A stretch of 64,000 bases of DNA. Source: an uncultured Pseudomonadota bacterium (GTDB lineage: Bacteria; SAR324; JACQKK01). The stretch spans positions 1,909 through 65,908 of the forward strand of contig CAZOXD010000004.1 in NCBI GenBank assembly GCA_964583525.1. Direction: 5' to 3'. The notes beneath the pieces were generated by a model that was not told where the DNA came from, did not search any database, and saw only the letters and a program-made list of their open reading frames with translations. Numbering within the stretch: position 1 is the stretch's first letter; each line of letters begins with the position of its first letter. The translations under genes and the position numbers were made by a program. Positions 1 through 64,000 of the stretch are shown one piece after another.

Positions 1-600
1 CGGCTGTCCAGCCTTGGATTCAGCCGCGTGGAACTGATGCACAAGTTGGGCTATGCCAACACTGACAGGGGCCTCCGACGCTTCGATGATTTCCTGGCCA
101 CGGGCCGAATCACCACCCATCTACTGAAGGGTCTGCCCGATGTGCTGGGGCTGGACACCGTCGATGTGGAAGCTGCTTCCGCCACGACCCGCCAGCAGAT
201 CGCTGATGCTGAAGAAGCCGCTGCCCGCGAACGGTTCCGGCCTCACATTCTGGTGCTGACAGAATTTCCCCCCGGAATTCACTTCCCGGCGTTCGCCCAG
301 ATGTTTACATGGGGGCAGAAGTTGATTTCCCTACCGGATGAATTCGCCTGCCTGTCATCGACCCTGCAAGTGAAACAGGCCGCCCGCATCGTGCGCCGCC
401 ACTTCCATGAAACTGGTGGTGAGTTTACGGTGTGGGGCACCATCACAGGCTATCGACTGCAATGTACTTTCGATCATGCTGTAGTGCTGGAAACGGATGG
501 AACTATTCGGGAAGGTTTCGACCGGACAGGCGAACTCCCGGCCCCCGAAATCCGTATCAAGGGGAAGCGGGTGCCGGTGGGGGTGTTCGTGGGGGAATGA
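1..600 (+). CDS. Partial (5'-truncated by window) HTH-like protein, family unknown
   Basis: The frame is open from nt 1, so the start lies outside the window. 'LGFSRVELMHKLGYANTDRGLRRF' looks like an HTH segment and parallels 'LGMTRQQVIEKTPYQNISKGMLRL' of the gene at 36562. The C-terminal tail 'GFDRTGELPAPEIRIKGKRVPVGVFVGE*' recurs at 37242-37328. Confidence 0.5.
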   Translation, partial: RLSSLGFSRVELMHKLGYANTDRGLRRFDDFLATGRITTHLLKGLPDVLGLDTVDVEAASATTRQQIADAEEAAARERFRPHILVLTEFPPGIHFPAFAQMFTWGQKLISLPDEFACLSSTLQVKQAARIVRRHFHETGGEFTVWGTITGYRLQCTFDHAVVLETDGTIREGFDRTGELPAPEIRIKGKRVPVGVFVGE

Positions 601-664
601 CTGCCGTGTTCGCTTGGCTTGGATCGGGCCTAGGGCCTTGTTGTCGAATCGGACCAATATCGAT

Positions 665-1708
665 CTAGTGGAGTGACATTGCCCCTTCCTCGGGAAAAGG
701 CAACCCATCAGCCAACGCCGGTTGGTCGCCTCCTAACAGTCGATCGACAATCGCCTGCACCACCGGTGGACACACTGCATTCCCGAGGAGCTTAATCCTG
801 TCTCTACGAGTGCCGTGCAGCAGGCGGTAGTTGTCACTGAAGCCCATCGCCCGCTTCAGTTCCGGAACCTGGAGCATCCGCATCTTCGGGGTTCCGGACT
901 CCCACTCCACCAGTGCGAACCGGTCAAGGGTAGTTATGGTACGGAGCGGACGGTCAAGAGATTGCCAGCCGCCGGCACCGTCGGTGCCATAGTAGACGAT
1001 CAGGAAGGGCACCCCCTCCCCGAGAGCCTCGACCGCACGCATAGCGCGGGCCAATGTCGGCGCGGCTCGCCGAGGAGCAAAGAGGGGCGATGTGCGCCAC
1101 CGGTTGGGCTGGTCGATGACTGCGGACACGGCCGTGCCCTGGCCTTTGCAGACAATGTCGGGAACGTCACGATCCCTGTCGCCCACGATGAACAAGCGCT
1201 TGCGCCCCTGCGGGACCCCGAATCCCGCGGCATCAAGGACCTGTTCTTTGATGTTGTAGTGTTCCCTCAGGGCGGAGACAAATTCCTCGTAACGTTCCCA
1301 AGCCCGCATTTGGACCACGTTCTCGATCACGATCCAGCGCGGGGATAACGCGCGAACGAAGGTAAGAACATGGAGGGCCGTCTCACGGCTTTCCTCCAAT
1401 CCGGCACGTTTTCCACGGGCACACGTATGGCTTGTGCACTCCGGTGACGCCAGCAGAAGGTCCACCGAGCCGATATCCCCCACGATCTCGGGGCCTGTTG
1501 TGCCGTCTAGACGGGCGGGGACTACCTTCGCCTCCGGGAAATTGTCCGCGTAGACCCGGTTCGCCAGGGGCCAGGAGTCCACGCCGCACACGATCTCCGC
1601 TCCTGCCATCCGGGCGCCCCAACTGCTCCCGCCGCCCCCGCAATAGAGATCCAGCGTGCGAGGCCCCGTGTGCGGCATGTCTCCGGATTCATCCGTGGTA
1701 CGTAACAT
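665..1708 (-). CDS. dcm: DNA (cytosine-5) methyltransferase; candidate DISARM class-2 DrmMII
   Basis: C5-MTase motifs occur in order: motif I 'LDLYCGGGG', catalytic-Cys motif 'SPECTSHT', 'ENV', 'QGRKRLFIVG'. The ORF track extends to 1966, but that extension is low-complexity and overlaps vsr. The ATG at 1708 lies 19 nt after the vsr stop (alternative ATG at 1678). Confidence 0.9.
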   Translation of the reverse strand: MLRTTDESGDMPHTGPRTLDLYCGGGGSSWGARMAGAEIVCGVDSWPLANRVYADNFPEAKVVPARLDGTTGPEIVGDIGSVDLLLASPECTSHTCARGKRAGLEESRETALHVLTFVRALSPRWIVIENVVQMRAWERYEEFVSALREHYNIKEQVLDAAGFGVPQGRKRLFIVGDRDRDVPDIVCKGQGTAVSAVIDQPNRWRTSPLFAPRRAAPTLARAMRAVEALGEGVPFLIVYYGTDGAGGWQSLDRPLRTITTLDRFALVEWESGTPKMRMLQVPELKRAMGFSDNYRLLHGTRRDRIKLLGNAVCPPVVQAIVDRLLGGDQPALADGLPFPEEGAMSLH

Positions 1709-1727
1709 ATCGCTTACACCCGACCCG

Positions 1728-2186
1728 TCAGTCGGTAGATTTTCGCAGAGCTTCAAGGATCCTCCGAATGCAGTTGTCAATGTCCCTTTCGATTTGGTGC
1801 TCCCATATGCGCACGACCTTCCATCCCTGTCTGCGCAGCAGCCTGTGGTTCCTGGCGTCCCTGAGCCTGTTCCCCTCGATCTTGCGTTCCCACTTCTCTG
1901 AGAGCTTATCCCTCCATTGCGGGAACCTCCATCCGTGCCAGAAGTCCCCGTCAACGAAGATGGCAACCTTTCCTTCGTCGAACGCGAAATCTGGTCTGCC
2001 TGGTAGGTCGCTGCGATGGCCGTCCCACTTCAGCCCGGCCCTCTCCAACTCCCCCGCAATCGCCCGCTCCGGCCCGGTGTCCCTCCCCCGTATCCGGGAC
2101 ATCACCCGGCTGCGAGTCTCCGGTGACATGATGTCACCCCGATGCCTCCGCTTTCGGGGTTGATTCCGCGCGTCATTTCTTACCAT
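1728..2186 (-). CDS. vsr: Very-short-patch repair endonuclease (Vsr)
   Basis: 'TGPERAIAGELERAGLKW', 'GRPDFAF', 'VAIFVDGDFWHG', 'GNRLRDARNHRLLRRQGWKVVRIWEH' match the Vsr signature. It sits directly upstream of dcm in the same transcription direction. Start chosen at ATG 2186 (alternative 2129). Confidence 0.88.
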   Translation of the reverse strand: MVRNDARNQPRKRRHRGDIMSPETRSRVMSRIRGRDTGPERAIAGELERAGLKWDGHRSDLPGRPDFAFDEGKVAIFVDGDFWHGWRFPQWRDKLSEKWERKIEGNRLRDARNHRLLRRQGWKVVRIWEHQIERDIDNCIRRILEALRKSTD

Positions 2187-2239
2187 ACTGGTGTATCCTT
2201 GTACTAATATTCCGCGAACTTGACTAGGTTTTCCGTGTA

Positions 2240-4897
2240 ATGGAAGTTGACGAGACCACCAGAATTCGGGAATCCACACTTGTTGGGCTTCAGGATCACT
2301 TTCCTGCCCTGCGAATGCGCGTAGGATGGGCCGATGCGGATCCACTTGCGGGGCTCGTGCCCTTACCTCATGTTTTCGGTTACATCCTTGCTACAGCGCA
2401 AGCACATGTCAACGGGACTACTCTTCTGGTGGTTGATCGTGGCCAGTGGCTTGCGCCGCTGGCGGCGATGCTCGTCTCGATCCACCGGTTCGGCAGGGAA
2501 GCCGACAGGCTGGTCAAGGAATTCGGGGTGACCCGGCTGCAGAAGGGCCAGCGCGTGAGGGTGTACCCGACGGATTACGTTTACGAGTTCGATGGGCTCT
2601 TCCGCGGATACCAGGAATTCGTCCGACTCAGGGTTGTCGGCACTGGGGAACGCAACGAGACCCGCTCGTTTCCTGCAAGCCAGATTCTCAGGCTTCACCC
2701 CACCGAACACCTCCGGCCGAAGGGAACGCAGGCAACACGGTTTCCCGACGCCGACACACCGCTTGAGGCCCTGGTGGGTGTGCGCACGTATGCAAATCCA
2801 GCAGTCTTCCAGACGTTTGTCGTCTATTGCGGCTCGCATGGAGAAGCGAAGGCCTTCTGCGAGTCCCTTCGCTGGTCTTCTGGACCGGATGCTGTGAAGT
2901 CGCAGCCCGGCGCAGTTATTCCGTGGGGTTCGGTTGGCCCAGATGGGACCGTGACATACGACGACAGGTATCAGAGTGTCGGTGCTCCGATGGTGCTGGT
3001 AGCGCGAACTCTTGAGGACGTCGAGATCTTTTGCCAGCGAGAAGAAAACCAAGTGGCTGTGATCGTGGACGGGTTCCAGCGCGCCGTGGGTCATAGGGCG
3101 ACCCTTGGCCGCATCGCAGCAAATCGGCACGTGATCATACTTGCCTCTCCATCAGAAGTTACGGCTGAGTCGGAAATCCGGAACCTGGCAGAGCAGGGGG
3201 CCAGGATTTGGTACATGGCACCAGATGAGGTTCTGTATGGGGTGCACGAGTACAGACCCGAGAGACTTCCGGAGCCAATAGGTTCCGTGATGCGTGCATG
3301 CCTCTCCCGAAAACATGTGACTCCTTGGGCCGTGCCATGCCAGGACTCAATGATTTCCGGCCTCCATTCCGAATTTGAGCGGTCTCACAGGTTATTGCGT
3401 GCCCATGATCGTGATGGTGAGGACGCATTCAGTGACTCATTTGCCATGTTGTTCTGGATCTCCCGGTTCCTCGGGGAGGTTGGATTCCTTGGGGTCGAGT
3501 CCATACTCGAGCGCATGAAGCTTGCGCGGGAAATGTTGAATGCAGAGACCGCATGGATGCCTCCACCGGTAGTGGAACTGCTGAAGGCGGCCTTCCAGCG
3601 ACTGGACGGTTTGGTTGCTGGCAACATCGCAGGAGTGTCAGGTGATAAGAAGCAGAAGCTTCTCGAGATCCTGAAGGACGCCCAATCCCAGTATAGAGAG
3701 CGGATTGTCGTATGTACCCGGGACGGCAGTTCGGTGGAACTGTTGCGGCGATGGTTAGGAGGATACGAACTGCATCCAGACATTCACACCGCGCGTGAGG
3801 CGGCTCGCGCACCGGCTGGTTCATGGGATCTTGCTTTGCTTCTCGGGTGGCATCGTAGCGAACTATTCCTGACCATGGTTAGCGGTGGGGTGGCGCGGGA
3901 CGTGGCCGTTTTGGCATACCCGTTCGAGCAGAAGGACTTTGAGATGGCGTGCATCCGACAGGAAGGTCTGCTCAGGCAGTGGCCTGCGCTTTTGTCCGAT
4001 CTTGTCGAGATTACGGGACTTGATGTTCACGAACTTCCGGGATTTCGGCCATCTGCTCAGGAAGCCGTATCCGAACCTGCAGCCGGCCGTCAGCCCACCT
4101 CCGGCCACGCAGATGTCAAGTCGGTTGCCACCGTGGAAGACATCGAAGCCTGGCTGAATCGTCCAGTCCGATACCACCCAATTGGCACAGATGAAAGAGC
4201 GGGTGACACGGACGCGATAGCGTTGGGTTTCGAGAGCGGTAGCCATGCGTTCATCGAACCGTTCCGTCAGATCCCGCGAGTAGCTGCCTATCAAAATGGC
4301 CCGGAGCAACTACAGGTGACACCTATCCGTGCGGATTCCGTGGAGGTGGGCGATATCCTTCTGTTTAGGGAGGCATCCGACAAGGATATCATCCGCCTCC
4401 TAGCGGAGGATCAGTTGGGCGAGAGTCAGTACGCGAGGCTTCGTGACGTAGCCGGACAGTGGAGGGAGGCGCTGGAAACGATTGGTGATGACCCAGTTCT
4501 CGTCCGGCGAAGACTTATCAATCATGGTCTGGAACGAGAATTGGCGACCATCAGGAGATGGCAGGAGGACTCTGATCTCATCGCCCCGCAGCGCCATGAG
4601 GATGTGTTGATCATAATCCGTGCATCGGGAATCCACGCTCTCGAGCCGGAGGCTGATCGCATTCTGAATGCCATCACGGTCCTCCGCGGTGCCCATATCG
4701 CATCCGGGCACGAGCTGTCCCGTCTCGTGCGGGAGCGGGCTGGAGCGGGGCTTCGTCTGGACTTGTACGATGATCAGGAGATCGATCTCGGGCTGTGCAC
4801 GGCGTGGCTCGTGCGCGTACGATCAATCAACAATGAGGTTCGCCGCGTCCCGCGAAGCCTCATAAACCAGATCATCCGGAGAGACGCCTTGGCATGA
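2240..4897 (+). CDS. 885-aa protein of unknown function; DrmE-like by position only
   Basis: Long uninterrupted ORF immediately upstream of the drmA/drmB-like pair and divergent from dcm/vsr. I recognise no catalytic motif. The call rests on the E-A-B gene order known for class-2 DISARM. Confidence 0.5.
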   Translation: MEVDETTRIRESTLVGLQDHFPALRMRVGWADADPLAGLVPLPHVFGYILATAQAHVNGTTLLVVDRGQWLAPLAAMLVSIHRFGREADRLVKEFGVTRLQKGQRVRVYPTDYVYEFDGLFRGYQEFVRLRVVGTGERNETRSFPASQILRLHPTEHLRPKGTQATRFPDADTPLEALVGVRTYANPAVFQTFVVYCGSHGEAKAFCESLRWSSGPDAVKSQPGAVIPWGSVGPDGTVTYDDRYQSVGAPMVLVARTLEDVEIFCQREENQVAVIVDGFQRAVGHRATLGRIAANRHVIILASPSEVTAESEIRNLAEQGARIWYMAPDEVLYGVHEYRPERLPEPIGSVMRACLSRKHVTPWAVPCQDSMISGLHSEFERSHRLLRAHDRDGEDAFSDSFAMLFWISRFLGEVGFLGVESILERMKLAREMLNAETAWMPPPVVELLKAAFQRLDGLVAGNIAGVSGDKKQKLLEILKDAQSQYRERIVVCTRDGSSVELLRRWLGGYELHPDIHTAREAARAPAGSWDLALLLGWHRSELFLTMVSGGVARDVAVLAYPFEQKDFEMACIRQEGLLRQWPALLSDLVEITGLDVHELPGFRPSAQEAVSEPAAGRQPTSGHADVKSVATVEDIEAWLNRPVRYHPIGTDERAGDTDAIALGFESGSHAFIEPFRQIPRVAAYQNGPEQLQVTPIRADSVEVGDILLFREASDKDIIRLLAEDQLGESQYARLRDVAGQWREALETIGDDPVLVRRRLINHGLERELATIRRWQEDSDLIAPQRHEDVLIIIRASGIHALEPEADRILNAITVLRGAHIASGHELSRLVRERAGAGLRLDLYDDQEIDLGLCTAWLVRVRSINNEVRRVPRSLINQIIRRDALA

Positions 4898-4954
4898 GTC
4901 GTCGGGGGGAATGACACTCGATAACGGGCCAGGGAGTCGTGAAGCGAGGAAATC

Positions 4955-7900
4955 ATGGGGAGCGACAAGGCGCCAGGTGCAGCCCGAGAGGCCATCATCG
5001 AATTCGTGGCCAGGGAACTTCTGGGACCTGGAAACGATCAGGTCGATCCCGAAACGGGACAGGAGTTGTTGCGCGCACAGGACCCGCCGAAGATCCGGTA
5101 CAGCACGGGAATTCTGTTCCCCCGGCGCTCCGCAACGTCCGACCAGGAGGAGCTTGGCGAGGAGACCCCGATTCGATCCTTCGAGGAACCGGATGACGGT
5201 AACGAATCCGGGCAGGAGGCTGACGATTCGACATTCGGCAGCGATTCAGATGGTGGGTCTGATACGGAAGAGAGCGTTAACTTGGCGAACCAGTACCTTC
5301 CGAGCGCGCTCGGGCTAAGCGCCCTGATCGACGAAGGATCGGACCTGGTGATCGCAATCAGGGCAGGGAGATATCGCAAGAAAACTGTCGAATTGGAGGC
5401 GTCCGAAACCGGGAAGCATGGGGGGCGTGAGCCGTCAGCGGATCCCAGCGGGAAGCTCTCTGCAGAGTGGTGGGCCAGGGAGCCGATCGAACACAATATC
5501 AGGGTGGATGCGGGGGAACTCTCGGGCAGGGAGAGGGTCGTCAAATGGATCGACCTGAACGCGCCGGATGAAGCGGGAGGTTTGAGGGTGCATGTTGTGA
5601 GCCGGGCCCGCGGGCGCGAGTCGGCCTCGGCTGAGAGCGAGCAACTGCTCACTATCACCCTAGTTAACTCCAACACGTTGACTACTGCTTCACCAAGCAA
5701 CGAGGATTGCTTTTTTCAGTGCTCGCTCCATGCCACGTGCGATCGGGGCTTCCTGCCCTACCCGGAGCTCCCGGCCGGCAGCGAGGACGAGGAGGCGGCT
5801 TCTCTCAGGCTGCTCTACCGGCACAAACCCACCTACGCCATCGGGCATGGGTGTGCGGCCGGCTGGTCCGGGCCAGCGAGGGGCCGTCCGACGTCCGTCC
5901 GGACGGAGGTTCTCCCGGTATTCGAGACCCCCCCCGTATTGCCGAGGGTGATCGAGGATCTGCCCCTGGGCTTCCTGGATTTCGCAGAGGGGGAGAGCGA
6001 GGCGTTGATCGAGGGATGCCGCTCGCTCGCGGAGCACTACTGGGCATGGATCGATCAAATCGAGAACCGCCTCGCAGGGGACCTGCCGGCCGACGATGCT
6101 GCAATAGCGGAAGCCGGCCGCCAGCATGTGGCGCTCTGCCGCGCATGCCATTCCAGAATCCATACTGGCATCGACCTGCTCGAGCGCGACGCGACGGTCA
6201 TGGAGGCCTTCCGGCTGATGAACCGGGCGATGTTGATGCAGCAGATGCATTCCGGACTTGCAGAGTCACCGAGGGAATGGAGGGATGACATGCCGGAGCA
6301 GCCCTTCACGAGGCCGGACGTGCACGGTGCCGATGCCGGCCGGCGGGGCTGGCGACTGTTCCAGTTGGCCTTCATCCTGATGAACCTGGAGTCCATGGCC
6401 GAACCTAGCTCGCTGGATAGGGGGGTGGTGGATCTCGTGTGGTTCCCGACTGGCGGCGGGAAGACGGAGGCCTATCTGGGACTTGCCAGCTTCACCATAT
6501 TCCTGCGGCGCCTCCGCAATCCCGGAAACGGCGGGATGACTGTATTCATGCGCTATACGCTCCGCCTGCTGACGGCCGACCAGTTCCGTCGCGCCGCGTC
6601 TCTGCTCTGTGCATGCGAAGTGATCCGGCGCGAGATGCCAGATCGGCTTGGTCGGGAGCGGTTCACGGTCGGACTGTGGGCCGGATTCGAGGTCACGCCG
6701 AACCGCGAGGATGACGCGATCAGAAAACTGAACGAGTTACAGCGGCAGGGCGACCCGGAGAGATCGCATCCCTTCCTGCTGCAATGCTGTCCATGGTGCG
6801 GAATCAGGCTTGGCGTGGTCGCGGGTGGCAAGCGTCGCGCACCTCCCGTGATCAAGGGATTCGTGTCTCGCCCCCGCTCACCTAAGTTCCGCATCATCTG
6901 CCCTGAAGCGGACTGCGACTTCAATTCCGAAGAAGGCATCCCCGTCCAGATCGTGGACGAGGCCATCTATGTGCAGCCTCCCACGCTTGTGATCGGGACG
7001 GTGGACAAGTTCGCCACTGTGGTTTTCCGGCCCGAGGCGCGGACCCTGTTCGGCATCGACGCACCGGGAGGGCCTTCGCCGCCGGAACTCATTATCCAAG
7101 ACGAGCTGCACCTGATATCAGGACCGCTGGGCTCGATGGTGGGCCACTACGAGACAGTCATCGACGCTCTATGCTCGGCGGAAGCGCCGGTCAAGATCGT
7201 GGCCTCGACGGCAACCATCTCCCACGCGCGCGAACAGATCCGCAAGCTGTACGGGCGCGATTTCTTCCTGTTCCCGCCCCAGGGACTGATCGCGGGTGAC
7301 TCCTTCTTTGCCGAGGAACGGCCGGATGTGACGGGACGTGCCTATGTCGGATTCATGGGTACGGCCAACCCCTCCCATGTAACATCCCAGGTCCGCGCGA
7401 TGGCCGCGCTGCTGCAGGCACCGCTGGTGGCCGAGCGGGACGGTCACGGTCCAATCGATCCCTATTTCACCCTGATCGCCTACTACAACAGCCTCAGGGA
7501 GCTGGGCCAAGCGGCCACGCTGATCAACGCCGATATCCGCGAGTACCTCAACGTGGTGTGGGACCGGATGGGCATCCGGAAGTCGGATGTCGCCGGGAAG
7601 CAGATGGACCCGAGGAGGTTCCCCAACAACGTGGTCGAGCTGACCAGTCGTGCATCCGCCGAGGAAGTCACGCGCAACCTTCAGCGGTTGCGGGTTCCCT
7701 ATGACGGGGTACGGCCTGTCAAAGCCGTGGACGCATGCCTCGCAACGAACATGATCCAGGTTGGGCTGGATGTTCTGCGCCTCGGACTGATGACGATCAC
7801 TGGTCAGCCGAAGACGACCTCCGAGTACATTCAGGCATCGAGCCGGATCGGTCGGCGGCATCCAGGCCTCGTGGTGACCAACTACAACGCTGCAAAACCG

Positions 7901-8395
7901 AGGGACCGATCGCACTACGAGCACTTCCGGTCCTACCACGAGAGCTTCTACCGGTACGTGGAGCCGACAAGCGTGACGCCTTTCGCCGTCCCCGTGCGGG
8001 AACGCGCCCTGCACGCGCTCCTGGTAATCCTGACCCGCATGTGGGGCGACTTGCGCACAAGGGAGCAACCGTGGCCATTCCCCCCGGAGTCCCTGATCCA
8101 AGGTGTCCAGAATGCAATCCTCGGACGCATCGAGGGCATGGAGAAGAGCGAAGTGGCTGGGGCAAGAAGGATGATCGAAGAATTCCTGGACGACTGGCGG
8201 CGGCTCGAACCGGAGCGTTACGGGAATTTCGACGTCCGACCGGACCCGAGGGTGCCGCTTCTGGTCCCGGCCGGCGGTGAGTGGCCGGAGGACTGGATTG
8301 GTCGCGTCAAGGAGGTGCCCATTTCGATGAGGAATGTGGACAGGGAGTGCCAGGTGCAGACGCTGAGCCGATATGGCAACAGGTCGGTGCTTTAA
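4955..8395 (+). CDS. drmA: Superfamily-2 DEAH-type helicase, DrmA-like
   Basis: Motif I 'FPTGGGKTEAYLG', motif II 'IIQDELHLISG', motif III 'VASTATI', motif V-like 'ATNMIQVGLDV', motif VI 'EYIQASSRIGRR'. A 'gagga' RBS precedes the ATG. A DUF1998 gene follows 27 nt downstream. Confidence 0.75.
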   Translation: MGSDKAPGAAREAIIEFVARELLGPGNDQVDPETGQELLRAQDPPKIRYSTGILFPRRSATSDQEELGEETPIRSFEEPDDGNESGQEADDSTFGSDSDGGSDTEESVNLANQYLPSALGLSALIDEGSDLVIAIRAGRYRKKTVELEASETGKHGGREPSADPSGKLSAEWWAREPIEHNIRVDAGELSGRERVVKWIDLNAPDEAGGLRVHVVSRARGRESASAESEQLLTITLVNSNTLTTASPSNEDCFFQCSLHATCDRGFLPYPELPAGSEDEEAASLRLLYRHKPTYAIGHGCAAGWSGPARGRPTSVRTEVLPVFETPPVLPRVIEDLPLGFLDFAEGESEALIEGCRSLAEHYWAWIDQIENRLAGDLPADDAAIAEAGRQHVALCRACHSRIHTGIDLLERDATVMEAFRLMNRAMLMQQMHSGLAESPREWRDDMPEQPFTRPDVHGADAGRRGWRLFQLAFILMNLESMAEPSSLDRGVVDLVWFPTGGGKTEAYLGLASFTIFLRRLRNPGNGGMTVFMRYTLRLLTADQFRRAASLLCACEVIRREMPDRLGRERFTVGLWAGFEVTPNREDDAIRKLNELQRQGDPERSHPFLLQCCPWCGIRLGVVAGGKRRAPPVIKGFVSRPRSPKFRIICPEADCDFNSEEGIPVQIVDEAIYVQPPTLVIGTVDKFATVVFRPEARTLFGIDAPGGPSPPELIIQDELHLISGPLGSMVGHYETVIDALCSAEAPVKIVASTATISHAREQIRKLYGRDFFLFPPQGLIAGDSFFAEERPDVTGRAYVGFMGTANPSHVTSQVRAMAALLQAPLVAERDGHGPIDPYFTLIAYYNSLRELGQAATLINADIREYLNVVWDRMGIRKSDVAGKQMDPRRFPNNVVELTSRASAEEVTRNLQRLRVPYDGVRPVKAVDACLATNMIQVGLDVLRLGLMTITGQPKTTSEYIQASSRIGRRHPGLVVTNYNAAKPRDRSHYEHFRSYHESFYRYVEPTSVTPFAVPVRERALHALLVILTRMWGDLRTREQPWPFPPESLIQGVQNAILGRIEGMEKSEVAGARRMIEEFLDDWRRLEPERYGNFDVRPDPRVPLLVPAGGEWPEDWIGRVKEVPISMRNVDRECQVQTLSRYGNRSVL

Positions 8396-8422
8396 CTTTT
8401 GAGCGCGCTTTCAGAGGGTGCC

Positions 8423-10273
8423 ATGGTTTCATGGAAACCGTTACGTCGGGGACAGTTGATATCGCCGTTCGGGGTTGGCGCGATCATCAACTTCCCCGGT
8501 GACGAGTCTTTGATGATCGCGGGGCTGGACGAGTGGCCATCAGCGGCTGGACCGTGTCCACCCGAGTGGGTGGTGCACGAGGAACGCCTGCAGGATCTGC
8601 TGGGAAGGGACCATTTTCGCCTGCCGCCGGACTTCAGGAAGTCCGATCCGAACCTCGAATTGCGCGGCAAACGCATCCCGGCCGTCCGGTTCCCGGGCTG
8701 GCACTACTGCCCGAGGCGCGGAATTATGCAACGACTCGGGCCGTTCTCGGAGCCCAAGCACTGTCCCTGCGACCCGCGTCTCGACTGTCATAGCCTGAAA
8801 TTCAAGCCGCGCCTCATCCCGGTTCGTTTCATCAGGGCCTGCAGGCGAGGCCACGTGGATGACTTCCCGTTCATGGCATGGCTGCACGATGGCCAGGATC
8901 CGGGTGACCACACCCTGCGCATGCTGGCGGGCCGGTCGTCCGCCGCCCTGTCCGGCATCAGGGTGGAGTGCCGCACCTGCTCGGCCAGGAAGTCCATGGC
9001 CGGGCTCCTGCGCTCCGACGAGGACAGGGGTGGCCCGCTCGGCAAACTCGCACGCTGCAGGGGAAACATGCCGTGGATCGCCGATTCCGAGGGGTGCGAC
9101 GAGACGATGCGGGTTCTGCAAAGAGGGGCGTCGAACGTCTATTTTCCTGCCGTCGCGAGTTCGATCTACATCCCCCGGTGGCGGTCGTCCGAATCCCGAA
9201 GGATCAACGACCTGTTGGACAGGCATTGGGACAGAATCCAAAGTCGAGTGCGGGAAGGTGCGCTCGACGAGGGGTACCTGACCGGCCTCGCCGACGGGCA
9301 CAAAGTGGACGCCCATCGCCTTATCGCGGCCGCGCAGGAAAGACTGGAAGGTACAGCTGAGCCCCGCCAAGCAGGGGAAACCCGCGAGGAAGAAATGCGG
9401 GCCGAGGAGTACGAGGCGCTGCTGGTTGACGGAGGACATGAGACAGACGAGCTGATGGTGAGTGTCAGAAATGCGGGCGAGTACGGCATGGGCGCGGTGC
9501 CCCATCTTTTCAGCCACATCTCACTCGTGAAGAAACTCCGGGAAACCAGGGTATTCCGCGGATTCACTCGCATTGTCCCGCCGGACGACGAAAACGCGCC
9601 GGCGGCAGTGCCGCTTCACCGCGGGGACCTTCGCTGGCTCCCCGCGATCGTGGTCCGTGGGGAAGGGATCTTTATGGAAGTCAACCAGATCAGTCTCCAG
9701 CAATGGGCGGCCCAGCCGGAAGTCCGGGAGAGGATCGGGAGTCTGGCCAAGGCCTTCAACACATCGAGACAGGGCCGGGGCCTGCCGCCCCGCCTCGTCC
9801 CTCCGGAGTTCGTCCTGCTTCACTCCATTGCCCACGGTCTCATAGTGCAGCTTAGCGTGGACTGCGGGTACGGAAGCGCATCACTTCGCGAGAGGCTCTA
9901 TTTGGGCGAGCGGATTGACCGCGGTCTCATGGCTGGCATCCTGATCTATACCGCCGCGGGAGACTCGGAAGGCACGCTGGGCGGTCTGGTGCGTCAGGGT
10001 GCACCTGACCGCTTCGCCATCACGGTGGAGAGGTCGCTGGACCGCCTGTCATGGTGCTCCAGCGACCCAGTCTGCGTCGAGAGTTCCGGACAGGGGAACG
10101 AGAACGCCAATCTCGCGGCGTGCCACGGCTGCCTGCTCGTTCCCGAGACGTCATGCGAACACGGGAACCGGTTCCTGGACCGGGGGCTTATTGTGGGAAC
10201 GCTTGAAGAGCCGGCCATAGGCTTCTCGAATGGCCCACGCAAAGTGGACTCCTTGACACTGGATACTGGATGA
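8423..10273 (+). CDS. drmB: DUF1998 (MrfA-type Zn-ribbon) protein, DrmB-like
   Basis: C-terminal 'CSSDPVCVES...ACHGCLLVPETSCEHGNRFLDRGL' is the DUF1998 Cys cluster ending in N..LDR. The track starts at TTG 8399. ATG 8423 has a 'gaggg' RBS and is preferred. Confidence 0.75.
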   Translation: MVSWKPLRRGQLISPFGVGAIINFPGDESLMIAGLDEWPSAAGPCPPEWVVHEERLQDLLGRDHFRLPPDFRKSDPNLELRGKRIPAVRFPGWHYCPRRGIMQRLGPFSEPKHCPCDPRLDCHSLKFKPRLIPVRFIRACRRGHVDDFPFMAWLHDGQDPGDHTLRMLAGRSSAALSGIRVECRTCSARKSMAGLLRSDEDRGGPLGKLARCRGNMPWIADSEGCDETMRVLQRGASNVYFPAVASSIYIPRWRSSESRRINDLLDRHWDRIQSRVREGALDEGYLTGLADGHKVDAHRLIAAAQERLEGTAEPRQAGETREEEMRAEEYEALLVDGGHETDELMVSVRNAGEYGMGAVPHLFSHISLVKKLRETRVFRGFTRIVPPDDENAPAAVPLHRGDLRWLPAIVVRGEGIFMEVNQISLQQWAAQPEVRERIGSLAKAFNTSRQGRGLPPRLVPPEFVLLHSIAHGLIVQLSVDCGYGSASLRERLYLGERIDRGLMAGILIYTAAGDSEGTLGGLVRQGAPDRFAITVERSLDRLSWCSSDPVCVESSGQGNENANLAACHGCLLVPETSCEHGNRFLDRGLIVGTLEEPAIGFSNGPRKVDSLTLDTG

Positions 10274-10478
10274 TGTCGGGTTTTGTTTTATCGTCTTATT
10301 GTGCCAAACTCAGTTGGCGGCCGTCACTTGGTTCTTCCAGAGCACCCTACGACGTGCCACCCACGCAATTCGATGGTCACGTAATTCTCCACGACAATTC
10401 TCGCGCACATTGTCGGTGAGCGCTAGAATTGCGTGATAAGCAATTTCCGAATCGTGGGAATCTGATGGCAGACGTGCC

Positions 10479-11342
10479 ATGAAACGACGACCGACATTGT
10501 CGCTCGGTGGACGTGTCGGCTCCGCAATCGTTGGCGTGCTAACGGTGACACCGGAAGAGTCTAGGGATATCAAACCATATTTCGGCACCACATATCCCAT
10601 TCTCGATAGCCCATATTACTCGCGTTTCAATGACCCTACGATCAAGTCTCATGACGTGGTACTAAGACAGCTTGGCGACCGAGGTAATGACGTTTCCGCA
10701 CTCGGCGCGAAGGCATTGATCGAGGATTTTCGCCCCTCCTATATAATACTGGTTGGCATCGCAGGTGGAGTGAGCGGTCGGGACAATACGGAGCTAGGAG
10801 ACGTTGTAGTTCCAATATTCATTGACGGCTATGAAATGCGGAAACTTACGAAAGGTACGAACAAGAAACGCACCTCTGCTTATGACCATCCGAGTTATCG
10901 CCTCGTACGTTTCTTTGCAGAACATGTTGGAAATTCGTCAGACTGGCTTCAGCGTGTGAACACACCTCGACCAACCGATCGCAGCCAGCAACAGCCGAAA
11001 ATGATTCTCGGAACTCTCATATTTGGCGAGAAGATTCTTGGCGATGACACCAATGACTATCAGCGTTCGATTTTAAATGAATTTGACAACGCCGTCGCAG
11101 TGGACATGGAATCCGGTGGTCTAGCGCGGGCCGTGTATGAAGCGCGGATAACTAAACACTACAACCCTCTATACTTGGTCGTTCGCGGAATATCCGATCC
11201 CGTTAATGAACCTGATAATGATGATATTCGGAAAGTCTGGAGGCCCTATGCGGCACATGTCGCCGGCGCATTCGCTGCCGAAACCGCCACGAGTCTGATC
11301 AATCAAGAGTATGCCACTGCTGCAGTCAAATCAGCGGGATGA
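10479..11342 (+). CDS. PNP/UDP-1 family nucleoside phosphorylase/nucleosidase-fold protein (candidate nucleotide-cleaving effector)
   Basis: 'IILVGIAGGVSGR' and 'AVAVDMESGGLARAV...YLVVRGISD' are the phosphate- and ribose-binding signatures of the PNP_UDP_1 fold. The gene lies in an AT-richer block, directly upstream of a STAND NTPase. Confidence 0.8.
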   Translation: MKRRPTLSLGGRVGSAIVGVLTVTPEESRDIKPYFGTTYPILDSPYYSRFNDPTIKSHDVVLRQLGDRGNDVSALGAKALIEDFRPSYIILVGIAGGVSGRDNTELGDVVVPIFIDGYEMRKLTKGTNKKRTSAYDHPSYRLVRFFAEHVGNSSDWLQRVNTPRPTDRSQQQPKMILGTLIFGEKILGDDTNDYQRSILNEFDNAVAVDMESGGLARAVYEARITKHYNPLYLVVRGISDPVNEPDNDDIRKVWRPYAAHVAGAFAAETATSLINQEYATAAVKSAG

Positions 11343-11388
11343 TGCTCCCACAAAATGGAACACTAGTCGTCAGCGAAAGGAGATCGCC

Positions 11389-13320
11389 ATGACTGGAACT
11401 CAGACCAACCGTTCGATCGAGTTCTCGTTCGAAATCGCTTGGACGCGCAACTACAGTGGCCTCTTTCAAAACACATTCTTCGAAAATACACCGATTGACG
11501 GGATCCTGGACAAGGCCAGGAAATCAGGTCGCATCATGCTTTGCGGCAAAGGAGGAAGTGGCAAGACGACAATCGCGGTTCGTTTGTGTGAGAACGCACG
11601 CCGCGAGGGCTACTCCGCCGTTTTCGTCAAAATGAGGAATTGGACGCGAACACTCCAAGAAATGTGGGACCAGTTCGATGAACATCCGATATCCCGTGCA
11701 AATTTCCTCCTTAGCAATCTTGGTGAGCCTTCCAATGGTCTTCCATCGCTGGACAGTTTGGAGCCGAATCGGCCTAAACTGATAGTTTTCGACGGACTAA
11801 ATGAAGTGCACTTACGTACTGGAGGAGAGATTATCGTCGCTGCAGATTGGCTGGCTGGGGCGTTCATGAACATCTCCGTAATCACGACTGACCGCCTCGT
11901 GCGGCGTGACATTAATCAGGACCGATGGAGTCTTGGCATGGTGCTTCCGCTCAAGGATGAGGAAGTCCGTGAGCTGCTCACCAAGGCCATAGCCCGAAAC
12001 GCGTGGGAAAAGCTGACAGATCGTCAGCAACATATGTTGGAAAGCCCGTTCTTCCTAGACAAAGTGCTCAAGACACACAAGATTCCCCCTACGTCTGCCG
12101 AGGTTATTGGCGACTATCTTCGGGAGCACGCCACGCTGTCAGAGCAAGCCTTGGACGCCTTGGCTCGGGGAGCATTCGCGACATACGGAGCTGGGTTTAG
12201 TGGGCGGTCGTTTCCCAAGGAAGCCCTTCTCAAGGGCTCAGAGGCAGACGCGGTGCGAAGATTGGAGGAGGCTGGATTCCTTGCGGGCGCAGACGACACA
12301 GTCTATTTTGATCACCATCTAGTCCACGACTACTTGGCGGCTCGATACTTGGCTGTGCACTCAGAGAAATGGGAAGAGAAGGCATTCGATGCCATTAGCT
12401 TCAATGCCAGCTCATTCGACGCAATCGCGAAAGTCCTCGAGCAACTGGACAGTAATCGAGCCGACGAGTTCATCCGTAGGGTGTATGACTGGAACCCGTA
12501 TGCGGCTGCTTATGCAATCTCTGATACCGCTTCGTCTGAGCGTCGTGTGAGCGAGGAAATGGAGGTTGTAATTACCGCGATGCTTGCGGAACGACGCTGG
12601 GACCTCATTCTACCAACAGTCACCAGGGCGGAGGACGCGCTTGCCATCATTAGCACCGAACTAGCAATACGATATCTCGGTGCTGGGACCATGGAGGAAG
12701 TGCTAAAAATGGTTGGGGACCAGCACAGCGATGCGGAATGGTTCCTAATTTGGAAGCAGCTATTCACTCGACGGCCGCATCAGGCGGCCATGGATAGTGA
12801 CATTCAGCTGCTCAGTTCGGCAGACTCGATTTTGGGGTGGACCATGGCGAATAAACTAAGACGGCTCGACATCAACGAACAACAGTCCGTTAGTGTTCGG
12901 GATCTAGCTGCAAACGCGGCGTCTGGTGCAGTCCGCTGGCGTGCAGTTCATGTTCTCGGAGCCTTTCCAAGCCGAGAGAATTGGAAATCGCTTTTTGCAC
13001 GGTTCGAAGAGGATCAGTACGAGTGGGTGAGATATGGTGCATTAAGATCGCTAATGGAGAATGCTGCAAAGTCGCAGGCTCTCCGATCCGAAGTACTTGG
13101 GGCGTTGTCGGAAAAGGCTGGATTACTTATGAGCAGTGCTCGTCTAAGGAATGAATTCTATCGTGCATCGTTCGCCGAGATAGTAGGAGAGGACGGCAAA
13201 CGTTGGATTGCGGAGTTGGGGCGCGTCGTTCGGTCGCTTGCCGATCATTCTCGGGACGAAAAAGACCTGGAACTATGGGCTCGACTGAGCCGAGAATTGG
13301 ACAAACGTTACGCAGCGTAG
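11389..13320 (+). CDS. STAND/NACHT-like P-loop NTPase with C-terminal HEAT-like repeats
   Basis: Walker A 'LCGKGGSGKTTIAV', Walker B 'KLIVFDGLNEV'. C-terminal 'VRWRAVHVLGAF...EWVRYGALRSLMENA' is HEAT/PBS-lyase-like. ATG 11389 has an 'aaaggag' RBS. The track start at 11311 overlaps the PNP gene. Confidence 0.8.
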   Translation: MTGTQTNRSIEFSFEIAWTRNYSGLFQNTFFENTPIDGILDKARKSGRIMLCGKGGSGKTTIAVRLCENARREGYSAVFVKMRNWTRTLQEMWDQFDEHPISRANFLLSNLGEPSNGLPSLDSLEPNRPKLIVFDGLNEVHLRTGGEIIVAADWLAGAFMNISVITTDRLVRRDINQDRWSLGMVLPLKDEEVRELLTKAIARNAWEKLTDRQQHMLESPFFLDKVLKTHKIPPTSAEVIGDYLREHATLSEQALDALARGAFATYGAGFSGRSFPKEALLKGSEADAVRRLEEAGFLAGADDTVYFDHHLVHDYLAARYLAVHSEKWEEKAFDAISFNASSFDAIAKVLEQLDSNRADEFIRRVYDWNPYAAAYAISDTASSERRVSEEMEVVITAMLAERRWDLILPTVTRAEDALAIISTELAIRYLGAGTMEEVLKMVGDQHSDAEWFLIWKQLFTRRPHQAAMDSDIQLLSSADSILGWTMANKLRRLDINEQQSVSVRDLAANAASGAVRWRAVHVLGAFPSRENWKSLFARFEEDQYEWVRYGALRSLMENAAKSQALRSEVLGALSEKAGLLMSSARLRNEFYRASFAEIVGEDGKRWIAELGRVVRSLADHSRDEKDLELWARLSRELDKRYAA

Positions 13321-13352
13321 CCCTGGCATAACAGGCGCTGGGAGTTTAACTC

Positions 13353-13820
13353 ATGGCGGACTGGGACAATCGATTCATTGAGCTCGCAGTTCGCATCGGC
13401 GAATGGAGCAAGGACGAAAGCCGGAAGGTCGGTTGTGTAATTGTTGGCCCAAGCAATGAGATTCGGTCCACCGGGTACAACGGCTTTCCGAGGGGTGCCA
13501 AGGACCATTTGTCGGAGCGTCATGAAAGGCCGGCCAAGTACAAATGGACGGAACATGCCGAGCGTAATGCGATCTACAACGCAGCTCGTATTGGCATGGC
13601 ACTGGACGGTTGCCGCATGTACCTCCCGTGGTTCCCCTGCATGGACTGTGCTCGAGCTATCGTGCAAGCCGGAATTGTCGAACTGATTGCAGTTGAGCCG
13701 GATTTCTCTGACCCGCGTTGGGGTGGTGATTTTACCGACGTCCCACATCTCTTGGACGAAGGAGGGGTGAAGGTGCGGTACTGGACAAGGAGGATGCCGG
13801 AACCGGATGCTGGCGAGTAA
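13353..13820 (+). CDS. dCMP/cytidine deaminase (ComEB-type zinc deaminase)
   Basis: 'HAERNAI' (HAE zinc and catalytic Glu) and 'PCMDCARAI' (PCxxC) at canonical spacing. It lies 32 nt after the STAND gene on the same strand. Confidence 0.9.
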   Translation: MADWDNRFIELAVRIGEWSKDESRKVGCVIVGPSNEIRSTGYNGFPRGAKDHLSERHERPAKYKWTEHAERNAIYNAARIGMALDGCRMYLPWFPCMDCARAIVQAGIVELIAVEPDFSDPRWGGDFTDVPHLLDEGGVKVRYWTRRMPEPDAGE

Positions 13821-13923
13821 ATCTCGCACTGGCGCATGCGGAATTTGGCAACCGACGCGTGCCCGGCCGGCACGTTCACCTCCGGAAGGGGCTCGGCTAA
13901 GTTCAACGGCCCTTCATGGCTGA

Positions 13924-14388
13924 TTGATGATTTGTCGAACAGCAGCGTCTCAGGCTCGGGGCGAAGGGGCGGCTCTGGCAGCGGGCCATCGATCCTGTGG
14001 GGAATGCCGTCGGCCCGACTACGTCCGCTTCAAGGACGCTTGGGCCACTGTCAACGGCCTGGACGCCGGAACGGTGAAGGCAGGGGACATGGACAGGGGC
14101 CTGCACCCGGATCGGGTGGTGGGTAGGGGGAAGCACCGGCCCAAGCCCACCTTCACCACCACGTTGGATTCCATCCCGGATGGCGTGATGTTCCATCGTC
14201 AGGAAGACGATCAGGTGGCACTGCTGAAGTGGAAGGGCGGGGCCTGGGTCTGGGCACCGGAAGGGTACGGGGAAGGGATGGTGCTGGGTCAGGGGCAGCG
14301 CATCGAAGTCCTGACTCCAAAGACGGTCGTCGGGGTCATCCGGGCAGGCTATGTGCCTATGGTGCATGGGTCGCTATTGCAGTCGTAA
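13924..14388 (+). CDS. Hypothetical protein (start uncertain)
   Basis: The C-terminal 60 aa 'QVALLKWKGGAWVWAPEGYGEGMVLGQGQRIEVLTPKTVVGVIRAGYVPMVHGS' are conserved in a second, degenerate copy at 14969-15150, which argues that this frame is the real one among several overlapping GC-rich ORFs. Confidence 0.45.
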   Translation: MMICRTAASQARGEGAALAAGHRSCGECRRPDYVRFKDAWATVNGLDAGTVKAGDMDRGLHPDRVVGRGKHRPKPTFTTTLDSIPDGVMFHRQEDDQVALLKWKGGAWVWAPEGYGEGMVLGQGQRIEVLTPKTVVGVIRAGYVPMVHGSLLQS

Positions 14389-14919
14389 ACGATACAAGCG
14401 ATGGTCTTGGGCCTTTCCGGCGTCAGCTTCGACAAGACGGAACCCGTTTTTTTCCAGTACCCGTATGGAGGCCGGATTGTCTGCGTCAACTCCCCCGGCC
14501 AATGTGGCAATGGATGCCTGCGTTCGACACCAGTCAACAAACCCCCCGACCAATTCGGTGGCCAGTCCTCTACCCCAGGCCGGTTCTGACAGCAGGTAGC
14601 CCAGCCGAACCTCAATGCCGTCGATGGCATTTTCAGAATCGACTTCGATCAAGATCACCAGCCCGACAGGTTCCTTGGTCGATTTATCGATGACCAGAAG
14701 GGTCGTTCCCTCCTTGTCACGCTCTCTTACCCACTCACGCGCACGGGACACCGTGTAGCTGCCTTGCCAAGCCGTTGGGAGTGTCCGCGTGACCGGTTCG
14801 GTAAGCATGGTCGCCACAACCTGGGCAAGGCTCCCATGCTGCCTGTCAGGAGGTGAGAGCGAATGCCATTCCGCGACGACCAGACGATCTGTTGTGAATG
14901 AGCAGGACTTGCAGATCAT
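14374..14919 (-). CDS. GNAT family N-acetyltransferase (RimJ/RimL-like)
   Basis: 'TDRLVVAEW', 'LGYLLSEPAWGRGLATELV' (Q/RxxGxG/A acetyl-CoA loop) and 'NPASIRVLEKNGFRL' are typical GNAT motifs. Confidence 0.85.
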   Translation of the reverse strand: MICKSCSFTTDRLVVAEWHSLSPPDRQHGSLAQVVATMLTEPVTRTLPTAWQGSYTVSRAREWVRERDKEGTTLLVIDKSTKEPVGLVILIEVDSENAIDGIEVRLGYLLSEPAWGRGLATELVGGFVDWCRTQASIATLAGGVDADNPASIRVLEKNGFRLVEADAGKAQDHRLYRLRLQ

Positions 14920-14968
14920 CAGGTCAGTGTCCTGTTGTTCGCAAACCGGAGGGTTGAGGTCATGCCAA

Positions 14969-15150
14969 TAGGAAGGCTATCAGGTGGCCTTGCTGAAGTG
15001 GAAGGGCAAGCCCTGGGCCTGGGCACCGGAAGGGTATGGGGGAGGCCCCAGGGGCGGATCAGGGGCAGCGGGTCGAAGTCCTGACGCCCAGAACGGTCAG
15101 GGGCGTGATCGGGGCCGGGTACGTGCCCAGGGTGCATGGGTCAGTGCAGA
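14969..15150 (+). pseudogene. Degenerate duplicate of the 3' end of the 13924-14388 gene
   Basis: Nucleotide-level similarity to 14198-14385. It translates 'QVALLKWKGKPWAWAPEGYG' and then, after an indel, 'GQRVEVLTPRTVRGVIGAGYVPRVHGS' in another frame. No N-terminal part is present. Confidence 0.6.
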
Positions 15151-15289
15151 AGGGTGAATGGGACGCTGGCGGGACACTCGCTGGCAAAGAATGGCCGCAA
15201 TTCACGGTAAGCAGCAATATGAAAACTGAAAGATGTTATTGTTTTCATTATTATAATCTGTTGCTGTTGATCGTCTTGCGTTATTTGGG

Positions 15290-15346
15290 TAGGACTCAAA
15301 ATCCAGTGGGGTTAAACCCGTGTCGGTTCGAGTCCGACCCTCGGCA
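15290..15346 (+). tRNA. 3' portion only of a class-II tRNA-Leu(CAA)-like gene (possible att-site remnant)
   Basis: Anticodon loop 'CTCAAAA' (CAA at 15297-15299). Long variable arm 'GGGgttaaaCCC'. T-arm GTCGG/TTCGAGT/CCGAC at 15322-15338. Acceptor 3' strand CCTCGGC plus A. The required 5' acceptor strand GCCGAGG and a D-arm are absent upstream. Confidence 0.5.
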
Positions 15347-16278
15347 TTCCTCCTGTTATCAACTGTTTCCGCAAATACTCGTTGGCTTATAAAGCGACAC
15401 ACTATCCTCGTTATTTGGTTCGCGGGACACTGATGGGACACTCGGAAAAGACCAACCCCGATAGATGGCGAAGCCTCACAGCCTGATCATACAAGCTCGT
15501 CCCGATCCGGATTCGGACGCCTCCGACCTGGTGCGCCAGTGCAAAGCACCGTCCTGCCTCACCGTCTTTATAAGCCGCAAGGCTGTAATCTCCGCGATCG
15601 AGAATTCCCAAGGACAAGCACGTCCTGATGGACCTCGCCACTCACATCACCAAGCTGCTGGTCAATGAAAAGTCTGAGTTGGTGAAGCTGATTGAGGTGC
15701 GGTAATTATTTTCCTTGCATAACGCATCCTTCCTGTATTAAGAAAGCGACACCTCTTGAAAACACCACCGAAAAGGAGAGGCTCCGGTGGATATTATCAA
15801 GGAAAAAACCGCGTATTGTGTCCGGGTTGATCCACCAATACCAGCCGCGTTGGATTTAACCCGCCCCTTTACCCATCTCACTGCATCATTGCCATATCAC
15901 CAGGGATCGGCAGCGATTTCGGGCCGTATTGTGCCCAAATCCAGGCATGATCTGGTAATCCCGGAATTTAAATTGTTGGCGGGAAAGCAAGGCAGGGCGA
16001 GGGATTGTGGCAATATTGGAGGGACGAGGAATTCCCGGAAATTTGCGATGTTTAACGCAAGGAACGCGGGTGGGTCAGCGCATTGTAACAGTCTACATCC
16101 CCCCCTGTAGAATTTGGCGTATTGAATCTCTTGGGAAGGGAGGGGGCAACGCAAGGATTAACTCTCAGGGTTTTGCAAATTGGCTGAGGGCAGGTCTCTC
16201 GCCGCAATTGCGACCACATGAGAGAAATCAGGGTTCAAATGGGCCTACTGTAATCCAGAGTCACCGAACAGCCACGCT

Positions 16279-17445
16279 ATGACAACAGGACTTCGAGCTA
16301 AGACAATTCTGGACGGAGATTGGGCCTTAGAATTCCATGACTTCTCCGCGGCCTGGGCAATGGCACCATTGCGCCCGGAAGGTAGGCAGAAGGGAGAGGG
16401 CATTGCCGTGGTTCATCCGGATACTGGATACACGGAGCATCCGGAACTCATGGACGGCGACCGATATCTTATCGACCCCGGTATTTCCAGAAATTTTCTC
16501 CAGGGCACTGGCTACATGCTCAGGCCCGAACTACGCCCCGCGGTCGACAATTTGACTGGCTCAAGCGCAAGTCACGGCACCAAGACGGCAAGTGTTCTTA
16601 TGAGCGCCGAAGACTTCCCGGATGAAACATTATTCCCCGACTATTCTGCGGAGAAGGCCATATGGGGTGTGGCGCCCAAAGTCGAATTGATTCCTTTCCG
16701 GGTGGCCAAATCCGTTGTGCTATCAGTCTTAAGTTCAGTAGCACTTGGGAAATCCCTCTTCTATATCGTGGATAAGCTAGATAGCAATTTGGTAGGCGTG
16801 GTCTCAATCAGCCTAGGTGGGAAGGACATCACACTTATTAATAAAGGAAAGACTCTTATAGAGCACGCCCTTCGTATTGCGCGAAAGAAGGGAATTATCG
16901 TCTGCGCGGCAGCCGGACAAATGCAGACTGACAATGAACTTGGGGATTTACTTGCGAGTCATTTCTCGCCTGCGTTTCCTGGCATAGATTCTAACACAAT
17001 ATGTGTGGCGGGATGCAAAGTAAATAAGAATTATCCAGAGGATAACTCTGAGCATTACCCGCCGATTCATTCTGGGTTCTTGGGGCCCGAAGTAGTCGTC
17101 ACTGCGGCAGCCTATGATCTATGGGTTGCAAGAGCAGCCGAAGGAGATCCCAATCCGACCTATAGTGTGGAGAGATCCTGGGGAACCTCCTATGCAACGG
17201 CAATTGTAGCTGGCGCATGCGCTTTGTGGCAGGCTTTTCATGGCAGGCAATGGTTACTAGATCCTTCCAATTATGGACCCGAATTGATTTTTCCATTGTT
17301 CAAAGAGGTGCTAAAAAGAACGGCTTTCAAGCCATCTGGGTGGGATGCCTCCAACCGCGGATTTGGAGTGTTGGATGCAAAGAAACTCTTAGAGGAGCCT
17401 TTACCGACGAAATCCGAAATCGAAGCGCTCAATAATGGAACCTAA
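16279..17445 (+). CDS. Subtilisin-like serine peptidase (S8 family), no signal peptide
   Basis: Catalytic triad motifs in D-H-S order: 'AVVHPDTGYT', 'SASHGTKTASV', 'SWGTSYATAIVAGA'. The N-terminus 'MTTGLRAKTILDGDW' has no hydrophobic leader. Confidence 0.9.
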   Translation: MTTGLRAKTILDGDWALEFHDFSAAWAMAPLRPEGRQKGEGIAVVHPDTGYTEHPELMDGDRYLIDPGISRNFLQGTGYMLRPELRPAVDNLTGSSASHGTKTASVLMSAEDFPDETLFPDYSAEKAIWGVAPKVELIPFRVAKSVVLSVLSSVALGKSLFYIVDKLDSNLVGVVSISLGGKDITLINKGKTLIEHALRIARKKGIIVCAAAGQMQTDNELGDLLASHFSPAFPGIDSNTICVAGCKVNKNYPEDNSEHYPPIHSGFLGPEVVVTAAAYDLWVARAAEGDPNPTYSVERSWGTSYATAIVAGACALWQAFHGRQWLLDPSNYGPELIFPLFKEVLKRTAFKPSGWDASNRGFGVLDAKKLLEEPLPTKSEIEALNNGT

Positions 17446-17450
17446 GAGAA

Positions 17451-20400
17451 ATGTCTAGACTCGATGATTTCTGCAAAGAGTTGATCTGGTTCGTGCAGCC
17501 GGTTGTTGAAGCTGTTGAAGACGAGGAATCGCTGAAGAGTTTTTTCTCAGAATTTGGATACGACCTGACAGGTTCAGACACAGAAATCGGGAACGCGGTC
17601 ACAGAGATTCGCGACACACTTTATCCGATTCTTCAGGGGCTAGGCACTGCTTTGGCGGACGGTTCTCTAGACTTATCAGTCCCTCAAGAACTACTTACCA
17701 CAATTAGATCAACCGGTGAAAGTCAATCGATTCAGAGCCTCATAGCCGATGCAAGCGAGTTCCCAGGCGAGCTTTTCTCGCACCTATTTTACCATTACAT
17801 TTCTACGAAGATTGGGATATTGTCCGCCCTTTTGGAGGCATTTGGCGTTATCACCATTACTAGAGTGACCACTGCGGACGCTGGCGGTAGGGACTTGGAT
17901 TACGACAAGGTGGAGCTTCACTGGGACAGGCTTGGCGTGTTCGTAACAGACAGCGGAAAGTGGGCAAAGGAAGTTTACGGTTGGGGGGCTACTCTGGATA
18001 CCGATGGCCGCATTTTCGACTATGAAAAAGCAATTGCTAGTCTGGCTCACCTGATAGAATCAACCCAATTGGTTCTCTCCCGAAAGCAAAACCTCACACC
18101 GACTGAAGCGGATTTCTTTCTCGCGAATCGCGGTGGGATAACGGTCAATGAAGTTGTTATTCCTTTTTTTCAAGATGAGTTTGAATCTGTTGATGATGCC
18201 GGAGATCCAGAATTCAGGAATGAGATTGGGCTAAAGGTTCTGCCATCGGGAGACTTGAACCAGCCGGCCAATCTGGGTTTGGCAATGGCTCCTTTCGCTA
18301 AGGGAACCCTGCCTCTCGAGATTGCGCTTTCAGATAACCTGACAATGAATTTGGTGTCTTCGGCTTCTGCTACGGGTGGCGTCTATCTTCGACTAACCCC
18401 TGACGGCGTTGAGGTAATGGGTGGAGGAGTGTTCGGAGCGGACTTCAGTTTTGGCTTCACATATAGAAATGCTGACAATTCACCTGCCGTATTGGTTGGA
18501 GGAGAGGGGCAAACTCGACTGGAGTCAAGTTCCATTGGCACCCAGAGTGGAGTTAGTATCGGATCCGGTTCGACACCAGAAGTGTTTGCGGAGTTTTTCA
18601 TCCAGGGCGGTGCCCTGGTAATCCAGGGAGGTGACGGGGACGGCTTCATCCAAAAGATTCTTCCGCAGGACCCCATCACGGTTCTGTTTGATTTGACGCT
18701 GGGTGTCTCCAACACCAAGGGCTTTTACGTCAAGGGCGGGGCAGGGCTGGAATACACCTTCCACGTCAACCAGGAAATCGGCCCAATATTCATCGGCACG
18801 ATCGATCTCGCGATTTTCTTAAAGGACGGGAACATCGAACTCAATACCGCGCTGTCCGCCGGAGCCAGCCTGGGGCCGATTAAGGCCTCGGTATCCAAGA
18901 TCGGGCTGAAGGCTCTGCTGGAGCCGGGCAAAAAGGGATTGTTGGGATTTGCCGACCTCTCTTTGGGCTTTAAACCGCCGACGGGGATCGCGCTGGGAAT
19001 CGACCCTCCGCCGGTCAGGGGCGGAGGCGGGATCTTCATCGACCCGCCCAACTACACGGGCATCCTCAACTTGACGATCGAGGAGACCGTTGACGTTACG
19101 GCGATCGGCCTGTTGACCACGGAGATGCCCGGGGGCCAGCCGGGTTTCTCGCTGCTGATCTCCCTCTCCGCGCGCTTCTCGCCGATCCAACTCAGCTTCG
19201 GCTTTGCGCTCACCGGCGTGGGCGGGCTGATCGGCATCAATCGGACGATGCTGGAGGAGCCGCTGCGCGATGCCTTCAAGCGGCACACACTGGACTACAT
19301 CCTGTTCCCGGAAGACCCCATTTCCGATGCGGCGCTGATCATAGACGCGATCCAGTCCGTCTTTCCTCCGCGCGAGGACCGCTTCGTCATCGGACTGATG
19401 GGCGAGATCATCTGGGGCTCGGCGACACCGCTGGTCGTGTTCAACTTCGGTGTCATCATCGAACTGGGCGGCCCGGGGCTGGTCGTCCTTATTGGGCAGG
19501 GGTCCACAGCACTGCCGACGAAAGAAACGCCCGTCGTGGAGATCAATGTGGACCTGCTCGGCTTCATTGACCTGGGCGCCGAGACCGTTGCCATTGACGC
19601 GGAACTCTACGATTCGCGTATCACCGTCTACCCCCTAAGCGGGGAGATGGCCTTGCGTAGCGGCTGGGGCAGCGAGGCGGACTTCATTTGGTCGATGGGT
19701 GGATTTCATCCGCGCTTCAACCCGCCGCCCGGTTTCCCCAGGCTGGACCGCCTGATGATCAGCCGCGACCTTGGCGTGGTCTACATGTCGCTGGAGTGCT
19801 ATCTGGCCATTACGACCAATACCTTTCAGGTGGGTGCGCTGCTGTCCATCGATGGCGATTTTGGAGTGGCCTCCGCCAAAGGCGGGACGTCCTTCGATAC
19901 GTTGATCAAGTTCAGCCCGTTCTCCTTTGACGTGGATTTTAAGCTGTGGCTTGACCTGAAGGTAGCGGGCGCTCAGGTGGCCGAACTGGACGTATCTTTG
20001 AATCTGACGGGTCCGAATCCGTTCCACGCGATCGGCTATGCCCATTTTTCCATGCTGTTCATTTCGGTGGACGTGGACGTGGATATCACGATGGGAGAGC
20101 GCATCCCGGCGCCGCCGCCCGAGGTCTCCCCGTTCGACAAGGCGCTCGAGGCCTTCCAGGACGTGCGCAGCCTAGTGTTCGAGCTGCCGGACTGGGCCAG
20201 TTCTCACGTATCGTTGCTGGGCGCCGATCCCTCGCTGCAACTGGAGGGACCTGCAGTCACGCCTAAATTGCTGGACCCGGCGGGGAGTGCTGTGGTCTCG
20301 CAGGGCACTATGCCGCTGGCGCTACGGCTGGATCGCGTCGGAGGCGGGACACCGCCCGCAAACGAGCGCTACCTGGAGCTGATCACCGCGCTGCCGTCCG

Positions 20401-23400
20401 GGTCTGTGACTGCGCGCTTCGCCCCCGCTCAGTTCCGCAACATGAGCGATACGGAGAAGCTGCAGGCGCCGCCGTTCGAGCGCTTCGAGTCCGGGCTGCG
20501 GATCACTGCGGCGTTCGAGCGCGGGGCGTCCGTGCACTTCACGCGCGCGTTCGAGGTGTTTCTGGTGGACAAGGAGCACCCCGGAGGGTTGTCGCAGCCG
20601 GGCGTGCCGGTGCCGCTGGGGCAGCTCTCCCCCCTGATGGACGATATCCGGCGGAGCCTGTCCCTGCAGCGCGGTGGATTGTTCAAGCCTTCCAAGGCTG
20701 TTGCCGATCGCGACCACCCGAAATACGTCAGTGTAGGTGACGTTGAGTTTACCGTTACGACCGCTACAGCCGACGGAGGTGTGTTTGCACGCGCAACCGT
20801 CAATGGCCAAGCAGTGCAGAACATGACCTACCTGCAGGCGCTGGATACGCTCCAGTCCACTGGGAGCGTGGCGTTGGTGATCCAGGACGCGGCATTCGCC
20901 GATCCGCCGCCGCCGCCCCAGGCTGCTCCGACCCTGAACCCCAATCAGGTGCCGGACGGGCACCTGGTGTTCCTCTCCTACTATCGCCGAGGTTTGTTAG
21001 CGAACTTGGTGCTTGATATAAATGCAGCGCAATGGCACGGCGATCTGATCGCCAATCTGCAATCCAGATCCGCGCCCGACGCAGCTGCCATCGGTCGCGA
21101 CGAATCGTTTGGACTGCCCGTTACCCTGGCCGGCCCGGGCGACGTGGAGGGGATTGTCCCATCGGTCATTTCCCGCCTGCAGCCACCTCCCAGCTCCAAC
21201 GACTTCGAGCCCAACCTGCTGGCGTTCGTGGAGTTCCGCGACCCTGACTTTCCCTGGCGCTACAGCATGAGCCCAGCCAACGGCGCGACGGCATTGCAGC
21301 CGTGGCTGATGCTCGTCGTGCTATCCAGCCAGGAGCTTTCTAGCATCGACGAACGCCAGGGCGAAGCGGTAATCAAGCAGGACGCATCAGGGCACTCCTA
21401 TCTCAAGGTGGCCTGGGACACAGACAACCAAGCCCTGTTTCCCAGTGGGCTGGGGAACTTGTCGGCCCACGCTCAGGTGGAAGCGCCGGACGTGCTGGCT
21501 GACAATGACCTGGACCTGTATATCCAGCAATTCCCGGACCGGCATGGTTCGCGCCTGTTCTCTTTCCGTAAGCTGCAACCCGAGACGGCCTACACTGCCT
21601 TCATCGTGCCCCACTATCTGGCGGGCTCCAACGTCATCTCTGGCGCGGAAAAGGCAACGGGCGATTTGACGCGACCCATTGTCGCCGCCGATGGGGCCAC
21701 GGTGCGGAACTTCCCCATCTACTTCCAATGGTCTTTTCAGACGTCGGAAGCAGGGGACTTCGAGGCGCTTGTGCGCCGCCTAGAGCCAATAGACGCCCCA
21801 GAGGACACGGGCCGCCGTCCCGTGGACGACAGCTTCAACTTCGACGCGGGCGCGATCGAGCAACGCTATTTTCATCGCGAAGGCGCCCTGGCAGCTCCCG
21901 GGTTCTCACAGAACCGGCTGGTCTACGAAACGCAGCTCACGCAGCAGGAGCGAACGAGCGGCATCGCGGCCGACCTGAACGCCGGTCTCGCTTACCTCCG
22001 CGACGGTTCCCCATCGACCGACCCTAGCGATCCGGACCCGCTTGTGTCGCTGCCCTACTACGGGCGCTACCACCAGCCGCCGACCCCGATCGTGGAACCG
22101 GCCGACGGCCAGTGGCCCGCTGCGGCGACCTGGGGCGAAGAGCTGAACCTGGACCTGCGCAACCGCGTCGCGGCCGGGCTGGGCACGCGGGTTGTGCAGG
22201 AGCACCAGGAAGAGCTGGCGCGGCAGTGCTGGGAACAGGTGGGCGACCTGCGCCTGGCCAACGACAAGCTCCAGCAGGCGCAGGGGGCCATGCACCTCTC
22301 GGACTCGCTGAAGACGCGTCACATGAGCAACCTCAGCGACGAGCGCTTCGTTCTGCTAACACCGACCGCGCACGCGCACTTCCCGCTTACGGAGACGGGC
22401 CAGAGCCAGAGCCTGCGCGCCACTCTCGATGCGTCCGGCCTCCCACTCGGTGCGCCGCGCGCGGTGTTCAAGCGAATCGCTGGGCAGCGCGTCGGCCTGG
22501 ACCGCATCGACCTGTTTGCACCGTGGCACATCGCGCAGCGCTGCAAACGCATCCACGACGAATGGTGGCGGCGTTGGCTTGCGCGAACGATTCGTATGCT
22601 TCTGCCGATCCTGCTGGGCATTGCACGCGTGCTGGCGTGGTGGATTCCATCGTCGTTCACCGCCCAGGTCTATCAGTGGGCCAAAGGCGCGGCGCAAACC
22701 CTGGGCACGCGCTACGCGTGCGGCTGGCCGCGTGTCCCCAACCGCCTCTATAACCTGGAGCAGCGGTTCAAGGAGGCCATGCGGGAGTGGGGCTTGACCC
22801 TGCCATTGCTCGAAGAGGTGTTGCCGCTCAAGCCGCGCGTCGTGCCGGTGCGGCCTATCGACATCGCTCAGGATTTCCGGCCGCGCTTTTCCCCGCGCAA
22901 GGTGGTCCAGGCAAAGCTGGGCCTTACGATCCAGTTCAACGACGGTCGCGCCATCCCGGAATCGCTCGATCCCATCATGGACACGCCGCGCATCCGCGAG
23001 CCCATGTACCGCCACTTGAGCGAGTTGTCGCTGGACTACGTCCTGCCCGGGCTGGCCGACTTGCCAAACAATAGCGTTACCCTCCTGGAAGAGAATACAC
23101 GTTTCGTTGCCGGATACCTTGCGGGAGTCAACGTGGAACTGGGCAGAGAGATGGCTTGGCGCCTTTTCCCGTGCGACCAGCAGGGCACGTTTTGTCCGCA
23201 CTTCTGGGAATCGGCGCAGAGCGGCACCGATCCTGACCCTGACCCCGAATCCCCACGCCGGGACATACCGGACCTCCACGAGTGGGACCTGCTGCTAGGT
23301 CGCAACCTGGTCGTGGAAGGCGGCGAAACCGGGCTACTGGATGGCGAACAGCGTGTGGTCCTGCTCATTAAGGGAGACCTGATCCGCCGCTATCCCGATG

Positions 23401-23819
23401 CGATCTTCTACGCTGTCGAGCTGCACGGCGCCACAGGCCAAAGTCCGTGGTGTGACGGTAACGCGGTCCCCACGGCGATCGCGCCGCTGTTTCGCGGCCA
23501 ACTCGGTCCGGACGTACTCGTTGTCGGCTTTCCGTTCACTACCACCGCGCTGGACGACGCGGATACGGAGCTGTACTTCGTGATCCAGCAGAACGAGGTG
23601 CGCGATCCCTACGGCCTGGACGTGGCCAACCCGGAGGCTCCCTTGGACCCAGCCAACTACAATTGGAGCCAGCCCACACTTTCGGAAAAAGGGTATGTGA
23701 CGAATTGGGGCGACGTCCCGCACGTCAATCCGGCCGTCCTGGCTGGAAGCACGGCGCAGCGACGCGTGCAGCTCATCGTTCATTCCTCGAACATGATGCC
23801 GCCGTCCCCTGGGAGCTAA
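17451..23819 (+). CDS. Giant (2122 aa) protein of unknown function
   Basis: Uninterrupted 6.4-kb ORF starting 5 nt after the S8 stop. There is a Gly/beta-rich central region, including 'GGFHPRFNPPPGFPRLDRL', that I recall from DUF6603-type hypothetical proteins (unverified). A Trp-flanked hydrophobic helix 'WWRRWLARTIRMLLPILLGIARVLAWWIP' lies at about nt 22561-22656. I found no Walker A or catalytic motif. Confidence 0.85.
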   Translation: MSRLDDFCKELIWFVQPVVEAVEDEESLKSFFSEFGYDLTGSDTEIGNAVTEIRDTLYPILQGLGTALADGSLDLSVPQELLTTIRSTGESQSIQSLIADASEFPGELFSHLFYHYISTKIGILSALLEAFGVITITRVTTADAGGRDLDYDKVELHWDRLGVFVTDSGKWAKEVYGWGATLDTDGRIFDYEKAIASLAHLIESTQLVLSRKQNLTPTEADFFLANRGGITVNEVVIPFFQDEFESVDDAGDPEFRNEIGLKVLPSGDLNQPANLGLAMAPFAKGTLPLEIALSDNLTMNLVSSASATGGVYLRLTPDGVEVMGGGVFGADFSFGFTYRNADNSPAVLVGGEGQTRLESSSIGTQSGVSIGSGSTPEVFAEFFIQGGALVIQGGDGDGFIQKILPQDPITVLFDLTLGVSNTKGFYVKGGAGLEYTFHVNQEIGPIFIGTIDLAIFLKDGNIELNTALSAGASLGPIKASVSKIGLKALLEPGKKGLLGFADLSLGFKPPTGIALGIDPPPVRGGGGIFIDPPNYTGILNLTIEETVDVTAIGLLTTEMPGGQPGFSLLISLSARFSPIQLSFGFALTGVGGLIGINRTMLEEPLRDAFKRHTLDYILFPEDPISDAALIIDAIQSVFPPREDRFVIGLMGEIIWGSATPLVVFNFGVIIELGGPGLVVLIGQGSTALPTKETPVVEINVDLLGFIDLGAETVAIDAELYDSRITVYPLSGEMALRSGWGSEADFIWSMGGFHPRFNPPPGFPRLDRLMISRDLGVVYMSLECYLAITTNTFQVGALLSIDGDFGVASAKGGTSFDTLIKFSPFSFDVDFKLWLDLKVAGAQVAELDVSLNLTGPNPFHAIGYAHFSMLFISVDVDVDITMGERIPAPPPEVSPFDKALEAFQDVRSLVFELPDWASSHVSLLGADPSLQLEGPAVTPKLLDPAGSAVVSQGTMPLALRLDRVGGGTPPANERYLELITALPSGSVTARFAPAQFRNMSDTEKLQAPPFERFESGLRITAAFERGASVHFTRAFEVFLVDKEHPGGLSQPGVPVPLGQLSPLMDDIRRSLSLQRGGLFKPSKAVADRDHPKYVSVGDVEFTVTTATADGGVFARATVNGQAVQNMTYLQALDTLQSTGSVALVIQDAAFADPPPPPQAAPTLNPNQVPDGHLVFLSYYRRGLLANLVLDINAAQWHGDLIANLQSRSAPDAAAIGRDESFGLPVTLAGPGDVEGIVPSVISRLQPPPSSNDFEPNLLAFVEFRDPDFPWRYSMSPANGATALQPWLMLVVLSSQELSSIDERQGEAVIKQDASGHSYLKVAWDTDNQALFPSGLGNLSAHAQVEAPDVLADNDLDLYIQQFPDRHGSRLFSFRKLQPETAYTAFIVPHYLAGSNVISGAEKATGDLTRPIVAADGATVRNFPIYFQWSFQTSEAGDFEALVRRLEPIDAPEDTGRRPVDDSFNFDAGAIEQRYFHREGALAAPGFSQNRLVYETQLTQQERTSGIAADLNAGLAYLRDGSPSTDPSDPDPLVSLPYYGRYHQPPTPIVEPADGQWPAAATWGEELNLDLRNRVAAGLGTRVVQEHQEELARQCWEQVGDLRLANDKLQQAQGAMHLSDSLKTRHMSNLSDERFVLLTPTAHAHFPLTETGQSQSLRATLDASGLPLGAPRAVFKRIAGQRVGLDRIDLFAPWHIAQRCKRIHDEWWRRWLARTIRMLLPILLGIARVLAWWIPSSFTAQVYQWAKGAAQTLGTRYACGWPRVPNRLYNLEQRFKEAMREWGLTLPLLEEVLPLKPRVVPVRPIDIAQDFRPRFSPRKVVQAKLGLTIQFNDGRAIPESLDPIMDTPRIREPMYRHLSELSLDYVLPGLADLPNNSVTLLEENTRFVAGYLAGVNVELGREMAWRLFPCDQQGTFCPHFWESAQSGTDPDPDPESPRRDIPDLHEWDLLLGRNLVVEGGETGLLDGEQRVVLLIKGDLIRRYPDAIFYAVELHGATGQSPWCDGNAVPTAIAPLFRGQLGPDVLVVGFPFTTTALDDADTELYFVIQQNEVRDPYGLDVANPEAPLDPANYNWSQPTLSEKGYVTNWGDVPHVNPAVLAGSTAQRRVQLIVHSSNMMPPSPGS

Positions 23820-23821
23820 CC

Positions 23822-26800
23822 ATGGCCGACACCATAAATGCCACGCTGGCCGAACCGGTAATCCTGTTCCCGTTGCGGTTAGAGCTGCGCAAGGTTAGCG
23901 TCTCCACGCCCGTCGCCAAGCACGCTTTTCGTCCGGTGAGTGACGGCAAGGCCTCTCTCGTCCAACTGCAGGCGACCGCGTCAGTGCACCCCCCTCGGCC
24001 CGAGTACTGGGTACGCTGGTATCCAGATGATGTGATGGCACTGGCCCCGCCACGCGCGGTGAGCGGCGAGGATGAGAAAGCCTTCGAGCGCTGGCGGGAT
24101 TCCGTGGGCGGGGCCGATGCCTTCGATCTAAACATCCCGCGCGTAAATAGCGCATGGCAGCGGCTCGTTGAGGACGTCGGAGTCGTGCGGGCGCGCTACC
24201 TGGTGGGCTACTTCACGAGCCGCGGGTGGATCGATATGGAGTTTGCACAGAAAACGTCGCTCGAATCGATGCTGGAGGAGGGACTGACGGTACCTCTGCT
24301 GCCGCGCTGGCTGCGGCTCTATGCGCTGGATAACAACGGAAACGCCAACCTCGTCGCCGGTCCCATCGAGGTGGACCCGGGAGACGAGCTGCGCGTGGGC
24401 GCGCTCGACATTCCCGGGACGGAATGGATGACAGCGTTCGAAGCTGCCCTCAAGCTGGGCATGGGCACAAAGATAGTCGAGCCGGCGAAGGTGGGCCTCA
24501 TCGACAACGCGGCTTGGCTTCTCGCACTGGGTACGCCCACACGGCGCGAGAGGACGCTCGAGCACGTGCTGCGCGGCTATCGCGCGCGGGGCCAGCTTGC
24601 CCTCGTGCCACAGGACGCGCCCACCAACAACGTCGAAGAAGGCAAGACGGCCTTCGCGCGGCTGCGCACGGACCTACCCACCTACATCGCCGCCACGCGA
24701 GACAGCCTGGACGATCTGGCACGCCCTGAAGTGCGGCAGTTGGTCCCACCGCCGCCCACCGATCCCGCCACGCGCAGGCATAAAAAGACGCGGGACGCCC
24801 ATCTGCTCAGCCACCTGCTGCGGCTGGACCCGGGCGTGTTCAGCGAGATTCCCGGCACCGGGCTCACTGAGCAGTTGGACGCAGATGCCATGGCGGAGCT
24901 GCTTTGGAATTGCCTCCAGTCCGGCCTACGCGACCGACTCAACGGCCTCTCGGGGCTGTCCTCTCCCGGCCTTCAGGGCACGCAGTATGACGAACACTGG
25001 AACGCGCTAGGGCGGTTCTTCATCGAACATTTGCGGGGGTGTGGGCCGCTGCCCGTGTTACGCGCCGGGCCCAATCCCTACGGCCTGCTGCCGGTTATGC
25101 CCAAGGGCCAGTGGCAGGTCGGGGGGGGCCATCCGCCCGCCACGGCGGGGCTGCTGAAGCTGCTGCACGCACTGTTCTCTTTGCTGCGGGACGACTTTGC
25201 GTACCTCGCGCAGACAATGCCCAATCTCTCCACTGCCAGCCCGAATCAGCTTTATCCGCAGTTGATAGAGGCGCTGTGCCGGGACCGCATCGCCAAGGGC
25301 AACAACCTGCGCTTCGATCCGAATAATAGCGATCCGTATCTCGTCGCCTGCGCGCTGGCTGCAGACCTGGCGCCCGAGGGCGATCCGTCCATTCCACCGC
25401 TGGGCTACCTGCAGGCCATCGCGGACTTTCAAGACGGCGATACCGACTTGAAGGTTTCGAACGTCCTGGACCTGAGGGAACGCGCCCGCAACGAGTCGCT
25501 GCTGCACCGCTTGCTGGTCATGCACCTCGAACGAGACTCGGGCGACCTGTCTGACGAGGCAATCGAGAAGGTCAAGGCCCTCAGGGCGCCGGCTCAATGG
25601 CTTGTGCAACTGCCCGTGGACCGGGTGGAGATCCTCTTCTGCGAAGTGCTGGACCTGCTAACCCACCGCTTGGACGCTTGGCTCACGGCCTTTGCCACCC
25701 AGCGGCTGCTTGAGTGCCGCGCCTTCACGCAGGACCACGCCGACGTCACGGACCCACACGCCCTGGGCGCCTATGGTTGGTTGGAGCGACCCGGTGGGAT
25801 CGTGGAGCAGCCGCAGGCCTCCCACTACGTGCAGACGCCCTCCACACCGCAGGCCGCCTGCGCGGGCATCATGCACAATGCGGCGCTCAACAACGGGGAC
25901 GCGCCTTATGCCGGGCCGTATCAGTTCAACCTCAACTCGCGCCGCGTCCGCGATGGGCAGTGGTTCCTGGAAGGGCTACGCCAGGGGCACCTACCTGGCG
26001 AACTACTGGGGTACCGGCTGGAACGCATGATCAAGGCGCAAGCGGCCGCCAATCGGGCCAGCGGGGCCAACACCGACCAGGATGTGCGTGAGACGGATAT
26101 CTTCGCGCTGCGCGATCTGTACCGCTTCCCGCACAACCAACCACGGCCGGGCACGCACGGGGGCGACAGACTGCCGCTGCCTGTGGTGGTCAACGGCGAA
26201 GCGTTCCTGGCCGACAACCCGCAGCTAACCAGCAACAGCGTCGCTCCCGAACTCGCGCAGCGCAACTTTACGGCGATCCGCGAGCGCTTGGCCAGCTTGC
26301 ATGATGCCTCGGCAGACCTACTGCTGGCCGAGGCCTGCTACCAGGTGGTTCTGGGTAACAGCGAGCGCGCCGCCGCCTGCATGGATGTGCTGGACGGGGA
26401 GGTGCGGCCGCCGGAGCTGGAGTTCGTGCGCACGCGGCGTAGCGGAGCCATCCATGCCTCGCGGCTGGCGCTGTGCCTGCCCGTTCCTTTGCCGACGCCG
26501 CCTTCACAGGATGCCGACGGCAATCCGCTGCTGCAGGACCCGCTGTTACTCGCTGACCCGGTGTTGGCGCACCTGTGCATGCAGGTGTTCCCGGATTGGG
26601 ATACGCAGAATCTCGTGCTCCGCATTGGGAAGAAGGGTGAAACGCCCAACGTGGAATTGACGGTCGCGCTGGAGGCGGAGTTGGGGCTGGAACCGGTGCA
26701 CCTGGTCGTGGGGGAGACGAGCGACCTGTTGCACGTGGCGCGTTACTACGTGCTTAATCAATGGCGGGCGGCCACCGATCCCGGGTTCGTCATTACTTCC

Positions 26801-28234
26801 GTTGACTATTTAGTGGAGTTGGGGCCTTTTCCAGTTGTGGGACAGGAGGCGGACCTGCGCAACGCCTTCGCGATCGAGCTGGTACCGCCGCCCTCGCCGG
26901 ACGACGAGCCTGGCGCGGTCCGCTCGTCCGATGCGCTCAACCGCGCGGCGCGGCTGCGGCGGCTGCTCAACCGCACTCGCAGCGCGGACAAGCCCTCCAC
27001 CCTGGATCCGGACGCCGAGCCGCGCCTGCCCGCCAATCGGGCGGCGCCGGATGAGCAGCATACGGACCTCGCTGCCACCTTCGCGCTGCTGCGGGAGCGG
27101 GTGAACGCCCTGCAGGCGCAACTGGTTGACCTGCGCGGTGCGTTGCTATTGCTCCTGCCCCAGCGTGACGGGGACGCGGTGCGCATGATGCCAGACGACG
27201 GCCTGACCGTTCCGGAGCGCGATGCGCTGCTGGATGCGTTCAGCGCGCCGTTCGACTCCGCCATGCCGCTGGCGCGCCTGGCCCGGTACGGCTTCCCGCA
27301 GGCGCTCACTGTGGTACCGGCGCAACCGCCCCCGATTCCGACGCCGGACCTGGAGCAGGGCGGCTGGGCCCTGACTCGGCTGGCGTCGATGCTCGGTAGC
27401 CTGGAGACGCGCCTTGACAAGCTGGACGTCTTGCTGGGGCAGTTGAACACGCTGGACCACCCCGATCACCGCAAGGCGGGAATCGCCAAGGCAACCCAGG
27501 CCATCGCGCTTGCCATCGGCCGCGACGGCCTGCCCTTGCAGGTGCCCTACGTGGCGCAGGGTGGTGGTTGGCCGGTCTCCTTCGCGGAGGCGGGCGAACC
27601 CAACGATCAGGGGCAGGCCGTTCAGGACGAGCTGGAGCCCTATACCTATGTGCGACCCGCCGTCGCCGAGGCTCTGGATCTGTTCGGCTCCGGCACCGGC
27701 CTGGATTGGTATGCGCGGCGCCAGCCGGTGGACCCGGGCCCGCAGACGCTCTATGCCATCGCACCGTATAGCGAGCAGGTGGACGTTCAGGAATTGGCCC
27801 TGCTGCTGCTCGATAGCTGGACGGAGTTCATACCCAATGCCGAGGAGACGACGGCCCTGTCGCTGCACTTCCCGACGCCGAAGTCACAGGCACCCAACTG
27901 CATCCTGCTGGTCGTGCCTCCCAAGGTCACTGACAGCGAGCTTTGGACGCCCGAATTGCTGGTGGATGCCCTGCGCGAGACCATCGACCTGATGCGCTGC
28001 CGCATGGTGGGTCCGGAGGAGGTGATGGGCGACAACAACCTGGGCCGCTATCTGCCTCTGCTGTTTGTTGCGTCCGGGAAGCAGCCCGTGCCGATTCCGG
28101 TGCTGGAGCAGCTCCTGTCCGACGAGGCCACGGATGGATCGTTCGCCTACCGCATGGCCAGCGACTTCCCGCAGGATCAGCTGGAAGATCCCGGCGTGCT
28201 GGCGCGCCGCAGCAACTACCCCGACCTGGAGTGA
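23822..28234 (+). CDS. Giant (1470 aa) protein of unknown function
   Basis: ATG 23822 lies 2 nt after the upstream stop. The track start at 23663 would overlap the previous gene. The N-terminus 'MADTINATLAEPVILFPLRLELR' and 'LRAGPNPYGLLPV' recall recurrent motifs of uncharacterised large proteins. I found no enzymatic motif. Confidence 0.85.
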   Translation: MADTINATLAEPVILFPLRLELRKVSVSTPVAKHAFRPVSDGKASLVQLQATASVHPPRPEYWVRWYPDDVMALAPPRAVSGEDEKAFERWRDSVGGADAFDLNIPRVNSAWQRLVEDVGVVRARYLVGYFTSRGWIDMEFAQKTSLESMLEEGLTVPLLPRWLRLYALDNNGNANLVAGPIEVDPGDELRVGALDIPGTEWMTAFEAALKLGMGTKIVEPAKVGLIDNAAWLLALGTPTRRERTLEHVLRGYRARGQLALVPQDAPTNNVEEGKTAFARLRTDLPTYIAATRDSLDDLARPEVRQLVPPPPTDPATRRHKKTRDAHLLSHLLRLDPGVFSEIPGTGLTEQLDADAMAELLWNCLQSGLRDRLNGLSGLSSPGLQGTQYDEHWNALGRFFIEHLRGCGPLPVLRAGPNPYGLLPVMPKGQWQVGGGHPPATAGLLKLLHALFSLLRDDFAYLAQTMPNLSTASPNQLYPQLIEALCRDRIAKGNNLRFDPNNSDPYLVACALAADLAPEGDPSIPPLGYLQAIADFQDGDTDLKVSNVLDLRERARNESLLHRLLVMHLERDSGDLSDEAIEKVKALRAPAQWLVQLPVDRVEILFCEVLDLLTHRLDAWLTAFATQRLLECRAFTQDHADVTDPHALGAYGWLERPGGIVEQPQASHYVQTPSTPQAACAGIMHNAALNNGDAPYAGPYQFNLNSRRVRDGQWFLEGLRQGHLPGELLGYRLERMIKAQAAANRASGANTDQDVRETDIFALRDLYRFPHNQPRPGTHGGDRLPLPVVVNGEAFLADNPQLTSNSVAPELAQRNFTAIRERLASLHDASADLLLAEACYQVVLGNSERAAACMDVLDGEVRPPELEFVRTRRSGAIHASRLALCLPVPLPTPPSQDADGNPLLQDPLLLADPVLAHLCMQVFPDWDTQNLVLRIGKKGETPNVELTVALEAELGLEPVHLVVGETSDLLHVARYYVLNQWRAATDPGFVITSVDYLVELGPFPVVGQEADLRNAFAIELVPPPSPDDEPGAVRSSDALNRAARLRRLLNRTRSADKPSTLDPDAEPRLPANRAAPDEQHTDLAATFALLRERVNALQAQLVDLRGALLLLLPQRDGDAVRMMPDDGLTVPERDALLDAFSAPFDSAMPLARLARYGFPQALTVVPAQPPPIPTPDLEQGGWALTRLASMLGSLETRLDKLDVLLGQLNTLDHPDHRKAGIAKATQAIALAIGRDGLPLQVPYVAQGGGWPVSFAEAGEPNDQGQAVQDELEPYTYVRPAVAEALDLFGSGTGLDWYARRQPVDPGPQTLYAIAPYSEQVDVQELALLLLDSWTEFIPNAEETTALSLHFPTPKSQAPNCILLVVPPKVTDSELWTPELLVDALRETIDLMRCRMVGPEEVMGDNNLGRYLPLLFVASGKQPVPIPVLEQLLSDEATDGSFAYRMASDFPQDQLEDPGVLARRSNYPDLE

Positions 28235-28237
28235 GCC

Positions 28238-29629
28238 ATGGCGCAAGCGCCCAAGTACATAGCCGGCAATGGCCGCCTGGAGCAGGTCGGCGCCACGCAC
28301 AGCGTCGAGGAAGGATGCCAGGCGCGGGTAAAGGACCCGCTCTGGATGCTGGGCCGACAGTGGCAGATGGCAGAGTTCGCCCCGCTCAACGGCGGCCAGT
28401 TGGCCCGCAGCGAGGTCACGTACCAAACGACGGTGCTGGAGACGCTCGGCGTGTTCTCCTCGACGGACGAATTCCCAGTGGACCTAGCCGAACCGCTCGA
28501 ATCGCAGGTGGAGCGCGAGGATGACACGCCCCAACCGCCGCCAGCGTGGAATCCCGAGCGGCTGGAGTACGACTTCACGCTGACCGACGGCAGCAACCTG
28601 CTGGAGGCGCGGGAGTACGACGGCAACCGGCTCGACTGGTACAGTTTCGACCAAGCCGCACGCATCGCCGACTTCAGCCCCGACCAGATAGCCACGTTGC
28701 GCCCCGCTGCGGCCAGCTACCCGGGCATGCCGCATCCGCGCTGGTGGACCTTCGAGGAAGGGCAGGTGGACTTCGGCGACGTGCGCCGCCCGTACCTGAA
28801 CCTGCTGGCGTTGCTCCTGATGGAATTCGCGCTGATCCATTCGCAGGACTGGTACATGATCCCGATCCCGCATCCCGTTGGGTCAATGCGGTACATCAAA
28901 CGCGTGCGATCGATAGACAACTTCGGCGTGGAGGTCGAGGCCGTCGCAGTTCAGGACCCCTCCATCAACCAGAGTGGCTTTGAGCTGTTCACGCTGACAC
29001 CCAGCGAGGATTCGACCCTGGCCAGCGACGGGCGGTACTTCTATGTGCCCAACAACGTGTGGCAGGACCTGGGCAGCGAGCCCCGCGAACGCGTGACGGT
29101 GACGCGTGACGAGCTCAGCAATCTGGTGTGGGCCGTGGAGCACCGGGTGCAGGACGGCAACGGACACACCGTCGAGCGCCGGGAAGAGGTGCCTCTGGCG
29201 GTGCCCGCGCGGCCCGCGCACTACCTGGACGTCCCCGGCGGCAATCTCATGGTAACGCGCCCGGCGGAATTCCCGCCCGGCGAGCCGGGCAACGAACTGC
29301 AAGGGCCGTTGGCAACATACGAGACGCAACGGATTCCGCCACCGCACTGGATTCCCTACCTGCAAGGCAAGTACAACGGGCGTGTGGTCCTGCGCCGCGG
29401 CCGCACGCAGCAGGAGACGGATCCGCCGCAATACAAGGGCCGATTGCTGGAGGAATCGGTGCTGATCGCCGAGGACGAAGTCCCGCGCTCCGGCATCGAG
29501 GTATCGCGTTACCACCAGCTTGCCCGCGGAACGGACGGCAGGCGCGTGCGCTGGCTGGGGCGACGCAAGCGGCCGGACGTCCCCAAGGGGCCCAGTGACC
29601 TGCGCTTCGACCTGCTGACGGAGCCCTAG
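28238..29629 (+). CDS. 463-aa protein of unknown function, last tightly coupled gene of the S8/giant-protein operon
   Basis: The ATG lies 3 nt after the upstream stop. Motifs 'DPLWMLGRQWQMAEF' and 'MPHPRWWTFEEGQVDFG' have no assignable function. Confidence 0.8.
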   Translation: MAQAPKYIAGNGRLEQVGATHSVEEGCQARVKDPLWMLGRQWQMAEFAPLNGGQLARSEVTYQTTVLETLGVFSSTDEFPVDLAEPLESQVEREDDTPQPPPAWNPERLEYDFTLTDGSNLLEAREYDGNRLDWYSFDQAARIADFSPDQIATLRPAAASYPGMPHPRWWTFEEGQVDFGDVRRPYLNLLALLLMEFALIHSQDWYMIPIPHPVGSMRYIKRVRSIDNFGVEVEAVAVQDPSINQSGFELFTLTPSEDSTLASDGRYFYVPNNVWQDLGSEPRERVTVTRDELSNLVWAVEHRVQDGNGHTVERREEVPLAVPARPAHYLDVPGGNLMVTRPAEFPPGEPGNELQGPLATYETQRIPPPHWIPYLQGKYNGRVVLRRGRTQQETDPPQYKGRLLEESVLIAEDEVPRSGIEVSRYHQLARGTDGRRVRWLGRRKRPDVPKGPSDLRFDLLTEP

Positions 29630-29670
29630 CCGCATGCGACAGTTAAACCAACCTCGGCAGGGTGAATTCC

Positions 29671-37741: not shown

Positions 37742-38010
37742 TGAATCCCCTTGGCCGTTTTAATTGATACCCACCTGTTGCTAGAATCCTCCTATTTCGT
37801 CCCTTGATCAAATATTGCCCCGGTGACCACCCTTGATGTACGGTTCGTCCAATCCTTTCATTTTTGGGGTCGGGGCACACCGAACTAACCTTGAGGAACC
37901 GATGGCAATGGGCAGGAAAGCGACCAACAGGAACAACAACGGGGCCAAGCCTTCTAATGACACGATGGAGCAGGTATATTTATTTCACTCCTCTCTCAGA
38001 ACTTTTAGAT

Positions 38011-40914
38011 ATGTCTAGTCCCGATTCCACGTTCCATCCTGGCAGTCTTGTCTCCGCGAGAGGGCGAGAATGGATTGTCCTGCCTGATAGCCGGGACGAT
38101 CTCCTCAAACTTCGCCCTCTTGGAGGATCTGAGAAAGAAGCGCGACTGATCTATCTCCCGCTTGAAAAGGAAGCACCGAGATCGGCAACATTCCCTCCCC
38201 CTAATCCCGCCATGTCAGCAGCTCAAGCAGCTGGCCTGCTTATGCGGGATGCATTACGGCTCAAACTCCGTTCGGGAGCAGGCCCGTTTCGGAGCGTGGG
38301 CAATTTGGTATTCGAGCCTCGTGCATACCAGGTTGTTCCTCTCCTCATGGCCTTACGCCAGGAGATCATCCGACTCCTGATTGCCGACGATGTTGGCATA
38401 GGGAAAACGATTGAAGCTGGGTTGATCCTTCGGGAAATGATTGATCGGGGTGAAATTGAGCGAGCAACAGTAGTCTGCCCTCCCCACCTTTGTGAACAAT
38501 GGCAAGAAGAGCTTTCGGAGAAATTCAACATTGAAACCGTGGTCGTTCGGACTGGCACTGCGGGGCGGCTGGAGAGGGGGCTTCCGGCTGGCCAATCGAT
38601 CTTCGAAGTCTATCCATTTACGGTTGTGTCTCTGGATTACATCAAGTCTGAACGTCGCCGGGATGAATTTATTCGGGCTTGCCCTGAATTTCTGATTGTT
38701 GAGGAAGCACACAGTTGTGTGGGCAGTGCCGGTACCGGAAGGCACCTGCGTTATGGGCTCATGCGGGATTTGGCGGAAGACAAGGAACGCCATATTGTGA
38801 TGCTGACAGCGACTCCTCACAGTGGAAACGATGAGGCCTTTCACAACCTGCTGGGTCTCCTTGATGAGAAATTCATTGCCCTTCGCGAACTTTCTGAAGG
38901 AAGGCTCCGTGACCAACTCCGCGCAGAGCTTGCCCTGCATTTTGTCCAAAGACGTAGGCAGGACATTCCGGAATGGAAGGAGGACGTCAGCCTCTTCCCT
39001 GACCGGGAATCGAAAGAAGAAACCTACACACTCACGGGTGACTGGGGAGCACTGTTCGATTTGGTGCTCGAATATGCCAGAGGGATGGTGGAAAAGGCGG
39101 AGAAGAAAAGCCATCTAGAGCAGCGGATGAACTGGTGGGCTGCATTGGCTCTGCTTCGTTGCATCAGCAGCAGCCCAGCTGCGGCGTCGGTTGCCCTTCG
39201 CACCAGGCTCAGTGCTGTGGAAGGGGTTAGCGAGGAAGAGCAGATTGAAGACATCGATATTCGAGGCGCAGAAACCGTTCTGGATGGACAGTCTACGGAT
39301 GAATTGAACCTGGATGAAGCTGTACCGGCTGGAACGACGGGGGATGCTGAATCAAACGAGGAGGATGCCGAATGGTTGCGGGGCCTGATTGGCCAAGCTG
39401 ATTCCCTCCGTGGCCCCAAGAACGATCCGAAGCTGGAGACATTGATCGACCAGGTCAAAAAGTTAATTGCCGAGGGATTCCGCCCGGTGGTGTTCTGCCG
39501 ATACATTGCAACGGCTCATTACTTGGCAGAGGAGCTTGGTAAGGTGCTTCCAGAAAAGAAAACCATCGTCCAATCGGTGACGGGGGAACTGAATCCTGAT
39601 GAGCGGGATGAAAAGGTTGCACGGCTTTCGAAGGACGGGGAAGAGGAGGGCCGCATCCCTGTGCTGGTTGCGACAGACTGCCTGAGCGAGGGGATCAACC
39701 TCCAGCACTACTTCAATGCCGTCGTCCACTATGACCTGGTTTGGAATCCAACCCGGCATGAACAAAGAGAAGGACGTGTTGATCGATTCGGGCAGGCCAG
39801 CCCAACCGTGCGGGCCTTGATGCTCTATGGGGCCAACAACCCTGTCGACGGGGCGGTGCTGCGAGTCATCCTGAGAAAGGCAGAGAAGATCCGGAAGGAG
39901 TTGGGTGTCAGCGTTCCAATGCCATCTGACAGCAACGCGGTCATGGAGGCCATCATGCAGACCGTGCTGCTGCAGAGTGGAGGTCTGGCGGACGCTTCCA
40001 GACAAATGAGGCTGGACTTTGGTGAAGTTGAAGAGGAGGTCGACAGGGCCTGGGAAAGCGCAAAGGAGAAAGCCAGGGAAGGAAGGCAGACCGTGTTCGC
40101 CCAACGTCGGCTTCGCCCGGAGGAAGTACTCCCGGAGTGGCACAAGACGGTGGAGGTTCTGGGGGCCGGTGAGGATGTCTTGCGATTCGTGCGCATCGCG
40201 GCGGAACGATTGGGCGCACCCCTCGACCGAAATGAGGATCATTACCGGCTTCCTCTCGAAGCCTTAAAAGGAGGGGCGGCGGCTCAACTGGCGGCAGTCG
40301 GATTCGAGGGCGATATTCGTTTCTCCATTTCCCCCAAACCTCCGCCGGGGGTGACCCACATTCACCGGGCGCATCCGCTCGTCATAAGCCTGGCCGACTA
40401 TGTGGCCGAGGTGGCCCTGGACGAGGACAATCCCGAGGTGGCCGCACGGTGCGGAGTTGTCTTCACGGACGGGGTGTCGGCCCGTACTACGGTTTACCTG
40501 ATTCGCCTGCGGCACCAGATCCATGCGGAGTATGTAAGTGGGCCTCAGGTGGGCAAGCGCAACGATCTGCTGGCCGAGGAATGCATCATGCTCAAGCAGA
40601 GCGGCGACGAAGCGCCCCGCCTGATGAGCGACAAGGAAGCACTCGCCCTGATGGACTTGGAGCCTTCGCGGAACATCCAGTCCGAGCAGAGAGAGCGCCA
40701 ACTCCAGCGCACCCTGGATGGAATGGAAGCCCTTCAGCCGGGCTTTGAAGATCATGCCCGGCAACGGGCGGCGGAGTTGCTGGAGGATCACATCCGGGTG
40801 CGGGAGGCCAGCCGGGGTAGCCGCGAAGCCATGCGTATTCGGTACGACGTCACTCCCAGCCTTCCGGTGGATGTAATCGGCATCTACCTGCTTCTTCCCA
40901 CCCCCAAAATCTGA
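38011..40914 (+). CDS. drmD: SNF2-family helicase, DrmD-like
   Basis: 'LLIADDVGIGKTIEAGL' (motif I), 'LIVEEAHSC' (motif II), 'VLVATDCLSEGINLQ' (motif V), 'WNPTRHEQREGRVDRFGQ' (motif VI). ATG 38011 ('MSSPDSTFHPG') is preferred over the track start at 37864. Confidence 0.85.
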   Translation: MSSPDSTFHPGSLVSARGREWIVLPDSRDDLLKLRPLGGSEKEARLIYLPLEKEAPRSATFPPPNPAMSAAQAAGLLMRDALRLKLRSGAGPFRSVGNLVFEPRAYQVVPLLMALRQEIIRLLIADDVGIGKTIEAGLILREMIDRGEIERATVVCPPHLCEQWQEELSEKFNIETVVVRTGTAGRLERGLPAGQSIFEVYPFTVVSLDYIKSERRRDEFIRACPEFLIVEEAHSCVGSAGTGRHLRYGLMRDLAEDKERHIVMLTATPHSGNDEAFHNLLGLLDEKFIALRELSEGRLRDQLRAELALHFVQRRRQDIPEWKEDVSLFPDRESKEETYTLTGDWGALFDLVLEYARGMVEKAEKKSHLEQRMNWWAALALLRCISSSPAAASVALRTRLSAVEGVSEEEQIEDIDIRGAETVLDGQSTDELNLDEAVPAGTTGDAESNEEDAEWLRGLIGQADSLRGPKNDPKLETLIDQVKKLIAEGFRPVVFCRYIATAHYLAEELGKVLPEKKTIVQSVTGELNPDERDEKVARLSKDGEEEGRIPVLVATDCLSEGINLQHYFNAVVHYDLVWNPTRHEQREGRVDRFGQASPTVRALMLYGANNPVDGAVLRVILRKAEKIRKELGVSVPMPSDSNAVMEAIMQTVLLQSGGLADASRQMRLDFGEVEEEVDRAWESAKEKAREGRQTVFAQRRLRPEEVLPEWHKTVEVLGAGEDVLRFVRIAAERLGAPLDRNEDHYRLPLEALKGGAAAQLAAVGFEGDIRFSISPKPPPGVTHIHRAHPLVISLADYVAEVALDEDNPEVAARCGVVFTDGVSARTTVYLIRLRHQIHAEYVSGPQVGKRNDLLAEECIMLKQSGDEAPRLMSDKEALALMDLEPSRNIQSEQRERQLQRTLDGMEALQPGFEDHARQRAAELLEDHIRVREASRGSREAMRIRYDVTPSLPVDVIGIYLLLPTPKI

Positions 40915-40920
40915 CCGGCC

Positions 40921-43900
40921 ATGGCTCGCAATCGAACGGGACACGGTTTCACGGCGCTTCGGATCGAGGGGGGGATCATCCCCGCCGAGTACCTGGAGAC
41001 GGTTCGCCAGTTGGCGGCGCCGAGCCAGTCCAATGCCGATTATGGGATCGAGCGCACGCTAAACCTGCGGGACGAGATCAGCCGATTTTGGCGGATCGCC
41101 ACCGAACGGTGGGCCGGGTTCAAGGAGCGCCGCGACCGTGGCGATCTTAATGCTGCCACGATCACCATCGAGGATTGGCTGAACCCGTTGCTGCACAGAG
41201 TGCTGGAGTTCGAGGACATCGCCCAGCGTAGGGAGCGGGTGGTGGGCACCCGTCACTTCCCCATCGGGCACGAGGCCTATGGGCAGGCGGTGCCCCTTGT
41301 GCTCGTTCCCCATGACTGCTCCCTGGACAAGGCCGACCCGCGCTTCGGGGAGGAAGGGCGGCGGCGTGCTCCCCACAACCTGCTGCAGGAGTACCTGAAC
41401 GCGGAGGACGCAGCCCTGTGGGGGATCGTCTCCAACGGGCGGCAGATGCGCCTGGCGCGGGACAATCCCAGCCTGACCCGGCCCGCCTACATCGAGGCCG
41501 ACTTCGAGCGGATGTTCGAGGAGCAGTTGTACTCGGACTTCGCCGCGTTCTGGCTGCTATTCCATGCCTCTCGGCTGGCACCGAAGGACGGCAACGTGGC
41601 CAGTTGCGTCCTGGAGACTTGGCGCAACGCCAGCCTGGAGACCGGCGAACGGGCGCGGGAAAACCTGCGGCACGGGGTGACCCAGGCCCTGCGCGACCTG
41701 GGCACCGGCTTTCTGCGGCATCCCGCCAATGAGGCCCTGCGCCAGGCCTTGCAGAATGGCGATCTGGAGACGGAGGCCTACTTCCAGGAATTGTTGCGGC
41801 TGGTTTACCGGCTGCTGTTCCTGTTCACGGGGGAGGAACGGGGGCTGCTCTTCACGCCGGGATCGCCGGAGGAGGCGCGGAACATCTACCGGGAAGGCTA
41901 CGCCGTCTCGCGGTTGCGGGAGATGGCCCTGCAGCGCCGCACCCACGACCGGCACCTGGACTTGTGGGTGGGGCTGCGGGTGACCTTCGGCGCCCTGGCG
42001 GAGGGGGCGGAACCTTTGGGCCTCCCGGCCCTGGGGGGCTTGTTCGCCACGGAGCAGTGCCCACACCTGGACGCCGCCGACTTGACCAACACGGAGTTGC
42101 TGGCCGCGATCCGGGCGCTGGCCTTCTTTCCCAGCGGGAAGAGCTTGGCCCGAGTCAACTTCCGGGACATGGGCACCGAGGAACTGGGATCGGTCTACGA
42201 AAGCCTGCTGGAACTGCAACCGCGCATCGAGGCGGGCACCTGGACGTTCGGCTTCGCCGGGGACGATGCCGAGGCCAGCGGCAAAGGCAGCGCCCGCAAG
42301 CTGAGCGGCAGCTACTACACCCCGCCCTCCCTGGTAAATGAGTTGATCCGCTCGGCCCTGGTGCCGGTGATCGAGCGCACCGTGGCCGAACACCCGGACG
42401 ACCCCATCGCCGCCCTGCTGAATCTGAAGATCGTCGACCCGGCCTGTGGGAGCGGGCACTTCCTGCTGGCGGCGGCGCGACGGCTGGCGGCGGAGATCGC
42501 CCGCCTGGAAGCGGGGGCGGATACCCCGGAGGAATCCCGGCGGCAGCACGCCCTGCGCGAGGTGGTGCAGCACTGCATCTTCGGGGTCGACCTCAACCCG
42601 ATGGCGGTGGAGCTGTGCCGTACGGCGCTTTGGATCGAGACGGTCGAGCCGGGCAGGCCGCTCTCCTTTTTGGATCACCACCTTCAGTGCGGCAACAGCC
42701 TGATCGGAGCCACGCCCGCCTTGCTCAAGAAGGGCATCCCCGACGAGGCCTTCTCCGCCATTGAGGGCGACGACAAGAAAGTAGTGCGGGAGTTCAAACA
42801 AAAGAACCGGGAACAAAGAGAGTTCGGCCTCATGTCGCTGATCCCGGAAGACGATGAGCCGTGGGAGCGACTGGGCAATCTTGCGGACGCCATGTTCAGG
42901 CTGGACACTGGCCCCGAGGACACCCTGGAGGAAGTACGGGAGAAGGAGCGACGTTACGCCGAGATGGTGCTTTCAACCCACTATCTCAACGCGCGATTCT
43001 GGGCCGATATGTGGTGCGCGGCCTTCTTCTGGAAAAAGACCAGGGAGTTCTCCTTCCCGATCACCCAGGAAGTTTTCAAGCGAGTCGAGCGAAACCCCCA
43101 TGAGGTTCCCCATTGGATGCGCGAGGAGGTGCAGCGGCTGGCAATTGAACACCGCTACTTCCACTGGCACCTGGCCTTCCCGGAGGTTTTCCGCATGCCA
43201 AATGAAGGAGAAGCGGCGGACAACGAGGAAACCGGTTGGCGGGGGGGCTTCGACGTGGTGCTGGGCAACCCGCCGTGGGAGCGGATCAAGATCCAGGAGC
43301 AGGAGTGGTTCGCCAATCGCTCGGAATCCGTGACGGGCGCTTCCAACGCCGCTGTCCGCAGGCGCGCCATTGCGGCTCTGGAATCCAGCGATCCGGCCCT
43401 GTTCGAGGCCTTCAAGGACGCCTTGCGCGGCGCGGAGGCGCAATCCCACTTCCTGCGGCACTCGGAGCGCTTTCCCCTCTGTGGGCGGGGGGACATCAAC
43501 ACCTACACCGTCTTTGCCGAGCTGAAGCGCGGGCTGAAGGGGCCACAGGGACGGGCCGGGATGATCGTGCCCACGGGCATCGCCAACGACGACACCACCA
43601 AGGTATTCTTCGGCGCCATCACCTCGGGTCGGGAACTGGCCAGCCTGTTTTCCTTCGAAAATGAGGAATTCATTTTCCCATCCGTTCATCATTCCTACCG
43701 TTTCTGCCTGCTCACTCTTTGTGGCAGTTTAAGCTCCGAACAAAGTCCAGAGTTTGCATTTTTTCTTCGGCAGGCGACTCAAATTAGACGTAATGAAAGA
43801 CGCTTCACCCTCTCGCCCGAAAATATCGCCCGCATCAATCCCAACACCCGCACCTGCCCGGTCTTCCGCAGCCAGGCCGACGCGGAACTGACCCGAAAGA

Positions 43901-44904
43901 TCTACGGACGGGTGCCGGTGCTGATCGACGAGAGCCGGGGCGACGAGGGCAACCCTTGGGGCATCCGCTTCATGGCGATGTTCCACATGGCGAACGACAG
44001 CGGGCTATTCCGCACGGCGGCGCAACTGGGCGAACGGGGTGCGAGCCGAGAGGGGGCGAGCTGGGTGTTGGAGGATGGCACGGTCTGGGTGCCCCTGTAC
44101 GAGGCGAAGATGATTAGTTCTTACGACCATCGCGCTGGCACTTATGAGGGCCGAGGGGATGACCGTGGCTTTACGGCTTTGCCAACTCCTTCAATAGAGA
44201 AACACTGTGATCCTCATTATCTTGTGGAACCATTCTATTGGGTTGAATGCACACATATTGATTCAAAGCTTGCTGACAAGAAGTGGAGGAACGCCTGGAT
44301 GTTTGGGTGGAAAGATATTACGAACAACACTAATGAGCGCACAATCATTTCGGGCATCGTGCCGAAAGTGGGGGCAGGTCATACCTTGCCGCTTTGTTTC
44401 CCTTCACCTAAACATAAGCACAGCGTTCCGGCCTTCGTTGGAAATTGGAACAGTTTGGTTCTGGATTATGTGGCCAGACAAAATGTTGGTGGGACGCATC
44501 TCAGTTATATGTACCTCAATCAATTCCCCATCCTTTCTCCCTCCGCCTACACCGAGGCCGACCAGGCCTTCATCGCCCCCCGCGTGCTGGAGCTGACCTA
44601 CACGGCCCACGACCTGGACGACTTCGCCCGGGACATGGGTCATGAAGGCCCGCCCTTCCCCTGGGACGAGGAACGGCGGGCGTGGCTGCGGGCGGAACTG
44701 GACGCCTGCTACGCCCGGCTCTATGGGCTGACCCGGGACGAACTGCGCTACATCCTCGACCCGGCGGACATTTACGGGCCGGACTATCCGAGCGAGACCT
44801 TCCGGGTGCTGAAGAACCGGGAGATGAAGGAATACGGGGAATACCGCACGGCGCGGCTGGTGTTGCAGGCGTGGGACGAGCAGGAGGGGGGGAATAGGGC
44901 ATGA
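40921..44904 (+). CDS. drmMI: Large N6-adenine DNA methyltransferase (Eco57I/type IIG-like), DrmMI-like
   Basis: SAM motif 'KIVDPACGSGHFLL' and catalytic 'VLGNPPWERIK' (NPPW). It starts 6 nt after the SNF2 gene. Two AT-richer patches lie in the C-terminal third. Confidence 0.85.
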   Translation: MARNRTGHGFTALRIEGGIIPAEYLETVRQLAAPSQSNADYGIERTLNLRDEISRFWRIATERWAGFKERRDRGDLNAATITIEDWLNPLLHRVLEFEDIAQRRERVVGTRHFPIGHEAYGQAVPLVLVPHDCSLDKADPRFGEEGRRRAPHNLLQEYLNAEDAALWGIVSNGRQMRLARDNPSLTRPAYIEADFERMFEEQLYSDFAAFWLLFHASRLAPKDGNVASCVLETWRNASLETGERARENLRHGVTQALRDLGTGFLRHPANEALRQALQNGDLETEAYFQELLRLVYRLLFLFTGEERGLLFTPGSPEEARNIYREGYAVSRLREMALQRRTHDRHLDLWVGLRVTFGALAEGAEPLGLPALGGLFATEQCPHLDAADLTNTELLAAIRALAFFPSGKSLARVNFRDMGTEELGSVYESLLELQPRIEAGTWTFGFAGDDAEASGKGSARKLSGSYYTPPSLVNELIRSALVPVIERTVAEHPDDPIAALLNLKIVDPACGSGHFLLAAARRLAAEIARLEAGADTPEESRRQHALREVVQHCIFGVDLNPMAVELCRTALWIETVEPGRPLSFLDHHLQCGNSLIGATPALLKKGIPDEAFSAIEGDDKKVVREFKQKNREQREFGLMSLIPEDDEPWERLGNLADAMFRLDTGPEDTLEEVREKERRYAEMVLSTHYLNARFWADMWCAAFFWKKTREFSFPITQEVFKRVERNPHEVPHWMREEVQRLAIEHRYFHWHLAFPEVFRMPNEGEAADNEETGWRGGFDVVLGNPPWERIKIQEQEWFANRSESVTGASNAAVRRRAIAALESSDPALFEAFKDALRGAEAQSHFLRHSERFPLCGRGDINTYTVFAELKRGLKGPQGRAGMIVPTGIANDDTTKVFFGAITSGRELASLFSFENEEFIFPSVHHSYRFCLLTLCGSLSSEQSPEFAFFLRQATQIRRNERRFTLSPENIARINPNTRTCPVFRSQADAELTRKIYGRVPVLIDESRGDEGNPWGIRFMAMFHMANDSGLFRTAAQLGERGASREGASWVLEDGTVWVPLYEAKMISSYDHRAGTYEGRGDDRGFTALPTPSIEKHCDPHYLVEPFYWVECTHIDSKLADKKWRNAWMFGWKDITNNTNERTIISGIVPKVGAGHTLPLCFPSPKHKHSVPAFVGNWNSLVLDYVARQNVGGTHLSYMYLNQFPILSPSAYTEADQAFIAPRVLELTYTAHDLDDFARDMGHEGPPFPWDEERRAWLRAELDACYARLYGLTRDELRYILDPADIYGPDYPSETFRVLKNREMKEYGEYRTARLVLQAWDEQEGGNRA

Positions 44905-45731
44905 ATATTGGCCGAAGAACCCGATATTCCCTGTTTCAGCTTCTTCAAGTCCTCAGGGAGGACAAACTGGAAGCCATTCTTATGAAGTATGAGCTGCTCA
45001 GAGAATCGTTGATTGGACGATACGGCGAGAACAGTTTCCAGATGCGCGATTATCAACAGGCCTTTGACACCGCGTCTGTTGCAATTGTTGGAGAGATGAT
45101 CAATGAAATCGCAGCAACGCATGAGGCCCTGCGATCAACCTTCCAACCCAAGGATCGCTACGACAATTCATGGGAAGACCTGCAGCATGCATTTGAATTG
45201 AGGTGGCAAGATTTGGTGCGTTGTGCGGAATTGGATGGATATCGAATTCCGGTGGATGAAATTGGCCGGATCGGAAAAACCTTCGTGCCTATTGAGCCAG
45301 AAATTGAAGGACAGGTATCGGTTGAGGACGATCTAACGAGTAATCTACGTGCCAGTGGCCTTCCGAAATCGGATGAGATCGTACGTTTGATCGGGGCGTC
45401 GGGGGATCATTTTCGATCTGAGGAATACAACGCCTGTTTGAATGCAGCGCGAGTCGCGTTACAGTCACTGGCAACGGCAATCGCCGAGGTGCGCCGGGAA
45501 GATCACCCCGGGGAATTCGATGAAGATAGATGGGGCAGCATTATTGGGTACTTCAAAACTAGCGGCTTCATCACCCAGCGACAAGAAAGGGGGCTGGTGG
45601 GAGTATTCGGGTTTGTGAGCGACGGATCACACGTACCAGTCGGCTTTACCGAAGAGGAGTATGTCCGCCTCGGGAGGCACCTATTTCTTTCCATGGCTTA
45701 TTTCCTTGTGAGGATTTTCAGAGCCAGCTAG
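44901..45731 (+). CDS. Hypothetical 276-aa protein, translationally coupled to drmMI
   Basis: The ATG overlaps the drmMI stop (ATGA at 44901-44904). AT-richer composition. I recognise no motif. Confidence 0.55.
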   Translation: MNIGRRTRYSLFQLLQVLREDKLEAILMKYELLRESLIGRYGENSFQMRDYQQAFDTASVAIVGEMINEIAATHEALRSTFQPKDRYDNSWEDLQHAFELRWQDLVRCAELDGYRIPVDEIGRIGKTFVPIEPEIEGQVSVEDDLTSNLRASGLPKSDEIVRLIGASGDHFRSEEYNACLNAARVALQSLATAIAEVRREDHPGEFDEDRWGSIIGYFKTSGFITQRQERGLVGVFGFVSDGSHVPVGFTEEEYVRLGRHLFLSMAYFLVRIFRAS

Positions 45732-45752
45732 CTACACTGTGAAGGGGACAAC

Positions 45753-45842
45753 ATGAAGATTTCGACCATCCTAGATCACATCGATAGCGGCCACATGGCC
45801 CTGCCGAAGTTCCAGCGCGGATATTCCACAGAGGGCTTGTAA
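45753..45842 (+). pseudogene. N-terminal remnant (29 codons) of a DUF262/GmrSD-type gene
   Basis: 'MKISTILDHIDSGHMALPKFQRGYSTEGL*' carries the DUF262 N-terminal signature (l.lPeFQRgyvW), then stops. Confidence 0.5.
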
Positions 45843-45865
45843 TTAGCAGGAATGGGGGTGTGGGG

Positions 45866-46804
45866 ATGACTTCGCAAAATTGGCGCGAATTTAAAATCAG
45901 CGTTGATGAATGTGATGTTGAGGACAATGAACGCCTTATTGAGTATCGCGCTAAGCGGATCGAATGGCTCCAATGGCTGAGGCTCGACGGCGATGAGCAT
46001 GCGATATGGAGGCAGATCTACGGGATGCTCTGGAACGATGCGCTATTTAGGACGATTAATGAGTCACGCCGAATTGCCAAGGAGGTGGGCGAATCTGCAG
46101 CCTTGAACGGCCCTCTTTCCAGGTTCATCGACCAAAGCTACGTCGCGACGCAGGTGCTTGCAATTAGAAGGCTTTGTGAATCCCAGCAGCGTAATCCGAA
46201 GCGGCAAATAATCTCCCTGAGAAGGCTTATCGACGACATTCGGAATCACAAGAATCTCCTCTCCAGGGAAAACTTCATTGGTTTCGACGGATTACCATTT
46301 ACCCCAGGTTCCGCCCCACGATCTCGGATGGACTCTGACTCAGAAAGAGCGCAAATGGGATTTGACCGACTGTCTGGTGTCAAACCTGAGCAGCGGAGTC
46401 GTTCAGACGTGATTGCTGACAAAGTGTTTGAATTGCTTGATCAAAAATTGGAGGACAGCGGTTATGACAACATTCGCGAGTATGGCAACAAGTTTATTGC
46501 ACACGCAGCGGATAGAACATCGCGGGAAACGCTTGAAAATACTCAAACTGGCATCAGCCTAGATGGAATTGAGCATTGCCATAAAGCAATCTGCCAAATC
46601 GCCAACATAGTCTCGGGTCACATTTTGTGGGACGTGACCTCCTCACTTTTTCCTGAATCGCAATTCGATCAATTGGAGTTCCTAGACAAAGCTTGGCTCC
46701 CGGCGAACGAGTTACCCAAGCTGCGCGAATTCTGGCAGCGACATGCCGAGGAAGTACGGAGCTGGCAGCCAGAGACGGTTGACCTGCGGCCTAAGAAAAC
46801 GTGA
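45866..46804 (+). CDS. Hypothetical 312-aa protein (weak HEPN/AbiU2/DUF4145-like 'R..GN...AH' motif)
   Basis: 'IREYGNKFIAHAADR' resembles the R-x-x-G-N-x-x-A-H pattern also present in the DUF4145-like gene at 61748 ('LRIVGNIGAHSAEQD'). Otherwise unassigned. Confidence 0.5.
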   Translation: MTSQNWREFKISVDECDVEDNERLIEYRAKRIEWLQWLRLDGDEHAIWRQIYGMLWNDALFRTINESRRIAKEVGESAALNGPLSRFIDQSYVATQVLAIRRLCESQQRNPKRQIISLRRLIDDIRNHKNLLSRENFIGFDGLPFTPGSAPRSRMDSDSERAQMGFDRLSGVKPEQRSRSDVIADKVFELLDQKLEDSGYDNIREYGNKFIAHAADRTSRETLENTQTGISLDGIEHCHKAICQIANIVSGHILWDVTSSLFPESQFDQLEFLDKAWLPANELPKLREFWQRHAEEVRSWQPETVDLRPKKT

Positions 46805-46887
46805 AAGCTTGCATGATGGCACCCATTGCCGGGAGTGGGACGAGCAGGATTAGGATTTAGTGGCTAAGCACGAGAGAAAGGCGAACC

Positions 46888-47727
46888 ATGGCGCAGCAGG
46901 AATTCGATATTCTTGAGTTCTATCGAGCCGAGGAGGCAGTTCTTCAGGCAAAGCTGGACGCTGCCCGGGCAGTCATCGTCCATGCTGGCGAAAAAGGCAG
47001 AGCTTTGGAATCCGCCGTTTCCGAATTCCTCCGGTCATTCCTGCCTGATGAGTACGGGATCAGCACTGGTTTCATTGTGAGCGAATCGAATGGAACAATC
47101 ACCACAAGTCCGCAGTTGGATATCATCATCTATGACGCTGTCAGAGGCGGCCCGATCGCGCGGCTGGAGTCCTGCGACGTCTTTCCACTCGAATCGGTCG
47201 TCGCGTATCTTGAGGTGAAGACGGCACTCAGGATTTCGGGCGACGACGCCACAATCGATGGGAGCACCAGCAATTCTGTCCTCGCTTGTCTGAATGCGAA
47301 CAGGCGCATCCGGGAAATGCGTCACTGGGATTATCTTCGCCTCGTTCGAGTTCGTGATGGAGCAACAAGTGAGCTCACATTGACAGTAGGACATTCATCT
47401 CTGACCAACATCGCAATTCGCGCGTACGTATTTGCTTTCGAATTGGAAGGCGCAAGGAACATCAGCGACCTTGCGCACAGCCTCATGCACCATTCGAGGC
47501 AGATCGGCGGAGCACACATCCATGGGGTCTTTGTTCCATGCCAGGGTTTCGTGCGCACACTTGCGTTTCAGAATTCACAGACTGAGTACACTACGGATCA
47601 TCCATTGTCGGCCTTTAAGTGGGGTCTGCTGCAAGGCCTGGCTTCCGTGAAACGCATACCATTGAACTGGACTCCGAACATTGAGCGGTATGCCCGCGTG
47701 ACAAGCACTTGGCATAGCGCCCAGTAG
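46888..47727 (+). CDS. Hypothetical 279-aa protein with a PD-(D/E)xK-like core (DUF6602-like, from memory)
   Basis: 'GEKGRALESAVSEFLRSFLP', 'SPQLDIIIYD' and 'VVAYLEVKTAL' give a D...E-x-K arrangement typical of restriction-endonuclease-fold proteins. Confidence 0.5.
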   Translation: MAQQEFDILEFYRAEEAVLQAKLDAARAVIVHAGEKGRALESAVSEFLRSFLPDEYGISTGFIVSESNGTITTSPQLDIIIYDAVRGGPIARLESCDVFPLESVVAYLEVKTALRISGDDATIDGSTSNSVLACLNANRRIREMRHWDYLRLVRVRDGATSELTLTVGHSSLTNIAIRAYVFAFELEGARNISDLAHSLMHHSRQIGGAHIHGVFVPCQGFVRTLAFQNSQTEYTTDHPLSAFKWGLLQGLASVKRIPLNWTPNIERYARVTSTWHSAQ

Positions 47728-47752
47728 ACGTTCCAAACCAAAGGAAAGTGTC

Positions 47753-50700
47753 ATGAACGTCTTCGAGTTTCGCGACAGCATCATCAAGGACTACGAGCGC
47801 TTCACCCGGAGCTTCGCCAACATCAGGAGCGAGGACATCCGGGAGTACGTGAGCCAGCAGTACGACGAGGGGCGCTTCTGGCCTTCCCCTTACGTCCAGC
47901 TCAATCCCAACTTCGTGCAGGGAGGTTCCATCGACGAGTTGGTGGACTCGGGCACCCTTCACGCGGAGTGCAAGAGTATTTTCCGCCGCGATAAGGATCG
48001 GGTCGAAGGCGGAAAACTGATGCAGCTCCACAAGCATCAGGTGGATGCCATTCACGTGGCAAAACGGGAGGAAAGCTACGTTCTGACAACCGGCACCGGT
48101 TCAGGAAAGTCCCTGTCTTACTTCATTCCCATCGTGGATGACGTTCTTCGACGCAAGGCATCAGGGGAGGCGGACAACCGCATTTCGGCCATAATCGTCT
48201 ACCCCATGAATGCCCTATGCAACAGTCAGCTCAGCGAACTCCAGAAGTTTCTGGAGAAGGGTTACGAGAACAGGGGCGGCCCTCCGGTGACCTTCGCCCG
48301 TTACACCGGCCAGGAATCGCAGGAAGAACGCCTGAAGATCGCGGCGAATCCGCCGGACATCCTGCTCACCAACTACGTGATGCTGGAGTTGATCATCACC
48401 CGACAAAACGACACGGATAAAGCGGTGGTGCAGCGTGCCGAAGGACTGCGCTTCCTCGTGCTTGATGAACTCCACACCTACCGGGGCAGGCAGGGTGCCG
48501 ATGTCTCGATGCTCGTGCGTCGGGTGCGCAACCGCTTCAACGACAACCTGCTTTGCGTAGGCACCTCTGCGACCATGGCCAGCGAGGGCGGCTTGGCGGA
48601 TCGCAACCGCGTCGTAGCCGAATTCGCGACCAAGCTATTCGGCACGCAGGTGAAACCAGAGAACATCATCACGGAGTCTCTCGCTCGCATCACGCCGGAG
48701 TCCACGCCAACAGACGCGTCCTCGCTGGCGCAGGCTATTCGCGTTGGGATCGGGGGAGACCCCGCCTATGACATTCTAGTCCAGAGTCCCATCGCAGCGT
48801 GGATCGAAACGCGCCTCGGACTGGAGTGGAAAGAAGAACAATGGGTGCGGATCTCCGAATCTCTCAAGTTGGATGAGGCCATCGAGGGCTTGGCGGAGGA
48901 AAGCGGGGTGCCTGTAGAGCAATGCGGAGGGTTCCTGACGGCCTTCCTCCTTCGCTGCTTTCAGGTCAGGTCGGCTCATGGGCACACGCTATTCGCGTTC
49001 CGGCTGCACCAGTTCATCGCGGGAGCTGGCGATTGCTATGCGACGCTGGAAGCGCCGGGTAAACGGTTTATCACGGTTGAAGGCCAGGAATTTCAACCCG
49101 GGACGCTTGAACGGAAAGATGAATCCAAGCGGGGAGCCAAGCGTCTCTTCAACCTCGCCTTCTGCCGACAATGCGGTCAGGAGTACTTCCCAGTTTGGGC
49201 TTACTCTGTCGGAAAGCAGGTGGATCACTTCGATCCCCGCGAACTGGGGGAGCGCGCCCACGAGGAAAGCACCGATGTCCAATCCGGCTTTTTCCTGCCG
49301 GATGAAGAGAACATCTTCGATAGCGAGGATATCGAGGGAGGTGCCTACCCAGAAGACTGGATCGAACCCGGAAGCGGCCTTCTCAAGCTGAAACCGCACT
49401 TCCGCAAGTACAAGCCACAGCAGATCCAGGTTACGGCCCTTGGTTCGGTGGGTTCAGGGCTACAGGGATGGTACATCCCCGGATCCTTCCGCTTCTGCCT
49501 AAGGAGTGATTGCACGTCCGAAGGCGGCGGTACCCGACGTTCAGAACTGACTCCGCTTTCTTCCCTCTCGACCGAAGGGCGCAGTTCAGCAACGACGGTG
49601 CTAACGCTGTCAGCCCTTTCCTTTCTAATGGGGAGTTCTAGCGAGCTGAGCGCGGAAGCCAGGAAGATACTGGCCTTCACCGACAATCGCCAGGATGCGG
49701 CACTTCAGGCTGGGCACTTCAACGACTTTATTTACACCCTGCTTCTACGTTCAGCCCTCCTGGCAGCCATCCGCTCTGCACCTGACGGCATTCTGAAAGA
49801 AGACATTCTTACCCAGAGCGTCCAGGAACAACTTGGGCTGCACATCCTTGAATTCTCCAGCCAAGATGTTCGTGGCCCGGCTGCGAGGAACACGGAATCG
49901 ACCTTCCGTGATGTTCTCGGTTATCGCCTGTTCCACGACCTTCGTCGTGGCTGGCGAATCGCCAACCCTAACCTTGAGCAATTGAGGCTGCTAAACATTC
50001 ATTACGAGGGCTTGGATGAGTGCTGCAAGGATGAAGAAATGTGGGCTGAGGTTCCCCTCCTCGCAAGCGCAGATCCTTCCACCAGGGGGAAGATTGCGCA
50101 CTCTCTGCTGGATGAGATGAGGAAGGGGCTCTGCATCAAAACCCAGTACCTGGACTATCAGTTCCAAGAGCAAATCTGGACGCGGAGCTATTCATTGCTC
50201 AAAGAGCCCTGGGGAATCTGGGAAGGAGAAATCAAGCAGAGCGCAAACGTGATGATCCCTCGCCCGTCACGAAAACAACTCGGCAGAGGAACACACCAAT
50301 TCAACATCTTCAATATCTCATACCGCTCAGCCTTTGGGCGGAGACTCAAGCGGCGCTCCATTTGGGGTGATGAAAACTCCCACTACCCTGAGCGGTTCGA
50401 TGAGTCCGAGTTCAATCAGGTGGTGGATCACCTGCTAAACGCCCTGGCGACTTACGGATTGGTGGAACCGGTCGAGACCGATGGTGCCGAACAGGGTTAC
50501 CGTCTCATGGCCTCTGTTATCCTGTGGCAGGAAGGAAATCCCGAAGGCACCTCGCCCAACGAGTTCTTCCAAACCCTCTACGACAACCTCTCCGAAATGC
50601 TGAGTGCGGGAGATCGGCTCATGCACCGATTGCACGCTCATGAGCATACGGCACAAGTTGAACCTCAGGTTCGGGAACAGCGTGAAGGGGAATTCAGAAC

Positions 50701-52990
50701 CGGAGCATTGCCGGTACTGTTCTGCTCTCCCACCATGGAACTGGGAGTTGATATCAGTACCCTCAACACCGTCTACATGCGGAATGTCCCTCCCACGGCT
50801 GCCAATTATGCCCAACGTAGCGGGCGTGCAGGCAGGGCAGGGCAACCGGCCCTTGTGCTTACCTATTGCACCGCCAAGTCGCCACACGATCAATACTTCT
50901 TTCAGGCTCCCACCAGGATGGTGTCCGGCATCGTATCTGCGCCAAGCATCGACCTGGCAAATGAGGATCTCATCCGGAGCCACCTGCACGCCGTGTGGTT
51001 GGCTGAAACAGGTTGCCGTCTCCCGGACGGTGTGAGAGATGCACTCGACCTTGACCAAAAGGAAGAATTGCCGGTTCAGCAGGAACTGCAGGCGAATCTC
51101 ACCCCTATACCGCCAGCACAAAGAGCAACCCAAAGAGTGACGGCCATGTTGGCCCATCTCTCCGAGGAACTAACTCCTGAGATGGCTCCCTGGTATGGCG
51201 CAAATTGGGTTGAGGCTGTGATTTCTGGTGCCTACCTACAGTTTTCACTGTCATTCGAGCGGTGGCGTTCGATGTATCGGGCGGTACTCAAGCAGATGGA
51301 TGAGGCAAGGGCCATCCAACAAAACCATGCCGTCACTGAAAGGGAGCGGAAGGAAGCCGACCTGCGATATCAGGAAGCGCGAAGCCAATACGAAATCCTG
51401 ATCTCGAATCGCCCCGGAATGACTTCGGACTTCTACACCTACCGCTACCTTGCGAACCAAGGATTCTTGCCTGGTTACAATTTCCCCCGTCTTCCCTTGA
51501 TCGCCTATCTGCCAGGCCGCCGGGAGAAGAACCTTCGCGATACCTACCTCAGCCGTCCTCGCTTTCTTGGGTTGTCGGAGTTCGGCCCTCAATCCATCAT
51601 CTACCACGAGGGCGGAACCTACAGGGTCAAGCGGGCAATCTTGGGGAGCAGAGATGAGCAATCTGCGACTGCAACCGCAGAATTGCCTGTAATCAAGGCC
51701 CGACTTTGTCCAGCCTGCGGCTATGCACACTTCGATGGGGAGCGAGATTACGAGCGGTGCGTTATTTGTGATGAAATACTGAGTGATGGACGGTGGCTGG
51801 GTGATCTCTACCGCATTGATCAGGTCAGCACCAGAAGGGCGTTTCGAATTACTTCCGATGAAGAGGAGAGGCAACGGCTCGGCTACGAGATGATCACAAC
51901 ACTTCGTTACGCTCAGGAAAACGGCAGGGCAATGTACGTGCCGGTAGTCTATAGCGAGGCTGGGGAAAAGTTACTCGAAATCCGATATGGAGCCAGCGCT
52001 CGGTTGTGGCGGATCAACTTGGGATGGCGGAGAAGGAAGGACAAGAACATTCTCGGTTTCAATATCGACGTGATCAATGGTGAATGGGTGAAGGATGAGC
52101 ACGCTCCCCAGGAAATGGCCGAAGGGGATGAGCTGGCTCCAGGCAAGCAAGTCCAACGTATTACTCCCTTCGTCGAAGACACTAAGAACTGTTTGGTTGT
52201 CGTTCCCCTTATTGCCTTGGAGGAACATACCTCCATCACCTTCCAGTACGCGTTGAAGCGGGGGATCGAATCGGCCTTTCAATTGGAGGGGTCTGAGCTG
52301 GCTGTGGAGGCACTTCCCACTTCATCTACCAGGAACTGTATCTTGCTCTACGAAGCCTCTGAAGGTGGTGCGGGCGTATTGACACGATTAGCCCGTGATC
52401 CAGGCGCAATGAGGAAAGTTGCCATCCATGCCTTGGAGTTGTGTCACCACCAGTCAGTTTCGGGTTCCTGGGCGGGTGTTGATGACCTTAGAAACACTGA
52501 TGATGGCTGCGAGGCGGGTTGCTACCGATGCCTGTTGAGCTATTCAAATCAAATGGATCACAAGCAGATTGATCGACAGGATGAAGATATCGTCGATTTC
52601 TTATGTAGGTTGTCCCGCAGTGACTCTGAAGTCGGCGCGGCTGGTCGAACTAATGAAGAGTTGATCCGCGAGCTGGAAAACCTATCTACATCACCGCTGG
52701 AAAAGGAATGGCTTCGATATATCATCGACGAGGGACTTCGACTTCCGGACAAAGCCCAAACTCTGCTTGAGGATTTCAACACACGCGCAGACTTTTCCTA
52801 CACTGCGGTTCCCGCTGCAGTTTTTGTCGATGGGCCGCACCACGAAACCCCTCAAGCCCAGGAAAAAGACGAAGAGATAACCGGTCGCCTGGTCGACGCG
52901 GGGTTTACCGTTGTGCGCTTTCCAAGGCACAAGGAGCGATGGGGAGAAATCGTGAACGAGTATGGTTTTGTCTTCAGAAGTCTGTCATAA
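47753..52990 (+). CDS. 1745-aa fusion: DEAD/DEAH helicase + DUF1998 Zn-ribbon + C-terminal DUF559/Vsr-like endonuclease-fold domain (DrmA+DrmB-like; also resembles MrfA/DruE-type helicases)
   Basis: 'LTTGTGSGKSLSYFIP' (motif I), 'LVLDELHTYRGRQGADV' (motif II), 'CVGTSATMA' (motif III), 'YAQRSGRAGRAG' (motif VI). DUF1998 'CEAGCYRCLLSYSNQMDHKQIDR' lies at about 52507-52570. The tail 'AVFVDGPHHETPQAQEKDEEITGRLVDAGFTVVRFP' is like a DUF559-type nuclease. Confidence 0.85.
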   Translation: MNVFEFRDSIIKDYERFTRSFANIRSEDIREYVSQQYDEGRFWPSPYVQLNPNFVQGGSIDELVDSGTLHAECKSIFRRDKDRVEGGKLMQLHKHQVDAIHVAKREESYVLTTGTGSGKSLSYFIPIVDDVLRRKASGEADNRISAIIVYPMNALCNSQLSELQKFLEKGYENRGGPPVTFARYTGQESQEERLKIAANPPDILLTNYVMLELIITRQNDTDKAVVQRAEGLRFLVLDELHTYRGRQGADVSMLVRRVRNRFNDNLLCVGTSATMASEGGLADRNRVVAEFATKLFGTQVKPENIITESLARITPESTPTDASSLAQAIRVGIGGDPAYDILVQSPIAAWIETRLGLEWKEEQWVRISESLKLDEAIEGLAEESGVPVEQCGGFLTAFLLRCFQVRSAHGHTLFAFRLHQFIAGAGDCYATLEAPGKRFITVEGQEFQPGTLERKDESKRGAKRLFNLAFCRQCGQEYFPVWAYSVGKQVDHFDPRELGERAHEESTDVQSGFFLPDEENIFDSEDIEGGAYPEDWIEPGSGLLKLKPHFRKYKPQQIQVTALGSVGSGLQGWYIPGSFRFCLRSDCTSEGGGTRRSELTPLSSLSTEGRSSATTVLTLSALSFLMGSSSELSAEARKILAFTDNRQDAALQAGHFNDFIYTLLLRSALLAAIRSAPDGILKEDILTQSVQEQLGLHILEFSSQDVRGPAARNTESTFRDVLGYRLFHDLRRGWRIANPNLEQLRLLNIHYEGLDECCKDEEMWAEVPLLASADPSTRGKIAHSLLDEMRKGLCIKTQYLDYQFQEQIWTRSYSLLKEPWGIWEGEIKQSANVMIPRPSRKQLGRGTHQFNIFNISYRSAFGRRLKRRSIWGDENSHYPERFDESEFNQVVDHLLNALATYGLVEPVETDGAEQGYRLMASVILWQEGNPEGTSPNEFFQTLYDNLSEMLSAGDRLMHRLHAHEHTAQVEPQVREQREGEFRTGALPVLFCSPTMELGVDISTLNTVYMRNVPPTAANYAQRSGRAGRAGQPALVLTYCTAKSPHDQYFFQAPTRMVSGIVSAPSIDLANEDLIRSHLHAVWLAETGCRLPDGVRDALDLDQKEELPVQQELQANLTPIPPAQRATQRVTAMLAHLSEELTPEMAPWYGANWVEAVISGAYLQFSLSFERWRSMYRAVLKQMDEARAIQQNHAVTERERKEADLRYQEARSQYEILISNRPGMTSDFYTYRYLANQGFLPGYNFPRLPLIAYLPGRREKNLRDTYLSRPRFLGLSEFGPQSIIYHEGGTYRVKRAILGSRDEQSATATAELPVIKARLCPACGYAHFDGERDYERCVICDEILSDGRWLGDLYRIDQVSTRRAFRITSDEEERQRLGYEMITTLRYAQENGRAMYVPVVYSEAGEKLLEIRYGASARLWRINLGWRRRKDKNILGFNIDVINGEWVKDEHAPQEMAEGDELAPGKQVQRITPFVEDTKNCLVVVPLIALEEHTSITFQYALKRGIESAFQLEGSELAVEALPTSSTRNCILLYEASEGGAGVLTRLARDPGAMRKVAIHALELCHHQSVSGSWAGVDDLRNTDDGCEAGCYRCLLSYSNQMDHKQIDRQDEDIVDFLCRLSRSDSEVGAAGRTNEELIRELENLSTSPLEKEWLRYIIDEGLRLPDKAQTLLEDFNTRADFSYTAVPAAVFVDGPHHETPQAQEKDEEITGRLVDAGFTVVRFPRHKERWGEIVNEYGFVFRSLS

Positions 52991-53011
52991 GGCCAGCCGT
53001 ATCGCCGATGA

Positions 53012-53170
53012 GGTCTTATCGCACTCGGCTTGGTCGGCGCAAATGTGACTGTGACACTTGAAGTGGAGGCGGAGATACCGTCAGGAGCACCGGATCATGT
53101 CGTCCGTACAGTTACCGAAAACGCTCGGACGCTAAAGTTCAAAGAACATTCCGGGTTCGAGGAGGAGTAA
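53012..53170 (+). pseudogene. Orphan C-terminal tail (52 codons) of an unrelated large gene
   Basis: 'GANVTVTLEVEAEIPSGAPDHVVRTVTENARTLKFKEHSGFEEE*' has no N-terminal part (in-frame stop at 53009-53011). From memory, this '..VRTV.ENARTLKF...FEEE' tail ends DUF499-type defence ATPases (unverified). Its TAA overlaps the next ATG (TAATG). Confidence 0.4.
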
Positions 53171-54720
53171 TGGCCAAGACGAGCGCAACCCACCCGCTCC
53201 AAATTAATGGAGTGGTCATCGACCAAGGTCAAGGCGAAATTGGGTTGACCTTCTGTCCCGGCAAGATGCAGCCAGATGCAATGTCCGGCTCGTGGGACAG
53301 AGACTTGTCCACAGATATGGCGGTGATCTCAGGTTACGGCGCAAAAGCACTCGTCACTCTGATGGAAGAGCACGAGTTGATTGAGTTGGGTGTTCCTGCC
53401 GAAACCATCGAACAAGCGGCCAATGCACACGGCGTCGAGTGGTATCACCTTCCAATTCGAGATGTCAGCACGCCAGACAAATCGTTCGAATCTGCCTGGG
53501 GGTATGCCGGGATTCGGTTGCGTAAGCTGCTCGCGGGGGGAAATCGGATAGTGCTGCACTGCAAAGGGGGATTGGGGCGTACAGGAACTATCGCGGCGCG
53601 CTTGCTAGTCGAACTTGGCGAAGAGGCAAGTTCTGCAATCGCCCGTGTCCGCAAGACTCGCCCCGGTGCAATTGAAACAAGAGAACAGGAAGACTATGTC
53701 CGTCAATGCCCGGTGATAGAGAACTCTCTTCGATCACTTTCAACTTCAGAGCGTGCATGGGCGTGTGTGCTTGGTGGAGCTATCGGGGATGCTTTCGGTT
53801 ATGAGGTAGAGTTCAGTAGTTGGGCAGCAATTCAACAACGGTTCGGCGAAAAGGGCATCCAAGAGCCGGTCATGCAGGGTGGACGTTTGGTCGTCTCCGA
53901 CGACACCCAAATGACGCTGTTCACTTTAGAGGGGATCCTACGAGGTACGAGACGAGGTAGGGATTCTGAAGCCATTCTCGACTCGATCCGCGACGCATAT
54001 CTTGATTGGTACGGCACACAGCGAAGTCTGGATGGTGGTAGGCAACCCGTTGGTGAACTTGCGCGTATAAAGGAAATCCGTGTTAGCCGTGCGCCTGGCA
54101 ATACTTGTCTTTCGGCTTTGGGAGCCGGTGGGCACGGAAGCCCCGAAAATCATATCAATGATTCCAAGGGGTGTGGCGGAGTGATGCGGGTAGCCCCTAT
54201 TGGGTGGTTTGACCAATTCAGTGACAAAGAAGTGTTTGACGTAGGAGCGCGGGCAGCCGCCCTCACCCATGGTCATCCCACGGGGTACCTGGCCTCAGGA
54301 ATGATGAGCGCAATTATCCACTCGCTGATGAAGGGGAAAACCCTGAAGGATGCGGTAAAGGGGACTTTGACAATTCTGGAGGGATGGTCAGATCACAAGG
54401 AAACTCTGGTGGCTGTGACACAGGCAATGGAATTGGCTGAGGACGATACCATTTCCACACATGAGGCGGTAACGAAACTGGGAGAAGGATGGATTGCCGA
54501 AGAGGCTCTAGCAATCGGTCTGTACGCTGCTCTCAAGGGGAAGAATTTCCAGAACGTACTTGCCATTGGAGCGAATCACAGCGGGGATTCAGATAGTACA
54601 GCCTCAATTGCGGGTCAGCTTTGGGGGGCTTGGCAGGGGCTGAACGGTATTCCACAACGCTGGATTCAGTCACTGGATATATACCGACCGCTTACATCGC
54701 TGGTCGGCCAGGCGCGGTAA
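53170..54720 (+). CDS. Fusion of a Cys-based PTP/dual-specificity phosphatase-like domain and an ADP-ribosylglycohydrolase (ARH/DraG family) domain
   Basis: The N-terminal domain has '[19 protein letters not shown]' (HCx5R(S/T) P-loop). The C-terminal domain has '[15 protein letters not shown]', 'SDDTQMTLF' and '[16 protein letters not shown]', the ARH metal-binding motifs. Confidence 0.85.
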
Positions 54721-54722
54721 AG

Positions 54723-54947
54723 CTGATGGGTGACGATGCCCTACGCGCCATCGCCCAGGAACTGCTGACCACGGTGCGCAAGAACGCGACCATCGACTGG
54801 TCAGTCAAGGCCAACGTCCGGGCCAGGATGCGGGTCATGGTGAAGCGAATCCTGTGCAATCACGGTTAACCACCGGACATGCAGGAAAAGGCCACCCAGA
54901 CCGTCTTGGAGCAAGCAGAATTGATGGCTGAAGACTTGGCGGCGTGA
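54723..54947 (+). pseudogene. hsdR: Orphan 3' tail of a type I restriction hsdR gene (copy 1), with an in-frame TAA
   Basis: '[73 protein letters not shown]' matches the conserved HsdR C-terminal region and copy 2 at 61355-61579. The TAA at 54867-54869 replaces the Tyr (TAT) of copy 2. Confidence 0.7.
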
Positions 54948-54976
54948 ATAAATGGAGGGTGGTGCAAGGGGATAGG

Positions 54977-55336
54977 ATGGGTAAGACTGGCGTTATACCC
55001 GAACAGATTGGACGATTCAAGCTGCGGGACTGGCATGAATTCTACGACCGTGGGGATGACTACGAATGTGTGGTGATCGATCCACATGACGAACGGCACA
55101 GCCGATTGATTCCACGGTCATATGTTGACGACGCAAGGCGCGTCCTATCCGGAGGGGAATGGTCAGTGAACGAAGCCAGACAGGCTCTTTTGGAAACAGC
55201 GGTTCGGAAGGTCTGGAAGTTTAGAAAGGGGCACAAGTACCAATACTATGTGCAGGACATCTTATTGATCCTGGTATCATTGGGGGATGCAGTCCATCGG
55301 GAAAAAGGGCGGGCGTACTGGTATGAAGTCTTCTGA
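54977..55336 (+). CDS. Hypothetical 119-aa protein
   Basis: ORF with an 'aagggga' RBS before ATG 54977. An alternative GTG at 54944 overlaps the hsdR-tail stop (GTGA). No motif recognised. Confidence 0.4.
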   Translation: MGKTGVIPEQIGRFKLRDWHEFYDRGDDYECVVIDPHDERHSRLIPRSYVDDARRVLSGGEWSVNEARQALLETAVRKVWKFRKGHKYQYYVQDILLILVSLGDAVHREKGRAYWYEVF

Positions 55337-55430
55337 CGGTATCATCGAACCGATTTATGCCTGCTGGAAATCATCAATCAACGGCCCCGGAAGAATTTGG
55401 GGATAACGAAGAAGCCATAGGGGATACAGG

Positions 55431-56393
55431 ATGATAAAGCAGCAACTAGGGAATTTAAAACAGATCAATCTTCGTGAGGTCTGGGAAAATGAAGCATCCG
55501 ATTTCACCCCTTGGTTAGCTGATCAAATCCAAATTCTTGGCGAAGCCATTGGTATGGATTTGGATGTGACAGGTCAAGAAGAAGCGGTTGGGCCATTCAG
55601 TGCGGACATAGTCTGCGAAGACAATACAACAGGACAGAAAGTCGTGATCGAAAACCAATTGGGGAAAACGGATCACGATCATCTAGGAAAATCGCTAACC
55701 TATGCATCAGGATTGAAGGCCCATTGTGTTGTTTGGGTATCGGAACGGTTCACAGAAGAACACCGCGCAGCCCTGGATTGGCTGAACGATATAACGGGCG
55801 ACGACTTTCGATTTTTTGGAGTCGAAATTGAACTGTGGCAGATAGGTGAATCCCAACCAGCCCCTAAATTCAATTTGATCAGTAAGCCCAACGAATGGTC
55901 AAAGGCGATTCGCCAGGGACAAACGTCTGGAAAATTGACGGAAACCCAGCAGCTTCAGTTGCGATACTGGACATCCTTCAAAACATTCATGGAGGAACAA
56001 AATAGTCCATTGCGATGTCAAAAGGCAGGGGCCTATGGTTACATTCAAGTTTCGATAGGGAAAACTGGGTTTCACCTTGCAGGTGTAGTATCCAGTTGGA
56101 ACCTTGAAAGTGGTGTATTAGAAAAAGAAATCAGGGCAGAACTGATCCTTCAAGGTAAGAATGCAGTGGATCACTTCAACACATTAGGAACTTCAAAACC
56201 AGAAATTGAATCCGAATTAGGGGAACCGTTGACCTGGTATGACCCCGAACAAACCATGCAACGACGAATCTATCTGAAGAAGAACGTCGATTATGGTGAT
56301 GAATCCAGTTGGCCGGAACAACACGCTTGGATGAAGGAAAAATTGGAAAAAATGAATCATGTTTTTCGGGAACGGGTGGGGAAGTTGGATTAG
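55431..56393 (+). CDS. DUF4268-like protein with an N-terminal PD-(D/E)xK-like segment
   Basis: 'FSADIVCED....KVVIENQLGKTDHDHLGKSLTY' (nuclease-fold-like) and 'LQLRYWTSFKTFMEE' (DUF4268-type, from memory). This family is commonly embedded in R-M loci. Confidence 0.6.
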   Translation: MIKQQLGNLKQINLREVWENEASDFTPWLADQIQILGEAIGMDLDVTGQEEAVGPFSADIVCEDNTTGQKVVIENQLGKTDHDHLGKSLTYASGLKAHCVVWVSERFTEEHRAALDWLNDITGDDFRFFGVEIELWQIGESQPAPKFNLISKPNEWSKAIRQGQTSGKLTETQQLQLRYWTSFKTFMEEQNSPLRCQKAGAYGYIQVSIGKTGFHLAGVVSSWNLESGVLEKEIRAELILQGKNAVDHFNTLGTSKPEIESELGEPLTWYDPEQTMQRRIYLKKNVDYGDESSWPEQHAWMKEKLEKMNHVFRERVGKLD

Positions 56394-56546
56394 ATTACAG
56401 ACGATCAATACATCACCTTGCTAATCGTCCTGGCCGCCGACATCGTCGATCAACTGGAAGCGGCCCTGGAAGAATTTCGGGGGATCGAGGAGGCGTTGGA
56501 GGCGGATCAACCCGATTCAAACTGAACCTTTTGGTTCTTAGGCAGA

Positions 56547-59500
56547 ATGACCCTACCAAACTTCGACTGGAAACTGATTCGTTCGATTGACGGATCGCAG
56601 AACGCTGCATTTGAGGCGCTCATCTGCCAACTCGCATACTCAGAAGTACCTGAAGGCTCATCCCGTGTTCGCAAAGGTACCCCAGACGCCGGTGTGGAGT
56701 TCTTTTGCACCCTCAAAAACGGAGAGGAATGGGCATGGCAGGCTAAGTTCTTCGACGCACTTGGGGATTCGCAGTGGGCCCAGATCAACGATTCTGTAAA
56801 GACCGCCATCGAGAAACACCCAAAGCTAGCTCGATACTACGTGTGCGTTCCTGTTGATCGTGCCGATCCTAGAATCCCGGACCGGACATACAATCTTGAT
56901 AGGTGGACCAGGTATGAAAAGCGCTGGCTCAAACACGCAGAAGAACGCGACATGTCGGTTGAATTTGTCTACTGGGGAAATCAGGAACTAATTGATCGAA
57001 TCAGCCTGCCAGAGAATCGAGGTCGGTTATTGTTTTGGTTTGATGCTCGGTATTTCGACCAGAATTGGTTCCAGGAGCGATTGGATGACGCGGTCAAGGC
57101 TGCTGGACCTCGCTACACGCCAGAATTGAATGTTGAGCTTCCGATTGCATCTACTTTCGATTCGTTTGGTCGGACCCAGAAGTTCTTCGATTCACTGAAG
57201 GCGCATGCCCCGAAAATCCATCGATGGTCGCGCTATTTCTTGCGTGAGAAGAAACCTGACGAAAAACAGATTGATGCGAATGTCGATGATCGACTGATGG
57301 CAGAACTTGTGAAGGTCGATGAATGCGCAATTTCTGCCCACGGGTTAGCAGAATCCGTCGTCATTGCCTTGGTTAAGCTTGAAACTAACCGTTCGGGCCC
57401 GATCGAAAAACTGGTGAGTCTCTCACAGATCGCTTCCGAAGCGGTCCGGGCCTGTCGGGCTATGCACGAGGCAATCTGGGAAGCACGTAGTACAAAAGCC
57501 GAACTGGAAAAGGAGCAAGCCCCGAAGGAGACTCTCGCGGGATATCACCCCGAACCGTTGCGAGAACGCGAGGGCAAAGTAGATCGCCTTTGGCGCTCGC
57601 TCCACCATCTTGAATCCTTTCTAGACAGCACGCTGAAATATGCCAAATCACCGGTGATGGTTCTCACTGGACGCGCCGGGACGGGCAAGTCTCATCTCCT
57701 GTGTGATGTAGCAAGTCAGCGAGTTTCCGCCGGACTGCCAACGATCCTATTAATGGGCCATCAATTCCTCAGTAAAGACCCACCTTGGTCGCAAGCACTA
57801 AAGCTACTCGATTTCGAGGGGTACTCAGCCGATCAATTTCTCGGTGCGTTGGAGTCAGCAGCCCAAACGGTAGGCGAGCGTGCATTGATTATGGTCGATG
57901 CAATAAACGAAGGCGCTGGCAGGACAATCTGGCCAGCGCATTTGGCATCGTTCCTTGCCCAATGCGAGCGATCTGATTGGATTTCAGTGGTGCTGTCAAT
58001 TCGGACCTCGTACGAGGAAGCAATGATACCCAAGGAAACCCGGAATCAAGCCGCGACTGTCGCACATTACGGCTTTGCCGAGCATGAATACGAAGCTTCA
58101 AAAACGTTCTTCGATTACTACGGTATTGAGCGACCCAGCGCGCCAATACTGATTCCTGAGTTCGATAATCCGCTGTTTCTGAAGACGCTGTGCTTGGGTT
58201 TGCAGAACAAGAAACCGCCACGACTTCCAAGAGGCTTGCAGGGAATCAGCGAGACGTTTCGAGGGTATCTGTCAGCGGTAAACGCCAGTCTGGCGGAACG
58301 TTTGGATTATGACCCGGCTGAGAATTTGGTGGAACGTTCGGTCGAGCGATTTGCTGAACGCCTTGCTGGTTTGGACAGTCGTTGGCTAGTGCTAGCCGAC
58401 GCGAAGGAATTGGTCGATATCTCTCTGCCGGGTCGTGGATTCGAAGACTCCCTGTTTCAGGCGTTGGTCTCCGAAGGTGTGCTCGTACGAGAAATGGCGG
58501 CGACCGACAAAGACGAACTCGAAGAGGTCGTGCTCCTTGGATATGAACGGTTGTCAGACCATCTCATTGTTCACAGGCTCCTCGACCTGCACTTCCGCCA
58601 AGACCGCCCAAAGTCGGCATTCAGCAAGAAGGGGCCGCTCGCACGCTATGTCGATGACAAGAACTATGTCCCGCATGGAGTTTTGGAAGCGTTTTGCATT
58701 CAGATTCCAGAGCGGATTGGGAAGGAGCTATTTGACCTTGTCCCGCAAGTGTTGGAGGCATACGAATTTTCAGATGCCTTCTGCCAAAGTCTGATCTGGC
58801 GTCGGCCTGATGCATTCTATGAATCCACATTCCGAATGATTGGCAACCTAATTGCTTCCAGCTACCACCGCGATCAGATACTAGACAGTATTCTGACGCT
58901 CGCGATCATTCCGGAACACCCCCTCAACGCGATCCGATTGAACAAGAACTTGTTGCGCTATTCAATGGCCGACAGGGATGCTTGGTGGAGTACATTCTTG
59001 CACAGCACATGGGGGGGGCATGGCGCTGTTGATCGAATTGTTGACTGGGCCTGGTCCGTCGAGGTTGACCAAGAGATCGAAGACGAATCTGTGGACCTCT
59101 GTTCAACTGTGCTTGCCTGGTTTTTCACCACCTCAAATCGATTCCTGCGCGATCGCGCGACAAAGGCACTGGCAAACCTACTAACTAACCGCTTGAAAGT
59201 CGCTAGTCGCATCGTTGAACGATTCCACGAAGTGGACGACCCATATGTTACTGATCGGGTCTTCGGTTCGGTGTATGGGGCCGTGCTTCGGTCAAGCGAA
59301 TCTTCAGACCTCGGAAGTGTCGCACAACTCGTTTTCGACATTGTCTTCAAGGAAGGGCGTCCTCCTCCGAATATCCTGCTACGCGACTACGCGAGGGGAA
59401 TCGTCGAACAGGCGTTGCTGCGCGGTCTCCAGGTGGAAGGGGACATGAACCGAATTCTCCCCCCTTACAAGAGCGATTGGCCGCACATACCGACAAAGAA

Positions 59501-61241
59501 GGAAATCTCACCTTATACAGCGGACTGGTCCAAGGGTTCATACGATAGTGGAAGTCTTGATTGGTCTCGAAACATGATTGCGACATCGGTGTTCCATGAC
59601 GATTTCTCCCATTATGTCATCGGTGAACACAGCCTGAGGGGAAACTGGATTTCAACCAGACTTGGAAAACCAAGGTGGAAATCCACGAAGATCAAATTAT
59701 CTGAACTTGTGAAACGGTTTACGCCGGATCAAAGGAAAGCATGGGATCGATTCGAGCAAGTCGACGAGAAATTTAGAACTGAAACTCCTATTCGGATTCT
59801 ATTCCGATTTGATTCAGCCAGCGATGAACCCTCCCAGAAGTCAGAAGAATCGGTGGCTGCTAAGAGGCGATATGCAGGCTTGAAGGGAGCTAGAACACGC
59901 GCGCTGAAGGCGCTGATAAATGAATTGGATGAACGCAAGCGAAACCGGTTCGTCAAGCTTTTCATAAAGGAAATGGAAGGGACTGAGTACCGTCCGAAAG
60001 GCATTCTCTCAGAACCAATCAAGCGTTTTATTCTTTGGCGAGCTTTCGACCTTGGATGGACGGTCGAAAGGTTCGGAAATTTTGATCGAAACCAAGTGGA
60101 TCGGGTTGGCAGGGAATCGAAAAAAGCGGAGCGAATTGGGAAGAAGTATCAGTGGATCGCCTACCATGAAATTTTTGCTCGGATTTCGGACCGATTCCAG
60201 TTTTGGGATGGTGAATCTAATTTTGAGGAGGCTCAAGGATACAAAGGACCCTGGCAATCGGACAACCGGGACATCGACCCTTCATGCATATTGCCAAGCA
60301 CCAGTGGTGGAACAACCTGGAGTGAGCACAAGCTCTGCTGGTGGGCTCCAGTTTCACACCTTGACTGGCGAGCCAATCTCGATCACATCGCGTGGATTCG
60401 AAGCATCGAAGACGTACCAGAGGTTGATCCTTCGATTCTTGTCACCAACCCTCAGGATGACTCTAATTGGGTTAATCTTCATTGTTCACTCACTTGGCAT
60501 CAGCCCGTGCCAGCCGAGGTCGATCGTTTAGAATCCGTACGGAGGCAAATCTGGATGCATCTCACAGGCTACTTGGTTCGTGCGGAGGATCAGGTGAAAT
60601 TTATGCAGTGGGCCGAAGGCGTGGACTTCTTAGGCGGTTGGATGCCCGACATTGGATCAACTAGAGGCATGTTCCTCGGTGAACACCCCGCGTCGTCCGC
60701 CGCTGTCTATTTTCAAAATCCGTACTACAGCAACGATGGATGGATACGACCGCGAAAAGATTGTCCAGTTTCCGTGCTTTCACCCGCTGCCTGGTATGCG
60801 AGCGAGATCAGTAGCTTCGATTGCTCGGTGAAAGACAACTTCTCACTCCACATTCCCTCCAAGCAAGTCATGGAGGCAATGAAGCTGAAATGGAGTGGAC
60901 GAAACGCAGAGTTTTTGAACGACGTTGGACATCTTTCGGCATTCGATCCGGCTGCTCAGTCTAACGGTCCCAACGCATTCCTGATGAATCGGCGCGAACT
61001 CACTGATCATCTTGCTGAACGTCAACTTGGCATTTGCTGGGTCATTATAGGAGAGAAGCAGGTCTTGCAGAGTGACTGGGGTCAGACCCCCTCTCCGGGT
61101 CGCCTTCGAATTTCCGGCGCTAGCGCGTTGAGCACTACGAAGGAGGGGCTTAAGGGCTTTCTACAATGCAAGCTCGAACAGTGGGATGAGACGACACACC
61201 AGCAATCCGAAACGTCGGTGGGAACGATCCCCATACACTGA
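56547..61241 (+). CDS. 1564-aa protein: N-terminal Mrr/PD-(D/E)xK-like nuclease + P-loop (STAND-like) NTPase + very large C-terminal region (Avs-like architecture)
   Basis: N-terminus '[10 protein letters not shown]...[11 protein letters not shown]....WAWQAKFF' (D, E, Q-x-K). Walker A '[16 protein letters not shown]'. Walker B '[11 protein letters not shown]'. About 1000 aa follow without a recognisable motif. Confidence 0.75.
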
Positions 61242-61579
61242 TCGCCCTGGCCAAGGAAATGCGGGATGCCGAGCGCCGGGGTGACGGCCTGGGCCTGACG
61301 GACGATGAGGTGGCCTTCTACGAAGCCCTGGAGGTAAACGACAGCGAGGTGCAGGTGCTGGGGGACGACACCTTGCGTACCATCGCCCAGGAACTGCTGG
61401 AAACGGGGCGGAAGAACGCCACCATCGACTGGTCGGTCAAAGAGAACGTCCGCGCCAGGATGCGGGTCATGGTGAAGCGCATCTTACGGAAGCACGGGTA
61501 TCCACCGGACATGCAGGATAAAGCCACACAGACTGTCCTGGCACAGGCCGAACTGATGGCCGAAGGGCTGGCGGCGTGA
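61241..61579 (+). pseudogene. hsdR: Orphan 3' tail of a type I restriction hsdR gene (copy 2, longer and intact in frame)
   Basis: '[112 protein letters not shown]' is the HsdR C-terminal region. It begins exactly at the stop of the 1564-aa gene, and no helicase part is present. Confidence 0.75.
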
Positions 61580-61597
61580 TCTGATTACAGAAAGCCA

Positions 61598-61745
61598 TCA
61601 TAGGCAAACACTGTTCCAACACCCGAACGATGAACCGGCCAGCGTGCTACTGGAACGGATCAAGGCCGAACGGGCGACAGGAGGGAGCGGGAAGGGGAAG
61701 CGGGGGCGTATAGTCAACAAATCTGAATCCGTAACGGGTACATAG
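61598..61745 (+). pseudogene. Orphan C-terminal tail resembling R-M specificity/MTase subunit ends (copy 1)
   Basis: 'LFQHPNDEPASVLLERIKAERATGGSGKGKRGRIVNKSESVTGT*'. From memory, the 'PNDEPAS.LLERI+AER' tail ends HsdS or type IIG proteins. Its stop lies 2 nt before the next ATG (61748). Confidence 0.4.
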
Positions 61746-61747
61746 CC

Positions 61748-62380
61748 ATGGGCACTATCAAGGCGGTGGGCTTCTGCCCTCATTGTGGCAATAAAGCCCC
61801 CCAGGAATTGCGGTTTTCACATGAATTCCTTACATACGCTTTTAAATCAGATGGCACCAAGATTGAAAATGAGGTTCCGGCCAAATACTTCGTTTCCACA
61901 TGCGGAACTTGTCAGGAGGTTCTTTTATACTTACATGAAGTCGAACACATCAACGATGACGATTTCATCAAAGCCGATCTTGTCTGGCCAGACGAAGGGA
62001 ACCTTCCATCTACGGTTCCTGAATCTGTCAAACGGTGCTATGAGGAAGCCGCCAGCATCAAGAGAATTGCTCCTAATGCATTCGCTGTACAAATTCGCCG
62101 TGCAATTGAGGCCATATGTGATGATCGGGGAATTAAACAAGGAACGTTGGTAAAACGTCTTGTTGAATTGTCGTCAAAAGGTGAACTTCCTGCGTTGTTA
62201 TCAGAAATGAGTGATGCACTCCGAATTGTAGGAAATATCGGTGCCCATAGTGCAGAGCAAGACGTAAAGCCAATATATGTAGATGCTATCGATGGATTCT
62301 TTCGCGCAATCATTGAGTACGTATACATTGCGCCTGGAAAACTTGCTGAATTTAGAACACGGTTGGGCGATTTAAAGTAG
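61748..62380 (+). CDS. DUF4145-like protein with an N-terminal Zn-ribbon
   Basis: 'CPHCGNK...CGTCQ' (four Cys). 'CYEEAASIKRIAPNAFAVQIRRAIEAICDDRGI' and 'LRIVGNIGAHSAEQD' are the DUF4145 pattern as I recall it. Confidence 0.65.
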   Translation: MGTIKAVGFCPHCGNKAPQELRFSHEFLTYAFKSDGTKIENEVPAKYFVSTCGTCQEVLLYLHEVEHINDDDFIKADLVWPDEGNLPSTVPESVKRCYEEAASIKRIAPNAFAVQIRRAIEAICDDRGIKQGTLVKRLVELSSKGELPALLSEMSDALRIVGNIGAHSAEQDVKPIYVDAIDGFFRAIIEYVYIAPGKLAEFRTRLGDLK

Positions 62381-62391
62381 GTGAAACGCTT

Positions 62392-62649
62392 GTGGACAAC
62401 CTGAAGCAGTTCCGCATCGATTCCGACCATGTCAGCGAAACGGATCAACAGTCCGTGGGCCAAGTTGTCCCCCAAGACACAAACGACAAACCGGTAAGTG
62501 TCCTGCTGGAACGGATCAGGGCTGAAAGGACGGCCCAGGGGAACGGGAAGGCGAAGCGGGGGCGGGGTAGGGGGAGGCCAAGGCGCAGGTCAAAGATCAC
62601 CATTCGAAACGAAGAAATGCAGCACAAAATGTGTAAGAGGAGAGAATGA
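62392..62649 (+). pseudogene. Orphan C-terminal tail resembling R-M specificity/MTase subunit ends (copy 2)
   Basis: 'VVPQDTNDKPVSVLLERIRAERTAQGNGKAKRGRGRGRPRR...*' is homologous to 61616-61709. Its stop lies 1 nt before the next ATG (62651). Confidence 0.4.
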
Positions 62650-62650
62650 T

Positions 62651-63133
62651 ATGGCACGTTGCACACGAATAAGGGCGCTCAATTGGACGATTGCCGCAAA
62701 GGTTTCTGGCCGCCTACTTGAATTCGGATTGATCGCCGCAGGGATTTGGATTGCATATGGGCAACTATCTGCAATCAATGATCAAATGGACAAGGCGGCG
62801 GCTACATCTCATGCTAGCTTTGAATTGTCCCTTCAAAAGATTGGATGGGAACTACAGGACGAACGTAATCGCATTATGAAGACAGATGTTGCCGCAATAA
62901 ATCTGCATCTAAATAAGGTAATTAGCTATTATTCTATGATGTACGATTTCCGGAAGCTGCATCAAATCAGAAAGGATGTATGGAAAACTATGCTCATTGA
63001 CATGAGGGAATTCTTTTCCCAAAAGTTGGTACAAGCGATATGGAAAAGGAAAAGTAAATACTACGGTGATGAGTTTCCAGTCTTTGTTACCATGTGTTTG
63101 ATGAAATCAGATAAAACAAAATGCAAATTGTAA
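62651..63133 (+). CDS. Hypothetical 160-aa single-TM protein
   Basis: ATG 62651 ('MARCTRIRALNW'). Hydrophobic helix 'LLEFGLIAAGIWIAYGQL'. Strongly AT-richer than its flanks. The track ORF from 62498 is an upstream read-through of the tail region. Confidence 0.45.
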   Translation: MARCTRIRALNWTIAAKVSGRLLEFGLIAAGIWIAYGQLSAINDQMDKAAATSHASFELSLQKIGWELQDERNRIMKTDVAAINLHLNKVISYYSMMYDFRKLHQIRKDVWKTMLIDMREFFSQKLVQAIWKRKSKYYGDEFPVFVTMCLMKSDKTKCKL

Positions 63134-63145
63134 TGAGGAATAAAA

Positions 63146-63769
63146 ATGAAAACGGCATCTATTATAAAAAATGTATGCATCTATCTATTCCCATTATTAT
63201 GCTTCTTTCTATTATCCGACCCGGCCGAAGCCAAATGGTACTGTCAGCCAGACGATACTACCGCTGGCTCTCAGTTGGAGAGGCTTAAAGAATACACCGG
63301 CCCTGGAAGCAAGGATTTCTTCGCTGCGCTTGAACTAATAGCCCGGTTGATTTTAGCATTGGAAGACGGGAAAATTGAAGAAGCAAAAAGATCCCAGAAA
63401 AGTGCTATTGAATATTTATCAAGAGCGTTGAATGGATATCTAAAAGCAAGTGACATCACATCGAGTCCTACGCTTGCGAGCCGGCTTGCGGCAGTTAACA
63501 TAAGGGAAATATCACGATTTTCGAGCGTTCCTGTGGGAGATCAGACCTTTAAACCACTTGAAAGATTAAATGCTGCGTTTATAACTCCGACTGTTATCAA
63601 GCGGACATTTATTGAAATCTGCGTGCGGCCTATCAGCGAATTGCATGATGCATTGAGACAGCTTATACCAGGCGTAGAGGATGGAACAACCAATCTACTA
63701 CGGCTGTGGAGCAATTCCATCACCTCGGGGCTGATAGGCTCCGGTTGGCTTCGTTTGAGTTTCCGCTAG
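63146..63769 (+). CDS. Hypothetical secreted protein (signal peptide)
   Basis: 'MKTASIIKNVCIYLFPLLCFFLLSDPAEA' is a signal-peptide-like leader. It lies 12 nt after the previous gene and is AT-rich. Confidence 0.5.
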   Translation: MKTASIIKNVCIYLFPLLCFFLLSDPAEAKWYCQPDDTTAGSQLERLKEYTGPGSKDFFAALELIARLILALEDGKIEEAKRSQKSAIEYLSRALNGYLKASDITSSPTLASRLAAVNIREISRFSSVPVGDQTFKPLERLNAAFITPTVIKRTFIEICVRPISELHDALRQLIPGVEDGTTNLLRLWSNSITSGLIGSGWLRLSFR

Positions 63770-63792
63770 ATTGTCTAGCGAAGGAAGATTCA

Positions 63793-64000
63793 ATGCCAAA
63801 CCACAGCGCCACCATCGTCAACAAGGTCTGGAACTACGCCCACGTCCTACGGGACATCGGCCTTTCCTACCTGGACTACGTCGAACAGATCACCTTCCTG
63901 CTGTTCCTGAAGATGGCCCAGGAACGTGTGGAAATCGGTTAAGGGAACGGCATCCCGGTGGATTACGCTTGGCCCACCCTGGTCGGAAAAAGTGGGGACG
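63793..64000 (+). pseudogene. hsdM: Type I R-M methyltransferase subunit HsdM, N-terminal part, interrupted by an in-frame TAA; runs off the window
   Basis: 'MPNHSATIVNKVWNYAHVLRDIGLSYLDYVEQITFLLFLKMAQER' is the HsdM_N signature. An 'aaggaag' RBS is present. The TAA at 63940-63942 is followed in the same frame by 'GNGIPVDYAWPTLVGKSGD', open to the window end. Confidence 0.7.

Follow-up and report, generated by a model that had tools for sequence, protein, structure and literature searches.

PNP-fold domains at the N-termini of Avs and other NLR-like proteins have already been published as (d)ATP nucleosidase effectors (Rousset et al., bioRxiv 2023.01.24.525353). Cytosine deaminases of defence systems are likewise described, in the anti-phage dCTP deaminase (Tal et al. 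2022) and AvcD (Hsueh et al. 2022), which are proteins of 430–630 aa with an N-terminal P-loop kinase-like domain. The 64-kb stretch of DNA analysed here (the window) includes three adjacent genes coding for a PNP-fold nucleosidase, a STAND-HEAT NTPase and a cytosine-nucleotide deaminase, and we hold with moderate confidence that these form an NLR-like anti-phage cassette that was acquired separately from the neighbouring DISARM genes. Fused PNP-NLR proteins being known, only the split form, the NTPase family and the deaminase partner are new. The positions of the features are collected in Table 1. A sequence-only reading of this DNA had described the arrangement as a two-gene unit matching no named system; PADLOC-DB v2, NCBIfam r20 and the literature searched indeed hold no equivalent, and the link between the PNP and NTPase genes stands, but the unit has three genes, the deaminase gene having been missed.

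Table 1. Features of the cassette and of the gap that precedes it (nucleotide positions in the window, residues numbered within each protein).
Feature	Position	Strand	Basis
Intergenic region between drmB and the PNP gene; probable site of a promoter for the cassette itself	10274..10478	+	
PNP/MTAN-fold nucleosidase, 287 aa, predicted effector	10479..11342	+	PF01048, PADLOC, conserved residues, tree
Catalytic-type residues of the PNP protein: E27; M210-E211; S239-D240	10557-10559; 11106-11111; 11193-11198		
NACHT-like STAND NTPase with C-terminal HEAT solenoid, 643 aa, predicted sensor/switch	11389..13320	+	AlphaFold2, Foldseek, motifs
NTPase Walker A, G53-T60	11545-11568	+	motif
NTPase Walker B region, D135 and E139	11776-11805	+	motif
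NTPase HHLxHD motif	residues 309-314	+	motif; conserved in at least 90% of homologues
NTPase helical/HEAT region, residues ~331-600	12379-13188	+	model, profile
dCMP/dCTP-deaminase-family zinc deaminase, 155 aa	13353..13820	+	Pfam, 7FH4 match, synteny
Deaminase HAE motif, H68-A69-E70	13554-13562	+	motif
Deaminase PCMDC motif, residues 95-99 (P95-C96...C99)	13635-13649	+	motif

The cassette lies downstream of a class-2 DISARM system with DrmMII, DrmE, DrmA (E 6e-217) and DrmB (E 9e-76), and the window further encodes a DruE-like helicase, a NucC-like nuclease and Avs2 (56547-61241; 1618 bits with an Avs model). The PNP and NTPase genes (GC 0.503 and 0.532; GC3 0.486 and 0.565) are AT-richer than the flanking genes for DrmA (GC 0.629, GC3 0.765) and DrmB (GC 0.635, GC3 0.754), as had been judged by eye, and the low-GC block runs on into the deaminase gene (GC 0.564), with the caveat for this argument that the whole window is a compositional mosaic (GC 0.46–0.68). 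The gap in front of the PNP gene has a GC content of 0.512; a consensus scan of its + strand found no sigma-70-like site, Rfam gave zero matches and the fold z-score is just -1.8. With the cassette beginning 205 nt past drmB on the same strand, and no DrmC or PLD motif anywhere in the window, the genes could be taken for an accessory of the DISARM operon that replaces the missing PLD nuclease DrmC. This we regard as extremely improbable, and membership of DISARM is rejected: neither DrmB nor DrmE was found at any of 48 related loci and a DrmA-like gene at a single one, the cassette is found in many unrelated contexts, its GC3 is about 0.2–0.27 away from that of drmA and drmB, and DrmC is reported to be dispensable in DISARM.

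The PNP gene product contains both motifs that had been picked out from the sequence (ILVGIAGGVSGR and VDMESGG). Pfam PF01048 (PNP_UDP_1) matches residues 18–251 at E 5e-13, over the Pfam cut-off, and the PADLOC models PDC-M60C (2.7e-15) and CBASS 'Effector PN-superfamily' (5.7e-9) match as well; the MTAN equivalog model falls far short (49.7 bits vs a cut-off of 169). Residues E27, M210, E211 and R236–D240 are unchanged across 32 homologues and align with the ME and SD motifs of MTAN. In tblastn searches immune PNPs (E 4e-19 to 2e-17) rank over MTAN (2e-9), and over the matched region the protein shares 33% identity with a PNP-SAVED protein whose gene neighbours that of a CBASS cyclase on Nostoc plasmid pNPM2. 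A neighbour-joining tree, small and without bona fide Cap17 or DtcC sequences, places the cassette PNPs with the CBASS PNP-SAVED, HNH-PNP and PNP-TIR proteins, apart from the housekeeping set (MtnN, Borreliella MTAN, Amn and DeoD), in 98/100 bootstraps. A position inside the housekeeping clade and a want of synteny with STAND genes elsewhere had been named as findings that would count against an effector role; the protein lies outside that clade, and its synteny with the NTPase recurs in other genomes. These sequence comparisons support assignment to the immune-type PNP domains (the Cap17 clade of Rousset et al. 2023) and not to the housekeeping nucleosidases, and this grouping, together with the MTAN-type catalytic residues and the published activities of Cap17 and DtcC, suggests that the enzyme may be a (d)ATP nucleosidase.

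The open reading frame of the NTPase reaches back to an ATG at 11311 (669 aa), but the alternative start at 11389 is the better one, because it has an AAGGAG Shine-Dalgarno sequence 7 nt ahead of it and the homologues are 637–680 aa long. Both motifs quoted earlier, GKGGSGKTT and LIVFDGLNEV, are present in the product. The AlphaFold2 model (pLDDT 92.9, pTM 0.90), whose fold begins at about residue 15, has NOD2, NLRC4, NLRP9/1/3 and Avs4/3/5 as its best PDB matches in Foldseek (E 1.7e-8 to 3e-5, probability 1.0), and the family profile matches HEAT-type alphaRep proteins (E 7e-30), in agreement with the STAND/NACHT-like fold and HEAT C-terminus that had been proposed. Curated Pfam cut-offs are missed for NACHT (PF05729; 19.0 vs 26.7 bits), nSTAND3 (PF20720; 25.4 vs 27.2) and HEAT_2, and precomputed PF05729 hits are present on some homologues. 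Residues G56, K59, D135, E139, D168, R169 and R173 are invariant in 78 homologues and H309–H313 are kept in at least 90%; no DNA-binding output domain was found by Pfam or in the AlphaFold2 model. With its Walker A and B motifs, helical region with winged-helix His and repeat sensor, the protein belongs to the STAND, NLR-like NTPases, probably in their NACHT-like clade.

The third gene starts 32 nt past the NTPase stop, behind a GGGAG Shine-Dalgarno sequence. Its product matches Pfam dCMP_cyt_deam_1 (PF00383, E 1e-21), and the nearest solved structure (7FH4, E 3e-28) is the bifunctional dCMP/dCTP deaminase of chlorovirus PBCV-1; its CDA fold and its zinc-binding motifs, H(C)AE and PCxxC, place it in the dCMP/CMP deaminase family, and these catalytic motifs are intact in 119–120 of 120 homologues. 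All three long-contig homologues that were inspected (3/3) lie inside the cassette. Identity within the same loci is 59–81% for the deaminase vs 34–47% for the PNP protein and 32–36% for the NTPase. The enzyme is a single domain of 135–155 aa with no obvious regulatory domain and, if constitutive, would act as a harmless housekeeping enzyme and not as an inducible effector.

Gene order is conserved from either side. A separate PNP gene lies directly upstream of the NTPase gene, on the same strand, in 36 of 46 evaluable GTDB loci, and the NTPase is directly downstream of 42 of 48 PNP homologues at 32% identity or more and of 2 of 22 below 32%. Six clusters among the best 150 family representatives are PNP-NTPase fusions (P0187, P0198, P0441, P0444, P0445 and P0447). 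The synteny and these Rosetta-stone fusions link the two proteins functionally, as the sequence-only reading had supposed; in more than 90% of the NTPase family members the effector is encoded by a separate upstream gene. The deaminase accompanies the NTPase in 33 of the 46 evaluable loci, about 70% (up to 35 loci if one convergent and one overlapping case are counted). Apart from L029, every fused or alternative-effector variant that was examined keeps it, the linkage persisting where the gene order is permuted (L021, L079, L134) or the deaminase gene inverted (L011, L050). A cytidine-deaminase-family enzyme replaces the dCMP/dCTP-type deaminase in many loci, with at least three switches between the two families on the NTPase tree, among closely related NTPases. 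Several actinobacterial lineages retain PNP and NTPase and have no deaminase, which is thus not essential to the core.

The effector position varies in kind, with Trypco1 and a Trypsin_2-NTPase in four loci (L044, L046, L049, L136), an EAD8-NTPase in L029, and an LCAT-like lipase gene beside a 902-aa NTPase in L024; effector swapping of this sort is typical of immune STANDs. About 620 protein clusters (50% identity) were found for the family, with members from Acidobacteriota, Alpha- and Betaproteobacteria, Actinomycetota, Nitrospirota and other groups, and its distribution is sporadic and horizontally transferred over at least six phyla. All of this weighs against a non-immune reading, in which the genes form a nucleotide-salvage or stress module with a STAND ATPase that transduces a signal to control the nucleosidase and the deaminase. 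Both enzymes do come from mostly housekeeping families, the deaminase is very conserved and many STAND clades are non-defence, but trypsin/Trypco1, EAD8 and lipase-like partners are hallmarks of conflict systems, the phyletic pattern is patchy, the composition is atypical in the window, related loci sit in defence-island contexts, the NTPase lacks a DNA-binding output domain and the PNP protein clusters with CBASS-type effectors; we find the module reading very unlikely.

For the anti-phage cassette, the most likely function would be abortive infection by depletion of ATP and dATP, while the deaminase would work on the pool of dC nucleotides. To judge from Avs and NLR proteins, and in view of the fold match and intact NTPase motifs, the NTPase would be kept off in an ADP-bound state until its conserved HEAT solenoid detects a sign of infection, in all likelihood a conserved phage protein, upon which ATP binding would lead to oligomerisation. 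The PNP protein would fill the position of the N-terminal effector in the fused relatives, be recruited or activated by the NTPase oligomer, and then cleave the N-glycosidic bond of ATP and dATP, so that phage replication is starved (abortive infection or growth arrest). The deaminase might serve as a second, accessory effector or as a conditioner of the pool, with deoxycytidine nucleotides or nucleosides as its target; of the three steps this one is the weakest, and it draws on the conservation of the enzyme, the interchangeability of two families and the intact active sites.

The deaminase may instead regulate the NTPase, as a guarded enzyme of host type, a co-receptor or a sensor of the nucleotide pool. 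Its state, such as an oligomer conformation that depends on dCTP/dTTP or an inhibition by some phage protein, would then be read by the HEAT domain, and only the variable modules would be true effectors. The deaminase stays with the NTPase while the effector module varies, and its conservation far exceeds that of its partners; within the NTPase, conservation is highest in the HEAT region (top-residue frequency 0.50–0.52 vs 0.44–0.47 for the NTPase module), a pattern also compatible with binding of a conserved host partner; and in L131, L144 and L145 the deaminase and NTPase genes have closely coupled or overlapping stop and start codons, which suggests stoichiometric production. A STAND sensor with an abundant host protein as cofactor has a precedent in Avs7, which uses EF-Tu (bioRxiv 2026.01.04.697583). 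Against this, the interchange of two families at least three times is easier to understand if shared chemistry matters and not a specific protein surface, the catalytic residues are strictly conserved, and whole clades of PNP and NTPase have no deaminase; we consider a regulatory role rather unlikely.

Genes for C5-MTase/Vsr, Z1/HATPase_c_3 and Mrr are found next to related loci. Of 79 non-redundant loci, 25 have a C5-cytosine methyltransferase no more than 3 kb from the cassette; when Vsr and HhH-GPD glycosylase genes are included with C5-MTases, the figure is 29 loci at 3 kb and 38 at 10 kb. Among the nearest neighbours, C5-MTase models head the PADLOC families. The cassette adjoins C5-cytosine methyltransferase/Vsr modules unusually often, in a count that covered C5-MTase, Vsr and HhH-GPD genes. 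From this adjacency one could argue that the deaminase is a constitutive sanitiser of 5-methyl and 5-hydroxymethyl dCMP/dCTP, backing 5mC restriction or DISARM against C-modified phages, and that PNP and NTPase are a separate abortive layer travelling along. Both cassette deaminase families act on cytosine bases, small single-domain relatives can prefer 5mC or 5hmC triphosphates (bioRxiv 2024.12.05.627091), and the neighbour in the window is a class-2 DISARM with the C5 methylase DrmMII and a Vsr-like ORF. The association could, however, stem simply from defence islands in which C5-type R-M systems abound, roughly half of the loci lack a C5-MTase within 10 kb, and the operonic, translationally coupled arrangement of deaminase and NTPase is left unexplained; a sanitiser is in our view decidedly improbable. 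A broader reading, also unlikely, sees the conserved cytosine deaminase as the true innovation and takes the NLR-like NTPase and the free-standing cytosine-nucleotide deaminase as the core and PNP, trypsin, lipase and EAD as interchangeable killing modules. The system would be tied to 5-methylcytosine-based restriction or DISARM, the deaminase destroying 5m/5hm dCTP/dCMP of escaping phages, or such nucleotides or the deaminase state being read by the HEAT domain; if true, this would be a new logic joining epigenetic self-marking, nucleotide-pool surveillance and NLR signalling.

If the three-gene anti-phage cassette is confirmed, an unnamed defence system found across several phyla would be gained, in which a bacterial NLR drives an ATP-nucleosidase encoded by a gene of its own, without a recognisable adaptor motif; this would be a natural split counterpart of the PNP-NLR architecture that fungi and animals also have. 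The pairing of an NLR-like switch with a cytosine deaminase would open the possibility that the purine and pyrimidine pools are attacked at the same time, or that the nucleotide pool is sensed, and the adjacency to C5-methyltransferase and Vsr genes would suggest that restriction-type and abortive-type immunity cooperate. The small deaminases may also interest developers of base-conversion enzymes.

Among known systems, RADAR is similar by analogy only, in combining a large oligomerising NTPase (the RdrA ATPase) with a separately encoded nucleotide deaminase (the RdrB adenosine deaminase). The deaminases are non-homologous, RdrB having an amidohydrolase/ADA fold and acting on (d)ATP whereas the cassette enzyme is a CDA-fold cytosine deaminase, and RADAR is without a PNP component. 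Cap17 of CBASS and DtcC of Detocs share with the cassette PNP the PNP/MTAN fold and its Glu, Met-Glu and Ser-Asp motifs, but the signal in the cassette would come from a STAND NTPase and not from a cyclic nucleotide or phosphorelay. Membership of either system is rejected: the cassette has no histidine kinase DtcA or receiver domains (DtcB, DtcC), and no CD-NTase cyclase, SAVED or TPALS domain lies in or beside it.

The anti-phage dCTP deaminase and AvcD have a deaminase domain homologous to that of the cassette enzyme (NCBIfam antiphage_deaminase, E 2.6e-19; PADLOC dCTPase, 1.3e-20), and the idea of dC-nucleotide depletion is common to them and to the proposed function. In contrast to those larger proteins, the cassette enzyme is a bare 155-aa catalytic domain, and the sole P-loop protein of the cassette is the separate NLR-like NTPase. 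Assignment to NF041025/AvcD is rejected, with 69.4 bits vs a 400-bit cut-off and only the core aligned (positions 339–388 of 437), and no AvcI-like RNA was detected at the cassette.

Effector and STAND NTPase are encoded in adjacent genes, as here, in the fungal HET-S/NWD2, the bacterial BASS/Bell and the Aravind-lab EAD systems, and one member of the NTPase family (L029) carries an EAD8 domain. An adaptor-coupled two-gene NLR of the BASS/HET-s or EAD type was nevertheless rejected: the PNP termini score at or below the shuffle mean against the NTPase N-terminus in three loci, and there is no room for an adaptor domain, because PNP_UDP_1 occupies residues 18–251 of the 287-aa PNP protein and the fold of the NTPase already begins near residue 15.

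Avs and bNACHT proteins in which a PNP effector forms the N-terminus (Rousset et al. 2023; Gao et al. 2022; Kibby et al. 2023) resemble the cassette in uniting a NACHT-like STAND, an alpha-solenoid and a PNP effector. Membership of Avs1-5 (AVAST, PADLOC) is rejected, since no Avs model matches the NTPase at E ≤ 0.1 and the effector is a separate gene. The cassette also differs in its short sensor of about 310 aa, with HEAT-type and not TPR-type repeats, and in its conserved cytosine deaminase partner, a feature that we have not found described for any Avs or bNACHT. The likeness to Avs is nonetheless evident within the family itself, where fused PNP-NTPase-HEAT members exist and effectors are swapped as in Avs families.

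The cassette consists of three genes, not two, all transcribed rightwards: a gene for a nucleosidase-fold protein (PNP), the predicted effector, a gene for a NACHT-like STAND protein with a C-terminal HEAT solenoid (the NTPase), and a deaminase gene starting 32 nt downstream of the NTPase stop codon. The sequence-only reading had described a unit of two genes; its PNP-NTPase pair stands, but the unit is not limited to it, as the deaminase gene is adjacent. The ORF listing recovers both of the open reading frames it described, including a long plus-strand ORF ending at 13320, and all four peptide motifs that it quoted are found in the products. The first ATG of this long ORF, at 11311, would give 669 aa, but the 643-aa product is likely the real protein, since AAGGAG lies 7 nt upstream of the ATG at 11389 and NTPase homologues are 637-680 aa long.

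Coordinates of the cassette genes and of other predicted features of the window
Feature	Coordinates	Strand	Remarks
DrmMII	665-1966	-	class-2 DISARM
DrmE	2240-4897		class-2 DISARM
DrmA	4955-8395		E 6e-217
DrmB	8399-10273		E 9e-76
PNP gene	10479-11342	+	287-aa ORF; Pfam PNP_UDP_1 E 5e-13, above cut-off
NTPase gene	11389-13320	+	643 aa; NACHT-like fold + HEAT
Deaminase gene	13353-13820	+	155 aa; dCMP-deaminase family; GGGAG Shine-Dalgarno of its own
S8 peptidase/DUF6603 giant-gene cluster	16279-29629	one strand throughout	
SNF2 helicase, DpdE/DrmD-like	37864-40914		DpdE 2.5e-215
DrmMI/type-IIG-like N6 methylase	40921-44904		
DUF6602/NucC-like PD-DExK nuclease	46888-47727		
DruE-like helicase with MZB domain	47753-52990		
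ADP-ribosylglycohydrolase fused to DSP-phosphatase	53170-54720		
Avs2, full-length	56547-61241		1618 bits

The PNP and NTPase are functionally linked, with synteny holding from both sides. An NTPase profile scan of one genome per GTDB species gave 48 loci (46 evaluable) in Acidobacteriota, Alpha- and Betaproteobacteria, Actinomycetota, Nitrospirales, Aminicenantes, Entotheonella and a Treponemataceae MAG, and a separate same-strand PNP gene lies directly upstream of the NTPase in 36 of the 46. In the reverse scan from the PNP on metagenome contigs, counting homologues whose contigs run on for at least 600 nt downstream, the NTPase family is directly downstream in 42/48 PNP homologues at least 32% identical and in 2/22 below 32%; these more distant PNPs are found within other multidomain proteins or beside a different NACHT protein. 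Six proteins (P0187, P0198, P0441, P0444, P0445 and P0447) are PNP-NTPase-HEAT fusions, and in the two with contigs inspected, P0187 and P0198, the fusion gene is translationally coupled to a deaminase gene downstream. A paired adaptor of the amyloid/BASS or EAD type was rejected, the PNP termini and the NTPase N-terminus having no common motif; by Pfam span and AlphaFold2 model, the two proteins leave no room for an adaptor domain.

In other loci the PNP is replaced. A Trypco1 gene, with an N-terminal Trypsin_2 domain on the NTPase, takes its place in four (L044, L046, L049 and L136), an EAD8 domain is present on the NTPase of L029, whose neighbors also bear EAD8, and a gene for an LCAT-like alpha/beta-hydrolase (lipase) precedes the NTPase in L024; four further NTPases (L038, L040, L042 and L045) have N-terminal domains of 250-330 aa without a Pfam match. 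The deaminase gene is retained in most of these alternative-effector loci. Effector swapping is the pattern of conflict-system STANDs (Kaur et al., PMC7159879, PMC8195603), and the exchange of modules seen here conforms to it. In locus L106 (5843-9611) the gene for a 318-aa PNP, 25% identical to that of the window, precedes one for an 891-aa P-loop/NACHT-like protein that has no relation to the HEAT family, which suggests that PNP effectors have split from their STAND partners more than once.

The PNP groups with immune-type PNPs and is syntenic with the NTPase, contrary to the housekeeping origin without STAND synteny that the sequence-only reading had named as its counter-case. It scores 49.7 bits against the MTA/SAH nucleosidase equivalog model (cut-off 169) and is about 20% identical to E. 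coli MtnN. A neighbor-joining tree recovers the cassette PNPs as a monophyletic group whose sister is formed by the PNP domains of the fused proteins. This group falls within an immune-type clade, and MtnN, Borreliella MTAN, Amn and DeoD stay outside that clade in 98 of 100 bootstraps. The best plasmid-encoded matches are of defense type: a PNP-SAVED protein of Nostoc pNPM2 (33% identity, E 2e-17), encoded beside a CBASS cyclase, and HNH-PNP, AAA-PNP, TPR-PNP and PNP-TIR proteins. Residues E27, M210-E211 and R236-D240 are invariant among homologues and align to the MTAN catalytic motifs; no immune PNP structure is detectable by profile in the PDB. PNP domains of this kind were shown to cleave (d)ATP in CBASS and Detocs, and have been noted at the Avs N-terminus (Rousset et al., bioRxiv 2023.01.24.525353).

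The Pfam matches of the NTPase to nSTAND3, NACHT and HEAT_2 each fall just under the cut-off, and the fold was therefore tested with a structure model. The AlphaFold2 model (78-sequence alignment; mean pLDDT 92.9, pTM 0.90) has its best PDB matches in NOD2, NLRC4, NLRP9, NLRP1, the NLRP3 NACHT, Avs4, Avs3, Avs5 and plant NLRs (E 1.7e-8 to 1e-4, probability 1.0), and the family profile matches HEAT-type alphaRep repeat proteins at positions ~483-575 (E 7e-30). The NACHT and HEAT assignments made earlier are thus below threshold in Pfam, but are borne out by the NLR-like fold and the alphaRep match. The family is of moderate size: at 50% identity and E <= 1e-30, 1.84 billion proteins yield 620 representatives, and stand-alone proteins of ~640-680 aa make up >90% of the best 150. 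Plasmid or phage carriage of the cassette was rejected, with zero NTPase matches in 72,556 plasmids and a single matching contig in IMG/VR.

The deaminase gene is adjacent to the NTPase in 33 of the 46 evaluable loci, with two more convergent or overlapping, and belongs to one of two families. The dCMP-deaminase type (12-13 loci, 59-69% identical to the window's deaminase) is closest to PDB 7FH4 (E 3e-28), the bifunctional dCMP/dCTP deaminase of chlorovirus PBCV-1, and the cytidine-deaminase type (~22 loci) to tetrameric CDAs (E 3e-16). Some loci have another gene order: the deaminase gene opens the cassette in L021, L079 and L134, and is inverted in L011 and L050. Three homologues of the deaminase with 71-73% identity, picked solely for their long contigs, are all inside cassettes; in one of them, L131 of Bradyrhizobium diazoefficiens (CP067102), start and stop codons overlap or almost abut. 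This cassette, in a cultured strain with a complete genome (6961364-6973840), has a ThiF/Prok-JAB pair on one side and a DDE transposase on the other; a group II intron reverse transcriptase is close by, and the strain would be a handy experimental entry point.

The best-supported reading of the observed folds, motifs, synteny, fusions, clade placement and context is an NLR-like abortive-infection cassette, for which we infer sensing, activation, substrates and a defense phenotype as follows. The HEAT solenoid would sense a conserved cue, the NTPase would oligomerize, and the separately encoded PNP would be activated to hydrolyze ATP/dATP; the deaminase would have dC nucleotides as its substrates and serve as an accessory effector or condition the pool. 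A regulatory partner or guardee also fits, the deaminase being kept through effector swaps and, like the NTPase HEAT domain, very highly conserved. An accessory enzyme fits better: the catalytic residues are strictly conserved, the NTPase tree has at least three switches between the two deaminase types, and several actinobacterial lineages are without the gene. No recurrent substitute gene was found at the deaminase-less loci, some of which are followed by IS elements. The cassette deaminases are predicted to be active enzymes, not decoys, because the zinc and catalytic motifs are intact in nearly all members (119-120/120 of the dCMP type, 48-49/49 of the CDA type).

Recurrent neighbors in related loci are C5 DNA methyltransferases, Vsr endonucleases, HhH-GPD glycosylases and a Z1/HATPase_c_3 four-gene set. 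Among 79 non-redundant cassette loci with usable flanks, 25 have a C5-methyltransferase within 3 kb, and 29 and 38 have a C5-methyltransferase, Vsr or HhH-GPD gene within 3 kb and 10 kb, respectively; a count of 16/48, set against the published null of ~1.5% for a random gene near a defense system, gives P ~1e-17. In a PADLOC scan of 121 nearest neighbors, redundant C5-methylase models swamped the output, so that other defense families are not countable in it. This linkage, together with a report that small enzymes of this deaminase family can prefer 5mC or 5hmC triphosphates (bioRxiv 2024.12.05.627091), suggests a third reading, in which the deaminase would sanitize the modified-cytosine nucleotides of phages evading methylation-based restriction. 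We note that a C5-methyltransferase with a T:G-mismatch repair gene (Vsr or HhH-GPD glycosylase) stands beside the cassette far above chance, as in L005, L006, L034, L051, L052, L058, L065, L067, L071-L073, L086, L087, L094, L134, L144, L145, others and the window (665-2345), and that some loci, such as L058, have an unbroken MTase-Vsr-PNP-NTPase-deaminase string.

The window is a large defense island. Its class-2 DISARM locus (1-10273) has no DrmC, and the PLD HxKxxxxD motif is absent throughout the 64 kb; a role for the cassette as a DISARM component in place of DrmC was rejected, as related loci are without DISARM genes and DISARM is not a regular partner. A Vsr-like ORF (1728-2345, -), 42% identical to the L041 Vsr in a tblastn match at 1743-2138, overlaps the long DrmMII ORF at its 5' end. 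The methylase domain of DrmMII begins at residue 103, so that the true start is probably ~1660; vsr and drmMII would then form a pair. The AT-richer block described earlier is seen in the GC/GC3 values of the PNP (0.503/0.486) and NTPase (0.532/0.565) genes against those of DrmA (0.629/0.765) and DrmB (0.635/0.754), though the whole window is mosaic. The giant-gene cluster encodes an S8 subtilase (388 aa), a DUF6603 protein (2122 aa) and proteins of 1523 and 463 aa, none with a PADLOC match and the last two also without a Pfam match; GC rises from 0.50 to 0.66 inside it, and it may be another uncharacterized conflict system.

Insertion scars were rejected: the flanks of 10274-13900 show no convincing repeats, direct or inverted, and the sole long repeat is farther downstream. 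This ~170-nt segment (14201-14372 and 14970-15142, 79-87% identical, 770 nt apart) flanks a GNAT acetyltransferase gene (14374-14919, -), carries related ORF fragments (13924-14388 and 15036-15392), and looks like a partial gene duplication or GNAT gene insertion. A tRNA integration site is ruled out by zero tRNA genes in the window, and a regulatory RNA (AvcI-like sRNA or riboswitch) was rejected on the Rfam scan (best match no better than E 0.31) and an unremarkable leader fold; promoter and terminator counts are not above shuffled expectation.

A cassette combining STAND, PNP and deaminase genes did not turn up in full-text literature searches. PADLOC-DB v2, NCBIfam r20 and the searchable literature contain no description of the NTPase-HEAT family, of its predominantly split, adaptor-less PNP effector or of the conserved, interchangeable cytosine deaminase that partners it, in agreement with the earlier reading, which did not recognize a named system here. 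A deaminase partner goes unmentioned in a 2026 survey of 589 STAND clades, whose sensor analysis was limited to C-terminal regions of 400 aa or more, a length that the C-terminal region of the cassette NTPase does not reach. The deaminase and the 5mC association could gain weight if they prove mechanistically integral. Already known are PNP-NLR/Avs fusions, PNP ATP nucleosidases, anti-phage dCTP deaminases, and the NTPase-deaminase pairs of RADAR.

Follow-up and report, generated by a model that had tools for sequence, protein, structure and literature searches.

A solitary phosphatase-ADP-ribosylglycohydrolase fusion behind a DISARM/Druantia-like helicase gene, a candidate eraser of foreign ADP-ribosylation

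The gene at positions 53170 to 54720 of the window (by which we mean the whole 64,000-nucleotide stretch of DNA analyzed) is a single, unbroken plus-strand ORF with an ATG start. Its 516-aa product is best explained as a cytoplasmic two-headed hydrolase of the family in which an ARG domain is fused to a phosphatase of the rhodanese-phosphatase superfamily. Such fusions are the core of the ARG-centric systems, ADP-ribose-processing conflict systems predicted computationally to act against ADP-ribosylation (Iyer, Burroughs, Anantharaman, and Aravind 2022, Viruses 14:1977; PMC9503650, section 3.8). The window copy is a new member of this already predicted family, in a stripped-down solo version. 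We tentatively propose, at close to an even chance, that it would erase foreign ADP-ribosylation as a stand-alone member of the family.

Domains and predicted active sites

A preliminary description had read this ORF as a phosphatase joined to an ADP-ribosylglycohydrolase (ARH) domain, and Pfam recovered both domains in the intact 516 aa; the motifs quoted there, namely the P-loop (C131...R137) and both ARH stretches, are also present. The N-terminal motif KTSxxHPLxI is kept in homologues, so the start codon appears to be correct. The AF2 model of the protein had a pLDDT of 93.1 and a pTM of 0.93, the latter indicating that the modeled fusion is a rigid two-domain body whose interdomain geometry is fixed.

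The dual-specificity/PTP-fold cysteine phosphatase domain (aa 46 to 177, positions 53305 to 53700, plus strand) matched PF22785 (Tc-R-P, 44.9 bits) and PF22784 (PTP-SAK, 40.9 bits), both above the Pfam gathering score of 27 that applies to each family. By its Pfam title, PTP-SAK stands for "Swiss Army Knife," a name that reportedly goes back to Burroughs et al. 2015 (NAR). Cys-based PTPs and DSPs place a general-acid Asp about 30 to 35 residues upstream of the P-loop and use a Gln to hydrolyze the thiophosphate intermediate. When the domain was aligned with 25xa and ShufPTP, the whole set was found: an HCX5R(S/T) P-loop (H130-C131-KGGLG-R137-T138, with C131...R137 as the CX5R), the upstream acidic Asp, and the Gln. 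D98, H130, C131, G133, G134, G136, R137, and Q173 were invariant across 22 sequences of 51 to 80% identity, and we propose D98 as the probable general acid and C131 as the probable nucleophile, with R137 and Q173 as further candidate catalytic residues. The closest PDB sequences were small archaeal and atypical DSPs (25xa, ShufPTP, SsoPTP, and DUSP23). With SsoPTP, Tk-PTP, DUSP23/VHZ, and 25xa, the domain shares the HCxGGxGRTG P-loop, the general-acid Asp in an upstream (I/L)P(I/L)xD motif, and the downstream Gln. Those enzymes, however, are stand-alone proteins of about 150 aa that were assayed on phosphoproteins or pNPP, whereas the phosphatase described here has a conserved N-terminal extension with a TFCPGK motif and is joined to an ARH domain.

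The ADP-ribosylglycohydrolase (ARH/DraG-fold) domain follows at aa 198 to 497 (positions 53761 to 54660, plus strand), where PF03747 (ADP_ribosyl_GH) was matched over its whole model (1 to 287 of 287, E value = 2.6e-67). Its metal-site motifs, GDAFG..E214, S243-D244-D245-T246, and D473-S-D475-S476-T477, line up with GDALGATVEF, TDDTEM, and GGDADTT of Rhodospirillum rubrum DraG, and D207, E214, S243-D244-D245-T246, D473, D475, and S476 were invariant among the 22 homologues. No catalytic residue is missing from either domain, and both look catalytically competent.

At the level of fold, the ARH domain matched ARH3, Lmo0067, DraG, ARH1, and MJ1187. The best structural match was human ARH3 (ADPRHL2; Foldseek E value = 1e-9, TM about 0.7 on the target), although identity is only about 20% and ARH3 is eukaryotic and has no phosphatase domain. 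Ser-ADPr, poly-ADPr, O-acetyl-ADPR, and ADP-ribosylated nucleic-acid ends are all substrates of ARH3 and show how wide the substrate range of the ARH fold can be. DraG, of the DraT/DraG nitrogenase switch, has the ARH fold and metal-binding motifs in common with the fusion, and homologues of the fusion are often auto-named DraG by JGI. We nevertheless rejected this assignment: the DraG equivalog TIGR02662 scored 80.9 bits against a cutoff of 337, DraT was absent from the genome, no nif genes occurred in the 26 loci surveyed, and DraG lacks the extra phosphatase domain. The Tri1/Lmo0067-type proteins, which confer immunity to interbacterial ART toxins (Tre1-Tri1; PDB 6dre and 8za7), have the ARH fold in common with the fusion, which could likewise reverse a foreign ADP-ribosylation, and Lmo0067 was the best ARH sequence match in the PDB (E value = 7e-12). 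The Tri1 model (NF041672, an ADP-ribosylarginine hydrolase) was also rejected, with 59.4 bits against a cutoff of 490 and no neighboring Tre1-type toxin recognized; unlike these proteins, the fusion adds a phosphatase domain, and no ART toxin gene was found beside it.

A widespread family with varied neighborhoods

The combination had been described as unusual and as not known from a characterized enzyme. The first part did not hold: a survey of domain architectures showed the pairing to be very common, with thousands of homologues of PTP-ARH architecture; JGI already labels the family "ADP-ribosylglycohydrolase/protein-tyrosine phosphatase," and Iyer et al. 2022 had predicted it (PMC9503650). 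All of the 120 best homologues had the same two domains, as did about 58 of the 150 best-matching clusters (50% identity). The second part stands, since neither the PDB nor the literature searched contained a characterized enzyme of this architecture or any biochemical or genetic study of an ARH-phosphatase fusion. The fusion is ancient and widespread, and it is at times split or reordered. In Roseomonas p546-4, ARH and PTP are encoded by separate genes in reversed order with a 4-nucleotide overlap, suggesting that the two are functionally coupled even without fusion; this pair is flanked by genes for an SRAP peptidase and a UDG-family protein, and in Thauera an SRAP gene lies near a lone PTP. 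Two relatives additionally carry a sirtuin of the canonical CobB/Sir2Af1 deacylase type, as PTP-ARH-SIR2 in one (L063) and SIR2-PTP-TPR-ARH in the other (P0181).

The fusion resembles the ARG-centric systems in several respects. The PF03747 domain with an intact binuclear-metal motif set and the CX5R phosphatase (PF22785 and PF22784, C131 and R137 invariant) occur in one polypeptide, the neighborhood is of the conflict type, and no coupled ADP-ribosyltransferase (ART) or sirtuin was found within the genes scanned, several neighboring ORFs having no Pfam match. Pfam families tied to these systems are PTP-SAK (PF22784), Tc-R-P (PF22785), ARPP-1 (PF20208), and TY-Chap3 (PF22552). In the described systems, the ARPP, the peptide-binding chaperone, and the REase are variable parts, and a Nudix-HTH or WYL-HTH regulator is present in about 42% and hence is not obligatory (PMC9503650). 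The window copy differs in standing alone: neither a regulator (Nudix or WYL) nor an ARPP, a chaperone, or a dedicated nuclease accompanies it in the window or elsewhere in the genome. It also differs in its position, downstream of a DISARM/Druantia-like helicase gene from which a mini-ORF derived from DUF499 separates it. No Nudix or WYL regulator flanks the window copy, and two WYL proteins of homologous loci, used as tblastn queries, found nothing in the genome; tblastn with the ARPP, TY-Chap3, and DUF2779 proteins of three homologous loci (L061, L065, and L021) was also negative. A PF20208 profile search of the genome gave no match, and neither did its controls.

These hallmarks do accompany relatives. 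ARPP-1 (E value = 1.4e-103) and TY-Chap3 lie beside a close relative in L061; the closest metagenomic relatives (55 to 56% identity) sit within a DUF2779-ARPP-1-TY-Chap3-fusion operon, and plasmids of Leisingera and Fuscovulum carry an AAA-WYL-fusion-(HEPN)-PD-(D/E)xK-UvrD operon. Across 26 homologous loci, neighbors included DUF2779 (5/26), WYL (4/26), and GmrSD (3/26), while other neighbors of close relatives were UvrD or SNF2 helicases and DUF2779 or PD-(D/E)xK nucleases; in L066, the genes flanking the fusion encode a DEAD helicase and PglW/PglX. Most loci had mobile-element or defense neighbors, and three or four of the 26 looked like ordinary chromosomal neighborhoods, such as L020, with its trpA/accD/folC/purF genes, and L003 and L008, where the homologue likewise lies among metabolic genes. 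This association with defense islands is a raw count obtained with our own simple ORF caller and with no background set. A predominantly metabolic setting such as DraG regulation in nitrogen fixation, which had been named as evidence against a defense role, did not emerge, as none of the 26 loci had a nif/DraT context. We also considered an origin in phage counter-defense. The full fusion occurred in no GenBank phage (0/43 matching records reached 80% coverage) and in only 4 IMG/VR contigs, one of these being a region of a 220-kb contig, and this origin was therefore rejected. A search of the genome contigs with the fusion protein alone returned only two partial relatives.

The locus and its acquisition

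The fusion lies 180 nucleotides downstream of, and on the same strand as, a gene for a 1,745-aa DEAD/Helicase_C/MZB(DUF1998) helicase resembling DruE and DrmA-B (positions 47753 to 52990, plus strand; PADLOC and Pfam). The earlier label "DISARM-like helicase" is acceptable, but Druantia DruE is the closer profile (E value = 4e-99), DrmA matching more weakly. The proposed defense-island setting was confirmed, with neighbors matching PADLOC DruE, DpdE/DrmD, DrmMI, NucC-like, and PDC-S11. The fusion protein itself matched zero families of PADLOC-DB 2.0 at E values of ≤0.001, and a known PADLOC system, including the DISARM and Druantia components, was rejected for it. The gap between the two genes showed no site resembling a promoter or a terminator, and the helicase is probably the operon partner of the fusion in this lineage.

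The gap holds a 46-codon mini-ORF (positions 53030 to 53170, plus strand) that comes from the extreme C terminus of a Swt1-HEPN/DUF499 ATPase gene; tblastn aligned it at 74% identity with the final residues of plasmid-borne DUF499/Swt1 proteins. Its stop codon overlaps the ATG of the fusion (TAATG). The same mini-ORF occupies the same junction in locus L145, where the block of helicase 3' end, tail, and fusion is contiguous at 80% DNA identity and the downstream sequence differs. Between the two loci, the final 32 codons of the mini-ORF differ at 17 nucleotides, of which 16 are third codon positions and just 2 change the encoded residue, a pattern of continuing purifying selection. Read-through from the helicase into the tail was rejected, as the two share a frame in the window and have different frames in L145. 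We likewise rejected a general association between the DUF499 tail and the fusion, since the tail was found only in these two loci. A remnant of a type I hsdR C terminus (positions 54621 to 54869, plus strand; PF11867 T1RH-like_C, model positions 255 to 305 of 329, E value = 2.5e-17) starts at the 3' end of the fusion and marks the start of a stack of variable cassettes; L145 lacks positions 54712 to 56393 and resumes with sequence matching 56443 to 56482. The locus thus illustrates how single-gene cassettes pile up behind defense operons, each dragging along the 3' end of its former neighbor, and at least one such "orphan tail," the mini-ORF, is still selected as a peptide.

Of 88 genomes compared within the phylum, the 87 others have no copy of the fusion gene, and it was carried by 0 of 40 relatives; because it is the sole copy in these 88 genomes, we conclude that it was acquired horizontally. 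We also looked for enzymes that write ADP-ribosylation. A profile search of the whole genome, the follow-up suggested in the preliminary description, found neither DarT nor DraT, the two ART families that it covered. The statement that the window has no obvious ADP-ribosyltransferase held for the flanking genes scanned, from position 37864 onward, in which no ART domain was found. Neighboring ORFs without annotation are those of 276 aa at position 44901, 130 aa at 54944, 211 aa at 62498, and 207 aa at 63146.

Proposed function and competing readings

Of the roles suggested in the preliminary description (reset enzyme, signal degrader, or effector), we favor a putative role in erasing or resetting over a role as effector. 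In the proposed mechanism, the ARH domain would use a binuclear Mg/Mn site to cut the ribose C1'' bond that joins ADP-ribose to host macromolecules, the marks having been set by a transferase of an invader, for example an interbacterial ART toxin or a phage enzyme of the Alt/Mod type. The CX5R phosphatase, with C131 as nucleophile and D98 as acid, would next take a phosphomonoester off the released ADP-ribose-derived product or off the same modified target. Jointly, the two activities would restore host proteins, plausibly including neighboring defense proteins, and the window copy would be a constitutive stand-alone "eraser" cassette cotranscribed with the helicase operon. Support comes from the invariant catalytic residues, the fixed geometry of the model, the wide spread of the architecture, the split gene pair of Roseomonas, the sirtuin fusions, the ARPP-1, TY-Chap3, and WYL hallmarks beside close relatives, the absence of DarT and DraT from the genome, and the horizontal acquisition of the gene; the published prediction matches these features (PMC9503650). 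Against it, the window copy has none of the partner genes of the predicted system (regulator, ARPP, chaperone, and nuclease), no PADLOC model matches the protein, and some homologues occupy the ordinary chromosomal loci described above. The nearest solved relatives of the phosphatase, moreover, are protein tyrosine phosphatases, which do not by themselves point to ADP-ribose products, and the fused CobB-type sirtuin is no less compatible with hydrolysis of a small molecule, O-acyl-ADP-ribose, than with the removal of ADP-ribose from macromolecules.

This last point leads to a reading that we consider unlikely, in which the substrates are soluble NAD-derived nucleotides, processed first by one domain and then by the other so as to detoxify them, recycle them, or switch off a signal. 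Candidates would be, for example, sirtuin O-acyl-ADP-ribose, ADPR-1''-phosphate from RES or Tpt1, 2'-phospho-ADPR, or cyclic ADPR-type immune signals. O-acyl-ADPR is the by-product of the deacylase fused to relatives, the structural neighbor ARH3 is generally known to hydrolyze O-acetyl-ADPR, and a phosphatase makes chemical sense on ADPR-phosphates. Recent work has also shown that ADPR-1''P and phosphatases play a part in the conflicts over NAD between phages and their hosts. The genome itself has three sirtuins, all on other contigs, and a RES gene, but the latter lies on another contig and has an in-frame stop, and no signal-producing enzyme (TIR, CD-NTase, or RES) was consistently adjacent in the loci surveyed; in addition, ARG domains have been argued, on the basis of phyletic patterns, to prefer macromolecular adducts (PMC9503650). 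An enzyme of nucleic acids is unlikely. Its ARH domain would strip ADP-ribose or a related sugar adduct off DNA or RNA, either at bases or at phosphate ends, and the exposed end would be dephosphorylated by the PTP, repairing host DNA or unmasking invader DNA together with neighboring nucleases and helicases. The recurrent DNA enzymes near homologues (DUF2779 nuclease, PD-(D/E)xK with UvrD, SNF2 helicases, and GmrSD), the SRAP and UDG-family genes in Roseomonas and Thauera, and the position of the fusion after a helicase-nuclease gene all fit; there are Cys-phosphatases that act as RNA 5'-phosphatases, and nucleic-acid ends are among the sites that ARH3 can free of ADPr. Nuclease-rich surroundings are, however, typical of any defense island and so are not specific, Pfam detected no DNA- or RNA-binding domain in the 516-aa protein, and DarT is absent from the genome.

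We regard as very unlikely that the fusion is a dedicated accessory subunit of the DISARM/Druantia-like system, regulating or resetting the 1,745-aa helicase-nuclease by, for example, removing an inhibitory modification. The same-strand arrangement, in which no promoter- or terminator-like site was found, with its conserved, coupled mini-ORF, the persistence of the block in L145 where downstream sequence differs, and the DEAD helicase and PglW/PglX genes of L066 speak for such a subunit. Yet the pairing is confined to this lineage, with different or no defense neighbors at 24 other loci; DISARM and Druantia as defined have no such component; and the DUF499 tail preceding the fusion shows that the gene once followed a different system. 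The homologues among metabolic genes would suit a regulator with a housekeeping function, controlling endogenous ADP-ribosylation and phosphorylation and present in the island only as a passenger, a reading that is just as doubtful given the patchy distribution, suggestive of horizontal transfer, the absence of the gene from relatives and the rest of the phylum, the mobile-element or defense neighbors at most loci, and the lack of a DraT- or DarT-type writer in the genome.

Within the preferred reading, in which the fusion erases foreign ADP-ribosylation, a more specific version is distinctly unlikely. Here, solo PTP-ARH proteins would be broad-spectrum "guardians" that strip phage-set inhibitory ADP-ribose, and perhaps phosphate, off neighboring immune proteins (for example, the DISARM/Druantia-like helicase, BREX PglW/PglX, or GmrSD) as a host anti-anti-defense. 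The strongly conserved DUF499-derived mini-peptide encoded just upstream would then not be debris but would have a function, as an adaptor, a decoy, or a regulator. We know of no experimental example so far of immunity that works by undoing ADP-ribosylation inflicted by a virus or a rival. If the prediction is true, this family would provide the first demonstrated host enzymes that reverse ADP-ribosylation imposed by viruses or rival bacteria. The solo 516-aa version would be the simplest test object, since it is encoded by a single gene, has two clear active sites, and needs neither a regulator nor a partner to be supplied, and it adjoins a defense operon that can be cloned.

Domains and active sites of the fusion protein

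The gene at 53170-54720 on the forward strand is a single uninterrupted ORF of 516 aa that encodes a CX5R Cys-phosphatase (PTP) domain (aa 46-177) and a full-length ADP-ribosylglycohydrolase (ARH) domain (aa 198-497). The ARH domain matched Pfam family PF03747 (E value = 2.6e-67, model positions 1-287 of 287), and the PTP domain matched PF22785 ("Tc-R-P," 44.9 bits) and PF22784 ("PTP-SAK," 40.9 bits), both above their gathering score of 27, with weaker matches to CDKN3, Y_phosphatase, and DSPc. NCBIfam matches to DraG (80.9 bits, cutoff 337) and Tri1 (59.4 bits, cutoff 490) were subthreshold, and no PADLOC model matched the protein. The ORF and its Pfam domains bear out the preliminary description of PTP and ARH joined in one 516-aa ORF, and every motif quoted there was found in the protein.

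Residue conservation was read from an alignment of 22 homologues with 51 to 80% identity to the query. The active sites of both domains were invariant: D98, H130, C131, G133, G134, G136, R137, and Q173 in the phosphatase and D207, E214, S243, D244, D245, T246, H367, H369, D473, D475, S476, and T477 in the hydrolase. Three features of small archaeal and atypical dual-specificity phosphatases (25xa, ShufPTP, SsoPTP, and DUSP23) lined up with the phosphatase stretch: the general-acid loop (IPD), the P-loop (HCxGGxGRTG), and a Q farther downstream. The hydrolase motifs aligned with GDALGATVEF, TDDTEM, and GGDADTT of Rhodospirillum rubrum DraG; in the established structures of DraG and ARH3, these motifs supply the binuclear metal-site ligands. 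Both domains are thus predicted to be enzymes with intact active sites. An AlphaFold2 model built from the same alignment had a mean pLDDT of 93.1 and a pTM of 0.93, so the two domains are predicted to hold a defined mutual orientation; its Foldseek matches were ARH3, the ART-immunity protein Lmo0067, DraG, ARH1, and MJ1187.

Spread and genomic contexts of the family

A word-indexed search scored 8000 candidates, 7968 of them at an E value of 0.001 or better, and all of the best 120 of these matches carried PF03747 together with PF22784 or PF22785 (50 to 59% identity, one at 80%). Many homologues already bear the JGI label "ADP-ribosylglycohydrolase/protein-tyrosine phosphatase." When 1.84 billion cluster representatives were searched exhaustively with phmmer, 1865 clusters reached an E value of ≤1e-30, and both domains were spanned end to end in about 58 of the top 150 by our count from the table. 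Named carriers of the fusion include Bryobacteraceae and Rhodobacterales plasmids; in full length it was found in no GenBank phage and in four IMG/VR contigs. Members of this ARH subfamily are also found as lone domains (about 340 aa), in triple-ARH giants, and in the SIR2-PTP-TPR-ARH protein P0181 (1887 aa). On Roseomonas haemaphysalidis p546-4 (L058, 8013-9535), ARH and PTP are separate genes in reversed order with a 4-nt overlap, which argues that their coupling is functional and did not come about by chance in a single fusion. This split pair is flanked by a UDG-family gene and a gene for an SOS-response-associated peptidase (SRAP), and Thauera pTX1 (L060) carries a lone PTP of the fusion's phosphatase family (52.6% identity) with an SRAP gene nearby.

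Iyer, Burroughs, Anantharaman and Aravind (2022; PMC9503650) searched for domains that remove ADP-ribose and are not coupled to a transferase and predicted, purely computationally, a widespread "ARG-centric" system proposed to counter ADP-ribosylation by viral enzymes. In more than 55% of its neighborhoods, the ADP-ribosylglycohydrolase (ARG) is coupled to a phosphatase, most commonly of the rhodanese-phosphatase superfamily, in the same polypeptide or an adjacent gene; further parts are Nudix or WYL regulators, chaperones (vWA, SseB, and TY-Chap1-3), REases, helicases, and ARPP (PMC9503650). Our literature search found no experimental follow-up of this prediction and no other paper treating the architecture.

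For 26 independent loci that carry the fusion in full (assemblies, metagenomes, and plasmids), we clustered five neighbors per side, calling ORFs, in the metagenomes as elsewhere, with our own simple script. No partner was common to all 26. A DUF2779 nuclease was present in 5 of them, mostly immediately upstream of the fusion, WYL regulators in 4, and GmrSD in 3, all of one clade; the association with defense genes is here a raw count, with no background comparison. Other recurrent partners were UvrD with PD-(D/E)xK, DrmD-like SNF2 helicases, and a PglW/PglX BREX-2-like set. Locus L061 has the order DUF2779, ARPP-1 (PF20208, E value = 1.4e-103), TY-Chap3 (PF22552), fusion, and plasmids of Leisingera and Fuscovulum have AAA ATPase, WYL, fusion, (HEPN), PD-(D/E)xK, UvrD. 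The partners beside close relatives are exactly the ARG-centric hallmark genes, and the family assignment is therefore secure. The preliminary description pointed in the right direction, but its claim of an unusual, unknown combination fails, as this is a very common family predicted in 2022 (PMC9503650).

The window's gene is a new minimal member of this widespread family known by prediction. Unlike ARG-centric systems, it lacks the hallmark partners ARPP-1, TY-Chap3, DUF2779, and WYL, homologues of which were absent throughout the 5.2-Mb assembly (88% complete). It is the sole copy in 88 genomes of its phylum and was missing from each of 40 genomes that share its family or order; the gene is accessory. 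What sets this locus apart is that the gene stands solo, that its attachment to a DISARM/Druantia-like helicase gene is conserved, and that a DUF499-derived mini-ORF under selection lies ahead of it.

In a quick maximum-likelihood tree, the window's protein and that of L145, a 2.6-kb contig, formed their own branch within a large, poorly resolved clade holding all context types. The fusions of L005, L007, and L068 formed a clade (SH-aLRT, 100) in which a GmrSD type IV restriction gene always lies just upstream and the pair sits on an ICE or beside CBASS, which suggests a lineage-specific pairing. At L066 (90-14740), the fusion and a 546-aa gene without a Pfam match, both on the opposite strand, lie within a BREX type 2-like locus, between a PglW-like kinase and PglX-like methylase (DUF7008) on one side and a DEAD helicase on the other.

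The helicase-fusion block and its mini-ORF

Upstream of the fusion, across a 180-nt gap, lies a DEAD/Helicase_C/MZB(DUF1998) protein of 1745 aa (best PADLOC model DruE, with DrmA and BrxH weaker); farther upstream PADLOC placed a DpdE/DrmD-like SNF2 helicase and a DrmMI-like methyltransferase. Neither a sigma-70-like promoter nor an intrinsic-terminator-like site was detected in the gap, and cotranscription of helicase and fusion is a plausible prediction. Downstream follow the remnant of a type I hsdR C terminus (T1RH-like_C), a 130-aa ORF, a PDC-S11/DUF4268 gene, and a 1564-aa protein.

The closest relative of the fusion, P0002 (80% amino acid identity), is encoded on L145. The DNA of L145 and that of the window are collinear and 80% identical from the helicase's last 200 codons through nearly the whole fusion gene. 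The right end of L145 (2326-2559) resumes with sequence matching window 56443-56482, so the window holds an additional 1.7-kb insert after the fusion gene (54712-56393), made up of the hsdR tail, the 130-aa ORF, and the PDC-S11/DUF4268 gene. This arrangement supports the view that whole cassettes are inserted or deleted at gene ends in this island.

The gap contains a forward-strand mini-ORF of 46 codons (window 53030-53170; L145 644-784), whose stop overlaps the fusion's ATG (TAATG in the window, TGATG in L145) and whose start candidates common to both are TTG or GTG. By tblastn it is the extreme C terminus of Swt1-HEPN/DUF499 ATPases of DUF1156-methylase systems, and a protein encoded on a Burkholderia plasmid matches it at 74% identity; such a tail adjoins the fusion only in the window and L145. 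Across its last 32 codons the two copies differ at 17 nucleotides, 16 of them third positions and 2 residue changing, and amino acid identity was 93.8% there versus 87.4% for the helicase end and 79.8% for the fusion. Judged from these substitutions, the mini-ORF is under strong purifying selection, not dead, and has the look of a mini-protein that is translated, not of debris. This C terminus indicates that the fusion gene formerly stood behind a DUF499 gene, whose body was lost before the window and L145 lineages split; the tail has apparently stayed on since then as a peptide that is translated and coupled to the fusion.

Possible functions and candidate partners

We tentatively favor, at somewhat less than even confidence, a constitutive stand-alone eraser of invader-placed ADP-ribose with the CX5R phosphatase acting alongside, its substrates and biological effect being inferred. 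An invader's transferase would mark host macromolecules with ADP-ribose, the ARH domain would cut the ribose C1'' linkage of these marks, and the phosphatase would take a phosphomonoester off the released product or the same target. What the analysis shows toward this eraser reading is that the active sites are intact, that the fusion is rigid in the model, that the family has conflict-type associations, and that no cognate writer was found among the families searched (DarT and DraT).

Processing of soluble NAD-derived nucleotides seems unlikely, and is favored by CobB-type sirtuin fusions among relatives; these sirtuins yield O-acyl-ADPR as a by-product, and ARH3 is known to act on it. Locus L063 (9947-12757) encodes a 937-aa PTP-ARH-sirtuin chain with a C-terminal sirtuin of the CobB/Sir2-Af1 deacylase class (E value = 7e-65); this protein and P0181 are candidate multi-eraser enzymes combining deacylase, de-ADP-ribosylase, and phosphatase. 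Action on ADP-ribosylated nucleic acids jointly with the neighboring nucleases and helicases is quite unlikely. We regard it as improbable that the fusion is a dedicated accessory of the adjacent helicase system, and just as doubtful that it is a housekeeping enzyme and island passenger; three or four of the 26 loci look like ordinary chromosomal neighborhoods.

The preliminary description had seen no obvious ADP-ribosyltransferase in the window, and a genome search for DarT and DraT agreed, both being absent from the 5.2-Mb assembly (88% complete). Four island ORFs had no Pfam or PADLOC match (44901-45731, 276 aa; 54944-55336, 130 aa; 62498-63133, 211 aa; and 63146-63769, 207 aa), and a transferase or partner that escapes recognition could be hidden among them. 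Three sirtuins and one RES gene (NAD+ phosphorylase toxin type) lie on other contigs of the genome. The sole RES-domain match in the genome (contig C2, 24765-25169) has an in-frame TAG; this gene may be recoded or may be a pseudogene.

Follow-up and report, generated by a model that had tools for sequence, protein, structure and literature searches.

Orphan 3' ends of restriction-system genes alternate with anti-phage genes in an array from an uncultured Pseudomonadota bacterium

Results

Anti-phage genes alternate with stubs of restriction genes

The 64,000-nucleotide stretch of an uncultured Pseudomonadota bacterium analysed here (the window) contains a row of anti-phage genes, about 11 kb long, in which intact genes alternate with orphan 3' ends of restriction-system genes. 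Between positions 52,991 and 62,649, the window sequence holds six clear stubs and one weak one, each corresponding to the last 40-110 codons of its gene: one derives from a DUF499/Swt1-HEPN ATPase gene, two from hsdR, one or two from hsdM and two from hsdS, and motif comparison indicates that at least two type I families contributed. The intact genes between them encode a phosphatase-ADP-ribosylglycohydrolase, a PDC-S11/DUF4268 protein, Avs2, a DUF4145 protein and three ORFs without a family match. The six orphan C-terminal ends listed in the first-pass annotation are all present, at or near the positions it gave, with a similarity to restriction genes far above chance, and the gene ends matched are those of HsdR, HsdS, DUF499 and, weakly, HsdM. 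As that annotation also held, no hsdR or hsdS body accompanies the hsdM start at 63,793; no hsd or DUF499 gene body matching the stubs lies within the window, which ends 200 nt into hsdM. We propose, with about an even chance of being right, that the array grew where several multi-subunit restriction systems stood, and that their genes were lost through successive non-homologous joints that left the 3' stubs behind.

All features lie on the plus strand. The left anchor of the stack is a DruE-like helicase-nuclease gene (1745 aa, 47,753-52,990; PADLOC DruE3, E 4e-99; Pfam DEAD, Helicase_C and MZB), the final gene of an upstream helicase/methylase system. Tail 1 (52,991-53,170) starts at about 52,991, immediately 3' of the DruE stop, and corresponds to ~59 codons at the 3' end of a DUF499/Swt1-HEPN gene for a BrxC-like ATPase; in tblastn against 7.3 Gb of plasmids it matched Swt1-HEPN/DUF499 C-ends with 74% identity (E 2e-14). 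A 4-nt deletion near 53,025 shifts its frame and splits the tblastn matches over two frames. Its stop overlaps the ATG (TAATG) of the first cassette, a 516-aa dual-specificity phosphatase plus ADP-ribosylglycohydrolase (53,170-54,720; Pfam ADP_ribosyl_GH, E 3e-67, and Tc-R-P/PTP-SAK). The stop (54,718-54,720) and last 2-3 codons of this hydrolase gene are tail 2 sequence, and it lacks about five C-terminal codons, its 80% relative P0133 being 5 aa longer.

Tail 2 (54,712-54,947) is an hsdR C-end, HsdR aa 956-1032, matching PF11867 positions 256-328 (E 2e-30) and, at 54,714-54,947, HsdR aa 956-1031. Its final TGA does overlap a GTG at 54,944, as first annotated, but an in-frame stop at 54,867-54,869, 75 nt before the next ORF, means that there is no unbroken coupling chain there. 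The ORF that follows (130 aa, 54,944-55,336; 119 aa from ATG 54,977) is of uncertain gene status, matching only itself among 5.8 billion clusters and nothing in Pfam, PADLOC or NCBIfam, which makes a coupling to tail 2 doubtful. Position and frame suggest that 55,337-55,434, ending …APEEFGDNEEAIGDTG at a TGA that overlaps the DUF4268 ATG (ATGA), is probably a seventh tail, a remnant hsdM C-end; its 34-nt match to tail 3 (79%) is at chance level taken alone. The DUF4268 cassette (320 aa, 55,431-56,393; PADLOC E 1e-115, Pfam DUF4268 E 2e-22) is equivalent to the PADLOC candidate PDC-S11, a family that presumably comes from a screen for embedded defence genes. Tail 3 (56,394-56,525), an hsdM C-end, follows the DUF4268 stop directly and in the same frame, and ends 21 nt upstream of the Avs2 ATG. 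Its match to HsdM aa 459-491 of 496 is weak alone (E 0.04), and is backed by the motif AAxIxxxLEAALEEF and by a homologous hsdM-type tail (E 7e-6) in L124, a small contig from another sample.

The largest cassette encodes Avs2, an AVAST type 2 STAND NTPase (1564 aa, 56,547-61,241), identified by the NCBIfam equivalog NF041813 (1356 bits, cut-off 1000) and by the PADLOC Avs2 model (positions 2-1501 of 1504). Its TGA (61,239-61,241) lies inside tail 4 sequence, and about 3-5 C-terminal codons are missing relative to 45 relatives. Tail 4 (61,238-61,579) is an hsdR C-end (HsdR aa 920-1032) that matches PF11867 positions 220-328 of 329 (E 4e-47) and HsdR aa 920-1031 of 1032 at 60% identity (E 3e-37); its frame is uninterrupted, with a 106-aa ORF from ATG 61,259. 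Tail 5 (61,580-61,745; …HPNDEPASVLLERIKAER…), an hsdS C-end, begins 1-15 nt past the tail 4 stop and ends 2 nt upstream of the ATG of the DUF4145 gene (210 aa, 61,748-62,380; Pfam E 2e-15), whose product is weakly PD-T7-4-like (PADLOC E 3e-14). Tail 6 (62,381-62,649, with clear homology from ~62,443) is a second hsdS C-end, assigned by its repeat of tail 5 and its HsdS match, and ends 1 nt upstream of ATG 62,651; within the window, both hsdS tails align with aa 432-490 of the 532-aa HsdS (E 1e-5 for tail 5 and 5e-9 for tail 6). A cassette of two small genes follows (160 and 207 aa, 62,651-63,769), with no match in Pfam, PADLOC or NCBIfam, and then the hsdM 5' end (63,793-64,000; Pfam HsdM_N, E 4e-8), which is cut by the window end and carries an in-frame TAA at codon 50 (63,940-63,942).

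The stubs obey common rules at both ends. On the left, every stub begins ~0-60 nt past the end of the preceding gene; these joints are without homology, two of them trim the upstream gene by 3-5 codons, and in two cases (the 516-aa gene and Avs2) the stub supplies the stop codon of the gene before it. On the right, the clear stubs all retain their native stop codon, either overlapping the start of the next gene or within 21 nt upstream of it. Disruptions in the locus include the frameshift in tail 1, the nonsense codon in tail 2 and the TAA in hsdM. No promoter-like or terminator-like sites above chance were found in 52.5-64 kb, no inverted repeats inside or at the stubs and, in agreement with the first-pass annotation, no integrase among the window ORFs scanned.

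Same-type tails and related loci

Self-comparison of the window bore out the homology noted earlier between same-type tails: the hsdR tails (54,712-54,947 and 61,344-61,579) are 81% identical without gaps, and the hsdS tails (61,616-61,708 and 62,472-62,564) are 77% identical. The longest identical runs are 26 nt for tails 2 and 4 and 13 nt for tails 5 and 6. The dN/dS between same-type tails, 0.13 for tails 2 and 4 (dS 0.79) and 0.28 for tails 5 and 6, points to descent from different, once-selected genes. Tails 2 and 4 and the orphan tail of L126, another small contig from a different sample, are the three closest known versions of this hsdR end; all are orphans, and they differ mostly at synonymous sites (dN/dS 0.13-0.20). 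Third-position GC content (GC3) is host-like, at 0.77-0.82, in the hsdR tails and the hsdM start, as in the upstream genes (0.63-0.85), and 0.40-0.58 in the cassettes, with tails 1 and 5 intermediate (0.54 and 0.58), so that in the hsdR and hsdM pairs the tail and the cassette behind it have differing histories.

No strain-level relatives of the array were found, all cassette proteins being singletons at 90% identity. L124 has DruE, tail 1 and the hydrolase in common with the window at 80% nucleotide identity, and diverges exactly at 54,711, the joint between hydrolase and tail 2, where it continues into an hsdM-type tail and a different gene. The dS between the two forms a mosaic: 0.44 over 199 codons at the DruE 3' end (~90% identical over its last 96 codons), 1.4-2.2 in tail 1 and the 5' part of the hydrolase gene, and 0.6 in its 3' part. 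In L126, the hsdR end (83% nucleotide identity to tail 4) sits between two other genes, and homology stops at both tail ends. These comparisons suggest that stubs may persist in, or be common to, such arrays while the array changes unit by unit at the joints. Orphan or duplicated gene pieces also lie beside defence cassettes elsewhere, in D. grandis, L050, L086 and L117.

The orphan orthologue of tail 1 in L124 has an intact frame, and the gene body is absent in both lineages. Over 47 codons, dN/dS is 0.064 (P 5e-8; 23 synonymous and 9 non-synonymous differences), falling to 0.018 in the last 32 codons, and the conservation is frame-specific; for this single orthologous pair, the pattern indicates purifying selection on tail 1 (dN/dS 0.06). 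The description of the region as a decayed restriction-modification (R-M) locus thus fares unevenly: only tails and a nonsense-bearing hsdM start are present, with no functional type I system visible, but the selection on tail 1 does not fit simple decay.

The first-pass expectation that these cassette families normally sit behind R-M genes did not hold, such neighbours being found for 0 of 22 DUF4145 relatives, 1 of 6 DUF4268 relatives and about 10 of 80 Avs2 relatives. Among hydrolase relatives, a DUF499 tail precedes only the 80% relative; none precedes those at 55-59% identity or the two plasmid relatives whose neighbourhoods were inspected.

Origin of the stubs

If restriction genes were lost serially, the region would be the distal end of an array in which accessory anti-phage genes are tightly packed and all point one way, at a place formerly occupied by type I R-M systems of at least two families and by one system of the DUF1156/DUF499 type. 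Non-homologous joints (deletion or replacement) would have destroyed the restriction genes successively, each joint leading from the extreme end of an accessory gene to the interior of the next restriction gene, whose last 40-110 codons would survive. The left end of such a joint may be limited to the gap, a few bases long, that separates the upstream gene from the restriction-gene start codon, and a retained 5' part would yield a truncated, possibly harmful subunit. The 3' stub may have been kept because it includes the stop/start overlap and ribosome-binding context native to the next gene, and perhaps a promoter; it may also hold ribosomes on a long, promoter-poor transcript. Defence activity would reside in the cassettes (Avs2, PDC-S11, the DUF4145 protein and the phosphatase-hydrolase), and the type I systems behind the stubs would be dead within the window.

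That seven of seven pieces are short 3' ends counts against serial loss by random deletions, which would be expected to leave 5' pieces, internal pieces and long tails too. Other observations also count against serial loss: tails 4 and 5 together span 505 nt, which exceeds the needs of a ribosome-binding context, the early stop of tail 2 breaks the coupling chain, the three closest hsdR ends, all orphans, differ mostly at synonymous sites, and strain-level relatives are absent. Nor is the low dN/dS of the tail 1 peptide predicted by a mere scar or a purely nucleotide-level signal.

The first-pass annotation envisaged instead stacking by recombination through the conserved R-M 3' ends. On this model, which we regard as unlikely, units of an R-M gene end plus an accessory gene move among loci and genomes by homologous recombination in those ends, the stubs providing portable homology and no dedicated recombinase being required. 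Same-type tails are directly oriented around cassettes (tails 2 and 4, 5 and 6, and possibly the weak tail and 3), the hsdR end occurs in three different contexts, tail 1 and the hydrolase are kept together in L124 at dS above 1 with an identical stop/start overlap, and the mosaic dS shows recombination in the array. The 26-nt run shared by tails 2 and 4 would be just about long enough for RecA-type recombination; however, identity between same-type tails is no higher than 77-81%, and the longest perfect match of tails 5 and 6 is 13 nt. Orphan tails and non-homologous left joints, moreover, could not be created by homologous crossovers, and neither the strong GC3 difference between hsdR/hsdM tails and the cassettes behind them nor the mostly R-M-free neighbourhoods of cassette-gene relatives agree with units moving as such. 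The alternative unit in L124 lends the stacking picture an instance of the cassette variation it anticipated, yet the sole visible synteny break sits at a joint, with hsdR and hsdM tails on either side, which means that no crossover within a shared tail produced this exchange. Because no homology exists at the joints examined, tail-to-tail homologous exchange lacks support.

A quite unlikely possibility is that the stubs are domesticated, that is, translated as small C-terminal proteins of HsdR, HsdM, HsdS and the DUF499 ATPase under selection, for instance because they regulate the resident restriction complexes or tie the neighbouring effector to them. This would account for the frame-specific conservation of tail 1 between two body-less lineages, although that test rests on one orthologous pair and the frameshifted window copy is only a TTG-started ORF with no visible ribosome-binding site. 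Tail 4 has an open frame with an ATG, its L126 counterpart is a 117-aa ORF with an ATG, three orphan hsdR ends begin at aa 912-920, and in one lineage, represented by three samples, the last 118 aa of HsdR form a separate ORF with an ATGA overlap with the previous ORF. Tail 2, however, carries a nonsense codon, the low dN/dS of the hsdR stubs can predate truncation and stem from the era of the whole gene, and tail 4 spans just the last third of PF11867 without a whole domain, its predicted fold being of modest confidence with no PDB match.

It is very improbable that the array is an integron-like, site-specific one in which an enzyme with its gene elsewhere recombines at the stub starts or ends. 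The promoterless, one-directional, tightly packed ORFs with 130-500 nt spacers of few families recall such an array, as does the arrest of hsdR homology at both stub ends in L126, and the 64 kb contain exactly two copies of the 9-mer GATTACAGA, each immediately 3' of a stop codon at a joint. The 9-mer is a post-hoc observation, however; the stubs are plainly coding sequence of four gene families, their left boundaries vary among copies (HsdR aa 915, 920 and 956), and neither an integrase among the scanned ORFs nor inverted repeats within or at the stubs accompany them. A misjoin at repeated restriction-gene sequence is barely credible: the source is a 75-kb metagenome-assembled contig, a same-sample Logan contig breaks inside the tail 4 end and inside the hsdM start, and 52,990-55,097 and the hsdM TAA are without a second assembly, but eight joints are reproduced by two other assemblies of the same sample (55,097-59,210 at 99.4% identity, with N gaps, and 60,977-63,836 at 100%), the joints are not at repeated sequence, and the order DruE, tail 1, hydrolase recurs in a different sample at 80% identity.

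Comparison with known systems

In pDEGR-2 of D. grandis and in the Latescibacterota locus L050, as in the window, a fragment of a resident gene is orphaned beside an inserted defence block. An hsdR 5' head with upstream DNA, ~90% identical to the resident copy, flanks the DUF4268 block in pDEGR-2, and the head of an AMP-binding enzyme gene lies upstream of Avs2-hsdR in L050, with the full gene downstream of the block. Both pieces are 5' heads with a full-length twin a few kb away, whereas the window has 3' ends and no full-length copy. Integron arrays share with the window promoterless co-directional ORFs, stop-to-start packing and short separators of few families; the window, in contrast, has neither an integrase nor attC-type inverted repeats, and its separators are coding 3' ends of hsdR, hsdM, hsdS and DUF499.

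Restriction genes vary in a cassette-like manner in the immigration control region of E. coli; this region and the Neisseria 'minimal mobile elements' presumably exchange their cassettes by recombination within conserved adjoining sequence. Here too, alternative cassettes occupy one chromosomal place and are exchanged without a mobility gene; there, however, the flanking genes are whole and functional and cassette replaces cassette, whereas in the window orphan gene ends are shared, units stand in series and the joints examined are non-homologous. The term 'minimal mobile elements' is used in PMC1797815 and PMC3787668.

Payne et al. (2024, bioRxiv 10.1101/2024.01.29.577857) documented defence genes that lie within type I R-M, BREX, DISARM and Hma systems, in a study that left out systems with pseudogenes, proposed no embedding mechanism, does not contain the word 'recombination' and uses the label 'phage defence candidate' (PDC), also carried by PDC-S11. 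TgvAB is likewise embedded in the type I operon of VPI-2 in V. cholerae (PMC11411939). The window resembles these cases in that accessory genes adjoin multi-subunit restriction genes on the same strand, and in about 10 of 80 loci Avs2 has hsd genes next to it or on both sides. In the embedded cases, though, the host system is intact, whereas in the window every host gene is a 3' stub and cassettes alternate with stubs of four gene types. This reduction of every host gene to a 3' stub is a variant of the embedded-defence-gene architecture not described in the systems compared, and stubs that may outlast the genes around them hint at how defence islands get assembled.

Orphan 3' ends of restriction genes

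We searched the window by tblastn with full-length plasmid HsdR, HsdM and HsdS proteins and a Swt1-HEPN/DUF499 ATPase as queries. The results confirm and extend the observation of orphan tails: only C-terminal pieces of these four proteins were recovered and none of the gene bodies, which bears out, within the window, the statement of the first-pass annotation that no hsdR or hsdS body exists. Tail 1 (52992-53167, in two frames) corresponds to the last ~59 aa of a DUF499 protein, tail 2 (54714-54941) to HsdR aa 956-1031, tail 3 (56427-56504) to HsdM aa 459-491 of 496, tail 4 (61238-61573) to HsdR aa 920-1031, tail 5 (61581-61724) to HsdS aa 432-477 and tail 6 (62443-62595) to HsdS aa 434-490. 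A weak seventh remnant (55337-55434), on the + strand like the six tails, resembles tail 3 and ends in an ATGA over the DUF4268 start. Along the 329 positions of the Pfam T1RH-like_C model, tail 4 matches 220-328 (E 4e-47) and tail 2 matches 256-328 (E 2e-30), and searches against annotated plasmids returned identical gene names for the tails. Tail 3, the weakest, carries the AAxIxxxLEAALEEF motif of one HsdM C-end class and is homologous (E 7e-6) to a second orphan hsdM-type tail, found in L124, a short contig from another sample. The proposal that the tails are ends of R-M genes is thus upheld by tblastn, Pfam and annotated-plasmid searches.

An hsdM start on the + strand runs from 63793 to the window end with an in-frame TAA at codon 50 (63940-63942); this TAA is present in one assembly, and good HsdM similarity resumes beyond it. 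No functional type I R-M system was found in the window up to 64000, which holds just the C-terminal pieces and this hsdM N-terminal end. The predicted structure of tail 4 is helical (pLDDT 68), and it gave no PDB fold match at E <= 0.001 and no sequence match. The best 120 database matches to tail 4 are all 106-198 aa long. A distinct small-protein family of HsdR C-ends was nevertheless rejected, because the length peaks coincide with conserved Met/Val positions, because long targets are disfavoured by HMMER and the source contigs are mostly ~1 kb long, and because, of five cases on long contigs, two are full-length genes with a frameshift. Orphan hsdR ends were also seen in two other compared loci, L086 and L117. 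In L086 and two further JGI loci (3300045941, 3300045931 and 3300045926), an hsdR remnant identical across the three samples has its final 118 aa as a separate ORF in ATGA overlap with the previous one, and the split at aa ~910 falls at the same place as the starts of three orphan hsdR tails.

Gene content of the stack

Beyond 47.7 kb, every gene in the window lies on the + strand and spacing is almost nil. The system upstream of the stack (37864-52990) is unusual and comprises a 1016-aa SNF2 helicase, a 1327-aa Eco57I-like methylase and, last, a 1745-aa DruE-like helicase-nuclease (DruE) ending at 52990. Embedded between methylase and helicase are three accessory genes, encoding a 276-aa protein of unassigned function, an AbiU2-like HEPN protein and a DUF6602 protein. 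An orphan 5' head of a GmrSD/DUF262-type gene (~30 codons, MKISTILDHIDSGHMALPKFQRGY…*, 45717-45809), with a weak Pfam GmrSD_N match (E 0.15, positions 1-22), sits between the 276-aa gene and the AbiU2-like gene and is the sole 5' remnant seen in the locus. Farther upstream, at 10479-13320, a PNP_UDP_1 phosphorylase-family gene overlaps one encoding a 669-aa protein with HEAT repeats and a weak nSTAND3-like NTPase match, under the Pfam cut-off; judging from this pair, much of the window looks less like core genome than like an extensive defence region.

Five recognisable cassettes, intact accessory defence genes separated by the tails (stubs), follow DruE on the + strand. The first (ARH, 53170-54720) encodes a 516-aa phosphatase and ADP-ribosylglycohydrolase. 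The second (55431-56393) matches PDC-S11 in PADLOC (E 1e-115, residues 4-316) and DUF4268 in Pfam (79.9 bits against a cut-off of 27), and on these full-length matches we assign it to PDC-S11/DUF4268 as a candidate defence gene. The third (56547-61241) exceeds the curated NCBIfam equivalog cut-off for Avs2 (NF041813, 1356 bits against 1000) over residues 184-1530 and covers PADLOC model positions 2-1501 of 1504, which identifies it as a full-length Avs2 (AVAST type 2) gene. A DUF4145 protein (61748-62380) and two small ORFs matching no family (62651-63769) complete the series. Behind tail 2 lies a 130-aa ORF (54944-55336, +) that may not be a gene; a search of 5.8 billion protein clusters gave no homologue for it. 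A promoter and terminator scan yielded nothing beyond chance.

For the same sample, an ENA scaffold set and a Logan contig provide two further assemblies, which reproduce 55097-59210 at 99.4% identity with N gaps and 60977-63836 at 100%. The first three joints (boundaries between a cassette or gene and a stub) lie outside these stretches; the DruE, tail 1 and ARH arrangement is seen again in a different sample.

Anatomy of the joints

Each clear tail retains the native stop codon of its parent gene. At two tails this stop overlaps the next start (TAATG at 53168 for tail 1, GTGA at 54944 for tail 2), and in tails 5, 6 and 3 it lies 2, 1 and 21 nt ahead of the next start, respectively. On the left side, tail homology begins ~0-60 nt after the stop of the preceding gene, and within 15 nt for tails 1, 2, 4 and 5; tail 5 follows the tail 4 stop directly, with no intervening cassette. 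Two left joints can be resolved at base level. Alignment with tail 4 places the beginning of tail 2 sequence at 54712-54714, so that the ARH stop (54718-20) derives from tail 2, and the ARH protein is 5 aa short of its 80% relative. Tail 4 begins at 61238 with LIALAKEM, the same beginning as in L126, a second contig from another sample, which places the Avs2 TGA (61239-41) inside the tail; Avs2 lacks the final 3-5 residues found in relatives.

None of the left joints has homology across it, indicating that the joints are illegitimate. The stack holds seven 3' stubs and not a single 5' piece among them, and marks of decay are sparse: tail 1 has lost 4 nt, tail 2 contains a single nonsense codon and hsdM carries the TAA. 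The 9-mer GATTACAGA has exactly two copies in the 64-kb window, counting both strands (56393-56401 and 61583-61591), both immediately 3' of a stop codon at a cassette-tail joint, and the hsdM-type tail of L124 begins with the similar ATTTCAGG. This recurrence may be due to chance, and we set the 9-mer aside as too post hoc a basis for a joint model.

Origin of the stubs

Several origins for the stubs were weighed. An island of the tRNA or integrase type finds neither a tRNA gene nor an integrase here. Decay of one ancestral operon is contradicted by the order of the tails (R, M, M, R, S, S), which matches no operon, and by the assignment of the hsdR tails and the hsdM/hsdS tails to different type I families. 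Local duplication would account for the repeated tails, but it was rejected on their divergence (tail 2 against tail 4, dS 0.79 and dN/dS 0.13; tail 5 against tail 6, dS 0.66 and dN/dS 0.28). Judging from these substitution patterns, the same-type tails are ends of different genes that evolved under selection, with no recent copies among them.

Base composition was also compared. Third-position GC (GC3) is 0.77 and 0.82 in the hsdR tails and 0.80 in the hsdM start, similar to the upstream genes (0.63-0.85), 0.64 and 0.69 in tails 3 and 6, 0.54 and 0.58 in tails 1 and 5, and 0.40-0.58 in the cassettes. Genes embedded in an intact Deinococcus type I locus show host-like GC3, so the contrast between tails and cassettes is no general trait of embedded genes.

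Related arrays and probable selection on tail 1

The 2.6-kb contig L124, which carries the one ARH relative at 80%, aligns with window positions 52391-54711 at 79.9% nucleotide identity. Common to both are the end of DruE, the orphan tail 1 right behind its stop and the stop/start overlap with ARH. Homology stops precisely at the joint of ARH and tail 2, past which L124 continues with five extra ARH codons, then ~30 nt, then an hsdM-type tail and finally the beginning of another gene. The 615-nt contig L126 has an hsdR end, also orphaned, that runs from aa ~915 to the stop codon and shares 83% identity with tail 4 and 85% with tail 2. An unrelated AT-rich ORF stops within ~10 nt ahead of this end and another gene lies behind it, and homology to the window is confined to the tail, ceasing at its two ends. 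Minimal-mobile-element exchange would place alternative cassettes between the same conserved sequences in different strains, with crossovers in those flanks; the two short comparators supply alternative units (L124) and other contexts for the hsdR stub (L126), and the visible break is at a non-homologous joint, not within a shared flank. Alternative units at related loci, expected under the first-pass annotation, were found in that another unit follows ARH in L124, but the sole inspectable break is not inside a shared tail. The two comparators suggest that arrays change unit by unit at the joints, with stubs as the shared elements.

Over the last 47 codons of tail 1, 23 synonymous and 9 non-synonymous differences separate the window from L124 (dN/dS 0.064; binomial P 5e-8 against neutrality), and over the last 32 codons 15 and 2, respectively, with conservation restricted to the tail's own frame. 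As the DUF499 gene body is missing from both loci and the joint is identical, the simplest reading of these substitutions is that selection continued to act on the orphan tail 1 as a peptide. All three of the closest hsdR-end versions are likewise orphans (dN/dS 0.13-0.20), and this constraint could stem from their period as parts of whole genes. Between window and L124, dS is 0.44 at the DruE end, 1.4-2.2 in tail 1 and ARH codons 1-300, and 0.6 in the ARH 3' part, a mosaic indicating that recombination has acted within the array.

Genomic context of the cassette relatives

The view that such cassettes normally sit behind R-M genes holds only sometimes. Adjacent hsd or DUF499 genes are present in about 10 of 80 Avs2 loci in reference genomes and restriction genes beside one of six DUF4268 relatives, but beside none of 22 DUF4145 relatives, the closest of which lies two genes past a DUF499 gene. 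No DUF499 tail or gene adjoins the ARH relatives inspected (41-59% identity). At full-length DUF1156/DUF499 loci, variable defence genes come next. Among GTDB genomes, no Avs2 relative exceeds 49% identity, and strain-level relatives for comparison were lacking, all ten window proteins tested being singletons at 90% identity.

Related scars were also observed at other loci. On D. grandis pDEGR-2, a direct repeat of ~720 nt (6132-6853 and 9656-10761; ~90% identical at the protein level), containing a reverse-strand gene, the promoter region and, as a duplicated 5' head, hsdR codons 1-78, flanks a 2.8-kb DUF4268-bearing block in an otherwise intact type I locus. At a second locus (L050), an AMP-binding enzyme gene has its first ~50-70 codons duplicated (7811-7969 and 15803-15961, 85% identical), with the duplicated head just upstream of Avs2 and the full gene after the Avs2-hsdR block; this island seems to have brought along part of the gene that once adjoined it. 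Separately, an Avs2 gene of a Latescibacterota genome is closely preceded by a tandem duplication of ~600 nt (6427-7026 and 7039-7638, ~88% at the protein level).

Formation of the stack and comparison with known systems

Together, these results show that the stubs are the ends of several distinct restriction-type genes, with native right ends and left joints that are non-homologous and tight to the upstream gene end, and that arrays from other samples have stubs in common with the window but differ in the neighbours of those stubs. The reading of the first-pass annotation, in which cassettes were exchanged by homologous recombination through conserved R-M 3' ends, is partly supported: such exchange may aid later shuffling, but with no homology across the left joints it cannot have created them. 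Joints would be limited to the short gap ahead of the start codon of a restriction gene, since any 5' part left in place would give rise to a truncated subunit, and 3' stubs would survive by providing the next gene with its start context and by keeping a long transcript translated. This account leaves unexplained the shortness of all stubs and the protein-level constraint on tail 1. That the stubs are working linkers, translated micro-ORFs sustaining expression of the promoter-poor array and perhaps binding partners from the parent complex, and also portable homology for recombinase-free cassette swaps, strikes us as improbable; if true, it would constitute an integron-like, recombinase-free route of defence-island building.

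The locus is a record of serial joints at gene ends, and it bears on the assembly of defence islands and on the way in which accessory genes become embedded in restriction loci. The two related sequences suggest that stubs persist while neighbours change, and, given the purifying selection on tail 1, some pieces of restriction subunits may have become functional micro-proteins. Should the pattern hold generally, it would yield testable rules on joint sites, 3'-end survival and the role of stubs in expression or recombination, and orphan hsd 3' ends would offer a simple genomic signature for finding unknown defence genes; it merits a systematic census.

Among known systems, an integron has an intI tyrosine recombinase and attI beside its array and an attC imperfect inverted repeat after each cassette ORF. 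A Pfam scan of window ORFs (small ORFs in part) gave no intI or other recombinase domain, in line with the earlier remark that no integrase is visible; inverted repeats are absent in and beside the stubs, and the elements between ORFs, unlike attC, are homologues of coding gene ends. Integrase-mediated 3'-end islands combine an intact target gene, an integrase and, at the far side, a near-identical direct repeat of the target's 3' end, whereas the stack has neither of the first two and its same-type tails are 77-81% identical (dS 0.66-0.79). The upstream SNF2/methylase/DruE-like system corresponds to neither classical Druantia III nor DISARM. Defence genes embedded in type I R-M, BREX and DISARM loci have been described before (bioRxiv 10.1101/2024.01.29.577857; PMC11411939), and the main survey of embedded genes left out pseudogene-bearing loci and proposes no mechanism (Payne et al. 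2024, bioRxiv 10.1101/2024.01.29.577857). Embedded genes in the sense of that survey lie within a complete multi-gene system on one strand, free of pseudogenes; the stack shares the single strand, but its host system is incomplete and reduced to stubs. On the basis of one metagenomic contig and two short comparators, the stack is a variation on the known theme of embedded defence genes and defence islands.
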